Made by a program: the position numbers and the translations under genes. A stretch of DNA of 64,000 nucleotides from Camelus ferus (Eukaryota): NCBI RefSeq assembly GCF_009834535.1, contig NC_045713.1:12338001-12402000 (forward strand). The letters are read 5' to 3'. How positions within the stretch are numbered: position 1 is the stretch's first letter; each line of letters begins with the position of its first letter. Below are positions 1-64,000 of the stretch, piece by piece. The notes under the pieces were generated by a model. It did no database searches. It was not told where the DNA came from and worked only from the letters and a program-made list of their open reading frames with translations.

Positions 1-417
1 CTGGGGCTCACGCCTATGAGGCTCCTTTGTGGGCTCTGCTTTCCTGGGGGCAGCTTCCTGGAAGGCTCCAGGCTCCAGGTTCCCAACTCAGACAGGCAGG
101 AGGCAGAGGGGGAAGGGACGAGCAGGAGAGGCCGGGGGAAGGGCCCCCACCCCACACCACAGTCCTCCTCACAGCCGGGAACTCAAGGTGTCCACAGAGC
201 TTCACTTTTCTGGGCTGTTTCCACCAGTGCCTCTGAGGTGGCCATGATCTCAGGCCGGGTTCCCTCCAAAGTCTCAGAGTCTGGAGTCTGGGCCTGGAGA
301 CACCCCTTCCGGTGTCCACAGTCAGCACAGGAACGGCTCACGACAGGAGGGCGCACATGTCAACCTTGGGCCTTCAAACCCGGCACCATGCCAGCTTCTG
401 GGTGAGGGGAGCCAGCC

Positions 418-579
418 TCAGCAGCAGACAGGGCCCAAGGTCTCCTGGGGGCCACCAGCCACCTTCAAGGGCTCGCTGGGGAGGCTCTGCTCCCCGCTCT
501 GTCTGCTGGGTGTCTCCTGGGACGAGCTCCTGGGGGCCCTGGTGGCATTGGCCCGGACAGAGAGGTGATCCCAGCCCCC
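418..579 (-). CDS. TECPR1: TECPR1 last coding exon (GGWDHLS...GPVCC*)
   Basis: tttccttccag acceptor; TGA at 420-418; the 3' UTR runs off the window start. Confidence 0.95.
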   Translation of the reverse strand, partial: GGWDHLSVRANATRAPRSSSQETPSRQSGEQSLPSEPLKVAGGPQETLGPVCC

Positions 580-3500
580 CTGGAAGGAAAAATCGGAGTC
601 ACCTGGGACCACCAGGCGTCCAGGGGCTCTGCCCGGGGCCTCCCATCAGGTCCCCACCGAGACAGCCCTTGGCCTGGAGCCCTAAGCCTGCACCGCTGCC
701 CCATGCCCGGCCCTGCTCACCCCGATGCCGTAGTCCCAGCCCCGCCCCTTGGGCTCATGGGGCTGCACGCCTGTGCGGTGACATACGGTTCCCCGGCTCA
801 GGCTGCGACTTCCCTGGACTTTGTTGGCGATGACCCAGACCTGGAACGCAGACCCCTTGAAGGTCTGGCCCCCCCACCACAGGGGGACCATGGGGACAGC
901 AGCGGGGGAGACCAGAGCAGAACCCGGATCGCCCTGAGTCCCTGACCCCGGAGCCAGCATCCAACCTCCACCCCCATCTCCCCAAACCTGGTCCAGGGGC
1001 CCCACGGACACGCGGCGCACGTTGTTGGACACGTGCTCCCAGCTGGATCCCTGCGGGTAACTGGGCGTGACCCCCTGGCGGTACCACAGGTTCCCTAGGA
1101 GAGAATGGCAAATGCCGTGAGGCTCTGAGCCCCGGGACCTGGCTCAGGGTCTGCAAGGCCCAGAGATCTGAACGCACTGCCTGGGGCTCTCGCCGACCCA
1201 GCTCTGCCATTGCCCCTCCCTCCACCTGGCTTCATTGCTGCCCCCGTGCTGGGCTGGCATCCTTGTCTTCTTTTTACGCGTGAGAAACTGAGAACAAGGA
1301 ATTCTTTAAAGAAATAGAGACCAGGTCTGGAATAAAAGGCCTGGGTTCCAGGCCCAAGTCCGCCCTTTCCTGGCCTTGCTCCTCTGTGACAGCCACAGAC
1401 CAGGAAGGGGCACCCACAGAGCCTGCCTGAGGTGGCGGGGGTGGTCAGGGACGGCCCAGCCAGGCAGATGGCCTCTGCCAAACCCGGCTGTGGGCTCCCA
1501 AGTCACAGGCCTGGGTGGCACCTTCCGGAAGATGCTCCCAGGGCAGGCCTCACCACGCAGTGTCACCCCGGCCTCGGTACTGTGCCCTCTGCCCAAGGCC
1601 CAGGCAGACCTGGGCACCTGGGGCGGGCTGGTGCCCCACATCCGGCATGACTTGGGGGAGGGGCCTATTTGGAGGCTGACCTCGGGCTGGCGGCCTCTCG
1701 TGGGGCTTGCGAAAGTCTCCTGTCAGGCACCTGGGGTGGGCAAGGGTCTTATCCCACTGGGACGCTAACCCAAACCCACCCTGGTGACCACGGGGGATCA
1801 GAAACCACTTGCCGTTTTCATCCAAGGCAAACACTGCCGTGTGCCCCACGGACACCTGTGTCAATCTCTGTTTGGGAGGAGATGGGATGTGGTACCAGCA
1901 ATCACCTGTGACGGGAGATTGGGTTTGGGATCCAACCCGGAAACACCAAACCTGTCACCCAGGTGCCCCTGGAGCACGTGGTCCCCTCTGCAGCTTGCAG
2001 GGCTGGGAGGGTGCAGCTGGCCTCTGTCCCCAGGCCAGCCGGACCACATGTGCAAGCAGACCCAGTGGGGGCCGACCCGTGCCCTGCCCGGGGCCCTCCT
2101 GAGGCCGTGGCAGCTTCAGATGGTGGGTCCAGAGGGACTGAATCCGGAACAGGGAGAGGAAGGGGCCTGGCCAAATACGTGGTGAAGAGCCAGCCTCGGG
2201 GCCACTGTGCAATGCACCACCTCTCTGTCCAGACCTCCGGCCAAGAACAAGCCAGCACGGCCAGGAGGGCGGCCAGGGCGGACGCTGTGGATGGGCCGCG
2301 TGGGGAGCCCCAGGCCTGTCCCCAGGGTGTCGAGGACAGGAAAGGGCAGCCCCACCGCCAGGGCACTGCACCCCCCCAACACCGTTGGTCCCAGTGCAGG
2401 AGGCCAGCCTCGGGGGGGGGAGCCCAGCTTGGTCCCCGCGCCTGGTCCACAGGTGGTGCTCAGTAAGTGTTTGTTGAACTAAATGGAAAATCATGAGTGC
2501 CATCAACCAGCTTCCTGGGAAGCGGAGACACCTGCACCTTCACTTGGCCTGGCCCAGCTGCCTCTTGGCCCCTGTCACAACTCCGCGGTGGCAGGTAGGC
2601 ATCCTCCCGAGGGGTGGCACTCACCAGCCGGCTGGGAGGGGGACACGGAGCCGCGGTAGAAGGCAGACCCGTCCCTTGCCACGGCCCACACCTGGTAGCA
2701 GGCCCCAATGGAGACGGAGGCGAAGGGCTGGTCGGTGCCAACATGCAGCCAGGAGGAGCCCTGGGGGCAGGGGAGGGGCACTCAGGGCCTGCCCAGACCC
2801 GGGAGCTGGCGGCTCCCGACACCCACCTCAGTCTCAGTCCCAACTGCCCACAGGGCCTGAAGACCCCCTTGGGCCACATGCGGTGCCCACAAGTCCCAGG
2901 GACCATCCTGGGCAGGCCAGGGAGGCCTGAGCCCAGCCTGACTCCACTAAAGGGTCCTATTTTGGGAAGAATCCACTAGGGCCCCAAGAGGGCTGGCAGA
3001 ATGGGTGGGCCCGGCACCCATGGAAACAAGGTGCTTACAGCAGGGTTGAGCTCGGACACGCCCAGACGGCACAGCACGTCCCCCTTGTCACTGACGGCCC
3101 AGAGCGCGATGCTGGGCCCACTCCCGTTGGCGCCAGGGCTCTCCGGGATGATGGACACATCTCCGAGGGCGATGGGGGCCACCTCCAGCCAGGGCCCGCT
3201 GGTCACCAGCTTGCATTTTCTGCTGGGCAGAGAGAGAGCAGAGTCCCGGGCACCCTGATGCTAAGTGAGCCTCAGGGCCACCTGTGCTGGACAGAAGGGA
3301 GCTGCCAGGCCCTAGGCCCTGGGCCCTGGGGAGGGGGTCGACGAGCCCGCGAGCACCAGGGGGGCACCAGCCTCCACACCCTCCGCCTCTGCCCTGCCCC
3401 CACCCCCGGCCAGGCCTCCCCTCCCCTCCCGTCCTGCGGGTCCTCTGACAAGCAGAGCCTGCCAATGACATTTCTCTTATTTGTTCTTGAAAACAAACTC

Positions 3501-6500
3501 TTCAGAAACAGCACTGGGAGCCCGAGGGCACTTCCTGGGCTGACATTTACTTTGATCCTGGGCTCTCCTCCCCTGAAACCTCCCCTTCTCTCCACAGGAA
3601 CTGAGGTCCAGGCAGGGAGGTCCGGCCCAGGCCACACCCCGCCCCCTGTACCTCCCTCCATACCTGGCCCAGCACCTCCTCCTGACAAAATCCTTCATGG
3701 TTTTGTACCCGTGGTAGGAGCTGTAAGAGGAAGAAGCAGAAATTGAGACCATTTTGTGGAAGTTTCTGGAAAGTGACATTCTCTCTGCATGCATTACAGA
3801 GCTTGGTGTGAGCTGTGGAGTGGGCTCAGGGCAGCAGGTAACCGCAGGACACCATCCCCCTCCTCAGATTTCTCTAGCTCTGTCTGGGCCTCCCAGGGGC
3901 CAGGGCCTCCCGGGGGCTGGGGTCTCCCTGGGGCAGGGACCTCGGTGGGGCCAGGATATAGCCATTTCTAGCTAAGGGTCCTCTGAGCCCTCCCCACTCC
4001 AGGCCCCATCAGAGCTCTTCTGGGGAGCAGTCGGGCTCGGGGCCTGAGGCTGAAGGGGAGGACCCGTCCAGGAGCCCCCATGAGCCTAGGTCTGCTCAGA
4101 AGCTGTGGCCCGGGCCCCGGCCTGGGCCCTGGCTTGGACTCTGCCCTCCATCTGGACGTGACTCGTGTTCCATGAAGGGCCCACCCTGCTGATACCGTGC
4201 ACCCGATGCCAGGGCCCCCATCTTTGCTGGCTTGTCCCCTACCCTTCCTTTTATAGAAGGTCCCAACACACTGGGTCTCCTGCCTCCCAGGGTGGCCTGG
4301 CCTCACTCCATGTCGCCCCTCCACCCTGACACCCTCCCTGGTGTTGGGAGACCCCTGCCCATCACCTGGGGCCTGGCCAAGAGTCCCCCAAAACCACCCT
4401 GACTCTGGCACCCAAGTCACCTCAGGCTTCCTTGAGCCCCCAGCGCAAGGCACCAGATTCCCTGGCCTCCCAGAACCCATGCCCAGCACAGCGCAGGCAC
4501 ACCTGGGTGCCAAGGGGCCGTGCGCTCCTCCCTCAGCCCACCCCCGCCGGCCAGGTGTGTGGGCTCAGCCTCACCTGGGCCCCCCACGCCTCTCCAGCGG
4601 AGGCGGGCACACAGGGGCCTGCTCCTCGGTGCTTGTGGAGGCCGGAGATGCCCAGGGCTGCGGGGCAGGGGGCAGGGGCTCTGCTGGCTGACCAGGCCTG
4701 CAGCTCGGGGCCCCCACCCCGAGGCCCCCTCCCCCTACAGACAGAGATACTTACGCAGGGAAGTCACTGGCGTACTGCCACCCCTCCTGGTCAGTGCCCC
4801 CAGAAACGCTGAAATCCACGAACCAGTCAGAAACCTGGGGGAGGGGCGGGTCAGCGCGGGGCCTCCCCCTTCTGCAGCCCCCCCCGCCCCCCACCCGGAG
4901 CTCACCCAGGTCCACTGCAGGGATGGGGGCTTCGTGCTGGTCTTGGTGCACTCCTGCAGCCCCGTGGCGTCACTCCACATGTACCGGTCGGTGGGCAGAC
5001 CCCTGCGGAGGACAACGGGGTGAGGTGAGGGGTGAGGTGACGCCAGAGAGAGGAGGCAACAGGCCTGCCCCGCCCAAGCGCCTGGGACATTTGCATCTCC
5101 AGAGGGGTGAGGGGCGGACCCAGAAGTGCCCAGGGATGGGGACGGCCACTGGCTGACCCACATCACGCAGGCCCGGCCTACAAGCACAGCCAGGCCTCCC
5201 ACACGAGGGCTGTGGCAAGTTGTGTGGTCCGGGACCCCTCCCCTCTTTCTCTTGTGACCTGAAAAGACACGAAGCCCTAACCCCAGTACCTGGGAGTGTG
5301 ACCTTATTTGGAAATAGAGTCTTTGCAGACGATCAAATTGAGATGAGACCATCTCTGGGGTGAAGGGGCCTAACCGTCCTTATGGAGAAGGGACACTTGA
5401 ACCCAGGTTTCCCAAATTGGGGAGACGACGTGAAGACACACGGAGAAGGACATGTGACAACGGGAGTGACGCTGCCACCAGCCGAGGGAGTCCCAAGGCC
5501 ACTGGAAGCCAGGAGCAAGGCCAGAAAAGATCCTCGCTCACAGCCCTCAGAAGGCAGCGACCCCGCTGACACCTGCTCTCAGGCCTCGCGGCCTCCCCGC
5601 TGTTTGAGCCGCTCGGCCCGTGGGGTTTTGTCACAGTGGCTCTTGCTGACCGATACACTCGCGGCAGGCTCCGGGTGGCCATGGCCCTGGGGCGGCTGCC
5701 CTCTCTGTGTGGGCTGGGGAGCCCGGGCTGCCTTCCCTCTTCCAAGGACCAAGCAGGGAGTGAGGAGGACGGGGAGATGAAGCGCGCCAGCCTCCCATGT
5801 GGACCCTAGCTACTCACAGCCGATTCGGAAACTTCCAGAACACCCGTAGGCAACATGTATCAGCTGCCTTAGAAGAGCTCAAATCCTGATTTACTGGGGT
5901 GAACAGAGAGAGTCACAAATATTTACACACAAGGAAATCCTTTAACGACAGGGAAAGGTCACCCGCGGTCTACACGTCCGAGACTGAGGAGAGAGGTCAG
6001 AGAGGCCGGGCCCACCCTCAGGGACTGAGCTGGGAGGCCAGCACAGGGCATCTTTATGTGCCTGACTCTGCCCCCCTCCCGCCGGCACACGCCCATACGC
6101 AGCAACGGGCCGGAGGACGTGGACCAGAACGCTAATAGCGGTTACTCTCTCTGGTTGGTGTGATTCGAGTTGATCCTTCACGTTATTTGGTATTTGTTCT
6201 TTCCATCAATTTTGAAAGACCCACAAAAGGAAATTTAAAAGTTTGTGCCATTTATCATACACCAAAAATGTGAAATACCATTTATAAAAAATGTCAAGAC
6301 CACTATAGAGAAAATCACAAGACCTTATTAAGTGGAAATTAAAGATCTACATAAATGGAGGTATAAATTGTGTCCAGATTTTGAAGATTTAGGATTGTGA
6401 CGTAAGGTTTCTACCCAAATCAACACAGATCCAAAGCCATCCTGACCAAGACCCCAGTGCCTTTTGAAGACTGCCTCTGAAACTCATCTAGAAATGATCC

Positions 6501-9500
6501 TGGAATAGCTAAAGCTGGATGAAGAAGATGAGAGGCTTTGACAGCCAGCCATGACAACTTCCCATAGAGGGGTGGCAGCTGGAACAGCACAAGGATGCCC
6601 AGTGGCACACGGAAGAGAAGGGCTTGGGAAGAGCCACTGCCCACGTGGACACTTAAGACAAAGGTGGCCATTGTGATGCAATGGAGAAGGACAGTCTTTT
6701 CAAAAAAATGGTGTGGGTCCCTGGACAGTGAAAACCCAACAGCACCTGACCCCTACCAAATGGGACTATATAACAGAGGGTTCAGGCCGGGGGCAGGGGG
6801 CCTCTAGATCTAACTGGACAAGACAGAGGAATAAACAAACCATGACCCTCAGGCCTGTTTTGACACAGCCTACAAGCTGAGGGTGGTTTTTACATTTTAA
6901 AATGGTTGGGAAAAAATCAAAAGAAGTATAATGCTTCGGGACATGTGAAAATTCTATGCAGTTCAAATTTGTGTGCAGGTATAATGTCTTATTGGGCCAC
7001 AGTGATGCTGATTTGTTCATATGCTTTTTTCAGGCAACAGCTGCAGAGTGTGTCGTGGTGAGAGGGGCCCTAGGGCCCAGGACACCTGAACCATTTACTG
7101 TCTGGTCCTTTATAGAAAAAGTTTGCTGACTGCTGTTCCAGAGATGGGAGTTTACCCCAGGGTTAATGAGATTTCTCAAGAGAATTTTTTAAAGGCCCTA
7201 ACTTTATGTAAAAAAACAGGATGAGCAAGAGGACTACATTTAATAATTAAAAGTCATCACTAACAGGGTGAGAAGCAAGCTGCAGAACAGGAGACGTAAC
7301 AAAGGGCTCACACCTTCATATGTAAAGAGCACTAGCAAATCAAGAAACAGAGATCATCCAAGCAAAACACAGGACAGGGACCTGAAGGAGCATTTCACAA
7401 AGGAGGGCATCCAAGTGCCAGTACATGTATGAAATGTGCTCGGCCTTGTTAACCCCCAGGACACAGAAGGTAGAAGAGGGAGATACTGCTGCACTCTCAC
7501 TAACGTGGCTAAAACACAAGAAACCAGCAAAGACGTGGGGCATGCCCTGCCCGTGAGAGTGTGGACGGTACACCCACTGTGGAGAACTGGCTGTTCCAGC
7601 ACCAACTGGGTGGACTGCAACACCAGTCTGTCCCCACAAGTTAAAGGGCACAGCCCCCACTTCAGACACCAGTCACACTGCATTTCTGGCTACAAATTCT
7701 GGGGTTCACATTACCTCCTAGATATTGCTGCAACCACTCAGGAAAGCTCCCTAATTAGGATCATAGTTTCATTATAAAGGATATGAAACAGGGCCCATTG
7801 AAAGAAGAGAACCACAGTCAGGGTCTGGGAGGAGCCCCCGACACTGGGCTGGGATGAGTCTCAAGTTTGAGAACCACTGCTCTGGCCGGCCCAAAGCCTT
7901 CCAGTGGGCTCTAAAGCTAAGAAATACCGCAAGTTGCTTACTTTCTAAAACAAACAAAATACCCCAGGACAGGGTAATGAAAAATATGTTTCTGTGCTGA
8001 GTGGGCAGAAAAGAAAAACTGCATATAGTTTAGATTTTATAGTGTCCCTGCTTCTGCCCTAAACCTAGCATATTGACTATTGCGTCCCTAAGCCTCACAT
8101 TTGGAGAATGAAAATAATTTTGGTGGAGGCTACGGTAATTGGTGGAGTTTAAATTCAGCAAAACTTTAACAGAAACTTAAGTAACTACCGGCCACCCCCA
8201 CCCAAAAAGCGCCAGAGGGCATGGGGAGGGGGTGGCAGTGTTCTATTTCTTGACCCGGGTAGTGATCACACTGAAGTTTGACTTGTGGTAACTCAATGAT
8301 GTAAATAGAGCCGTATCTGTTACACATAGATTTACAGGTTATACATTTACACGTGTATTTATAGACACACAGACACATCTCACCACACACATGCATGTTT
8401 CATGCATTCTATGCATGTGACGTCTCTCAATGAGTTATAAACACGTGTTATACTTAAACGTTCAAGGAAAAAGTCCTGTAAGTGGTAAGATCCAGTTAGC
8501 TCCCCATCGGGGGCCGCACGCCAGCTCTCATGCTACGCGGGACGTGGCTGTACCCCTCGGGCATGTTTCCGTGGGCGCCCGAGCCGCTCACCTGCTGGTG
8601 TAGCCGGTGACGGGGTTCCAGCGCTGGTTCTCATAGATGTAGACGCACTTGACGTCCGACTGTGTGTAGATGTTGCTGGTGCTCCTGGCCAGGCCTGCGG
8701 GGAGAGGAGGCTGCCAGACCCGCCCCTGCCCTCCGGGCACTCGGGCTTCTGCGTGAAGCACCCCGGGACCCGGAGAGTGGATGGGGAGGGTGGGTTTATC
8801 TCACAGGGGCTGGCCAGCTTGGGTTTCTCTTCTCTGGGAATATCCCGGGGTTGCACAACCTGGATGGACGAGCCTGCGGTGCACTGAACCCCCAGCTCCA
8901 TGCTTGGTGGCACCTCCTCCCCCATTCCCATCCCACTTACCTGGTGGTGGGCAGGTGAGAGGCCCACCCAGTCACTCCTGACTAACAAAGGTGCCTTGGA
9001 CCACTCACATTACCCCTCTAAGCCCTACTTTCCTCATTTGGGAGATGGAGACTAAAGGTAATTCCTGCCTCACAAACGGAAGCTGTTAAGCCACCACAGA
9101 CGTGCGTCCCTGTGGTCTTAGTGGACCACAGTTCTACAGGGTTAGCCCCCCTCATTGTGGGGCGTGTGAGCTGTGACATGGAATGTCCCACTTCAGCATT
9201 TGATTCTGCCTCCATTTACCAATAGAAGGCACAGGGACCCTGCCTCTTAGAACTCAGGGAGTCCACCTGGGTTCAGCAAGCTCTTGGCCCCTAAGGCACG
9301 ACCCATCTAAAGGGGGGCTGGAATTCAGGCCTGGGAATCAGGAGACTGGGGTCCTACAGCTTCCCCAACTTCCCCTGAGGCCTCGTCTGTGAAATGAGGG
9401 CCCTGGAAGCTGTCTTTCTAGAATCCTCAGGGCATCTGGCACAGCTGTTGGGTGCCCAGAAGGTAGATCAGAAGCGAGGCCTGGTCTCTCGGCTCTCACA

Positions 9501-12500
9501 CCTTGTGAGCTGGTCCCAGGACTTTGAAGGCTGGCAGTGGTGAAGGTCACCTGTCAGGCAGCTGTCAGCTGAGCGTCAACACTGAGGTGGCGACTCTGGC
9601 ATGGGGCAGGGAAGCCAGCCGGGGTTGAGGGGGACAGCCCGGTAGGCGTGGCTCAGGGAGCGGGTCCTGCCACCCTCACCTTGGAAGCAGCCTCCGCCGT
9701 AGCCGCCCGTGTACACCCAGGCCGTGTGGTCGTAGCCAATGCCCCACACCACGCCCCGGCTGTTGGCCTCCACCAGCCGCAGGTGACCTCCCATCTGTCG
9801 CCAGAACCTGGAGGAGAGAGGAGGGTGGGGAGAAATGCATCTAGCAGGACTTTCCAGCCTTCTACCCCGCTTTGCCCCGTGGCCTCCCAGGGACCTCTGT
9901 TTCACTCATCTTCAGCCTCCAAATGATAGACTTTATTAAGGACAAGGGAACCTGCTTGGCTTTCCATCGGCTATTAATCAGCGAAGGCAGCTGAGAGCCA
10001 CGCAGGAGATGGTCAGGCCCCTGCGGGCAGGGCTTCAGGAGCCCCTGATCCCTGGAGCTGGGCGGACAGGGTCCAGGTCAGTGGCCCAAGTTTCACCCTG
10101 CCCTGTGGGGCCAGGGTCGGCCGGTCACGGTAGAGCAGAATGAGCCCCTCCATGGGCCGGCAGACAGCAAAGATGTCAGTGACAGGCTGTGCGGTGACAG
10201 CATGGCCTCCTGGCTCACCCTCTTGCAGGCGGAGGCCCTGCAACTGCCCCCAAATGCGACTTGTCCAACTAGGCACCGGGCACACAGGGCCGCCAAAAGC
10301 AGACAAAGGTCAGACATCCACCTTCCCTCCCTTCCTGTGTGGGGCCTCCTGGCCTTTCCTATGCTCCTCTGGTCCTCATGGGCTCTGGGGACAGTGTCAG
10401 GACAGAATCAGGAACGCTGAGTCCTCTGCTGGGTCCCCTTCCACTTCCCCAACCAAAATGCCAGGCACCCCAGGACTCTGCTCACACTGGCCCCGACAGG
10501 TGGCCCCACTCCATCTTGTGATTTTAATGCTGCCTGCAGAGCCACGCCTGCCTCACCCCTCAGCACACAGTGAGGGTCCGTGTGCCCCCTGGGGACCGTT
10601 GCCAAATGGGCCCAGGAAGACTCGAAGCCTGGGAACCAGCCAGCCAGTGGGAACCCAGCTCGGGCGGGGTGGCCAGGCCCCAGCCCCATAGGGAATGCAG
10701 CCCACTCACATCTGGTCGCAGGGCAGCAGGCGCTCGGGGGCCTCCAGGTCCGGGCTGGGCTCGCTCACGAAGATGTCCCCCTTGCAGGTGACGGACCAGA
10801 TGGCCTGCGGGGAGGGGCGGCCATGGACCCTCCGGCTCTCGCAGCAGGACAGGTTGAGCAGGGCAAGCTGACAGGGGCACGGGCTGGTCAGCGCTGGGAA
10901 GGGGTTGGCCAGCAGCCTGGCTGGGCAGCTCCCTGTCCCCGGGCTGAGGGACCCCGTCCACTCACCCAGTCGCTCATGTCCTGCTCGGTGGCGGCGGCCA
11001 GGCGCACAGGCCACCTCTGCTGCGTCCTCTCGGGGGTGTACAGGGCGAAGGAGTGCTTGGCCTCGTGCAGCATGGGGACCAGCGCCGTGACCTCGTTGAG
11101 GAACACGTGGACATACTGTTCACAGAGGCCAGGGGCACGGCTGTCACGGGCAGAGCAGGGGCCTGCGGGGCTGGGGGCACTGTGGGCCTCTGGGCAGAGC
11201 CCCCGCGTGGTGGATGGACAGGGCTGGCCTGGGGGCTCCTGATTCCAGATGTGGTCTCGGGGGCCCCCGAGGTTTGGTGCTCAGTGGGCAGGTTCCAGTG
11301 TGGAGGCCTCATTCGTGAGCAAAAGCCTTAGAGATGTTTTTGATGTTGACAAGGGCACTTAGAACCAGATGGACTGGGTTCAAGCCCCAGCCCCAGAGGG
11401 GTGGGCAGCTCGGCCTCCCCGAGCCTGATTTCTCCTCTGGAACACGAAGGCCTGTCAGCAGCTGGGAGTGAAGCTGGCACACACCTGCCCGCCACGGACC
11501 GGCCCGGGATGCCGCTACCATGGGCCAGCGCTCTGCAGACGCCGCACACGGTCCTGGGCCGAGCACCTTGGGGCCAGTGTCTCAGGGCCATCCCTGCACC
11601 CCCTCCTGTGGGCTCTCCTTCCCCAGACCTCCCACTGCTGCTCCTCCCCCTGTGGCGTCCCCCCACCTTCTTCTCCTCGTGGACCGCGTAGTAGATGAAG
11701 AGGATGCTGTCCCGAGCCCCGTCGTGCCCCATGAACTGCTCCAGGGCCACTCGGACGTCCACCCACTTGTGCGGTTTCCAGTCACACCACCACTGCAGGG
11801 CCCCCGTCTTCACCCACACCGACTGCGGCACAGACCCCAGGGGGCGAGGGGACAGAGTCACAACTGGGCCCCCAGATTCCAGCCCAGTTCCCAGCACCCC
11901 AGGGCCACCCTGGCCCCCAGTCCCTTCACTGCCTCACTGGGGGCTCCCTCCTGGCACTCCCAACTCCCCCTCTTCACCCTAAGGACTAAAGTGATGCTTT
12001 CAGACCCCTGACAGGTACTGAGCCTGGAGCCAGTGAATTCTCTGAATAACTTCCTGGTTCAGTCTGCAGGATCGGTTCTGTTACCCTATGCTGGGGATGG
12101 GGAAACTGAGGCCCAGGGAAGTTCTGGGCCTGGCCCAGGGTCACAGTGAGTCAGCAGCAAAGCTGGGACCCACTCCTGGCCTGCCAGTCTCCAGAGGCTC
12201 AATCCTGTGCCACCAGCCAAGATGCGGCCAGGTTCTCTGTGCCTGGGACACCGTGGTGCCTGAACTTGTAGGTTCTTGTAAATTTTTCTTCCTTGAATCT
12301 ACAAGGGCCTCCAGGGATGGCTTTACATCCCAGACGGCCACACCGAGGGATGGATGCACCCCTCTTCTTTCTCCTACCCATCTCGGGGCGGGCGTCCAGC
12401 AGGCACTCAGTGAATGCCGGTGGGAAACAGCCCACCTGCTCCACGGCCTGCTCATAGTGTCGGAAGTTCTCCAGCTCGCGCTTGGTCCTTTCCGTGAGCT

Positions 12501-15500
12501 GCTGGAAGATCTGCTTCCGCCAGGCGGCGGTTTGGGCAGGCGTGATGGACAACGAGAGCGTCTGCACCGAGGGGGACAGGCCTGTGGGCCGGCCAGAGCC
12601 TCAGGGCCGGGCGCCTGGCCAGTGAGGCCTCCCTTTATTTTTTTTTTTAACCGGCTCTTTCTAAGAAAGCTACCACCTCTATAAATCATCCCGTGACCCC
12701 TCCCTCCCATCGTTCACCCTGATGGGAAAGCTGATGTCCCCTCGCCCCCCGCCCCAGTTCAGCCCAGAATGGCCACCACTGCTGGGACGTGGGAGGGGAC
12801 TGGGCTGACGCTCCCCCCTTCCGACGGCCCTTGGCTGGTCTTGGAAGCCCCAGAGAGACTAGATGAGCACAGTGGGGGCACTGGCCAGGCTGGGGGCCTG
12901 TTCTGCCCCCCAGGGGTACCCTCTGGGGTGCTGGGCCGCACTTACCCGACTGGACGGCGGACCACTTGAGCACGGCGTGGGCCTCCACGGCACAGCCTCC
13001 TCCCGACACCCAGGCCCACAGCGGGGGGTAGCCGGCGCTGTAGGGGTCCTCCAAGCCCAGCGGGAGGAGGCCCAGCGAGGAGAGGTCCGGGGTCTCGGGA
13101 AAGCCGGGGGCCGAGTGGCTGGGTCCTTTCTTGGGCTCCTTCAGGTCGATGTTGGTCCAGGGCAGCTCAGCCGGGGCGGAGGCAGAGCCGGCGACCTCCA
13201 CGCCACGCTCTGCAGTCCCACCGATGTCCGGGTCAGGCCCGGGTCTCTCGGCCTCTGAGCAGGCATCTGTGTCACTGGGCCCACAGGACTCGCCTGCTGC
13301 CCCTCACCTCGTCGCCAAAGAAGCAGCCAGCGCTAGAAGGAGAGGAGCAGACCTGTGACTCCCTTGGGGGAGAAACACATGCTGTGTGACCCCCTGGACA
13401 AGTCACAGCCTCTCTGTGCTACACACATACATACACACACACACATACACACACACACACATGAATACCTGCTCCCCAGGGAGCTGGAACCTCAGGAACT
13501 TTAAAAGGGCCTCCAGCCACACCTAGAATCAGTTTGTCTTGGGTCGAAAGCTGGCGGTATTATTACTTTTTTTTTTTTGTAAAATACACGTACCATTTAA
13601 AATCATAAAATACAGTGGCATTAAGTATATTCACAATGTTGGGCAACCACTACCGAGTTCCAGAAACTTCTCATCAGCCTAAACGGAAACCCTATACATG
13701 AGAGGTCAATCTCCAACCTCCTCTTTTCCTCTTATCCCCTGGAAACCACTAATTTGCTTTCTGTCTCCATGGGGTCCACCAATTCTGAACATTTCCCGTA
13801 CACGGCATCATACAGCATGTGACCTTTGGTGACTGGCTGCTGTCACTTAGTGTGATGATGTCAAGGTTCATCTGTGTTGTAGACAATACTTCGTTCCTTT
13901 TTATTGGTAAGTAATATTCCATTGTATGACACACCACATTATATTCACCTATTCATCCACTGAAGGACACTTGAGTGGTTTCCACATTTTGGCTGCTGTG
14001 AAGGGCACTTCTATAAATATTCCTGTACCAATTTTGTCTGAACATCTGTTTTTGGTTCTCCTGGGTACTTGCCCAGGAGTGAAATGGCTAGGTCATCTAG
14101 TAACTCTATCCGTAACTTCTTGAGGAACTGCTGGCCTATTTTCTAAAGTGGCTGGTCTTCCACCCCCACCAGCAGCGCAGGAGAGTTCCAGTGTCCCCAC
14201 ATCTTGTTAACACACGCTACTGTCTTTCTTTCTGATTACATCAGCTGTGGGGCGGGAGGCGGTATCTCATTGTGGGTTTATTCGCATTTCCCCCATGACT
14301 CATGACCGTGTTCATCGTTCGCATGTCTGCTTTGGAGGAATGTCTGTTCAAGTCCTTTGCCTTCTTTGAGTCATTTCTCTTTCTGTTGTTCGTTGTGAGG
14401 GCCCTTTTTCTAGTCTAGGTACTAGACCTTGTCCAACATGTGATTAGCCAATATTCTCTTCCATTCTGGGGATTGTCTTTTCATTTTCTTGATAGTGTCC
14501 TTTGATGCACAGAAGTTCTTAATGTTGATGAAGTCTGATTTATCTGTTTTTTCTTTAGTTTTCATGCCTTGGGTGTCATAAATAAGAAGCCACAGCCAAA
14601 TCCAGGGTCGTGAAGTTTTGGCATCAGTGGTTTGGGAAGTTCTCAGCTGACTCCAATGTGCTGTTTGAGGACCACCAGCTGAAGAGCCTAAACCCTCAGG
14701 TAAGTGTGAGCAGACCCTGCCTGGCTGGCCTCCCGGCTTCTCTGGGCTAACAGTGCAGCCAAGTGCTGACCACCAAGCTGGGGGAGCAGAGGGGTGTGGA
14801 CCAGGGGCCGAGCAGAGCCCAGGCTGCAGACAGGAGTGTGGCCAGCTGGGGAGTGTGGTGCCAAGGGCCCCTGTGCCGTGGGACCGGGCAGGTGAGTACT
14901 GGGGGCGCCTTCTCCATCATGGAGCTAAAACACGCCCAGCTGAGATGCCAAGTCATCTGCTGTGTTCTAACAGCCAGTGGGCAGGGCCAGGACGCATCCA
15001 CACTCCCCAGCCCCGGGGATCTCAAGGTGTCGTCCCTAGAACTGCAGCGGCAGTGTACCTGGGACCTTGCAAGAAATGCAAAATTTCAAGAAAGAAGCTC
15101 TGGGGTAGGGGGTGGAAATCCATAGGAATGAGGCCTCCAGGTGATTCTGCGGCAGGTCCAAGTTTGAGGTCCCTGCTCCAGATGAGAGAGACCCTCCATC
15201 TTTCTAGCGTTCCTTTGACAGGGGCCTGAGCACCCTCCCCGCAGAGAAGCTCGTCCTCTCCCCGATCTCGAGGCCTCAGGACCAGAGGGCCAGCCCTGCT
15301 TGGGAACCGTCCCCGGTTCCCACATGGTTGGATATCCCAGCCTCGCTCCCGCCTCGGGTCGAGAAGGACACTGGGTACAGGAAGGGAGGAGGCCGTGGCT
15401 CTCGTGGGTCAGGACCTGGTTTTCTCCTGCCTGGGACAAAGCCCAGTGTCCAGCTGAGAGGCCTTCCTGACACCGTCCACCGAGGCTGCCAGCAGCCCTC

Positions 15501-18500
15501 CTGGACCGACCCCACGGGGCCCCGCCACCTCGATCACCTGAGGAGGCTGGACGAGCTGCCCGAGTGCGAGCGGTCACACTCCCGGCCAGCGACAATGGCC
15601 TTCCACGTCTTCCCGCTGAGCTCGCTCTGGGTGACACCCTGACGGAAGTACAAGGCCCGGTCCTCCCAGCCGATGCCCCAGACCTGGAACACAGAGGTGC
15701 TGTCAAGGGGGAGGCCAGAGCAGACAGGGGGGCTCCCTTCCCTTTGGGGATGTTGGGGGAGGACGAGGGTGGGGAGGGCACCCCAAGTCTGGAGGACAGG
15801 GCTGCCAATGCGGGCAGGGGTTCCCTGAGTGCGTGTGTGTTAGGGGCTGTGAGGTGGGCGCAGGACTGGCCACAGCACAAGCTCAGGAGAAGCAGGGGCC
15901 CCGTCCTGGCTCCTCGGCCTCAGGCAGACCCAGGACTCTGGGGAGATGGGGTCCAGAGGAGGGGTGGGCGCTATCGGAACACGAGGTCCACCTATGTCCC
16001 CTTCTTCCGTGTGGCCTTTGGTGGGCAGGAGCTGCTCCCCAAGTGAACTCAGAGCCTGGTCTTGGTCTTTTCAAAGATGCAAAATAACCTCCTTGATTCT
16101 GACCCCATATTCTATGGGAAGAGTGGCCAAGTGGGCCTCCTGCCCTCTGCCTTTGGGCGCTGAGGACAGAAGGTGTGCCAGGCAGGGGAGGGGCCAGGGA
16201 GCAGCCCACCTGGGGCCTCAGCCTTGGGGTTGCCTGAAGGCGGAGCCGCAGCCCCAGGTGGCCTTGCCGGGAGGCTGCGGCGTCTCCATCACTTGGTCCT
16301 GGCGGTCCAGCCTGAGTGCTCAGTCCTATGAGCACCAGCTAGTGCCTGTCTCGCCCCTGACCTCGGCGGGCCCGGCTCATCACTGGGGTGGGTGACGGGG
16401 GATGTGGGGGCACAGGAAAGGCCATCCTCCCACCCCAGGAAGAGCTTCTAGTGCAACGGGAAAGGTGTCACCTACACACCTTGAGTCTTAAAAGTAGCCA
16501 AACCACATCACCTACAAGCCGGGGCTACGCTGTGGGACCACACACGTGATGCTTCAGAGACGCTGCAGCTACAGAGTTGGAAGATCTGTTTCATCCTTTA
16601 CTCGGTGATTTGATTTCACCCAAATATTTCTTAAAAAGCCTGCCCGGCTCCAGGATGCATGTCCCTCCCCCAGCTCAGTGCTCACTGCCACTGCTCTGAG
16701 AGTCCTCGGGAGAGGGACCGGGGCAGGTGGGGGCTGTGGGACTCAGGTGGAAGCAGCCCCCTGCGAGCCCTCCCATGCTGGCATCACGAGCATCCCCGGT
16801 GGAGAGGGACAGCGAGGGCCCCAGATCTGACACTCGTGCTGCCGACCGGTCCCCAGGGGCCAGGGCTCGGAACCACGCACACACCTGGTCATTTAGCCCC
16901 ACATTCACCATCATCATTTCTCCAACCATCTCAATCCAGCTGGTGCCACAGGGGTTGTAAGAGTTGACGCCTCTTCGGAACCAAACCTGGGAAAGTGGGA
17001 AGAAACAAGCCTCCCTGGAGGACCGCTGGAACAGAAGGCTTTTTAAGACTGGGGAAGAACGAATGATTTGGTCCCTTGGTTCATGCCACAAATGAGCATA
17101 GCACATCCTCCATCTGAGTCCCTCTTCCCCACACCCCTGCTGCGGCGTCCCCTGGGCTTGGCTCCATCCCACGGGGCTGAGGGTCACCTGCTCCCGGCCA
17201 CACCTGTCCTGGTAGGTCCCGCCCATCCTCTGGCTCTGGGCACTGCCCCTGCAGAAGTCAAGGTGTTGGCTGTTTGACTGCACAGTGAGGGCAGGAGGCA
17301 GGAGCTTCCTGGGTGCTAGCTGGCAGGCAGCATCTCAAATCCAGACCCTGACCTTTGGGCTGACCGGTGACATCCCGCCCCCCATGAACCTGGGTGCAAT
17401 CCCCACCTTAGCTCAGCCTGGACGCTTGGAAAAGACCGCTTTGTCCAATCAAGTCTGCCTCTATGTCAGATAATGGTCTCAAATGATATTATTGAGGAAA
17501 ACCATTTTTCTAAATTCATTATTTGAAGAAATAACATATTTGGGGTCTATTCTTAGTGCTTTAGGAAACAGTCCCTTTAAACCTAACTTTTTTCACATCA
17601 ACTTGTAAAAATACATAAAATCCAACCAAATTCCCCTCAAGCCCACCCATCTGGGGCTCCACTGCTCACCTGGCAGCCACACCCCACCCCCACCCCAGGC
17701 CCTGCTTCATCCCCCGATGACTACCCCTACCCATTCTGGGGGTGACCGGTTACAGGAGAAAACCCTCAACACCCTTTCATAAAAATACCTAGAATGTCTA
17801 CAACGTCTCCTTAACCCAAAGGAAATTTGCACGAATATTTGTCTGAAGACTAAGTGAATTGCTCATATACATCACATTCTCTGCTCATTTAATCTCTTGC
17901 TTTGCAAGAGGCTTAGAAGTTCTGGTTTCTGGGAAGTGGGGTGCTCAGGGACCCATGGAGGGGACAGTTGTCTGTATTTTCTCAGGCCGGCATGTGGCCT
18001 GAGACTTGGGGAACTTCAGCACTGGAGACAGACTCAGACATGTGGGTGACCCACCCCCTGGAAGCTATGGGGTGCCCCTGACTTGGGGTCAGGAAGAGAT
18101 CCTGGAAGCAACGTGAAGTCAGCTTATTTTACTGGACCTGCTTCTGATAAAGTAAGAATGACGAGCTCTGGCCAGGAGCAAAGGGGCCCGTTCAGCTGGC
18201 TGAGGGTTTCAGAAAACTACTTTCTGATTACTTGAAATGTTATGGCCTATCCAGCGATAAATATGGTTGTTCTGCACTTGGTACAGGGACACACGCAGCG
18301 GGGGCACCAAACCCCTTGGAGATCACCAAGACATCAACAGCAAACGCACGGTGCTTGGCTGATATCGGATTTGTTCTAAAGGTTAACCACACTCCTGAGA
18401 ACAAAAAACCCCACAAACCCTCTACATTAAATGGAGCCCTCAGACACAGCCCCCAGGGACCCCGCCTTACTTTCCGGTCCTTGGTGACAGCCCAGACCAC

Positions 18501-21500
18501 ACCAACTCCCACGGAGACGTGCATGATCCCGTTTTCAGACATGGGAGACTCCACGATGGACCAAGAACTTCCTGCCCGGCACAGAAGAAAGCGCAAGTGG
18601 CCGGTCACCGAGAGCTCGGGGGAGGGGCTGGGCGCCCCCCTGCCCCCACCTCTCCCAGCACCGGGTGCAGGGCTGCCCACCTTTAGGGTTGTTCCTGTTG
18701 ATTCCTTCCCGGACCAGGGCCTGTCCCTCCCAGAGTGTCACCCACAGCAGGTCGTGGGGCCCACAGCTGATCTGAACCGCCTCCCCCGGGGTGTCCACCA
18801 GGGACCACGATGAGCCTTCGGGGTTGGGGTGGCTGACGTCCTCTCTGTACCACACCTGGGTGGCGGGAGAGACCCGAGGGAGGGTCAGGCAGGGTGATTC
18901 CAGAGCTCCGTGGCCAGATCAGCTGCCCAAGCTTGGCTGTATTAGCATCAGCATGTGTACGGGCCAAGCGTGGAGTCTCCAGGGGACCGGCGACCAGGAT
19001 GACCGGATCCTCCTGACCTCGCTCACCCTGCCCCCACTGCCGCCGGGATCCTCGAGTCAGATTAGATGACTCCCCACCCCTGCTGAAAAATGGGATCGTG
19101 ACACCGACACCTGGACTTTGGCGGTCCTAGAGGAACAGACCTCATCTGTCCTCTGCTTGTCTTTTGGGAACTTCAGCCCCAGCCCGAGTGTCCTGCGCCC
19201 CCTAGTGGCAACACACTCTCAGGACACCCATCTCTAAGGAAGCTGGAGACCCCTGGTGAAGTGAGAAAACCACCCAGGTCCCTACACAGGAATGTCTAAA
19301 ACGTCCATTTCTTAAGCTGAAGAGAGGGAGCATAATACAGTATTTACGGCTGAGCCATTTGCTCTTATTGTCCAAACTGTCTGGCTCATTTCATCTGGAG
19401 GGGAGTAAACTTTGCTGTGAGGTCCAGGAGGGCTGGGGACCCCCTCCAAGGAGCTGTCTTCACGCTGGGGACCACAGCCCCCCAACCCCATCACCTTGTG
19501 TTTTTTTTCTTTTTAAAATTCTTTATTAGTTAGTGAGATTTATTACTCATATTAATTTTATTTATAAACTTTAAATTCTATGCTATCTAAACAGACTGCC
19601 TTAACATTTGTGAATGGTGGGATAGGATCTCACTTATAATAAAAAAAAAGAAACATGTTCAATGATTTAGTTTGGACAGTATTTTCCAAGGGAAAAATAG
19701 AAAACAGAGTAGACTGGTGATAACCCTCCCTCATCACCACCGTTGCTCACAAATGCATGTGTTATGGAGCTCCCCTGCCCCGCTGTGCACATGATGTTTT
19801 GCTGGGTGCTTCTTCAAACACCTGATTCAGTAAATCAATCAGCAGCTGGATGACAGCAGCCCTCCCGCTCTGGCAGCCTCCCCTGTGCTACCTGCTCACC
19901 TGGGGGCCATCTGCCTGCCCAGCTCCTCCTGAGCCCAGGGTCCCGGTCACACATTTTACGGATGTCAGGAGCGAAGCAGAGCAGGGGTGGCTCCCAGCCG
20001 GCACCACTTTCCAACTCATTCTCCCCTCTTTTTGCGTCCAGGTGACCCCTGGATCAGGGCGCTGGCTGTCCCGGGCCAGCTCCCCACCACCCTTCACGTG
20101 GCTCAGAGGCAACAACTGTGGGTGGACCTAAGCTCAGACCAAGAGGGACCAGGAGGTAAGCCTGATAAAAACCTGCGGTTGCTGTTCCAAAGCCAACCAG
20201 AGAATTTTGGTCAGTTTGCGTTAAGAGAACTGAATAGTCATCAAGTATACTCTACAGCCACAGCCAAAGTAAGGGTGGGGTCGCTAGCACATGGGACCAC
20301 CCACGTCACTGCTGCTGTCAGGGGTGGGTTGTATTCCTTTGCTAAGTTCACAGACTCCTTGAGAGAAGAATCCCCTCTCCTCTCTAAACATCTACCCCCC
20401 ATGCCCCCCACCCATCCTCCCATCCAAACAGCCATCCATCCATCCATCCATCATCCATCATGCACCCATCCACCCACCCACCCATCCATCCACCCCCACC
20501 CACCCCCAAACCGTCAATCACCATCTGCTCACCCATCCACAATACTACTAGAGACTGCTGTGTAGGAGGTACCACAAGGGCGCTGGCAGGGAGCTGAGAA
20601 TCTGTCTCAGGAGACAATACTCATGGTATCTGAGCTGAGGGTGGGCCCTGATCAGTGCTCCGGGGCTCAGAGGAGGGACAGGCGGGGACCAGGAATGGGT
20701 GGAAGGTCAAAGTCTCCTGGGAGGAGCAGGACCCAGAAGGTCCACAGGACAGCAGGATCCACAGGAGTGGGGACTCTGGGGACCCCAGGAACAGGCTGCC
20801 TGCTCAGGGTATCCCCAGCTGCGGGGACAGGAGGTGAGAAGGTCTCGAGGGCAGCCCTCCTCCTCCCCCCACCTCTGGGAGGACACTGGCAGACCAGCCT
20901 CCTCACCTCTGGTCCAGGGCACCGGGGGGCACAGGCCTCACCTTTCCCTGCAGTGACACGGCCCACACAGACAGGCGGCCCACGGGCTCGTCAATGATCT
21001 CCCAGCCCCCCACAGAGATGTCGTTGAAGGGATCAGGCAGTTGCTGGGGGTCATCCTCAGCCGGAATCTGAAATTAGGTGGAAGGCAGTAGCAGTCAGCA
21101 CCTGTGGGCACCTGGGCCAGGAGGCAGCAGTCCTCCCCTCCTGCTGGACCTGGGGACATGCCACACCCCCCCTCCCCCCGCTTTCCCTCCAGCGTGCCTG
21201 CTCCCCACTCCCCCAGCACGCCGCCTTCCATCCTCCAGCCTGGCCCCAGCTGACTTCCCAGAGAAGGCAGCATCCTGACAGAGGGCTCCTGGCCCTGGGT
21301 CCCTGCTGCCCTGTCCTCCCTCTGTTGGCCACCAGGCTTGGGCTGCCATCCCCAGGAGGTCACTGCTGCCCCAGCACGGAAGACAGATGCACACGCAGGG
21401 GCTCAGCTCTGTGCTTCGTGATGGCCTGACTGCTGTGACTCCATCCCACCTAGAAGGGGGCCGATCACAGAACACGGTCCCACCGGGTGAGCCTTCTGTG

Positions 21501-23055
21501 ACACCAGCCGTCTCCTGGCCCTCTGGCGGCTCCCAGCCCTGGGCTGGCAGCCCCACCTCTGGGCACAGACCCTGCAGAGAGGCCGGGTGAGGGCCTGAGG
21601 CCTTCCTCTCATTCAAGGTCCTGTAGGACCCCAGTCCAGGCCTTGCGTCCCTAAGTTGGTTTTTCTAGGTCACTTGAAAAATACAAGAGTGGCTCCTGCG
21701 GGGGAAAGGGGAGGCATCACAGCACAGACTGAGCCTCCGCCTGGGACAGGGTGGCCTGGAGACCAGGTCAAGACAAGTTCTGTGCTGTCCTGGGCCACAG
21801 TCTGGGCCGGCTCCCTGTGCGGCCACCTCCCAAACGAAGCAACACGCAGGACTGCAGCCTTCCCAATGGGGGAGAGTCAAAGCCCAGGTCCCAGGGTGGG
21901 CCTGGTGCCCCGGGCACAGGCGGGGAGAGTGGGACTGCCCTCTGGCCCTGCTCCGCCCCGGGCCACACCGGCTCCCAGACCTTGGCCCAGGCGTCCCGGG
22001 ACTTGTATCTCCTGTACCGGATCCACCTCCGCCGCCGGACACAAGAATTCCACTTCTTGTCTCTCGTGTAGGTGGCGGGGAAGTCGATGGCATACGTCCA
22101 TCCCTGAAATACCAAGGTGGGGAGGGCGACCGTGTCAGGCTGTCGAGGAAGAAGTGAAAGAGCCAGGAGAGCGGGGGGCAGGGCACAGCATGGCCCGAAG
22201 CATCACCCCCACGGGTCCCAAGCGGGGAGTGCAGGGTGCTGGGGACAGCCCTGGGGGGGGGCTGGCTGAGCCAAAAGCGCCCCCTCCCCGCGAGGGCGCC
22301 ACGGCGGGAACTGAGCTCACCTACCCCTTTCTCGGTGGGCTCCCCTCCAAAGTTCTCATCCACGTACCAGTCCGACTCCCACTCCCAATGCGGCGAGGGC
22401 AGCGCCACCCCGTCCAGCGCCCGGTGCTGGAGCCCACTCACGTCGCTCCACGGCCAGCGGTCACTTGGCAGGAGCGTCTCACAGAAGCCGCCCACAGGGT
22501 TCCAGCGCTGGGGGTCAGGGCAGAGACCAGCCTTAGGCCCGGAGCATCAGAAGGGCAGAGGACCTACCACCAGCAACAGTGCCCCGAGCAGCAGAGGGCA
22601 CGGCTGACCTGGGCCCCTGGAACCTGCCTGGAGCCCATCCCGTGCAGACCTGGCCAGCTGCCTGGATGAGGACACAACAGGGGCTTGGGCCCCAGCAATC
22701 CCGGATCCTACACCACTTGGATCTTCCGAGGAATGGAAGAAAAGAATGCGGGTATGGGCTGGGAGCCGGGGGTGCAGGGGCGCGATGTCCCAGCAAACCA
22801 ACCCAGATGCTCGCTGGCTCGTGACCCCACCTGATTCTCATAGGCCTCCTCCCGGCGGCGGATGGGGACGTCGCTGGCGCACACATACACGTAGACCTGG
22901 TTGTCGCAGGCAATGCCCCAGCAGCACTGGGTGGCTGCGCTGACCCGCTTGAACTCCAGCTGGGCGTCCCTGCACAGCTCCCAGGACTGCCCGGCTGTGG
23001 AGAGCGTGAACACCCTCCCGAACAGGTCTACCGCCCACAGCACTGAGCTGGGCAT
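418..23055 (-). CDS. TECPR1: Tectonin beta-propeller repeat-containing protein 1, whole spliced CDS (24 coding exons; 1146 aa if the 1-nt frameshift near 13295 is corrected)
   Basis: Translated exons match recalled human TECPR1 from MPSSVLWAVDLFGRV to ...GPVCC*. Exon lengths sum to 3442 nt = 3x1147+1. All junction phases are compatible. W154 (DysF), the W175-A-K-I178 LIR and the ATG5-interacting helix TAAWRKQIFQQLTERTKRE are present. Confidence 0.97.
721..840 (-). CDS. TECPR1: TECPR1 coding exon 23 (VWVIANK...YGIG)
   Basis: ttccag acceptor; GGG|gtgagc donor; 40 codons. Confidence 0.95.
988..1094 (-). CDS. TECPR1: TECPR1 coding exon 22 (NLWYRQG...PLDQ)
   Basis: ctcctag acceptor; CAG|gtttgg donor; phase 1-0. 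Confidence 0.94.
1813..1905 (-). CDS. TECPR1: TECPR1 coding exon 21 (DCWYHIP...ALDEN), ends at a GC donor
   Basis: gtcacag acceptor; ACG|gcaagt donor; phase 1-1. Confidence 0.9.
2625..2760 (-). CDS. TECPR1: TECPR1 coding exon 20 (GSSWLHV...SQPA)
   Basis: cccccag acceptor; CTG|gtgagt donor; phase 0-1. Confidence 0.95.
3039..3219 (-). CDS. TECPR1: TECPR1 coding exon 19 (KCKLVTS...LNPA)
   Basis: cccagcag acceptor; GCT|gtaagc donor; phase 2-0. Confidence 0.94.
3664..3720 (-). CDS. TECPR1: TECPR1 coding exon 18 (SYHGYKT...CWAR)
   Basis: cttacag acceptor; CAG|gtatgg donor; phase 2-2. Confidence 0.94.
4755..4834 (-). CDS. TECPR1: TECPR1 coding exon 17 (VSDWFVD...DFPA)
   Basis: ctcccccag acceptor; TGC|gtaagt donor; phase 0-2. 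Confidence 0.95.
4906..5002 (-). CDS. TECPR1: TECPR1 coding exon 16 (GLPTDRY...QWTW)
   Basis: ctccgcag acceptor; TGG|gtgagc donor; phase 2-0. Confidence 0.95.
5211..5657 (+). mobile_element. MaLR solo LTR (MLT1A-D class)
   Basis: TG start; 'gtgtgaccttatttggaaatagagtctttgcaga' and 'ttttgtcacag...ataca' are hallmark MLT1 segments. Confidence 0.75.
6230..8470 (+). mobile_element. Decayed L1 (L1M/L1ME) ORF2 and 3' UTR fragments, interrupted by MER58 and MER5 pieces
   Basis: A-rich plus strand; 'aaagatctacataaatggag', 'agtctttcaaaaaatggtg' and the L1 3' motif 'gttctatttcttgacccgggtagtg'. Confidence 0.7.
6800..7137. mobile_element. MER58B-like hAT-Charlie DNA transposon
   Basis: 'tttttacattttaaaatggttgggaaaaaatcaaaagaag' and terminal 'tttactgtctggtcctttatagaaaaagtttgctgac'. 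Confidence 0.75.
8592..8694 (-). CDS. TECPR1: TECPR1 coding exon 15 (LARSTSN...GYTS)
   Basis: ccgcag acceptor; CAG|gtgagc donor; phase 1-2; ENQRWNP DysF motif. Confidence 0.95.
9680..9807 (-). CDS. TECPR1: TECPR1 coding exon 14 (FWRQMGG...GCFQ)
   Basis: ctcctccag acceptor; AAG|gtgagg donor; phase 2-1. Confidence 0.95.
10710..10867 (-). CDS. TECPR1: TECPR1 coding exon 13 (LALLNLS...PCDQM)
   Basis: cctgtcag acceptor; GAT|gtgagt donor; phase 0-2. Confidence 0.94.
10966..11115 (-). CDS. TECPR1: TECPR1 coding exon 12 (YVHVFLNE...DMSDW)
   Basis: aacag acceptor; TGG|gtgagt donor; 50 codons. Confidence 0.94.
11667..11822 (-). CDS. TECPR1: TECPR1 coding exon 11 (SVWVKTG...HEEKK), PH domain
   Basis: ccgcag acceptor; AAG|gtgggg donor; 52 codons. 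Confidence 0.95.
12085..12200. mobile_element. MIR
   Basis: 'ggggaaactgaggcccagggaag...cccagggtcacag' MIR core. Confidence 0.7.
12436..12581 (-). CDS. TECPR1: TECPR1 coding exon 10 (LSPSVQ...EQAVEQ), ATG5-interacting region
   Basis: cccacag acceptor; CAG|gtgggc donor; phase 1-0. Confidence 0.95.
12946..13332 (-). CDS. TECPR1: TECPR1 coding exon 9 (AGCFFGDEVRGS / GESCGPSDTDA...WSAVQS), with an apparent +1 frameshift near 13295
   Basis: ccttctag acceptor; TCGG|gtaagt donor; 387 nt, whereas the flanking phases require a length of 3n+2; the human-like peptide changes frame after GS. Confidence 0.88.
13421..13461. repeat. Imperfect (CA)n microsatellite
   Basis: Directly visible. Confidence 0.9.
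13566..14620 (-). mobile_element. L1MA/L1MB 3' end in antisense, inserted in a MER5-like element (halves at about 13490-13560 and 14620-14680)
   Basis: T-tract start; 'atattccattgtatg', 'ccactgaaggacacttgagtggtttccac', 'tttgatgcacagaagttcttaatgttgatgaagtc'. Confidence 0.8.
15538..15683 (-). CDS. TECPR1: TECPR1 coding exon 8 (VWGIGWED...SSLLS)
   Basis: ttccag acceptor; CAG|gtgatc donor; phase 0-2. Confidence 0.94.
16885..16986 (-). CDS. TECPR1: TECPR1 coding exon 7 (VWFRRGV...LNDQ)
   Basis: ttcccag acceptor; CAG|gtgtgt donor; 34 codons. Confidence 0.95.
18471..18571 (-). CDS. TECPR1: TECPR1 coding exon 6 (GSSWSIV...TKDRK)
   Basis: gggcag acceptor; AAA|gtaagg donor; phase 1-0. Confidence 0.94.
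18681..18855 (-). CDS. TECPR1: TECPR1 coding exon 5 (VWYREDV...NNPK)
   Basis: cccag acceptor; AAAG|gtgggc donor; phase 0-1. Confidence 0.95.
20392..20535. repeat. (CCAT/CCAC)n low-complexity repeat
   Basis: Directly visible. Confidence 0.85.
20942..21067 (-). CDS. TECPR1: TECPR1 coding exon 4 (IPAEDDPQ...SLQGK)
   Basis: atttcag acceptor; AAG|gtgagg donor; 42 codons. Confidence 0.95.
21981..22103 (-). CDS. TECPR1: TECPR1 coding exon 3 (GWTYAIDF...DAWAK)
   Basis: tttcag acceptor; AAG|gtctgg donor; 41 codons; contains W154. Confidence 0.95.
22325..22507 (-). CDS. TECPR1: TECPR1 coding exon 2 (RWNPVGG...EPTEKG), N-terminal DysF domain
   Basis: ccccag acceptor; GGG|gtaggt donor; 61 codons, phase 0-0. 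Confidence 0.93.
22831..23055 (-). CDS. TECPR1: TECPR1 coding exon 1 (MPSSVLW...EAYENQ); exon acceptor at 23066
   Basis: ATG in gccATGC context; cttcctgcag acceptor; CAG|gtgggg donor; 75 codons. Confidence 0.95.
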
Positions 23056-24599
23056 GGCCGCGGGGGCTGCAGGAAGACAGCGGCAGGAGGGCGAGGGTCA
23101 GCGGGCCCGGTCCAGGCTCCCAGCCCCAGGGACATCCAGGCCAGGCAGGGCCTGAGAACCCTGGCCTTGACTGTCTCCTGCTGCAAGAGGCAAAACTCTG
23201 TCCAGACGACAGGCTGAGTGGCCCCAGCAAAGCAGGGACAGAGCCCAGCTCCCCATTCTCAGCCTTTTCCTGTTCTTCACTTTCCCTTCCCTCAATTATG
23301 GGGATTTCTTCAAACATACAAAAAAGTACAGAGAAAAAGACGTAATATCCTAAAATCCACTGCCCCCAATTTAATGAATGTTGTGATTCGGTCATATTTC
23401 GTTCAGCTCTTTCTTGCCAAAAGAATCAATGGAAAGTTATGGATTTGGTTGAATCCCCAACACGCACATCCTGCTGCCAGGGACCCCCCTCATGCTGGTC
23501 CCAAGTGACCTCCCTCTATGGGTCTGGAGGGCTCGTCCTGCAGGAGAGCCGAGGCGGTGCGCGTGGCGGGGATGTGAGGGGTCTGTCTTCACCCTCCTTG
23601 TGTGACCACCTGCCTCTCTTCCCCCACCCCTCTTCCTCTGCCATTCTCCTCTCAGGTTCCCTTTTCCCTCTTCCTTTCTGCTTTGGGGGGGAGGGGGGCT
23701 CTATCAATGTCCCCCCCCCCCCCGGGGGCTGATGGTGCAGCTGCTCCCTGGGGCATACCTCCTGGGGCTCTGGTGGTGGAGGGAGGGGGAACATGTGGCC
23801 AGACCACAGCAGTAAAACAGAGCAGCTGGATGAGGGCAGGGGGTTGGGGGGGTGAGGGGAGGGAGGGGGGATCACAGCGAGTAGCTCAGTCTGACAGGGC
23901 AGTTCCTGCATCCAAGACCGATCACTGCCCCAAGGGGAGGACACGGCCAGTCTGCTTTGGAAACCAGAGCCACCAGGAGACAGACAGTCTGGATGCCTCG
24001 AGGCTGGGGCCAGGCTGTTCTGCTCCTGAGACCCGCTGGGGCACAAGGACACTTCAGTAAGCATGACAACATGGATGACAACACGGATGGAACTCATCTG
24101 AAAAGAGGAGCATCTGCTACAAGCAACTTGGTTCTTTTAGAACAAAGTGTGTCTGACAAACCCCAAGAAGGAGTGCGGGTGGGAGAGGAAGTGACTGAAG
24201 CACGAGGAACAGGAAGCAGGGAAGTGAACAAAGTGACAAGCTTTGGGAAACACGCAGGACAGGAAGTGCACAAAGAGGACAGGTTGGGGGGAAAAGGGGG
24301 GAGCCTCACCAGGAGTGGAGAAGCTTGACCTCTCCACCCAGGGCACCACCACCAGGACAAACACATGGGAACTTAGGACATTAGCCTTCTAAAGCCATTT
24401 GAAAATTGGCACCTGAGTTCAGGTGCCTGAGCTGGGACCCCTGGAAGAGCTGTGGCAACCCCCAGATGCCCCTCCACTCCTCCCTGGTCAGGCCTGAGGT
24501 TCTGCTCTCCCCCTGCAGCGTCTATACTGAGCCAGACCATGGCAACCTGATTCCTGACTCCACCACTTCCTAGCACTGCACCACCCAAAGCCTAAGGGC

Positions 24600-24750
24600 T
24601 AACCTCGCTGTGCCTCGATTTCCTAATCTGTATAAGGCAGAAAGGAATACCGAACTACTTATGTAGTTGTGAGAAATGAATGAGATAATACAGGTACAGA
24701 GTTATAATAAAGTGCTCAGTGCCCAGGAAGACCCTGTGCATGTCACTGAA
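24600..24750. mobile_element. MIR
   Basis: 'gtgcctcgatttcctaatctgtataag...gttgtgagaaatgaatgagataata'. Confidence 0.7.
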
Positions 24751-26399
24751 GTCATTTTATTACATGGCATTTGCCATCACAAACTGCCACTTAGCTTCTG
24801 TCTCTTAAAAACAAAAAAATCAAATCCCTTCTTGGTCTATCTGAGTCTTCAGCCTCTCCATTCCCTCTGTACTTCCCAGTGCTCTGCACATAGTAGGTGT
24901 TCATTCAGAGTCACAGAAAATCATCACCACCTACAGGTACTACATAGCCAACTCCCTAAGCTAAGACAGAACTGCAGCTCCAAAGAAGCCAAATATCATC
25001 CATGACTTAAGCTTGAAAGTAAGGTCTTAACAGGTAGGCAGGTATGTGATAGAGCAAGCACTGTGAACTGTCAATAGTAGAAACTAAGTGGTGGATGCGT
25101 GGGTGTTTGGAAGGGGGGAGAAGGGGATGTCGGTTACCATGGTGACATTTGTAATGTAAATCCAGTCTTCAAAGATATTTCTCGGCTCACAGGTCACTGT
25201 GTAAGTAGCCAGTTAAGTCAGGCTCAGCCTGCAGGTTGAGCTCAATGAATGGGATATTAACTTGTATTGGATACACTTTCCTTCAGAGAAATGACTAAGC
25301 AGTAATTTCCACATAGACACAATTGAGCCTTCTGGCAGCTAACAGAAGACTCTACTGCAGGGAATGGAAGGGGTAGGGGTTTTGTTTGCAAACTCCCCTT
25401 GGAGTGGAGACCCAGTCACCCATGACTTCCCAGCTAAAGATGACACGAGATGAACACCCTTGGTCGGACCCACCTCCTTTCCACCCCTGCTGGGATGTGG
25501 TCCTAACTTCTCACATGCCACTTCCTGGCTGGGAGGTGATCGGGTAACCTGTCCAGAGTCACTGGGTCAGAGGACTCTCGAAAGGGAGGTTAGAGTTTAA
25601 GTCCCAGAATTCTGGGATCCTGAGATTTCTTTGTTTTGCAGGAGTGAAGGGATGGAGGCAACATCTTCCAAGAAAGCAGCCTCCAATTCACCAACAACTT
25701 CTGCACAATGAATTCCAGCTGGACCTTCGGACATTTCGCTCAGAAGGCCTGCTCACCACCCTCAGAGCCATCTGTCTTTCTGTTGGGTATGTTAACAGAT
25801 CCCTTCAGAGACAAAAAGGTGCCCAAGGGAAGGTGGGGGTGGAGGGAGTAGGGTGTGGTGTGGTAGAGGGAGGGACATGGTCCCAAGGGAACATCTGTAG
25901 TATTTACTTCCCAGTCTGCCTCAGGAGTCCTTCCTGCAAGGTTTCTGGCTGGTTTGTTTTCCTGTCACACCCTGTCACTCCCACCTTCTGTGAATACAGA
26001 AAACCCTAGCTACTAAAATGGCTCACTGCCTGCCAAATGTGGGGGCGGTTGGACTGCGACAACAGGGTACAAAGAGGTGGGAGAAAACAACAGGACACGC
26101 ATGGTGGTTGAATCCTTCCTGAAAAGCAGGAGGTGCCCTGAGCCAGCAGCTCTGATCATGAACCCCTGACCTCCATCATTTCAGTTGGTAAGCCTGGTTT
26201 CATTCTGGTTCACTTGGGCGACAGGTGGGCCCCCTGCTCTGCCACCGGTAGCATCTCAGCACCGGGCGCTGACCATCTGCCCAAGCTAATCCCACGACAA
26301 GCAGATTTGCTCTCACCACTGCCCAGAGGAGGGACAGATGCGCTCCTCGCAGCTCGATCCTTTAAACCTGCCAGGCTTCAGCAACCCAAGTCACTTCAG

Positions 26400-27150
26400 A
26401 AGTCACTCCAGCGCAAAGGCTGGTCGGGGTGTCACCTGTCTGCTGTGCTGGCGGGGAGGGGTGTGGGGGGATAAATGGGGGCGGGGGCGGCGCCGCCGGG
26501 TGTGCAGGAAGCACAGCGGGAGCACAGCCCCTTCCTACCGCCCCGCGCGCCGGGCAAACAGGGGCTGCCCTCTGCCGCCCCAACCTGCCCGGAAAGGCGG
26601 GGGCGCCCGTCCCACCTCGCGGGCCGCCGCTGCACTCACCTGAGCGGGCGCCGGCGGGCGGGGTTGCGGCGATTGCTCCTTGGCGGCCGGGAAACCGGCC
26701 CGCCCTCCCCTCCCAGGGAGAGCCAGCAGGCAGGAAGCGGCAGCCAGGTCTGTGCCCATTGGTCGGCCTCGCCGTGACGCAAAGGCCAGAGACGCGCGAT
26801 TGGCTGCAGCGCGACACGTCACCTGCCGCCCTCGGGGTCTCCGTGGGGTCGCGCGCCCGCCCACTTCCGGCGTCGTGCGAAGTTGGGCTCCGGTGGTGCG
26901 GAGGTGTGGCCGTGGGGCGGTGGGGCGGTGGTGCGAGGTTCCCCGCTCGCGGGAGCGAGGGGGCCCGCAGACCTCCCGCCGCCCCGCTAAGGCCGCCTGC
27001 CACCCCCAGGACCCGGCCGCCGCCCCCCAGGACCACCTGCCGGAGCAGGCGGTGTGCTCTTGGGCCGCAGGCGAGGAGCGGGGGGCGGTCCGGGAGGGTG
27101 CCTGGGTGGGCCGCGCTGCACTGACGGGAGGAGGGGGCGGAGCCGAAACA
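26400..27150. promoter_or_regulatory. CpG island / TECPR1 promoter
   Basis: Dense CpG; CCAAT boxes on the minus strand at 26758-26762 and 26799-26803; TGACGCAA 26775-26782; CACGTCAC 26815-26822; ETS ACTTCCGG 26863-26870; several GC boxes. Confidence 0.85.
26640..26750 (-). other. TECPR1: Probable non-coding exon 1 of TECPR1 (5' limit approximate)
   Basis: Consensus donor CAG|gtgagt at 26639 inside the CpG island, just downstream of the CCAAT/CRE cluster; the TSS cannot be determined from sequence. Confidence 0.6.
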
Positions 27151-27755
27151 CAAGTCTAGGAGATTTCCTTCTCACTGAAGTGTGGCCCTTGAGGGCACGT
27201 AAAGCATGGATAATAATTTTGTGACCACAGCGTGGTATGGCAGCAATAACAGGTCACTGCTTTGTTCAGGCTCGTGTGTTGCCAGTGACAGAAAACCTAA
27301 TTCGAGGTGGCTAATATAATAATACTGGAGAATATGTGAGTGCTCTCTGGGCGCCAGGCTCTGAGGTAAGTGCTGTGTATGCAACTTCTCTCTTCATCTC
27401 CCCGACAACCCAAGAGGTAGGTGGTGGTGTTATTCCCAAAGGTGGGACAGAGAAAGAAAAACAAAACAAGACCCCAAAAAGGAGATGTGATTGATGAAAG
27501 ATGAGGCACAACCAGACATAGAGGCTGAAGTCATGTCACCTAGACCTGGTTTCCCTCCCTTTCACTCTGGTTCTGGCTCCTTTCTGAGGACAAAGTCTGG
27601 ATTTCCCTGATCACGATGAGTGGGGAAGACCCACATGGGTGGACTCCAGTGGGAGAAAAGGCAGAAGCCTCTGATTCACCCTGGACAGATTTGTGGAGTC
27701 TTGTGTGTGATGAGGGAATGCCATTTGTGGACTGGCTTAGCCTTGGGATGTGGAT

Positions 27756-28110
27756 TGTTAGGGGCTATATGTTTATGTACCTCCAGAATCCATATATTGA
27801 ATCTCTAACCCCTGGTGGGATTGGTATTTGGAGATGGGGCCTTTGGAAGGTAATTCAGTCATGAGGATGGAGCCCTCCTCAAGCGAGTAGCACCTTCATA
27901 AGAAGAATCACAACAGACCTCATGCCCCTTCCCCTTGTGAGGATACAGCACGAGGATGGCTGTCTTCAAGCCAGGAAGCAGGCTGTCACCAGACATTAGA
28001 TCTCCTGGGACTTTGACCATGGACTTTCAGCTTCCAGAACTGTGAGAAGTAAATATTTGTTGTTTAACCAGCCAGTCTGTGGTATTTTGTTATAGCAGCC
28101 TGAGCTAAAA
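27756..28110 (+). mobile_element. MLT1A-like MaLR solo LTR
   Basis: 'ggtatttggagatggggcctttggaaggtaatt' and 'cttccagaactgtgagaagtaaat...tgttatagcagcctgagctaa'. Confidence 0.85.
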
Positions 28111-28609
28111 TCCACTGCACAAGGGCTCAGCCAGATGAAGAGGGTGGTTCTTCAGAGGAAAATTAGGGTCCTATTAGCAGGAGCATGAGTGGCCGCTAAT
28201 CTGCAGAAACATTAGTCTTGAAGCAGGGGGACAGCTGGATTCTGTTCTGTGACACTTTGTAGCCATTTCTCTCTGGCCTTGGTTTCTACTTTAAAAGAGG
28301 CATTGAATTAGGAGCTCTCCAAGGTCCTTGCACTGCGCATGTGCTGTGACAGAGTTCAATACCAGCTTTCCAGGATTCAGGATCTGACACTGGACCTTCT
28401 GGGGACCCAAGTTCCTCCCCTATCCCCACCCCCACCGCCCAGTCCTCCCAGTCTTTGCAGAGCTGACTCTTCAAGTTTGGACAGGAGGTCTGCACTTCTC
28501 GGCCCACACTGCAACTGATCATCCTCATTCCTGCTTCTGCTTTTTTATTTTAACTTTCAGTTCCGATTTCTTCTCTTACCAAACCTTGCCACTTCTCTCC
28601 TGGGCTAGA

Positions 28610-28785
28610 CACAGTGGGTTCAAATTCCAGGTCCATCACTTACTCTATAAGTCACACAACCTCTGAGCCTATGTCTTCATCTGCAAAATGAGAATAATGC
28701 CCACCTGCCTCTTTACGGGGGAGGGCAGATGAAGTGAGAAAGTCCGTGTAGAGCACTTACAACAACGCCTGACATCCCATGTGGC
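28610..28785. mobile_element. MIR
   Basis: 'gggttcaaattccag...ctctgagcctatgtcttcatctgcaaaatgagaataat'. Confidence 0.75.
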
Positions 28786-29369
28786 ACCCACGTATTCCTA
28801 GTAGTAGTATTATAATCTCTGGGTATTTGGGTTGGTGCACTTGGCCTTTTGCTTCACTGCTTAGCAAGAGTTCGAGAAATACTTTAGAAACAACACTGGA
28901 TTTAGTACCATTCCAAATGATTGATGGAGAGCAGCTTTCAGGGTGATGGACATTACTGTGCAAATTTGGGTATTTGGGACAGGGAAGCATGGCTGGGCTG
29001 ATGCCTGCATGGACTGGCTAGACTTCCCCAATGGTTGCCCATCAACTACAGGGGAGAGTTCAGGCTCTTCCCAATAGCTTTTCCCCACCTGGCTCCACTT
29101 TCTGTGGTAGCCCCATCTCTGTGAACCTTTAAGCTAGAGCCTAGGCAGAACTTACTATGTGGGCCCTTGCCCACTCCATCAGACCTCCAGGCTTCCCCCA
29201 CACATCCCCCAATGTCCCTCATGTCCTATTCACCTTCCTTGTTCCACTGGTCATTCTCATTCAGCTTGAAGTCTCAGATCAAAGGTCAACTCTTGCTGAA
29301 CCCAAGGGAAAGCAGATCTGGGTTATGATGCCCTCAGGCTTTGTACACCCTCCATCCTCACCCTTCACC

Positions 29370-29510
29370 TGTGCGTTATGATTGTTTGTTTTCCCATCTG
29401 TGTCCCTGACCACACCATGAGATCCCCGAGGGAGTGACTTTCTTACTCATACTGGAATTTCCAGGGCTTAATCATCACCTCACGCACAATAGGTACTCAA
29501 CTTTTATTAA
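29370..29510 (+). mobile_element. L2 3' end
   Basis: 'ccatgagatccccgaggg...cacaataggtactcaa'. Confidence 0.6.
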
Positions 29511-30188
29511 AGGAATGACTATCCCTTCCTTGATCGCCCAGATAATGGGTAAGTCATGCATTGAAAAGTGTTGAAAGAACCTGAGCAAACAGGGGCAGAG
29601 ATGAGCAGCACTGACAACCCCCCCCCATCTCACTCCCTCTCTCCATCCCACCCCTCATGCCCACCAGCCATGTGTGGCTGCCCTCACCCTCTCATAACTC
29701 AGCTCCAGCAGGCTCTCCCCTGTGTGCTAAAAGGAGGTGGTGAAGTGGTTCCTAAACTCTTACTGATGGCATATCTCTTTGTTTACACTATCTGGTTTTT
29801 GCTCTCTCCGTGGAAGCTTATTCACTGGGAGTCAACTTGGAGTCACAGGTGGTTCACGGTGTTTTTACTTTAATTCTGCTTACAGTCACTCCTCCGTTTG
29901 TGAAGCCAGATGTCTTGCCATGAGCCTGGCACCCCTAGGGTGGGACCCTGGGCAGCTGCTTCTCGGCTTGGTGGCCCTTTGTCACCATTCAGCCAGTGGT
30001 ACCCTGCTTCTGGGGTGGCCCACACTGTAGAGTTCCTTCCTGTACACTCTGCTGATTCAATTAATTTCAGTGCCTGCAGTTTTCCTTTGGTACTTAAGGT
30101 ACTACATGCAGCAGCTAAAAATGTGATTCTCCCTATGTCTGGCAGAGGAAAACTTGCAGAAATGATCTGTTAGAAAAGTACAACTCAA

Positions 30189-30345
30189 GGGGGAGGGTAC
30201 AGCTCAGTGGTAGAGTGCCTGCCTAGGGTGCAGGAGGGCCTGTGTTCAATCCCCACCTCTAAAAAATAATAATAATAAGCAAACCTAATTACCTTCCCCC
30301 CACAGAAAAACCCCCAAAATAAAATAAAAATAAATTTTAAAAAAT
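30189..30345 (+). mobile_element. tRNA-Ala-derived SINE (camelid type)
   Basis: ggggagggtacagctcagtggtagag head; 'aaacctaattaccttcccc' tail and A-rich end. Confidence 0.85.
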
Positions 30346-31923
30346 TGTAATAAACTAAGAGAATAAAAAGTTAATACAGTTGTATGCTTTAAAAAAAAAA
30401 TGTGCTACTCGAAGTTCATGTCCACGTCCAGATTCGTGTATTGAAAGACAGGCAGCAATGCCTTTGAAGTGAAGAAGCAATCTTTTTGTGTCTAAGAAAA
30501 GACCTTCAAACCCTCCAAAACCTAAAACACAAACACAAACACTAAATCTGGAAGCCAATGAGAGTCACCCTTGGCTGTCTGACCTCCACCCGGTTCTGCA
30601 AAGTCACGTGAACGCGGCCAAGTCCAGCGTCCATTTGTCAGACATTTAGGGGTGCTAACTGTGTGTTAGGCTCTGTGCTAACTCTCTTGGGGGTTCAACT
30701 TGGCCAAGAGAACTTTTCACCTGGAGCTGAAAAGGGCAAATGGGGAAGAGAGAGAGAGATGTTAGAAGGCAAGAAAGACTATGACCCGTAGGGGTTTATT
30801 TGAGTTGTGCATATAAAGGCTGTTAATTAGGGGTTAAGGAGTATAAACTGATAAGGTCAACGGTAAAGTACAAGGGTCAGGAGTAGACAAAATAAGTAAA
30901 TAAATAAAAGCCCAGGTTAATTTGCTGAACATCAGCTGCACTCCAGGGAGCAAGATAAAACTTGCCCCTGTAACTTCAAGTCCCTAATATTTATATACCA
31001 GTAGGCATGTGGGTCTCTGTGTTTATGTATTATCTGCCGGAAGCTTCTCAGGCAGGTCCCACCTTCCACTTGCTTAATGCATTTTCCTGAGCTCCACCAC
31101 ATGACTGGGCCACAGCAGCTGGAGGAGTTTCTAAAGGTACTGAATTCACACAGACTCTGCAAAACCAGACCATAATCTGTGTTATACCTGTATGTAAAAG
31201 GGCTCTACTGTGTTTAACTCCAGAAATATAATTTCTCAAGCAGACCACTTGTACCTAAAATGTCTTTCATTGTCAAGACATTTATAATCGTTTACACAGA
31301 TGGGGTTTCTTATTAACCTACTCCAGAGTGGCGTTTCCCATCCCAAACTCCCTCAGCTCTCTTTCCAGCTCAGGAAGGGAGCCCCACTGACTGACAGCGG
31401 CCAGGGGCAGGAGGTGCCCCGGGGAGGGAGTGCAGCGACACGTCCTGGCCTCAGCCCCTCTGAGCTCACCACGGCTTTGCGGCTTTACGGATGCCACCTG
31501 CCCAGCCCAGCCGGTGTGAAAGCCCAGCCCAGACCTGGCTCCTCCACTCCGCCCTGTTGTGCTTCTCTGCACCTCCCCCAGAGCCAGGAATCTGCAGTGG
31601 CCAGGATTAGAGATAGCAAAGAAGTGCTGCTAATTGTTTCCAGGAAGAAAAGTTTCAGGAAATTTCGCAGACACTGTTGAAAGTAAAAGGGATGCTCGCT
31701 GGAAGAGAGGCCCACCCAGGAGGCATAGACCGAGACACGTGGCCACTCTAATCACAGACCTAAATGTGACAGACGAAACAAACCTTCTTGAAGATCATAT
31801 GAGAAGATATACTAACGATCTTGAGATAAGGGAGGATTTCTACAAAAAAGACTTGGTGCTTTTTAGTGCCAATCTTAAAGGAAAAGATGGATACTTTCAG
31901 CTACTTTAAAATTGAGAACTTCT

Positions 31924-32059
31924 AGGGGGAGCGTATAGCTCAGTGGTAGAGCGTGTGCTTAGCATGCGTGAAGTCCTGGGTTCAGTTCCCAGTCCCTCCA
32001 TTAAAAATTTTTAAATAAATAAACCTAATTACCTCCCCCTGCCAAAAAAAAAAAATCCC
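31924..32059 (+). mobile_element. tRNA-Ala-derived SINE with 17-bp target-site duplication
   Basis: TSD taaaattgagaa(c/t)ttct at 31907-31923 and 32060-32076; tRNA-Ala(AGC)-like body; A tail. Confidence 0.9.
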
Positions 32060-32098
32060 TAAAATTGAGAATTTCTTGTGATCAAGACACCATTAAAG

Positions 32099-32215
32099 GC
32101 GGGGAGGGTATAGATCAGTGGCAGAGTGGATGCTTAGCATGCACAAGGTCGTGGGTTCAATTAAAATAAATAAATAAATATAATTACCTCTCCCTTCAAA
32201 CAAACAAACAAAAGA
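32099..32215 (+). mobile_element. tRNA-Ala-derived SINE
   Basis: ggggagggtatagatcagtggcagag head; (TAAA)n/(CAAA)n tail; degenerate TSD aagac(a/c)cca. Confidence 0.85.
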
Positions 32216-33464
32216 CCCCACTAAGCGGGTAGAAAGGTAAGCCACCAAGCAGTAGAAGATATTTGCAACACGCACGACCAACAAAGAGCCAGGGTCCGGA
32301 CAACAGAAAGAATTACCGTGTGCAAAGAACTTGAATCGGCTCTTAAGGAAAAAAGAGGAAATACAAATGCACAATAGACTTACGAAAACGTGCTCAAGCT
32401 CAGGAAGCAGAGAAATGCAGATTCAGCCCCCAGGGGGATGCCTACCAGGCAAGTTAGGTGGAATTGTAAATTGGTGGTATCCCTGGGGAATCTAGTGATG
32501 CTGAAGATTGGCCTGGCCTGCGATCAGCATTGCCTTAGGTCATGTTCACACCAGGAACACGTGCAAGAATGTGCTCAGCAGCATTGCTTGTAACTGCCGG
32601 AGTGTCCATCAACTGTGGATGGATAAATAAATGGGATATCAGCCTACAAGGGAATGTTATCGGTAACCAAAGCATGAATGAAATACAACATAGCTGAATC
32701 TTGAACCATGCCAAATGAAAAAGCCAGACCCGAGACAGCCTATATGATCCCTTTCAGAGGTGAAGTTCAAAAATAGGCAGGAGCTTTATTAAAATGTTGG
32801 AGGATGTACGTTTAATGGTAAAAGTATAAAGACAAGTGAGTGATTACTATAATGTTACCATGACAACCAGGATATAGATGCCTTTGGAGGCACCAAAGGG
32901 ACATCCTGAAGCTTTGGAATTTCTGCCAGTGTTCCAATTCTTGACCTGGGTGGTGGTTATGTAAGTTTTGCTTTATAATAATTGATGATATTTATGTCTT
33001 ATACGTTTTTTCTGTGTATAATTTTTTTTATAATTTAAAAGGTTTTTAAAAAGGACATATGGCAAAAGCAACTGTCCTAGTTTTACGTGAATGAGATAAC
33101 TTATCAATGACAATATCACACGTGATTTGTCAAAACGCCATAGCTGAAACCGTCCAGAAGAAAGATGAGATGATGTGCCCTGGAAATCGGGGCTCTGGGA
33201 TGATGGTGACAGCAGCGTCAAAGATGAAGGGAAGCTTGAGTAAAGTCATTTCCAGAAAAGTAAGAGTGAAAAACATTTTCTACAGACAATATTTCATAGC
33301 AAATGTGACTGGAAATATGTACATGAAACCAAGCTAATAGTGTAAACAGACATCCATTTCATTTGCATCCTCAAAAAGCTGAGCCCAAGTAGACCCCGCC
33401 TTTTACGGGTGCGTCTCTTGGGTTTAAGGCAGCCCCAGAAGCACTTACCAGCCCCATCTGACGG

Positions 33465-33900
33465 CATTCTAAGGTTCAGGGAGGTAAAGTAATTTGCCAA
33501 AGTTCACACAGCTAGTCAGAATTCTTGGGTTGCAAACCAAACTGTGAAAGGGAATCCCCGGCGATGGGTTTTGTGTAGCTCACAGAATCCACAGAAGCCT
33601 GCAAAGCCAGGTTCAGGAAACAGGCAGGAACTGTGGGCACTGAGAGCCATAGCAGCAGCCTGATCAGGATGTGAACAAGGATGCTTTGGGGCATCACCCT
33701 GTTGCTGCTCCCTCTGCTCAGCCCTGGACCCTGGATGCTGGAGCTGCAGCCATAGATGGGATGAGTTCCAATCTGTCAGTCCTTCTTGTCACTCACTGCA
33801 GACCCGAAGCCCTAAGCTCGAGTATTGGCCAAGCTGGAGCTCTCTGCCCATGTCTTAGGGACTAAGTGTTTGAGAGAGCAAGGATCTCACCTCTTAGGGT
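33465..33900. mobile_element. MIR fragment followed by an old MaLR (MLT1J/K/L-like) LTR
   Basis: 'gaggtaaagtaatttgccaaagttcacacagctagt' then 'ttcttgggttgcaaacc'. Confidence 0.5.
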
Positions 33901-35419
33901 CCCTACCAAGACCCCCAGATTTCCTTGGCAGCGGAAGGGAGTTCACACACTCAAAGGTCAAAAATCCAGCCGTCGTCCCTAGAGCCAGTCAGTGGCAGGG
34001 CTGGGACCAATGAATACATACGTGAATTTCCACTGTCCCTTCCGTCTTGCTTTGGACCTGGGGGCTGAGACGGATGGCAAACTCCAGTCACCAGTAGCAA
34101 AATCCTCACTCCCCTGCATAGTGCTGGCCTCGGGTCCCCCAGGAGCAGAAAGCTCGCCCTGCCTGGACCAGGAGGCCCCTGACAGGAACCTTCTGAGGTC
34201 ACCTGAGTGTAATTCCTAATGGCAGCTCTTCAGTTTCTTTGAAGCCAATAAACAGCAGGCCAAGGACTGTGCTGGTGCAAGTAGGAAAAGAAGGACTCCA
34301 GGCTCCTGCCCCAGAGAGCCTGCCCCCTCCCCTAAAACTACTCTCCTGAAACGCCAGCTGTATCTTCCTGCTCCCTTTCGTGTCTTCCCTATAGAATCCC
34401 CGAAGTCCTCTTCCGGCCCCCCGTTGTATCTCCAAGTCTGTGTTTCCGGGGTGAAGTGCTCCATGCGTGAGCTCTCTTCCAATTTATGTTTTACAGTTAT
34501 TGACACTTCACTTTCTCCTCAAGTGCAGAGTTTGTTAAAGGAGGTTTTAGGTATGTGAACTTCGGGATTGTTGGAGGAGCTGCTTCGCCGCCTGCTGTGG
34601 CGCTTGGGGCGTTGTAAGTACTCGGCAAATGCCAAGGAGGGTGCAGCTGGTGGTCAGAGAGAATGTGTTCGATTTAGGTGTCGAGAAGCCTCCATCGGCA
34701 GCCTGAGATAAGCCTGATCCAAAGGAAGCCAACTTCAGGAAAACTTCAGAAAGGAAGTTTCTCCAGGACACAAGAAGGACCAGGGAAGGGATAGGAGCAG
34801 CGTGGGATCCCTGAGCAGGGCCTCTGGACCGCCAAGAAGGCCGGCCAGCCCACCCTGAAACCACACCAGAGGGCCGCTTGCATTCCAGATCGTAAAGGAA
34901 TGACTTGGACAACCGTGGATGTGGGCCAGGGGGCCATGAGACCCCAGACCGCCATCCTCACTTGACTGAGGATGACCCTGGGGCTCAGGTAGGTCACAGA
35001 CCGATCCAGAGACAGCTGGGATTCAACCTTCAGAGCCTGGCTCTCAGTTCTTACTCTGCTGCCTCTCTGAGCAGCTCTCGAGTGTCTCTGATGAGGCGAC
35101 AGGTTAGCAGAGGCCTGGGTAAAGTGAAGGAGTGAGAACGTGGCCCTCTGGGGGAAGAGGGACGTGGACAGAGGGAACATCAAGTGCAAAGGCCCAGGAC
35201 CAGCAAGGAGGCCAGGTGGCTGGAGCCCAGGCCCAGGGGGCCGAGTCACACATGGGTTCAGAGAGCCTTGAGGGAGAGGGCCTCTGGCGCCGTGGCATAG
35301 CAGCCATGAGATCGTGAGGAAACTCTGAAGGGACGTGTTGCTACGCAGTGTACACGAGGGTAGTTGTAAATGCAGAAGGATGAGTGAGTGCCAGTGTAAG
35401 TTTCACCGATGGCATTAAG

Positions 35420-36040
35420 TAGGTGTGACAGCCAGACCCTAGGTGGCCCCCGTGATCTCTGTGCCCTGTATAACCCTCTCCTTGAACGTGGACTGACCCG
35501 TGACATCCTTCTAGCTAGCAGAACACTGCAAAGATGGAGGGATTTTGCAGATGTAATTGATTCTGAGGGAGTTGACATGAAGATTATTGTGGATGAACTT
35601 GGTTTAATTAGGTAAAAGCCCTTTTGAGAGGGACCTGGCTCTTTCTGAGGCTAGAAACTCTCTCCAGCTGGCCCTGCAGAAGCAAACAGCCAGGCTGTGA
35701 ACAGCCTCTGGGGACCATGGGCAGCCGCTAGGATCCAAGGGCAGCCAACAGCCGGCAGGAAGCCCTCAGTCATCGCCTGCAAGGAAATGAATCCTGCCAA
35801 CAACTCGTCCAGGCCTGGCAGCCAGTGGATTCGTCTCCCTCACACTTCCAGGTGAGCATGTGGCCCTGCCTACCCTTCCCTATCACAGCCCTGTGAGACC
35901 TCTGAGCAGAAGGCCAGCTAAGCCGAGCGCTGACTCCTGACCCATGCAAGCCCCAGAAACCGCGAGATAATTAATGGGCACTATTTTCAGCTGCTAAACC
36001 TGTGGTCGTCTGATGTGTAGCACAGAAAGCTAACACAGTG
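35420..36040 (+). mobile_element. MLT1E/F/G-like MaLR LTR
   Basis: 'gaatcctgccaacaac', 'ccagctaagccg...tcctgaccc...gagataattaatg...aagctaacaca'. Confidence 0.7.
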
Positions 36041-36610
36041 GGAGACTGCTAACGTATAGGTCTGTTGTTTCTCCCCTGATTACAAGGTGATGCTGTGTAC
36101 TTGCTTCTGTCTGCGTAAGTAGAAACTGGTAAGTGCATGGGCCACAGGGACAAAGCCAGTGGCCCCAGAAAAAGCAGGAAGTGTCCACACTGGTAGTCAC
36201 TCGTGAGAACCGGGGGTGGGGGCTGCTGCAGGGCTCACACACACAGAGCAGGCTCTGCACCCCTGCCCCCAACCCTAGCATCCTGAAGAGAAGACTTAAC
36301 CATAGAGATTCAATCTTCGTTTCTTGGCGATGGAACTTTGAGACTGGCCTGGCTAATTTTAATGCAATACCAATAAGACAAACATAAACTTTTAATAATG
36401 CTAACAGGTCAAGTCACTAATTCATAAAGACAGGACCAGATTAGTCAATCATGAAAACCCAGAGATGATGTAACACGACCAAGCAAGACTTTACAAGTGC
36501 ATCATTTTAGGGGAGACACAAGGTGGCAAAGAGCTAAAAACCCGTGTGATCGGTTTCAGCTTTCAAATCTGATCAATGCTGCAAATGACATTTACTGATA
36601 AACAGCAACA

Positions 36611-36725
36611 TTTTTTTACCCAATTTTTTTGGGGGGGGTAATTAGGTTTATTTATCTCTGGAGGAGGTACTCAGGATCAAACCCAGGACCTTGTGCATGC
36701 TAAGCTCATGCTCTACCCTCCCCCC
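36611..36725 (-). mobile_element. tRNA-Ala-derived SINE, internally deleted
   Basis: Antisense 'gggggtaattaggtttattt...cccaggaccttgtgcatgctaag'; flanking taaacagca duplication. Confidence 0.85.
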
Positions 36726-37475
36726 AGTAAACAGCAGCTTTTAATCTGATGGCCTTGGGAAGAGCAATCTAGCCCCAGCCCTGGCCAGGAGTCAGTCCAC
36801 CTGTAACTGAAATGCCTTAACTCGGCTGATTAGAGATGGTGTTTCTTTTTCCCTGGGGCCTTCAATCCTGGAAAAACATCAGAATAAGCATAGTTGTAAC
36901 CTGAAAAAAGTATTTGAAAAAAAAAGTGAAGGAACTAACTCTTTGGATGTTACTCTTTGGAGTAAGGAATTGGTTTTGTCATCATTATATCAATATATGC
37001 TTTATTTCCTGAGGTGTTTGCAGTATTTAAAAGAATCAACCATGCCATATTTATACATGCAGGTGACATCGTTTACGAGGATCCCTTTAATGTATTTGTA
37101 GTTGTTGTTTAGATGTGCCAAAAAAAAAAAAGAGGAAGAGTTCTAAAATTTGGTTTATTGGATATGAGTTAAATGGAATGTTAAGCAAAGCACAAGCAGT
37201 GTCTTCGTCTCTGTGTCGGACGCTCCCGGGACAATTGGGAAACTCATCCACAGGGGTAAGGGATCTGGGTCTGGAATCTGAGTGCAGGACCTGGCCTTCC
37301 AAAGAGCAGGGGCAGATATTGATATGTCAGAGGACATAGAGCACGGGCATCTCGATGGAGGGACAAAGATCTCCAAGCGGAAAAAGCAAATTGCACCACA
37401 ACACAGATGTTTCCCACTGTGGGGAACACATCCACCCTAGTCAATTATGTATACAGTAACTAACAAGACAAGATT

Positions 37476-37608
37476 GGAGGGGAAGGTACAGCTCAAGCGG
37501 TCGCGCACATGCTCGGCATACACAAGGTCCTGGGTTCAATCCCCAGTACCTCCACTGAAAAAGGTAATTAAATAAACCCAATCCTCTCCCCCCAAATAAA
37601 AATACATG
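37476..37608 (+). mobile_element. tRNA-Ala-derived SINE
   Basis: 'ggtacagctcaagcgg...ggtcctgggttcaatccccagtacctcca' with A-rich tail. Confidence 0.85.
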
Positions 37609-40078
37609 AAAATAGTGCCTTTAAAACAAAAATATTTTAAATGTGGGTAGCGCCAAAGACAAAAATATTCCACAATATCCAGCTGTGCTTATTGTAATGA
37701 TGGGAACTTCAGGTAATAGTTCAGATTGGAAAACAGATTCCTCAGGTCACACGTGGTGAGCAGCTAGGAACACGCCCACGTGTCACACCTGGTACCATTT
37801 TCCACCTGCAGCAGCTGAAGGGCTGAAGTCCGTGGACAGAGGACACCCCTCTGGGCTCCTCCTGCCAGCTCGGGTTCACAGACCCCGGTAGGTGCCCATC
37901 TCCCAGTGGAGGCAGTGCAGACCTGAAGATCCCCCTTCCTTGGGTTGGAACCGCAGAAGGAATGCATCTTCTGAAAGGGGAACCACCCACAAAAGCCAAC
38001 AAATGAACAACGGTCCCATTTGAGAGAGGCCTGGTTCCTGGAATTTCAGGGGCCATTCTTGCCTACAGTCCTCGCCCCACCTGTCCCGGCTGACACTTCC
38101 TAGGGACACAGGAGAAGGTCTGATGCTGGGCCTTTGTCACATCTTGTTCTCACCTGGCTGGCTCTCCAGTCCCTACCTGGTAAGTCAGGGTTTTTATCGG
38201 GATCCCATGGGCACTGCTATTAAAGGGGCTTCTTCCCGCTCCCAGGGGTGAAATCCAGTCAGAGATACCACGAACCTCTTCTGGCAGGACTCTGCGCTCA
38301 GAACCTGAGAATCTTGGTGGCAGGGCAGGATTATGAGGCTGCATTCTGTGCCCCCACAGGGGCCCAGCCCAGCCCTCCCCGGCCTTCCTGCCCCGCGATT
38401 GCCCCACCCGGGAGGCCGTCCCTGTCACTCCTTCATGTCGCCCACTGCCCATCTTCTGCTGGAGCGTAAGGGGGCTCTTACCAGCCCCTTCCTCAGGCTC
38501 CCTCCCACCGCCCAGGGGTATCTCCCTGAAGCCAGCCATGTCCACGGTGCAAGCAGCAGGTAGGAGGGGTCAGGGTGGGCCTGTCCAGCAGAGGGGATGG
38601 AGCAGGCTGCCGGGGTAGTGGAGTGCGGCCCTCACAGCAGAGGTGGCCTCTCCGTCCTCAGGACTCCTGCCCTCTGCTGTCCTCCAGGCCCACTTGTTTT
38701 ACAAAGCCAGGGCCAGGTGACCATACGGTTTCTTCTGTCTCCCTCTGCGGCCCACAGGAGAACTGGGTGTCACTGGCCAAAGAGAATAATGGCAGAGAGA
38801 GAGGGTGACCAGGACCCTCACAGGCCCTGCAGGGCCCCATAAAAATCACAACCTGGGGGTGGCCTGCAGAGGTCCCTTCCTGACCTAAGGAAGTGCCCCC
38901 TCCTCTCAACTCGGGCGCGGTCATTTGCTTCCCCCAAGCCAGAGAAGATGCCTGGCTGTCACCAAATTTGGTGCCCTGGTCAGTGGTCACAGGTTCACTT
39001 GGTGGCAGATTTCGAAGGGAGATGCCTTCTGTAAATCTAAGTAACTTCCACTGGCGTCTGGCAGAGGGTAGGAAATCTGAGAGGCAGGTCACTCTAATCA
39101 CACAAAAGCATCGAGTGGGTCCCAAAGAGCTGGAATCATCTTAACGGGCATCTCCCCTACTCTCTGGGGACTCTCAATTTGATAAAACCGGGAATGACCT
39201 TCTGGAACGGTCCAGACCTATTTCTAGCCTGGAACAGGGGATGCCCCCAATGGGGTGGGGAGAAGACACAAGGGACTTCAGTGGGCCTGACCCAGGGGGG
39301 AGACGGGCTCTTTCCTCATCTCCAAGTTGAGGGTGACTTGGTGATACCTGAATGTCACAGCCCTGGTACGAAGTGTGACTCCCGCATGGTGCGCAATGCA
39401 CAGAGTGTGACAAACGTTGGTTTCTCCCTTGAAGTTCCGTTGAGAGACGGCCATTCTGGAAGGTGATGAGATCAAACAGCCCCCACAGAAGGGATGCTGT
39501 TATAGTTCTGAAAGGATGTTGGACGTCTCCGTGTAAGAAAGCTCGGCTCCCGAAGGTGAAGTGACTCATTCAGGCCACACAGGGAGACTGTAGAGCAGTT
39601 CCCACCACGGTCCGCTTCCTCCGCGTGCTTCCCCCAACATCCAAATGTGCCTGAAATTCTCTTGGCTTCCCCCAGCCCCCAGCCAAGAAGTCTTGGAGAA
39701 GCACCCTGTTCTCTTCCTCTGAATTTGGCAGAGATAAAAGGCATTCAATTAGTTTTGCGCATGGTTTCCATAAACGTGTTGACGTCCATGTTTTAGCCAA
39801 CTATTATTGGTCTAGATATGTCAGTTACGTCTGTTAACACTGGGCTGCCTTTCAGAGGCTTAATTTAAGCACAGCTGTTTGGTAACTTATTTTGCTAGAA
39901 AGTTGCTGTCTGGAATTTATTCTATGTTCTTGTGAGAATTGCTAGAAAATATTGACAAAGAGACGCTTTCTATGTTTCATTGCATGAGTAAGTGTACTCT
40001 ACTGGGCAGGATTATGCAGTGAGGACCACCCCTTAGTGAATGAAGGGCCTTGTCTGGATTTCAACATAGCAGTATATA

Positions 40079-40360
40079 CAGTCAGGACTCAGAGATAATT
40101 GCGGGTTCAGGTTCCAGACCATCGCAAGTAAAGCGAGTCACACGAATTTTTTGGTTTCCCAGTGCATAGGACAGTGATGTTTATATTACACAGTAGTTTT
40201 TCAAGTGTACAACAGCATTATGTCCAAAAAACCAATATGCATGTCTCACTTAAGAAATACTTTATTGCTAGAAAATGCTAACCATCATCTGAGCCTTCAG
40301 TCATAGTAGTAACATCAAAGATCACAGGTCACTGTGACAAATTTAATAATGAAAGAGTTT
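40079..40360 (+). mobile_element. Tigger2a/MER28-like Tc1-mariner DNA transposon, truncated by the gap
   Basis: 'gagataattgcgggttcaggttccagacca...aaagcgagtcacacgaattttttggtttcccagtgcat'. Confidence 0.8.
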
Positions 40361-40537
40361 NNNNNNNNNNNNNNNNNNNNNNNNNNNNNNNNNNNNNNNN
40401 NNNNNNNNNNNNNNNNNNNNNNNNNNNNNNNNNNNNNNNNNNNNNNNNNNNNNNNNNNNNNNNNNNNNNNNNNNNNNNNNNNNNNNNNNNNNNNNNNNNN
40501 NNNNNNNNNNNNNNNNNNNNNNNNNNNNNNNNNNNNN
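40361..40537. other. Assembly gap (177 N)
   Basis: Directly visible. Confidence 1.
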
Positions 40538-41829
40538 GAAAACTGACCACGTGACTTGCACGAGATTGTCATCTGTGATGTGTACAAACCTATGTGCTTA
40601 ATTTATAAAATGTTTAGAAATATTTGCCCAAGAGAACTGTTAGGCTTACCACAGGCTTACCATAAAATTTTAAACTCAGTGTTTATCTAAGATAAACATT
40701 TAGCAAATATTTGATGAGGGCTTTCTCTGAGCCGGGCACTTGTAGTCAGCTACAGCCTTGGATTTTGAAATATTTGCTTCCTTTCTTTTTTTTTTCCCCC
40801 ACAATCCCAACCACGTGAGGTACTAACTGCTTGAATGTACAAACAGCTCACGTGCTGGGTGAGCATTTCCCTAAATCCTGCCAGAAACCATGTGATCCTG
40901 GTTTTGGTTTCCTTTGGTTACATCTGAGGAGAGTCCTTGGTGATGGTCAAGGTTTGGAGGCCAGTGGCACCTTCCCCGGATCCCCACCCCCCACCCCCAG
41001 TCAGGGGCCAGCACATCCACTGCCCCAACCAGGTTCCCTCCTGGGCACTCCCAGAGGAAAACACACACGTGTAGCAGTTAAAATCTATTCTCACTTGTAC
41101 AGAAATGGCAATGCTAAAGAAAAATTTCTGTTAATGTACACATGATGTAAAAGTGGACTGGGAGCAGAACTGCAGCCATCTGAAAAATATGCCTAGAGAA
41201 AGGTAGGTTCCAAGTCTGCATCGAGAAGAATGTCTTCCCACTGAAATCAGCACACAGTGGCTAGCTTTTCTCCTGCACTTGGCATGAAGGCCGCATGCTG
41301 TGATGGTGAGGGTTGCATGCTGGATCTGGGATCTGAAGATCCAACTTCTGTGGTTGGGATACTGCGGAAAAGTCATGGAACTTCTTTGTGTTTTGGTTTC
41401 CTCATCAAGCAATTAGGGGATGTCAATGCCCACTTCACAGGATGACCTTCAAAATGAGCTGGGATAGCAGTAGCTTGTAGGTGAGATTACTCCTGGAAGC
41501 TGACCTTGTTTCCTGTTTCATATAGAAAACAGAAGCCATCGGAAGAGAGCATCCCTCTGTCCACCCACCCACCTGCCCCTGGGCCCACGTGCTCCACCTT
41601 CTCCCGTTTCTGTGCATGACTTCTGGGATCCCACCAGGGACATCCTCCTCCTCCCCTCGTCGCACATCCTCTTCTTCTGCATCCATTTGTTCCCATCAAT
41701 TTATAAACATTCTGTTACTTCCCCTTCCCTTAAAACACAGGCGAACTAGCAAACACACAAAAGCTGGTCCTTCTGGCCTCCTCACCAACTCTCCTACCTC
41801 AGTCCAGGCTCCGCCCACTTTCTGAACAC

Positions 41830-42050
41830 GCCCACTCAGAACGCCGATGGAAAATCACCCACGACTGCACCGCCTTGCCGCCTCACTCCCTGTGCCCTTC
41901 ACCCTACTCTTTCTCCCCGTGGCACCTACCACTTTCTAACACGTTCCCCATTCCGGTAAAGTGTCAGCTCCACAAGGAAGGATGTCGCCAGTTTTGTAGC
42001 ATCCTGGGGGCAGAGTCTGTGCTCCAGAGTACTCGTGGGTGAACGTCCGT
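41830..42050 (+). mobile_element. L2 3' fragment
   Basis: 'aaagtgtcagctccacaaggaagg' L2 terminal motif. Confidence 0.5.
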
Positions 42051-44301
42051 TAGCCACTGAGATGGGCTCAGATCTTTAACTTTATCCTAAGGATGGTGCT
42101 TCACAGATGCATACACTTTCCTTTGGTGAAGTGTGGGTTTCAGGATATGCGCGTACCAAGCTCGCCTGGGCTGCTGGCCTCCCCACCCGTCCCTGTCCCT
42201 GTCCCCTCCTGCTGGCTCCTCCTGACCCACAGCCAGGTTCTGGCACCACTGTCACCTGAGCCAGAAACTTGAGGGTCCTGGATCTCCCACATCCACCCAG
42301 GAGGTCACCAGATCTCAATGGGCTCTTCACCTCTCTCACACCTGGCCTCTCCTCTCCCTTTCCCAAGCCGTCCCATTCTCTTGGATCCCCCACCTCCTGT
42401 CACCCTTCACACTGAGACAGAGTCATTTTTCTAGTACCTGATCTGATGCTCTTCCTTCTCTGTTTAATAACTCCTTGCGGTTTAGCAAGAGGTTTTCCCC
42501 AGGATGCAATCCCAACTCCAACATCCAGCACCGCCTCCCCTGGTCCAGCCCCGCCCTTGCCTCCTGGAGACCCTCCCAGGGCTCCGGCCACACCCAGAGA
42601 CTTAAGAGTCTTAGCGGGTCCTGGGTTGCTGCCCGCTCTCTACGTGGAATGCTGGTCCCCTGGTCCAGGGGCATCCAGGGCTCACTGGGACCGATGACTC
42701 TCACCCACAATCTTCACTGCCCTATCGCTCACTGTCTGGCATGCTATCTAACTGCTTTTTTTGTTGTGTCCCAGGCACCAGTTATCTTTTGACCCTCCAG
42801 GCCTTGCTTGGGGGAACCTGAGATAGAACTGCTCTCTTGGCTCAATGCACGAATGAAGGAGGAGGGGCCTGCTTTGTGGGGAAATCCCACATTCGCAGAT
42901 ACAGGTTTCCAAGCTGGAGGGCACTGCTGCGTGGGGTGGGGGAATCAATTCCTGGATGAGAAGGGAGCCAGAGGCTATGGATTTCCTGCAGTTTGATCAG
43001 CAACACAGACCTGGCGGGAAGGGAAAATTAACCATGAAACTGAAGGCACCTCTGCCAATTTGCCCTCAGTCTGATAGGAAAGGCATAGCAGTTGGCAAGG
43101 CAGGGAAGGATGGGGACCCCACAGCTGACCAGTGTTAGAGGGCCTGCCCAAGCGCACTTGCCTCGCTCCTTGGTGAGGCTTGGGGTTTCACCTCAGTTTT
43201 CTGTTGATTTCAGAGCTGCTCTCAACCTATGGTTCCTTGCTCACAGCTGTTCCCGCGGCGACCCCCCCCCCCCCTCCAGGCCAGCCGCAGCCAGGACCTC
43301 TGGTAGCCTGGAAGTCCTTGGTCACTCTGGGCCAGCCTCCGTTCTTGACCGGGCCCTCCCCCCACTGCCAGCCAGGCCCTTACATGGCCTGCCCCTCACT
43401 CCTCCCCACGAGATTGTTGGGACCATGACCAGTAAAGGAGATAAAAGACAGATGGGAAGGGGCTTCGAGGAACTACACTTGTGATAAACACGATGGTCTC
43501 CTATGAAAAGTTTAAAGTGAGGCGGGGTCTGAGAGTTGTCCCCAGGCTAGATCAAAGTGAGGGTCACATGAGAAAGGCGGTGAACCCCAAATGCTGCAGG
43601 AGGCCCTGGAGGGGTGCAGAGGAGCTAGAGTGTCAGGGGACCAAACTTGCACATTGTTCTGTTCAAAGTTTTATTACAAACCCATTAAGCACTAGCATGT
43701 GACTCTCAGGAGTGCTTTAGTGAGGGCTGCGGACAGAGAGGCCATTGCGGTCAAGTTTGGGTCTCTTCCCTCTTCCGAACTTGGCTCTGGGCTGTAGACT
43801 GGGAATCAGGACTTCCTGGGTTGCTGTGAAGATCTATGAACCGAGGAACAACAGTGGCACAGTGCCCGCCACGCAGTGGCGCCCGATATTTAGGGTTTGT
43901 TATTTGTAATTAGTGGTCACAATGCATATAAAATACCGAATTAATTTTGTCTAAAGAAAACCAAGGGAATGAGCCCCAGCTGAGAGCGAGCAGACACGGT
44001 TCCCATGCATCACTCGCTTTTTCCCTCGGGAGTTTGCGCTTCCACTGTCCCTGGCCGCGCCCTGATCGGGATCCCGGGTCGGTCAGAATGCGGAGTCCCC
44101 GGCCCCTATGCCCAGGGGCGGCGACAACCAGGGGGCGGCCTGCGGACTCCCCCGTCCAGGCCCCGCCTCCGGGCCGCCCCTGTCCCAGGCTCCTGCATTC
44201 TCCGGTGGTGGGTGGGCTCGGGACCCCGGACCTCCGGCCGGCCACGGGTCTCCGTCCTCCGAGATCGTTGGGACTGGACCTGGCGCTGGGAGGGAGAGGT
44301 C

Positions 44302-44304
<3 letters not shown>

Positions 44305-44372
<68 letters not shown>
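44305..44372. repeat. Interrupted (GT)n microsatellite in the BRI3 promoter
   Basis: About 33 GT units with one GG interruption at 44333-44334. Confidence 0.97.
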
Positions 44373-44373
<1 letters not shown>

Positions 44374-44777
44374 TCTCCTCGTGGTGTGACTCTGGGGCCG
44401 CAGATGTGGGGTGGGGAGGGGGAGGAGCAGGCGCAGCCGCGAAGCGGACCGTGTCACCGCCACCAAGCTACCGGCGGGGTGGTCGAGGGCGGGCGCGGCC
44501 CCTTTAAGACGCCGCCGGTCCCGCCCCGCACCGCCCCCTCGCCGGGAGCCGTGCCACGTGATCCGGGTCTTGTGACTGGCGGGGGGAGGCGCGGGGGGGA
44601 AGCCCGCGGCGCCCGCCTCCAGGGGGCCCAGCCCCGCCGCCGCCACCGCCGCCCGCGAGGAGCGGGTCCCGCCGCCGGGCGTCCGGGCGTCCCCGCGAGT
44701 CCGAGCCGGAGCCGGAGTCCCAGCGGGAGCGGGAGCGCGAGCGGGAGCCGGGCCGGGCGCGGTGGGCGCCGCCCGCC

Positions 44778-44919
44778 ATGGACCACAAGCCCCTGCTGCA
44801 GGAGCGGCCGCCCGCCTACAACCTGGAGGCCGGCCAGGGCGACTTCGCGTGCGGCCCGCACGGCTACGGCGCCATCCCCGCCGCCGCCCCGCCGCCGCCG
44901 TACCCCTACCTCGTCACAG
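44778..44919 (+). CDS. BRI3: BRI3 coding exon 1
   Basis: Strong Kozak cccgccATGG; ACAG|gtgggc donor. Confidence 0.95.
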
Positions 44920-47900
44920 GTGGGCCGGGGGCCGGGGGGAGGGGGCGGCGTGGGGGTCGGCCCTGGGCCGGGGGCCGGCCGAGCGGGCGGGGCGCCGGCC
45001 CCGGGGTCCCCGGGAGCAAACTTTGGGCGGAGTTCTGTGGCGACCTTTTACCCCGAAACCAACTTTTCTACGGACGGGGAGGCGGGGGCGCGGCTTGGGG
45101 AGACCCGGGGGCTCCGCCCGTGGGGAAGGGTTGGGGGAAATCTTAGACCTGGGAACCTGCGGTCGTGCCCCCGAGTCTGGCCGCTGCCCGATGGCCCTCA
45201 GCCCACCTGCGGGGTCGCGCGCGCCCGGCCCGTCCTTCCCAGGAAGCATCACAACCTCGCTGAGAATTAACTTTATTAACGAGGTGCTGTCTGCAAGTCA
45301 GCATCTCATTAAGTCCATAGTAGGCACTTAGTGGAGACAGCTGTTGACTTGATTTAGGAAAGGATGAGAGTTTTTAGTGGGGAGAGGGGAAGGACAGGAG
45401 AAGTAGACCTCAGACTACCCTGGTTTTCCTCCCTGCCCCCCCTCTGATGTGCCTTCCTGCCCACAGGGATACCCACCCACCATCCCAGGGTCTACAACAT
45501 CCACAGTCGAAATGTCACCCGGTACCCTGCCAATTCCATCGTTGTCGTTGGAGGCTGCCCTGTCTGCAGGTATGTCACAGGCCTGGGGGCCCCAGGAGCC
45601 TCTAAGGACACACTCAGAACCTCATAAAGGCAGGGTTGTTGGGGGAGGCGGTCAGATTTCAGACAAGCCACTGACCTGGGGTGTGGGAGAGAGTGGGTTC
45701 ACCTGTCTTTGGATGGGAACATGTTTCATGGGGTGGAGGGGGCTGGGTCCCCTTTCCTGGGGAGTTGAGTGCTTCTGGGGCCATTGAGTCCCAAGTGGGT
45801 GGGATGCGGAAATGTTAGTAGTGGACTGACATCTCTGGTTCTGGTACTTGCAGGTTTGCTCTGCAGTTGATTCTCAAACGTGGTGAAAGGTTCTCTTTTC
45901 CTGGGAAGGGTGGGAAGTGCGTGGGCAGGGGAGCCTTGACTCAGATGGCCAGTGTGGTCCGGGAGCTGGATGGCGGTCCAGGGAGCCTGGGAGCTGCGCT
46001 GTAAGGGCTACCTTGGCCCCATCAGGGCCGTTAGCTGGACCAGGACAGAAATGCCGAGGTTCTCTGGGGTGGGAGCAATACTTCGTTTTCTCAATCTAGA
46101 GCCTCCAGAATCCTCTCAGGACTGCTTTTATAGCGCGTGAGATGCAATGACGAGATACTTGTTCTGTGTGGGTCTTGAGGATTCATATAATACCTGGTTC
46201 CTGCCCTTGGTGGATTCCAGTGCGCGGACAGCTTAGAAAGTCAGGGAAGGCTTGGCAAGGACTGGGTGTTCAGCCTGTGCGGGAGGAGGAAGTTGAAGTT
46301 TCTGAGATGGTATTGAGAAACCCAGGTTTACACTGAGACTTAATTTCAAAAGTGTATTTGGAAGGCCCAGAGTGGAGTCAAGGGGAAGTTAACGATTTCA
46401 GTCATAGCAGGGCAGCTGTGGGAGACGAGGGCCTGGAAAGAGGAGGACATCCAGAAATGGGGTGGGAGGCTGGACTCTGGAGCCCACCGTGTGCTTAATA
46501 AGGGAGCTGTGGGCAGGGGAGAGCCTCTGGGCTGCATGCAAACCCAAAACAGTGTCTCTGACACCACTGGTGAAACTCTGGCCTTTGGAGAATGTGGGGA
46601 GGAGGATAGCTGGTGGCCTCTACAAAGTTGCTTTGCCCTCAGCACCTGGGGGGCGTCAGAGCTGTTGGGGTTGAAGGCAGGTGGGTGGGCTTGGAGACAG
46701 GTGTGTGTATGTACGTACTGGGAGGCTGGTCATGTGCTGCTGGGCAGGGCAAGAGTCAACTCTTGGTCCGCTGTGGAGAGAGCCGCTGGCAATGCTGGGA
46801 AGATGCACAGAGAGGTGGCCGCTATGCTTGGCTTTGAGGCTGGTCCTGGGCGCTCAGAGCGCTGCTGTGTCCAGGGTCCTTCTGTCCCCACGCAGCTCAT
46901 GTTGGGGATTCCGAGGGCCTATTTTGAGGGAAAGAGGACTGGTGTTGAGTGATTTCCAAGTGTCAGGAGGGGCGTCAGGCTGGCAGTCAAGGTGGATCAG
47001 GGTCACCTGGAGCAGAGCCATCAGGCTGGGGTTCCAGTGTCTCCTGCAGTGCCCGGCCTGCCAGAGAAGGGGGCTCAGATCCTGGCCTTTCCCGCTACTA
47101 GCTGGGCCCACTTCCCCATCTGAGAAATGGGGTGTCTGATGGGACAGTCTGAGGCTCTTGCTGGCCAGAGCCCCTGAGTGCGGAGGAGCGGAGACCAGCA
47201 GATACCCCTGGGGAGCAGGGGGAGCTTCCAGGCTGCTGCTGGGCGGGGAGCATTTCCCTGATCTCTCCCTTCCCCTCGGGTGGGACCTGTGTCATGTCAT
47301 CGGAGGCCCGTGGCTTCTGCTTCTCGGCCCCTGGTTGCACAAAATGTGGATCAGGCTCTCTACTCTTCTGGGGAGAGTCTTGGGGTTACAGCGGCCCAAA
47401 GGCAAGGGGTGGGGTACCTACATCTGGGAACTGGCGTCTTCCTTTTTGTGTTGCAATTGCTGTCCTCCCTGCTTCTGGGTGGTGGATGCAGCGAGGAGAC
47501 CTGGGTCCTCTGAGGACAAGTGTGGGGTCCAAGTTGGGACCAGACACTGTGACTCCCTCCGAGGCATGTCCTCCATGCCCTCCCCCCCGTCTGGGTTGAG
47601 AAGGACAGGCCCCAGCAGTGAGGGCCCCCCTGGTGCTTGGCTCTTCACGCATGGGTGTCCCGGCCCTCTGTCTGCTGAAGGGCTGGGGGCAGGGGAGGTG
47701 GGCAGCAGGAGAGGCTGGATGCTTCCCATGAGGCTCTGCGGTGGTTTGGGGAGTTGGGGTGAAGTCCTGGGGACAGCTGGTGTGGCCTCTGTCTGTCTGG
47801 TGTTGTGGGGCTGGGAGACAGGCTTTTCACATGACCGCACTTCCTCCTTTTCTGTCCAGCCCGCCTGGCTCTGTCCCCGTCCCTCCCTGGGAGCTTGGCA

Positions 47901-50900
47901 GGAATGTGTCCGAGTCACACGTCTGTGATTCCCTCTGAGGCCTGGCGTAAGAGGCCTGTGCCACTTGTCACTTTGCCACCGTCTGAGCCTTCCGTTAAGC
48001 AGCCTGACCCTATCTTCCCCTTTTAGCCATTATGAGAGCTTTTCTCTTGACCCTGGCAGATGGGTGAATGTGCGCCTCGTCTGTTTGGACCAAGCATTGC
48101 CTCGGCCGGCGGGGCTTCAGCAGGCCTTGGGCTTCTCTGGAGCTGTCCTGCCCTGAGGGTGTGGGCTGTCCCTGGATGTGGGGCGAGGGGGCAGCACTGT
48201 GGGTCTGGGGGTCTTGGGCTGTGGAGAGGGCGCCCTGGGCAGTGTGGGTCAGAGGCTGGAGGGTGCGTCGAGCGGCAGGTGTGGGGCCCGGCTGTCCACA
48301 GCTCCCTGCTGGCCCTGGCTGGGTATCACTGGGTGTCTGGTCTCGGGGGTGACCAGAGAGGTAGGGAATCCGGGAATGGGTAGGGTCTTGGAAGCCGAGA
48401 AGGGGGCTCAAGGAGCAGCTGTCGAGGTCAGGTGCTGCCCAGGGGCCAGGGCAGTACGGGAGCCAGGGCTTGGCCTTGCCCCGAGGAGTGGGCTCTCCCT
48501 GGCCTGAGTGGGGAGCCGCAGACGGCCGGGCAGGGCTCGTGCCCCGGGCTGTCCTGGGCAGGGTGTGCAGGCCATGGGGGCCCAGCGCTGGCCGTCATCG
48601 CTGCTTCTCCAGGGACCGAGCGCCCGTGGCCTGTGCAGCGCAGCTGCCCCGGACTGAGCCTGGGGTCTGCTGGGTCTCGGGCAGGCCTTGCTGCCTCGTA
48701 GGCCTCCTGCTGCAGGCAGAGCTGTGCCCGGCATCTGCCGGGACTTCCTGGCTGTCAGGCTGGCTCGGAACCGGCCATCAAGTGGCCGGCGGCTCTGTGA
48801 GGAGGTCCCGAGAACCACCCCTGACGAGGCAGCTCCTGTCCCCATGGGAGGCCTGTCTGTAGTGGGGACCCTGGGACAGCTGGAGGTGGGGCACATGTGT
48901 CTCTTGAGAGGGCGAGATCTGACCTGGTCTCGGGAGGGGGCTGGCCAGGTGCTTTCGGGCATCTCGCCCCCACCCTGCCCCAGGCCCTGGAGGAAGTCCT
49001 CTGCTCCCCTCTTCCTAGGAGGCTTGTCAGGGTCATTCCCTGGGCTGGGTCCTGCCTTGAGGCCGCTCTGTGCTGGGAGAAGAGAGTACTTGGGGATGAG
49101 CCAGGGGGGCTGCTGGCACTAGCTTTGGGGGTGCTCAGAGGGTGGGGAGGCCCTGGCGCTCGCTGCCTGAACAAGGCTCTGGGCTCCAGCTTCCTGTAAG
49201 CAGGACAGGATGGGATGGGGAGGAAGGGAGGACGCTCTGAGGAAACCGGAGGTGGTGAGGATGGGACTCCTCCTGGGACCTGCCCTGGGACGCGCTCTCT
49301 GGAGACCTGAGACACGTGGGCTGTGGGGCCTCCGTCATCCTTGCCCTGGGGCCCCTCCCAGGCTGGCGCCCTGAACGGATGGATGTCCGTGGAACTGAGT
49401 CGGCATTTTATCCGTAAGGCCAGAGTCAAGTAAGTGTTTTCAGAATTAGTCAGTTCCCTAATTTCTCCAGCTTCCATGTCCTCCCCACCCCCATTGCTCA
49501 GGGATGGGGGCAGGGCTTCTAACCACATCAGGGCCCCTTGTTCAGTTTGGATTCTGAGCCAGTTGAAGAGTTGAAACTCGCCTTGAACTGATCGGGGGTT
49601 TTGGGGGGTTTGGAGAGGATGAGAGGCCGGGTCGAGTGGGAGAGGCTGGCAGGAGGGGCAGGGGGTCCCCTCCCTCCCCCGCGGCCCCACAGGGATATGG
49701 GTGTGCTCTACAGCCTGGGGATGCTGCTTCAGGATTGGTCTGAGACCAGATTATGTTTCTCGGTTGAAGATTTTGGATTTTTAAAAACTGTAAATCACGC
49801 TAACACTGCTCTTCAGGACTGGGTGGTACCCAGAGTCAAACATTAACACTTCTGCAGCAAGACACAAATACTGCCATTAAGTGGGTAAATTAACACATCA
49901 CTTCAGGTCACATGTGGCTGCCAGGTGACTGTTACAGGCTTAGAAAGGTTTGCTTTCAGAGCTGTTGACATTTGGAATCGTGGATGAGAGGTGTGGACTC
50001 TCGTCGTGGCAGGTGTGGTGCCTGCAGACTGACCCTGCCCTCGGAGGCCCCTGCTGGCCAGACAGATCTGGTCTCGGTTCCTTGTCTCTCGGGCTGGGAA
50101 GCTGTGGGGGTGGGGGTGGTGGTGTCGGGACGTGGTTCTCAGTGAAGGAGTCTGGGTCTGGAGCAGACCTGCTGGCACCTCCCTCGCTGCTGAAGGGAAA
50201 TGCCTTCACTCTTCCCAGAGACGTGAGGAGGCCCGACAGCCTTCTCAGAGCCGGGTGGGGGTGAATGGGGAGAGGGCTGGGGTCTTGTCGGCGTCAAACC
50301 CGGACTCCTGACAGGGTGTCGGAAGCCGCAGCTGCCAGCTCTGCTCTGGCTCGGGTGAGTGGACCTGGACAGAAAAGCTTTAGGGCTGGTCTGCAGTGGG
50401 CTCTGTTCCTCTCACCTGGGGTGCAGAGGTGGGCGGGGAGGGCCCAGATGAGAGGGACCAGCCCTCCTGGGCTTCCCCAGCTTCACACAGTGTAGACCAC
50501 AGGTTGGGGTCTGGGTTGAGAATTAGGGAAGAGGCAGGTGGGGGTTGCTGCCGTTTGATGCTTGACCCCAGGGGACAGGAGCAAGTCGCAGACAGGACAG
50601 TTCATGTGGACGCAGGCAGCACAGGGCAAGCCCCCTCCCCTCCACTGTGGGGAGACGGTGGCCGCTTGGAGGGCTGCTCCAGCCCCAGGGCGCTGGGTGC
50701 CCATCTGCGCCCACTCCAGAGCACTGAGGACAGCAGGGCAGGCCCCAGCCTCCTCCTGCCTTTGAGCAGACACACTGGGTCTAGGCTCTGCCTCTTAACA
50801 GCTTTGATCCTTACGTGAGATTCTGCGGAGTGATTGGCCTGGGTGGGCACCCAGTCAGGTAGGCAGTCACTGTCTTTGGGCCTCAGAGGGCAGGATTCTC

Positions 50901-52753
50901 TTCTGGAAGGTTTTTGGCTGGTGCAGGTGACCCAGCTGTGAGGCCTGGCTCACCTGTTTCCTCTGCTCTCCCCCTGCACATTCTAAACGAACGTGCAAAC
51001 CGGGGTGACTTTGGGATTTCAGCCGTAGGTGGGACGTCGGTGTAGACGCCAGGAGCGAGCAGGCGGGGAGCTCGGCGGGCCCCGGAAGCGGGGGCAGCCG
51101 TGGTCTGGACTGGCTCGGGCAGGGGCGGCCACGCGGAGGGCTGAGGAGCGGCGTGCCGACCCGACAGCCTTTCTTGTACTTAAAAAGGGGGCTCCTGTCG
51201 CCAGACTTTGGTAGCAGTCTGTACGGGACATGGTGGCTCTGCTGAGGGATTCAGGCCGGCTGACAGGCTTCCCCTCAGAGCGGAGCCTAGCCTGTGCATC
51301 GGCGGAGTCAGCCCAGCAGGCGTCTCTGCTGCAGGACTTCTCAGAGCCTTTCCTCAGCGACCACGTGTTGTGAGCGGCGGGTTCCCGCCCGCGAGCCCTG
51401 TCCTCTGCACTCGGGCTCACGGGAGGTGCTGCTGGAGGGAACTGCCGGCCGGGCAGGCTGAGCTGGACCTGCCTCGGCGGGTCACAGCTCGTGGTCCCCC
51501 CGTGAACAGGAGCAGCTCCCGCTCGCGGAGGCCGAGCGTGAGTGACCGAGTCAGGGCCGCTTCGGCCTCCTGAGTCCCGAAGTCCCGTTACGGCACTTTC
51601 CTCCACACTTGTTTGCTGAGCTGACCTTCCTCCTCTACCCCTGGGCTACCACGATGGGTGTGAGCATCCAGTGTTCTTGGCCGGGTTTGAAGATGGGGGT
51701 GCTGCGGTGTGGACAAGGACCAGGAAGTGGAGGACCGTGGGGCGGGGTCCTCGGGGGCCAGTGTCCCTGCCAGGCCTGGCTCCTGTCCCCTCTAGCCCCC
51801 TCCTGTGTCCTTCCTCACTTCCTCCGCAGCCTGGGGCGGCCAGTCTGCCAGGAGCGAAGCTTCTCTCCTTGGGGCCCAGCAGCTGGCATGGTTCTCACTT
51901 AAGATACGGCCCCTGCTCCCCACCTTTGGGGTCTTTGAAAATGATCTTAGAATTGGAGTGGTGACCTCAGGTCTCTTGACTCTCTGGCACGAGGTCTAGG
52001 TGACGTCCCCAGGGGTCTTGGGATTAAATGTGCACAGTGAAGGTAAATGTGACCTTTTCTAAAGAGGAAGTGTTGAGATGAAATTTCTCAAGATAAGTGA
52101 CATTGTATGAACATGGCTGATTCTAGTCTTCCACTGTTGGTTTATAAATATCACCAAAATTCCAAACTATCACTATTTTTGTAATTTCCCTCTAGGGAAT
52201 GGAAAAAAAAATCTAAAACTTACCAGCATTGGGAAAAAATATCGTTAAGTGATCTGGTTTTCTTGGTTTTGTTTTTTCAGAGATGTAAGAGTTTTTATAG
52301 AAATGAGCACTTGCTGCTTGTTCCTTCTTTTCTAGAAGAAAACCCCTGGCAGGTTATACGGCAGCCAGGCGTTCTTGCCTTTATCAGTAGGTGGCGATGT
52401 CTCGAGAGAATCTTCTCCCCTCTTCCTGCTCTCAGTGCAGACATCGGTCGAGGCCGGCCTCCCACTCCTCGCTCGGCACCCACAGCTCTGGCATCTCCAG
52501 GCCCGGGGGTGGGTTCTGAGGGAAGGGCCGCGTGATCGCCCGGAGGGGTCACGGCCTGGTGGGGCGACAGGCCTCGGTCAGCCTAGGGCCCTAACCCATG
52601 TGCGCCTCTCTGTCTTGCAGAGTCGGGGTTCTGGAGGACTCCTTCACCTTCCTGGGCATCTTCTTGGCTATCGTCTTGTTCCCCTTTGGGTTCATCTGCT
52701 GTTTTGCCTTGAGGAAGCGAAGATGCCCCAACTGTGGAGCAAACTTTACTTAA
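44778..52753 (+). CDS. BRI3: Brain protein I3 (membrane protein BRI3), whole spliced CDS, 125 aa in 3 exons
   Basis: [14 protein letters not shown]...[13 protein letters not shown] matches recalled human BRI3; 142+103+133 nt, phases compatible. Confidence 0.97.
45467..45569 (+). CDS. BRI3: BRI3 exon 2 (IPTHHPRVY...GGCPVC)
   Basis: cctgcccacag acceptor; CAG|gtatgt donor. Confidence 0.95.
46130..47050 (-). mobile_element. Fragmented L2 in BRI3 intron 2
   Basis: 'tggttcctgcccttggtggattccagt', 'agaaagtcagggaaggctt' and other purine-rich L2-like pieces. Confidence 0.45.
52621..52753 (+). CDS. BRI3: BRI3 exon 3 coding part (VGVLEDSFT...CGANFT*)
   Basis: tgtcttgcag acceptor; hydrophobic segment and second CxxC; TAA at 52751-52753. 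Confidence 0.96.
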
Positions 52754-52939
52754 AGGGAACAACACACCTGGCTTTCCTACACTCAGCTATCTTTTTCTAA
52801 TGTAAATGTCGTGTACAATAGCTTTATTTGATTAAGCTTCAGGACTGTTTTGTAAAGTGCGGTGGGTGGATTGCGCACTGCGGGCCGGCCGAGGTTTCAC
52901 GGCACAGGGGTCGCGGGGTGTGGCTCCCAGGGTTAACGA

Positions 52940-54986
52940 CAGCTCAATAAAGCACTGCTTTTATTTTTCGCAGTCTTCAATTTGAGAAAGGTGAGAAAAA
53001 CTGTTTTAAATAAATGAGATCCATACCATTGTTTACCTGTTTTGCTTATTCAGTGTTTGTTTCTGTAAGTGGCAGTGTGCAAAGTTATGGAAAGCGTCAC
53101 ACACACACTAAAGAGACTAGAGTGACACATCCGTCGCCCGGCTTCCACACCATCCACTTTATGCCCGATCTTTGGTTACTCGAGAGGCATTTACAGCTCA
53201 AAAAAACTACGTGTTTTCAGGTTTTTATTGTTGTAATGAAACATAATACCTTGACATTTATAGAGCATGCACCTCAGTGCCCAGGAGCTAAGGCAAGCCC
53301 TGCCATCCTGTGTGAGGCAGGTGAGCGCCCATGGTAGTCCTTCTGTGGAGGTGTAGACCGGTGGGTGAGCCAGGCGGGCCTGCACACAGCCCAGCGACCC
53401 CAGGACCTGCCACAACCCTGTAACACAGCCAGAAGACCCCAAGCCATGGCGCTCTGGAGGCCGAGGCCACAGTGGGACACCCTTCCCCATCCCTCCCTTA
53501 TTAGCACTTTCAAAGCTGACACCTCACCGCCCCCACATACTGTAGACAACAAAGGGCTTCTGTGAATCTGACTCTAAAATGGTGAGAGGAGCAGTGGGCC
53601 ATGTGACTAAATTTGATTCGATTGTTTTCTTTGTGGCTGAAGCATCTTCTCCAGGCAGGTGTGGTGCTGACACGTGCCCTGAGCCTGGGTCCCAGGAGCC
53701 CTCGTAGTCCTGCGTCATCTCTGTTGGTGGCAGGGTCACCTGTATGGCCGACCCAGCCAGGAGGTGGATGGGATCCAAAACCTCGAGTGTGTCACGCTTA
53801 CATGGGTTCACTGTATTTGGCCTTGACCAATTTCAAGCTTACAGAAAAATGGTAACATTCATGGCAAAACCAAAGGAGCTGTGATCAGCGACAAGCCCCC
53901 TTCCCCGCCACACATAGGGAATGGCCCGGGTGTGGGTTTTCATCAGGGTCCTCCACTCCTCCAGGTTGGGCCTAGTCCCTGACATCCGGAGACGATCCCT
54001 GCCGCAGGCTCCGAGTCCCTCCCGCAGGAGCCCAGGCTCCGAGTGCGCTGTGGTGGGTCTCAGCTGAAATGCAGCCACCCCTGCTGCCCCCACAGGTCCT
54101 CCCGGCTCAGTAAAGGCTGAGTGCAGTTTCAGTACCTGATTCAAAAGTGGAGAGCCCTGCAACCCGAGAGGTTTCAGAGTAGGTTAGTGACAGAGGCAGC
54201 TTTGGTCAACTAGCTTAGCAAGTTTCCACATGGGGAGCCCCAGATGCACGGTTACCCCGCGGGCCAGGCTCGCGTGTGGTGCCTGGCATGTTTCCATCGG
54301 TCAGTCCAGATGGTAACTCAGAACTACCAGATTCAGTACCTCTTAGAAATTGTTCAAGTACTAATGTGGCTGTGATAGGGACAGACGAATGTCTCAGTGC
54401 TGTATCTTCAGTTATGTCTAAATTGCGGAAAACTGGGGATTCCTACATATGATTAAACAAAAAATTTTAAGTTAAAAAATTAAATTTTATACAGTCTCAT
54501 AATTTATATTGCTTAAAATTATTTGCATGCTGTGATGCAAATTTATACAGTATTTTCTTCAAACATCATAATGCTGTTTAAGAGCACATGCTTTATAAAA
54601 TTAAACTGTGGTCTCATTTGCATTCAGGTGCAGAAAGCCAGTCATGAAAGCACATACTATCCCTTATTCTGGCTATTAAAAAAATAATCATAGACTATTT
54701 AAAAAAATGATACAGTAAGGATTAGAACCAAATCTGGTTTTGAACAGAATAGGAAGAAAATATTTTGAATGATCGACTAAACTATTCCTGATTCATCTTA
54801 AAGACAGAAATGTGTAAACCCAACTATGTTATATTAGAAAATGAGTTGATTTGCTAAGTGATACATTTAAAATCAGGCACCCTCTGGCGAAGCTTTCCAA
54901 CGGCACAGCACTTATCAAACACATACACCAATCACCCTGCAAGTGAGAACTGAGTGTGGAACCGGGAGACTTCCCTGGCCACCTTT
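52940..54986 (-). other. BAIAP2L1: BAIAP2L1 3' UTR (about 1.8-2.0 kb; end uncertain)
   Basis: AT-rich, non-repeat sequence after the stop; minus-strand AATAAA at 53224-53229, 52960-52965 and 52823-52828. Confidence 0.6.
52946..52951 (+). terminator. BRI3 poly(A) signal AATAAA (second AATAAA at 53009-53014)
   Basis: First AATAAA about 190 nt after the stop codon, followed by a T-rich tract. Confidence 0.75.
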
Positions 54987-55062
54987 TCATCGAATGATTG
55001 GTGCTGATCGATCGTTTGTCACCGTCGGTCGGAGTTTCACAGTCGCAAAGGGGTTTTCTCCG
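54987..55062 (-). CDS. BAIAP2L1: BAIAP2L1 last exon coding part (GENPFATV...PIIR*)
   Basis: ctccccacag acceptor; TGA at 54989-54987. Confidence 0.95.
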
Positions 55063-58000
55063 CTGTGGGGAGAGAAATATTGGCAGAAATACGAGATGGG
55101 AATTTGATGTGGAAAGAGCTAATAACCAGGGCTCCTGCTCGGTCAAATTACGGAATATGTGAGTCTTGGTCTGTGACAGTCCTCTCCATGCCACGTGTCA
55201 TGGAACTATCCAGAGTGTAAAAATATTTTTGACAGAGAGCCCCCCTCTCTAGTCCTATATGGGGCGGGGGTGGTGGGCTCTGGGAGAGCCACATAGGACG
55301 GGCTGGGTTAGTAAGCTGCCAAACGCAGCGTGTGACCAGGGCCCTCCCTTCTGGATCAGCCAGATGCTGGGCGGGCCCCCCAGGCTCCCCAGAGGACCCC
55401 ACAGGCCCGAAGCCTTTTTCAGGATCAGGCCCCCTGGGCTGTGCAAGGGGGAAGACCCTTCCAGGGGCCACCACAGGCCCCTCACCCACAGGGGTGGGCC
55501 ACCTGGAGCGCGAAGGGCTCTGTGGAGGAGCTCACGTACCTGAGGAAAGGAGGCTTTGCAATCCCGTTTGCATCACTCTGTGAGAGAGAAAAATGAAATT
55601 TGTGAAAGGCTCATGAAACTGGAACATTTAACAGGAGCCGAAGGTAAAGATGTCAGAAGTCTAAGGGACTGTTTAAAGCTATGCAAGTCGAGGACAAGGG
55701 CAAGAGCAGAGAATGGTCTAAAGGCCACTGAGGGACCCTCGCATATGCTGGACCATCCTGGAGGGAAAACGCAGGGTCACTGGCCACTCAGGGGCAAAAC
55801 TGTAGTGACTGTGGCTTTTTGGGAGCCCGATCCTGAATGATGCCATGAGAAACAGTAAGGAGAAAACCTTGCTGGGATTTGGTGCCCACACTGCTAGCCA
55901 GAGACCGGGTAGGAAGTCCTGTCAAAGTGCAGGAAAGAAGGCGGACCAGGGCAAGCACTGTCTTTTCCTGCAGGGCCTCACGGAGCCCCAGCCCCAGTCC
56001 CAGAGACGTGGGTTGCCCAGTGTGGCCAGGGGCCCAGTGTGTCTGCCTTCTTCCCTCTGTTCTACAAAGAACCTGCTTGAAATCTGCTCTGCCGCTGTTT
56101 TTTTTTGGGGGGTGGGGTGGGTAGGATTAGGTTTGTTTATGTTGAGAGGAGGACTGAACAGCCCAGGACCTCATGGGCGCTAGGCAGGCGCTCTACCACT
56201 TGAGCTATACCCTCCCCTGCTCTGCTGTTGTAAGAAATCACTGGCCTGAGCTGGCGGGCTTACTCAGATGGCCGCCCAGGAGAGGGCAGTGTGACGCCGT
56301 CTGCCTGACGGGCCACCAGTCCTGGCAGGCCAGCCCTGACTGTCACGAGAGCTCCCAGACCTCCCCAGGGTGTTAGGGTGCACAGACCCCCGAGTTCCTC
56401 TCACTTCCCATTGCTAACCCGGGGTTGAAGGCCATGCTTGGACAGGGAAGCCAGGCCAGGCTCCTTCGGGATGGCCTACCTTGGTGTTGGAAGTACACTC
56501 TCAAGGTGGAAGGGGGATTGGGGGCACCGGGGCTGCTTCAGACTTGCACCTGCTGTCTCCAGGCCTCTCACACATTGACCTTGAACCTGGGGCCAGCAAG
56601 GTGGTCCTGGGGGGAGCCCCAGCACTAGGAGGCAGGCAGCCCGGGGCCCTGATTCAGTGTCTGCTTCCCATCACTGAAGCACAGAGCAGCGGCCCTGCTT
56701 ATTAGCACATTCTAGTAGGGCTTTAAATGGCTGCAAAATGAGTTTTCCCCACAGGACACCCTGGGCTTCCTCAGCAGGACTCGCTGTAAGGCGTTTCTGG
56801 TATGACACTCATGGTACAGGGTAGTTAAGGGCTAACTGATGACGTATTTTAAAAAATACACCAGGATGCCTCTCATGCAGTCCCACACGCCCTCACCCAG
56901 CAGAAGGCCCGGAGCAGGCGCCCCCAGGCTGTGAAAGGCCTCCTGTGGCCGCGCGTCAGAGGGAGGGCGGTGGCACCCCCCGCCCCCCGCCCGGAAAGCG
57001 TCTTCTGTCAAGTCAGACTCCCCAGGCTGGAGTCCACAGGGTGTGTGCACCCACACTCACCGGAAACCACCTTTCTGCCTTTCCTTGGGGCAGAACACTT
57101 TCCCTCCCCTGTGCACCCTCAATTTGAGGAAGGCTCTCTGCTCCCGGAACTGGGAACCAGAGACAAGCCCACCCGCAGACCCCCATCTGCCCTCAGGGCA
57201 GAAACCTCGGAGCCCCGACTGAACTTTAAAACAAGCTTAGCCATGTTTTCTCAAGCTGTGTCCTCTGGGTGACATGACATTTGAGAGAAACAAAAGCAAG
57301 TCCAGCCCTGGCGGTAAAGTGGCAAGAAGTAACAGCCTGTGCTGTGAGGAAGGAGGGTAGAACAACTCAAGACGGCAGCCTGAAGCCATCTCATGTCGGG
57401 ACACCTGGATCCTGGTGTGCCCCGCACCCGGGCACTGGGACATCCACCAGGATGCTCGGAGCAGCCCCGCCCTCACAGCCCAAACATCCACCAACAGAGA
57501 GGTGACGGCTCCTATGTCTCAAGAGTGCCCAGGGCTGCCCCCTTCCCTGTGCTTTCACAGGTGCGGACCTGGGCGCTCCCCGACAAGCCCTGCGCACGGA
57601 TCTCAGAGGCAGTTTCCCAGAAAACCCAGCCTGTGACCGCCATGCAGGTCACCTCCCCCCTCTGTCCCTTGCCTTGTTAGTTAACTCTCTACAGATCTTC
57701 TATCATGGATATTTTTGTTTATGCCTCATTTTCTGCTTCTTATCAGTAAAACGCAAGTTCCAGCCGAGCCACGGCCCGGCACTCGGAAGACAGTTGTCAA
57801 AGGGACTGATGCGGTGACTCACGGCCTCTCTTTCTTACAGGGCTGTTGAGGATCACAGAGAATGTCCACACAGTGTTTACACAACACGCTTTCTGAAGAT
57901 GTAATGATTAAATGACCACTCTCAGCCTCAACCCTTCCTTCAGAAAACAATATGAAAACTGAAGAAAATGCAGAAAAATGTGATTAAACGACTAAAGGAC

Positions 58001-61000
58001 TGCAGACGTGACTGAGAGCGAGGAGAGATTAAAACCTGATATAGTCTGGCAAACGATGGACCTACTGTGTGTAAACTGTCATTTACAGACAAAATAAAAA
58101 CAAAGGACTGAGGTTAAGGAGGTTGAAAGGCTCTGGGACGCTCGGAGAAAGTGTCACTAGCCCGAAGGTCACCACCTTCCTGCTCCGAGGAAAGGCACCC
58201 ACACCCGCATCCAGGGCCCGCGCTCAGATCTGGGTACCGGGCCTCATGCTGCGGCTGTACTCACGGGAGATGACACGGTTTCTGGTTTGGACACCGGTGC
58301 TTTAAAGGCACAAGTGTTCTGGGAAGCATCCACTTTCTTATCTGCAGCTGCTCCCGCAGACAAACATTCCAAGTAGTCAGGTGGGGGGATGACCACACTG
58401 CTCTTCTCAGCCAAGTTCACGGTGCTCACGCTCCGCACCGGTGCCGAGCTAGCGAGCAAAATCAGAGGATACGAGTTAGATGAGATCCTGCCCCCTGCAC
58501 CCCAAACATCCTGAATCTCCTACGGCCGGAACTGTGATGGATTAATAATCCACAATAGCGAGAGAGGAGATTACAACACACACACAGTATACACAACACT
58601 GCAGTGTTTCTGCTGGTTGATAAATGCACACTCGAAAGACATTCTTTAAAAGACATGACAAAAAGAAAAGGAGAGGAAAACTAGCTCAGTGAGGGGCAGA
58701 CTCTTGATTAATTGAAGGACTTCCGTAAGAAAATGGAGCAAAAGTCTTAGCAAAAGCATTAAGCAGTTTAGATGAAAAAACTCAGAATTGTAACATCCTA
58801 AAAATATTTAGTTTCACTTCTTGGCCCGGTGGCAGTCTAGCTCTGAGCAAGTATAATGGAAGGACTTCGGGGGCGTCAAGTGTGGTGCTGGAGGTCTGCG
58901 GGGATAGCGGGATGGGTGAGGAGGTTCTGCTGTGACCCGGGAAATACTGCGGCCTGGCCGTTTGTGGTAAGATTGTGACATGTTCAGTTTGGACATGTTT
59001 CTGAGGACCCATGGGACAGCCAGCTAGTACACATGTAAATACTCATGTGTAGGCCCGGGGAAGATCTCTTGGGCTCAAGTCTTGGCTCCACCACTTCCAG
59101 CTCCTTAAGCACGTTACTAAACCTTTTTATGCCTCAGTTTCCTCAATTTTAAAGTAGGGACCAACTTCATAAGGTTGCTATGAGCATTAATGACCTAATC
59201 CCTGTAAGGCACTGTGGACAGTTTCTAAGTCGGGACGATAATCACCACCATCTGGCTCAGAATACAGGTTTGGGGGTTGTCTGCACAGAGGCGCCACGTC
59301 AAGTCCATGGATGTAATTCATGCCGTGGGAGCGCACACAATGGCCCGGGAGGTACAGAACAGGAAAGAGGACCGAGGGCAGGTCCCGAGGACACCTATGT
59401 TTAAGCAGTGGGCAGAGGAGAGGCCTGAAAGGAGACAGAGTGGATGGCCAGTGAGGTGGGAGGAAAATAAAGAGTGCAAGGTCAAGAGACCCAGGCAAGA
59501 GAACATTCCAGAAAGAGTTCACCAGTGTTGAAAGCTGCTGAGTAAGACAGAGACGGAAAAGGGGCATTTAGCAGCAGTGGGTGGTGGGAGTCGGGAGAGC
59601 GGTTCCCAGGCTGAAGGGCAGGGTCTGGGGTGTGTCTTCGCCACAGACAGGAAAGCGCTGGGACAACAGAAGTCACGAGGGAGCAGCCACGGAGCAGCAG
59701 CCACGGAGCAGCAGCCACGCCCTCCGCGCTCACGGGGGCTCTGCTGTGAGCCCAGGCGGAAGGGTCGCGCCTGGGAACTGGAGGGCAAGGCCGGCGAGCA
59801 CTGCAGTCCTACCTCGGCGCGGGCGCGCTCGCGGCCTCTGGCGCGGGCTCCTCCAGCGCCTTCGTGTACGAGGATGGGAACCAGCCCCTCCTGCGGGAGA
59901 AGAGGAAAAGGACCCGCTGTGGCGCCAGCGGCGACAAGCCCACAACAAACACACCAATGAATGGCGCAGGCAGGCCGGGCCACTCCTACCACATTCCACC
60001 CCTCGTCTTATCTACCCGTGAATTTTATTCGGATTTCTTTTTTGCCTTTTCCTCCGTATTGGTTTTACTTAATACCTGAAATAATTCAACCTACCTACGG
60101 TAAGGCTTGTGCACAAAGAGTTGAAATAATGATGCTGGTATTTAAACTATTTATGTGCTAAATCTTAAAGTGTGTCTTGAGAAATCTGAAGTCACACTAA
60201 AAAAAAAAAAAGCATTTAATTTAAACCTACTTTCAGAGGTGACCTGATCGAACGACCCTTTCAAGCATCAAATTTACATATGTGCATGCATACAGAAAAC
60301 AGCCTGGGAATAACCAGGAGCAGGGGAACCGCAGTTAACTGAGCTGGAGCTGCAACTACACCACGCACTTCGCTGCGCCTCAGATTCTAAGCTGCCGCTG
60401 ACGGAAGAGACGGCAGCTCTTCCAGCGCCGGCCGTGGGCCCTGCGTGGACAGCCCCGTCCTGAGACTCACGCTTTGGTGGTGTCATGCTCTCCGTAAAGC
60501 CAGCCGTCTTTCTCCTCGGAGATGAGCAGCGTGATGACGTCTCCTTGCTGGAAGCTAAGTAAGGTCTGGTTAGCGCCGGCAGTGTGCGGAAAAATGGTTT
60601 TCACTTTTTGCTTTTTCACCATGTTCAGTCCAGTTGCAACAGAAACTGATCGCTGTAAACTGGCGTCATCTGAAGAATCTGTTAAAAAGGAACAGAGCAG
60701 CCACAGCTTTTTCAGAGAAGGATAATCAGGCAAGCTCAAATGAGCAAACCCCAGGAAACCACCCGTTTCCATCTCGCCGGCCCACTCCTACTGCAACACC
60801 AACCGGGGTGATAGTTCCACGCCTTTGCCTGGACAAACAGGGATGGCAAGGGACAGTAGCAGAGCCAAGGCCGAGGCTCTCAGAGGAGATCCTTGTGGCC
60901 AGAGGCTCTTTTCCAGCCCGAGAGGATAAAGCAGTGTATCCTCATCAAGCTTCACCTGCACCGACTGTCAGGATGGTTCTTAAAGAGGCAAACGGCCCCC

Positions 61001-62634
61001 CGACCCAGCAGCCTGCTGCTCTCCTCCTCCTGGTCCCCAGTACACACCACAGAGGCCGCATCAGGCATCCACTCGGACCAAACTGTCCAAGGCCTGTGCC
61101 ACAAGGGGAAGGAGAAAACAGGAAATGCAGACGCTCTTGCTGCCGGGGCTGCTCACCTGCTCACACCCAGGTGAGAGTGTGGTGGGGACGAGTCACGGGT
61201 GTTGAGCCTTCCCTCAGCACCAGCCCACACTCTCAGTGCTTCTCAGCACTGACGATGGTGCCATTGTCACCCACAGTGACCCTCCTGGGACCGTGGCTAG
61301 CGCGTGGCAGAGCCAGGATCCAGACGCGAGTGGCCTGATGCCACGGCCCAGAACTGCACCGTGAGAAACTCTGTGCTGCACATTTCATGTCTCAAGTCAA
61401 ATGCAGGCTGCTGTTTTCCACTTCAATGCACTGGAGATTTTTTCCCCAGATTTTTTCCAAATTTTGCTAGCCTACTATTTACTTTACAATAGGGCAATAT
61501 CTCTTTCTGCATCATTCTTGCAAATTCTTAGTAGTTACGGTACAAACCTTGCTATCTCTTCAACACGCCGCATACTCTTAACTACCTTGGTTGTACTGAA
61601 TCCAGCAGTTGTCTCTTAGCTTTCACTGGTAAGTGACAAAGAGTCATTTGAATGATTGGGCCACATAGCACTGCGTATTTAACTGTATATTACGTATAAC
61701 TTACAGTTCTTCAAAGGCAGGTGACCACAGATGATCGATCACCTTGGCAGCTGACATTCTGAAAGTCTCGTCCCTTCCCCAACAGCCCTGCTCGCCGCAC
61801 ACAGCGTGACTGTCATGACCTTCCCACCAAGGGGGCCTGTGAGACCCCCAGACAGAGACAGGGGTCAGGCACCACGACAGTCTCGAGGTCCTGGGTGCCA
61901 AAGACTCTGTGTAGGCAGAGTGGAGCCTAACCAAAGTCCCCTGAAATGTCTGTAAACAATAACTGGTTCCGATTTATTGAAATGGAGTCAACAGAGTTGA
62001 GATTCAAGCAGTCAGAACTTAAGTCTCCAGAAAGCACGAAGTGCTGTTAGAGATGATGAAAAACACTGATTGTAATTCAGACTAAACCTACTGGTAAGAT
62101 TAATAGCCATAATTTTGTCATGTGAACTTCTATAGTTTGTTTCACAGAAAAAAAGGAACTTTATTACAATTGCAATCAAATACGGAACAGCGTGAGACTC
62201 TAAGTTATATTTCATTTATTTAAAAATATATCACCTTTCAGTAATATGTTCACTCTATATAAACATCAATCAGTGTGTAGAATTAGTTAAGTGTCAAAGC
62301 AGTGAGTCATGTATCACATGGTTTTATAATAAAGCCAGATCTGTCTGGAGGTGTGAGTTCCCCCAAGGCCGTGTCTAGAGTGCGCTACCACACATGCGTA
62401 TTTCTGTCTATCTCAAGGCACTCTTATCCTAAATATTTAAATAATTTTAAAGGTATTTTTAAAATAAATCAAACTAAGTATCTTACCTGTTGAATTATTT
62501 CTTCTTTCTGAATTCTGTGCAACTGTTGCTGGGTTATTAAACATATCAATCAAAGGGCTGGTAGTGGCTCTGGATGAAGGGGCCAAGGGAATCTTTGGTG
62601 AATATTTAGAAAGGGTGTCATAATCTCGCCCAAC
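54987..62634 (-). CDS. BAIAP2L1: BAI1-associated protein 2-like 1 (IRTKS), 3' six coding exons (SH3 and WH2 regions); the gene continues beyond the window end
   Basis: Peptides match recalled human IRTKS: [22 protein letters not shown]...[53 protein letters not shown]. Confidence 0.96.
55540..55577 (-). CDS. BAIAP2L1: BAIAP2L1 exon 13 ([12 protein letters not shown])
   Basis: tctctcacag acceptor; CAG|gtacgt donor; 38 nt. Confidence 0.92.
56098..56217 (-). mobile_element. tRNA-Ala-derived SINE with degenerate TSD
   Basis: Antisense 'gctctaccacttgagctataccctcccc'; TSD ctgctctgc(c/t)g(c/t)tg at 56084-56097 and 56217-56230. Confidence 0.85.
58265..58448 (-). CDS. BAIAP2L1: BAIAP2L1 exon 12 (SAPVRSV...ETVSSP)
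   Basis: ttgctcgctag acceptor; CCC|gtgagt donor; phase 2-0. Confidence 0.93.
58900..59600. mobile_element. L2 fragments with an intervening MIR (about 59070-59230)
   Basis: 'ttcagtttggacatgtttctgagg'; 'atgcctcagtttcctcaattttaaagtaggg'; 'gtgaggtgggaggaaaataaagagtg'. Confidence 0.6.
59683..59719. repeat. 14-bp tandem repeat GCAGCCACGGAGCA x2.6
   Basis: Directly visible. Confidence 0.8.
59813..59890 (-). CDS. BAIAP2L1: BAIAP2L1 exon 11 ([10 protein letters not shown]...APAP)
   Basis: ttctcccgcag acceptor; GAG|gtagga donor; phase 2-2. Confidence 0.93.
60471..60678 (-). CDS. BAIAP2L1: BAIAP2L1 exon 10 ([10 protein letters not shown]...HDTTKA), SH3 domain
   Basis: tttttaacag acceptor (an in-frame alternative AG lies 9 nt downstream); AGC|gtgagt donor; 208 nt. 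Confidence 0.93.
62487..62634 (-). CDS. BAIAP2L1: BAIAP2L1 exon 9 ([10 protein letters not shown]...NNST)
   Basis: ttttcacag acceptor; CAG|gtaaga donor; 148 nt, phase 0-1. Confidence 0.93.
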
Positions 62635-63329
62635 CTGTGAAAAAGTCCTGTATTAGTTTATCATTAGTATAACAGCAATGGCATTAGACAGGTTCCCAGG
62701 GCTGTCTGGCACTGTTTGCTTTAAACATTTTGAATGCATTGCTCCATCACTTTCTAACATTTTGTTTTCCTAAAAAGAAACGTGTCAATGGGATTCTCTC
62801 TTCTTTGCAAGTAATCCATTTTTTTCCCTCCCTGAATTCTCCTTTGCTAACCTTCTGCAACCTATCGAGGCTCACCCAGGATTGTCCTGGCTGCTGTGTT
62901 AAAGGCCAGGCAGAGGCTTCTGCAGGAGTCTCTGCAGGGACCACCGTTAGAGCAGTGCAGGGGGAGAAGTGGTGGGAAACACCAGGCTATGCCCACAGAC
63001 TGGTTGTGGCCTAAGACAGGGAGAGGGGCTGATGTTTGGTGTCTGAGCTCCCGGAAGGAGGAAGTCACTGCTTCCTGGACGGGGAAGATGTGGAGAAGCA
63101 GGTTTGGAGTGAGAGCATTGGTTACGTGGTTCTGGACAAGCCGAAATGGAGATGCGCATCAGACATCGTCTCGACCCTCCTCAAACTAGGTTCATCTTCT
63201 TTGATTTTTTGTTTTAAATCCTCTATTTTTAAACTGTATTTTGGGAGAGTTCTTCGGCTCAGTCTCCCAAGCAGTTCCATTCTGCTGAGCCCATCTGTTG
63301 CTGATGGGTGTTCTTTGAGCGGAGGAAGG

Positions 63330-63830
63330 GGAAATGAAAAACAAAACTTTATGGGAAAAATTCAAACAGGTACAAAAGTAGAGAAAATAGCACAGTAAGT
63401 CTCCGTGTACCCAACACCTAGCTCCAACAATGATCAATTCATGGCCAATCTTGTGGCATGTATGCCCCGTCCGTCTTCCCCCATGATCAGGATTATTTTG
63501 AAGCAAATCTCTGATACATCATTTTAACTACAAATAAATAATCCAATTTTAGTTGTCCAAGGTGGCTGACTCTTCTCTGTGGATGTAATACCCTTCCATC
63601 TCCTTCTGAAGACTTCCCTTCTGCCCTGTTGCCTCCATCACTGGTCGTTCAGTGTTTATTTTGGCGCATCTTTCTATGGTACTGGTTTTCCCCACTTGTT
63701 CAGTGACTGCCGGTGTCTGTCCATCTGTGAACAGTATGGCGGTCTCTGTTCTTTTCACTGCACACGGCAGTCTGTATTCCCTGTTCTCACAGCACGGACT
63801 GCCCCGGACCACCCACTTCCAGAAGCACAC
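63330..63830 (-). mobile_element. Old L1 (L1MC/L1ME) fragments
   Basis: 'gtacccaacacctagctccaacaatgatcaattcatggccaatcttg...tattttgaagcaaatc'. Confidence 0.6.
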
Positions 63831-64000
63831 CCACCTCTTCCGCCCCAACATGCCCTCTGGTTAACAGACAAAAGTGCCTACTGTTCAGCACAAGTGGGAC
63901 AAGGGGGAGGGACCGCCCAGCCTAGAGGGTCTGGACCAGCTCCCCACCCAGCCTGCAGAGAGGAACGCCCTGGCTTCTTCCCGCTTCCTGTATCCACTGG

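What the first reader, a model, noticed from the sequence alone, without database searches (positions are those of the whole stretch)
13272..13332. One-base frameshift in the ninth TECPR1 coding exon of an otherwise intact gene
Seen: exon 8 ends in phase 2, so this exon reads AGCFFGDEVRGS and then RRVLWAQ* (TGA at 13274-13272). The human-like continuation G-E-S...PSDTDA...ELPWTNIDLKEP lies in another frame, after one extra base near 13295 (minus strand GGC AGC A GGC GAG). The exon is 387 nt where 3n+2 is needed. The site is a short (GCA)2 repeat, not a homopolymer. Taken literally, the mRNA encodes a ~413-aa NMD-prone product that keeps the N-terminal DysF/LIR/propeller and loses the ATG5-binding region, PH domain and C-terminal half. 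Known: TECPR1-ATG5-ATG12 acts as an ATG16L1-independent E3 for ATG8 conjugation on damaged membranes. Inference: all 23 other exons and W154 are intact, so this is an assembly error or a very recent loss-of-function allele. A weak AG before 13274 (ctgtgggcccag|TGAC) would restore the frame with loss of ~19 aa.
Basis: partly seen in the sequence, partly recalled or inferred. Interest (0 to 1): 0.72.

Follow-up and report, generated by a model that had tools for sequence, protein, structure and literature searches.

The report
Assembly-only frameshift in camel TECPR1
The one extra base that seems to break the autophagy gene TECPR1 is really in this sequence, but only in this one wild-camel genome assembly and in none of four other camelid assemblies, so it is most likely a sequencing or assembly slip and not a lost gene.

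Summary
On the minus strand, TECPR1 coding exon 9 (13332..12946) is 387 nt. Read in the phase left by exon 8 it gives AGCFFGDEVRGS, then RRVLWAQ and a TGA at 13274-13272. The conserved continuation (GESCGPSDTDA...ELPWTNIDLKEPKK) lies one frame over, after an extra A at 13295.

The window is 100% identical over 24,055 nt to Camelus ferus assembly GCA_009834535.1. Four other camelid assemblies lack that one base and have a 386-nt open exon: C. bactrianus, C. dromedarius, an older independent C. ferus assembly, and alpaca. With base 13295 removed, the window's 24 exons, all with standard splice sites, translate exactly to XP_032315934.1. NCBI already labels that protein 'LOW QUALITY PROTEIN'.

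No indexed sequencing run was credited with more than 1 of the 3 sampled words that span the site. The same DNA runs hold 88-90% of the words of the surrounding 701 bases. One camel RNA run joins exon 8 to the normal acceptor at 13332.

Read-level proof failed: a filter left out every contig over the site.

Verdict: consensus error in one assembly (about 85%). A real allele private to the reference animal remains possible (about 11%). Interest is low.

The parts
13295..13295 (-). The extra base (A on the minus strand, T on the plus strand) that shifts the frame. It is private to assembly GCA_009834535.1.
   Evidence: The alignment of five assemblies has a single gap column here. It is the only gap in exon 9 against L002, L003, L004 and L005.
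12946..13332 (-). TECPR1 coding exon 9. It is 387 nt here and 386 nt in the other camelid assemblies.
13272..13274 (-). Premature TGA reached in the frame inherited from exon 8. The literal product is 413 aa.
   Evidence: translation; exon lengths and phases
15538..15683 (-). TECPR1 coding exon 8, ending in phase 2. An RNA contig joins it to 13332.
   Evidence: In one search the loose letters of the X37 contig are the reverse complement of the exon 8 end.
13275..13276 (-). An exon starting at 13274 would be 329 nt and in frame, and would lose 19 aa. Its polypyrimidine tract is weak and no use of it was seen.
   Evidence: 9 of 20 pyrimidines against 16 of 20; only the junction at 13332 was seen
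12436..12581 (-). TECPR1 coding exon 10 (GLSPSVQTLSLSITPAQTAAWRKQIFQQLTERTKRELENFRHYEQAVEQ). It continues the conserved frame of exon 9.
418..23055 (-). The whole TECPR1 coding region: 24 exons with standard splice sites. With base 13295 left out it translates exactly to the 1146-aa XP_032315934.1.

Best explanation
The window is the TECPR1 locus of the wild Bactrian camel assembly GCA_009834535.1. The extra A at 13295 is most likely an uncorrected single-base insertion error in that assembly's consensus, sitting in a GC-rich exon. The camel's real gene would then be intact: exon 9 of 386 nt, 24 exons, a 1146-aa protein, spliced at the normal acceptor 13332.

Shown: the base is in this assembly and in none of four others, and removing it restores exactly the protein model that NCBI deposited.

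Inferred: the base is absent from the reference animal's own DNA.
For: - The window equals GCA_009834535.1 CM020785.1, 100% over 24,055 nt with no gaps.
- The extra base is absent from C. bactrianus GCA_048773025.1, C. dromedarius GCA_000803125.3, the independent older C. ferus GCA_000311805.2 and alpaca GCA_048564905.1. In all four, exon 9 is 386 nt and open.
- All 16 annotated camelid TECPR1 proteins examined read ..DEVRGSGESCGPSDTDA...
- The protein model made from this very assembly is labelled 'LOW QUALITY PROTEIN'. It equals the window's 24 exons minus base 13295, so this base is the gene's only defect.
- All 31 words of 31 letters that span the base are absent from the four other assemblies.
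- No indexed run is credited with more than 1 of the 3 sampled site words. The 14 DNA runs hold 0.88-0.90 of the words of 12800-13500 and none approaches 1.00. That is the level expected of a genome without the base: the older C. ferus assembly computes to 0.908 and C. bactrianus to 0.954.
- Unverified leads from this scan: 91 first-stage notes mention frameshifts in 559 windows of this genome (some are other pseudogenes or gene losses). Genes named include SLC4A2, OTOG, RTEL1 and IL2RB. One follow-up judged such a frameshift an assembly error. That rate looks higher than I would expect for real frameshift alleles in one animal (my estimate, not computed).
Against: - The site is not a homopolymer (GCAGCAGG), where long-read consensus errors are most common.
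- Across about 24-28 kb this assembly has only two private indels, this one and +GGG in a poly-G run at 23723, against 12 substitutions versus the older C. ferus assembly. So the locus is not visibly riddled with errors, and that indel-to-substitution ratio is also compatible with natural variation.
- No read or contig of the reference animal could be laid over 13295. In one search the DNA runs X1 and X3 and the RNA run X15 gave nothing because a filter left their contigs out.
- Several runs are credited with 1 of the 3 site-spanning words. A pure error predicts 0 of 3. This is unexplained.
Confidence: 0.85

Rival explanations
1. The insertion is a real, very recent loss-of-function allele carried by the reference wild Bactrian camel, heterozygous or homozygous, and the assembly reports it faithfully. 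Its mRNA would reach a premature stop in exon 9 of 24 and would be expected to undergo nonsense-mediated decay. Any protein made would be 413 aa, lacking exon 10 onwards and with it the C-terminal half.
For: The site is not a homopolymer. Private indels are few at this locus, so a true variant is not excluded on local error rate. Wild Bactrian camels are a small population in which private harmful alleles can persist (general knowledge). Some runs are credited with 1 of 3 site-spanning words.
Against: The base is absent from another assembly of the same species and from three other camelids. No run holds 2 or 3 of the 3 site words, and no DNA run exceeds 0.90 of the words of the surrounding region. 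The rest of the gene is perfect: 23 exons identical to the annotated protein and every splice site standard. So any loss would have to be extremely recent. My prior for a real frameshift in a given conserved gene of one animal is well under 1% (my estimate from general knowledge). Apparent frameshifts look far more frequent than that in this assembly (unverified notes).
Confidence: 0.11
2. The extra base is real, and the gene is rescued by splicing exon 8 to the internal AG at 13276-13275. That would give a full-length protein lacking 19 residues (AGCFFGDEVRGSGESCGPS).
For: The arithmetic works: an exon from 13274 to 12946 is 329 nt (3n+2) and the junction would read S|DTDA.
Against: This needs the base to be real in the first place. 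The acceptor has a poor polypyrimidine tract, 9 of 20 against 16 of 20. The only junction seen in RNA joins exon 8 to 13332. The deleted AGCFFGDEV motif is conserved from marsupials to placentals.
Confidence: 0.02
3. The error arose from a heterozygous or polymorphic neighbouring variant, for example A/G at the first base of the GGC codon. The consensus step would have merged the two bases into 'AG', so that a real substitution lies behind the false insertion.
For: This would explain why exactly 1 of 3 site-spanning words is credited to many runs of two organisms. Words ending at 13295 or 13294 would be shared with such an allele (reasoning).
Against: It is purely inferential. All four other assemblies show GGCAGCGGCGAG with no such substitution. 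Only 2 of the 31 possible words would be shared, so the chance that one of them was sampled is about 19% (my calculation).
Confidence: 0.02

Closest known systems
XP_032315934.1, 'LOW QUALITY PROTEIN: tectonin beta-propeller repeat-containing protein 1 [Camelus ferus]' (P0183)
   Same: It is the annotation of this very locus. Its 1146 residues equal the translation of the window's 24 exons once base 13295 is left out. The locus DNA is identical to the window.
   Different: The deposited protein reads through the defect. The genomic sequence, read literally, stops after 413 codons.
TECPR1 of Camelus bactrianus (XP_074201788.1, P0172), C. dromedarius (KAB1263504-7) and Vicugna pacos (XP_072799422.1, P0173)
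   Same: Exon 9 keeps the same exon boundaries. The C. bactrianus protein differs from the C. ferus model at one residue (243 A against G), and the alpaca protein at 17 residues.
   Different: Their genomic exon 9 is 386 nt and open. None carries the extra base.
Residual single-base insertion or deletion errors in long-read genome assemblies, which annotation pipelines flag as frameshifted or 'low quality' models
   Same: A one-base insertion private to one assembly, in a GC-rich exon of an otherwise perfect and conserved gene, already compensated by the annotation pipeline. Many similar apparent frameshifts were noted elsewhere in this genome (unverified).
   Different: The site is a short GCAGCA context, not a homopolymer. 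The sequencing technology of this assembly could not be checked in the papers held.

Membership tests
TECPR1 (tectonin beta-propeller repeat-containing protein 1) orthologue | Domain make-up: tectonin/Hyd_WA propeller repeats plus two DysF (Pex24p-type) inserts | tested here: met
   Pfam scan of P0183, which equals the window's exons minus one base: Hyd_WA 2.5e-85 (8 stretches), Tectonin 3.3e-45, Pex24p 1.5e-19 (2 stretches).
TECPR1 (tectonin beta-propeller repeat-containing protein 1) orthologue | Full-length match to annotated TECPR1 of close relatives | tested here: met
   24 exons translate exactly to C. ferus XP_032315934.1. There is 1 difference from C. bactrianus and 17 from alpaca over 1146 aa. 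All named homologues are TECPR1.
TECPR1 (tectonin beta-propeller repeat-containing protein 1) orthologue | ATG5-interacting region and PH domain between the two propellers | not tested
   The sequence of exons 10-13 is present and identical to the annotated protein. No domain model or structure comparison was run for these parts, and Pfam reported no PH hit at E<=0.001.
   Exon 3 reads GWTYAIDFPATYTRDKKW..., and counting from G137 puts a W at position 154. Its role was not tested.
Assembly consensus error (false frameshift) | Absent from independent assemblies of the same and sister species | tested here: met
   Absent in GCA_000311805.2 (same species), GCA_048773025.1, GCA_000803125.3 and GCA_048564905.1.
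Assembly consensus error (false frameshift) | Absent from the raw reads of the assembled animal | tested here: inconclusive
The second laid no DNA contig because of a filter. In the word index no run holds more than 1 of 3 site words. Which runs come from the reference animal is not known.
Assembly consensus error (false frameshift) | The rest of the gene shows no sign of decay | tested here: met
   23 other exons are identical to the annotated protein, all splice sites are standard, and there is no second defect.
Real loss-of-function allele or pseudogene | The defect is seen in independent DNA or RNA of at least one animal | tested here: not met
   No run holds the full set of site-spanning words. 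Four other assemblies lack the base. This is not proof of absence in the reference animal.

The most novel reading that the evidence does not exclude
The extra base is a genuine allele private to the reference wild Bactrian camel. That animal, from a critically endangered species, would then carry a natural TECPR1 knockout allele: a 413-aa truncation expected to undergo nonsense-mediated decay and to lose the ATG5-binding half of the protein.
Probability: 0.11. Interest if true: 0.35.

Novelty: not a real feature. Interest (0 to 1): 0.07.

Why it matters
Taken at face value, the sequence suggests that camels have lost TECPR1. The evidence says the gene is intact in camelids and the break belongs to one assembly. 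The practical value is as a warning. Single-base frameshifts in GCA_009834535.1/GCF_009834535.1 should be checked against the other camel assemblies before any gene loss is claimed. NCBI's 'LOW QUALITY PROTEIN' flag on the corresponding model already marks this case.

Tried and rejected

2. Laying contigs over 13235-13415 gave nothing for the DNA runs X1 and X3 or the RNA run X15. The RNA run X37 gave only two contigs, and both end at 13305. That is where spliced and unspliced paths merge in a 31-letter word graph, so nothing covers 13295.

3. I searched the protein collection for exon-9 ORFs from camel read assemblies, both the frameshifted form (119-aa piece) and the intact form (239-aa ORF from L002). 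The best hit was 77% identical, so no camel ORFs were found. This says nothing for either allele.

4. A pattern scan of metagenome contigs, allowing 0-4 bases at the site, found nothing.

5. A PDB sequence search with the exon-9 piece found nothing.

6. A 33-nt 'mini-intron' from GAG|GTGAGG (13307) to CCCAG| (13275) was rejected. A multiple of three does not change the frame, the join would read GAG TGA (a stop), and 33 nt is far below the working intron size in mammals.

7. The assembly's methods paper is not held. Papers that cite the assembly say nothing about its error rate.

8. Pfam scans of 12 long ORFs, most of them in 27-64 kb, found no domains.

Full report
**Observation.** On the minus strand the exon starts after the acceptor ttctag at 13332 and ends before gtaagt at 12946, so it is 387 nt. 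Exon 8 (15683..15538) ends ..SSSSLL plus 'ag', which is phase 2. Read in that frame, exon 9 gives S-AGCFFGDEVRGS-RRVLWAQ and then TGA at 13274-13272. The next frame reads GESCGPSDTDACSEAERPGPDPD...ELPWTNIDLKEPKK...LKWSAVQS up to the donor. That includes the 413-aa literal product, which follows from the exon lengths.

**What gene and what genome.** A profile-free search with the downstream piece of the exon returned mostly short exon-sized ORFs from various mammals, plus one 914-aa protein. All seven sequences fetched show the conserved motifs, and five of the seven read ..AGCFFGDEVRGSGES/GDS.. through the site. Using the 914-aa marsupial hit as a full-length query gave named TECPR1 proteins from many vertebrates. 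The Camelus bactrianus protein matched the window best.

Its 90% cluster holds TECPR1 of C. bactrianus, C. dromedarius and Vicugna pacos. It also holds a Camelus ferus entry labelled 'LOW QUALITY PROTEIN' (XP_032315934.1). An older C. ferus model sits in its own cluster. All 16 camelid proteins examined read ..DEVRGSGESCGPSDTDACSEAE...

The genomic locus of the C. ferus model (GCA_009834535.1, CM020785.1) is 100% identical to the window over 24,055 nt without a gap. So the window is that assembly.

**The decisive comparison.** I fetched the same locus from four other assemblies:
- C. bactrianus GCA_048773025.1
- V. pacos GCA_048564905.1
- the older, independent C. ferus GCA_000311805.2
- C. 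dromedarius GCA_000803125.3

In all four, exon 9 is 386 nt (3n+2) and translates without a stop. The only gap against the window is the A at 13295: GGCAGC-GGCGAG against GGCAGCAGGCGAG.

An exact spliced alignment was then run on the window with base 13295 left out. It finds 24 exons with standard splice sites, and their translation equals XP_032315934.1 residue for residue, stop codon included. So this base is the gene's only defect. It accounts for the LOW QUALITY label, and the annotation pipeline had already compensated for it.

**Evidence from sequencing runs.** This part is weaker than hoped.
- Fourteen DNA runs of two camel organisms hold 0.88-0.90 of the 76 sampled words of 12800-13500. 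None is near 1.00.
- For comparison, assemblies without the base share 0.954 (C. bactrianus), 0.908 (older C. ferus) and 0.833 (dromedary) of all words of that stretch. The words spanning 13295 are always among the missing ones.
- A 61-base query in which every word spans 13295 had 3 sampled words. No run was marked as holding it. Twelve runs are credited with 1 of 3, the other eleven indexed runs with none, and no run with 2 or 3.
- Neither a pure error nor a real allele predicts the 1-of-3 value. It may be an index artefact or a neighbouring variant. I could not resolve it.

The second laid no DNA contig at all. It did show, in RNA run X37, one contig joining the end of exon 8 to 13332 (word depth 19.7) and one unspliced contig (word depth 25.6). 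Both end at 13305, which is where the two paths merge in a 31-letter word graph. So the normal acceptor is used, but nothing covers 13295.

**Error or real allele?**

For an error:
- The base is private to one assembly and absent from another assembly of the same species.
- The rest of the gene shows no decay at all.
- NCBI flagged the model.
- No run supports the full sequence at the site.
- This scan's own first-stage notes mention frameshifts 91 times in 559 windows of this genome. Some of these are other pseudogenes or gene losses. Genes named include SLC4A2, OTOG, RTEL1, IL2RB and WDR72, and one follow-up concluded assembly error. These notes are unverified leads. The rate looks higher than I would expect for real frameshift alleles in one animal (my estimate).

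Against an error:
- The site is not a homopolymer.
- Over 24-28 kb this assembly has only two private indels, this one and +GGG in a poly-G run at 23723. It has 12 substitutions against the older C. ferus assembly. So the local error rate is not visibly high.
- I could not see the reference animal's reads.

I put the consensus error at about 0.85 and a real private allele at about 0.11.

**If the base were real.** The stop lies in exon 9 of 24, far upstream of the last exon junction, so the transcript should be a target of nonsense-mediated decay (the established 50-55-nt rule). Any protein would keep the N-terminal DysF and propeller part and lose everything from exon 10 on.

But the site has a weak polypyrimidine tract, 9 of 20 against 16 of 20. 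It would also delete the AGCFFGDEV motif, which is conserved from marsupials to placentals. A 33-nt 'mini-intron' from GTGAGG at 13307 does not help either: the frame is unchanged and the join reads GAG TGA.

**Comparison with what is known.** The locus is an ordinary TECPR1 orthologue. Pfam finds Hyd_WA, Tectonin and two Pex24p/DysF stretches, and the protein differs by one residue from C. bactrianus. Nothing about the gene itself is unusual.

The feature under review is best filed as 'not a real feature'. It is an artefact that the public annotation had already marked. No literature on TECPR1 loss in camelids was found.

Noticed in passing
window 23713-23735 (minus strand, about 670 nt upstream of the TECPR1 start codon): A poly-G run is three G longer in this assembly than in C. 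bactrianus GCA_048773025.1 and the older C. ferus assembly. It is the only other indel private to this assembly in the 24-28 kb compared. It could be a homopolymer length error or a real polymorphism.
   Followed up: partly
window 13265-13325: Twelve runs (DNA and RNA, two organisms) are credited with exactly 1 of the 3 sampled words spanning the extra base, yet none of the 31 possible words exists in the four assemblies that lack the base. The cause could be an index artefact or a neighbouring variant. It remains unexplained.
   Followed up: partly
window 40361-40537: A run of 177 N, the only one in the window.
   Followed up: no
window 44000-52000: A GC-rich block (0.59-0.68 GC) with sustained positive GC skew (+0.09 to +0.17) and negative AT skew on the plus strand. 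It holds a (GT)34 microsatellite at 44305-44372 and long ORFs, including 44005-45270 of 421 aa. Eight of these ORFs were scanned and none has a Pfam domain. It is not a tandem array. It may be a CpG island or the transcribed 5' region of a neighbouring gene.
   Followed up: partly
window 13421-13450 (intron 8, minus strand): An imperfect (GT)n microsatellite lies about 90 nt upstream of the exon 9 acceptor. Words here are also missing from the dromedary assembly (word starts 13430-13448), so its length probably varies among camels.
   Followed up: no
window 7916 and 22261: C. bactrianus GCA_048773025.1 has one extra C at each place relative to this window: outside a long run at 7916, and in a poly-C run at 22261. 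The older C. ferus assembly showed no gap against the window at either place. So other camel assemblies carry private single-base indels too.
   Followed up: partly
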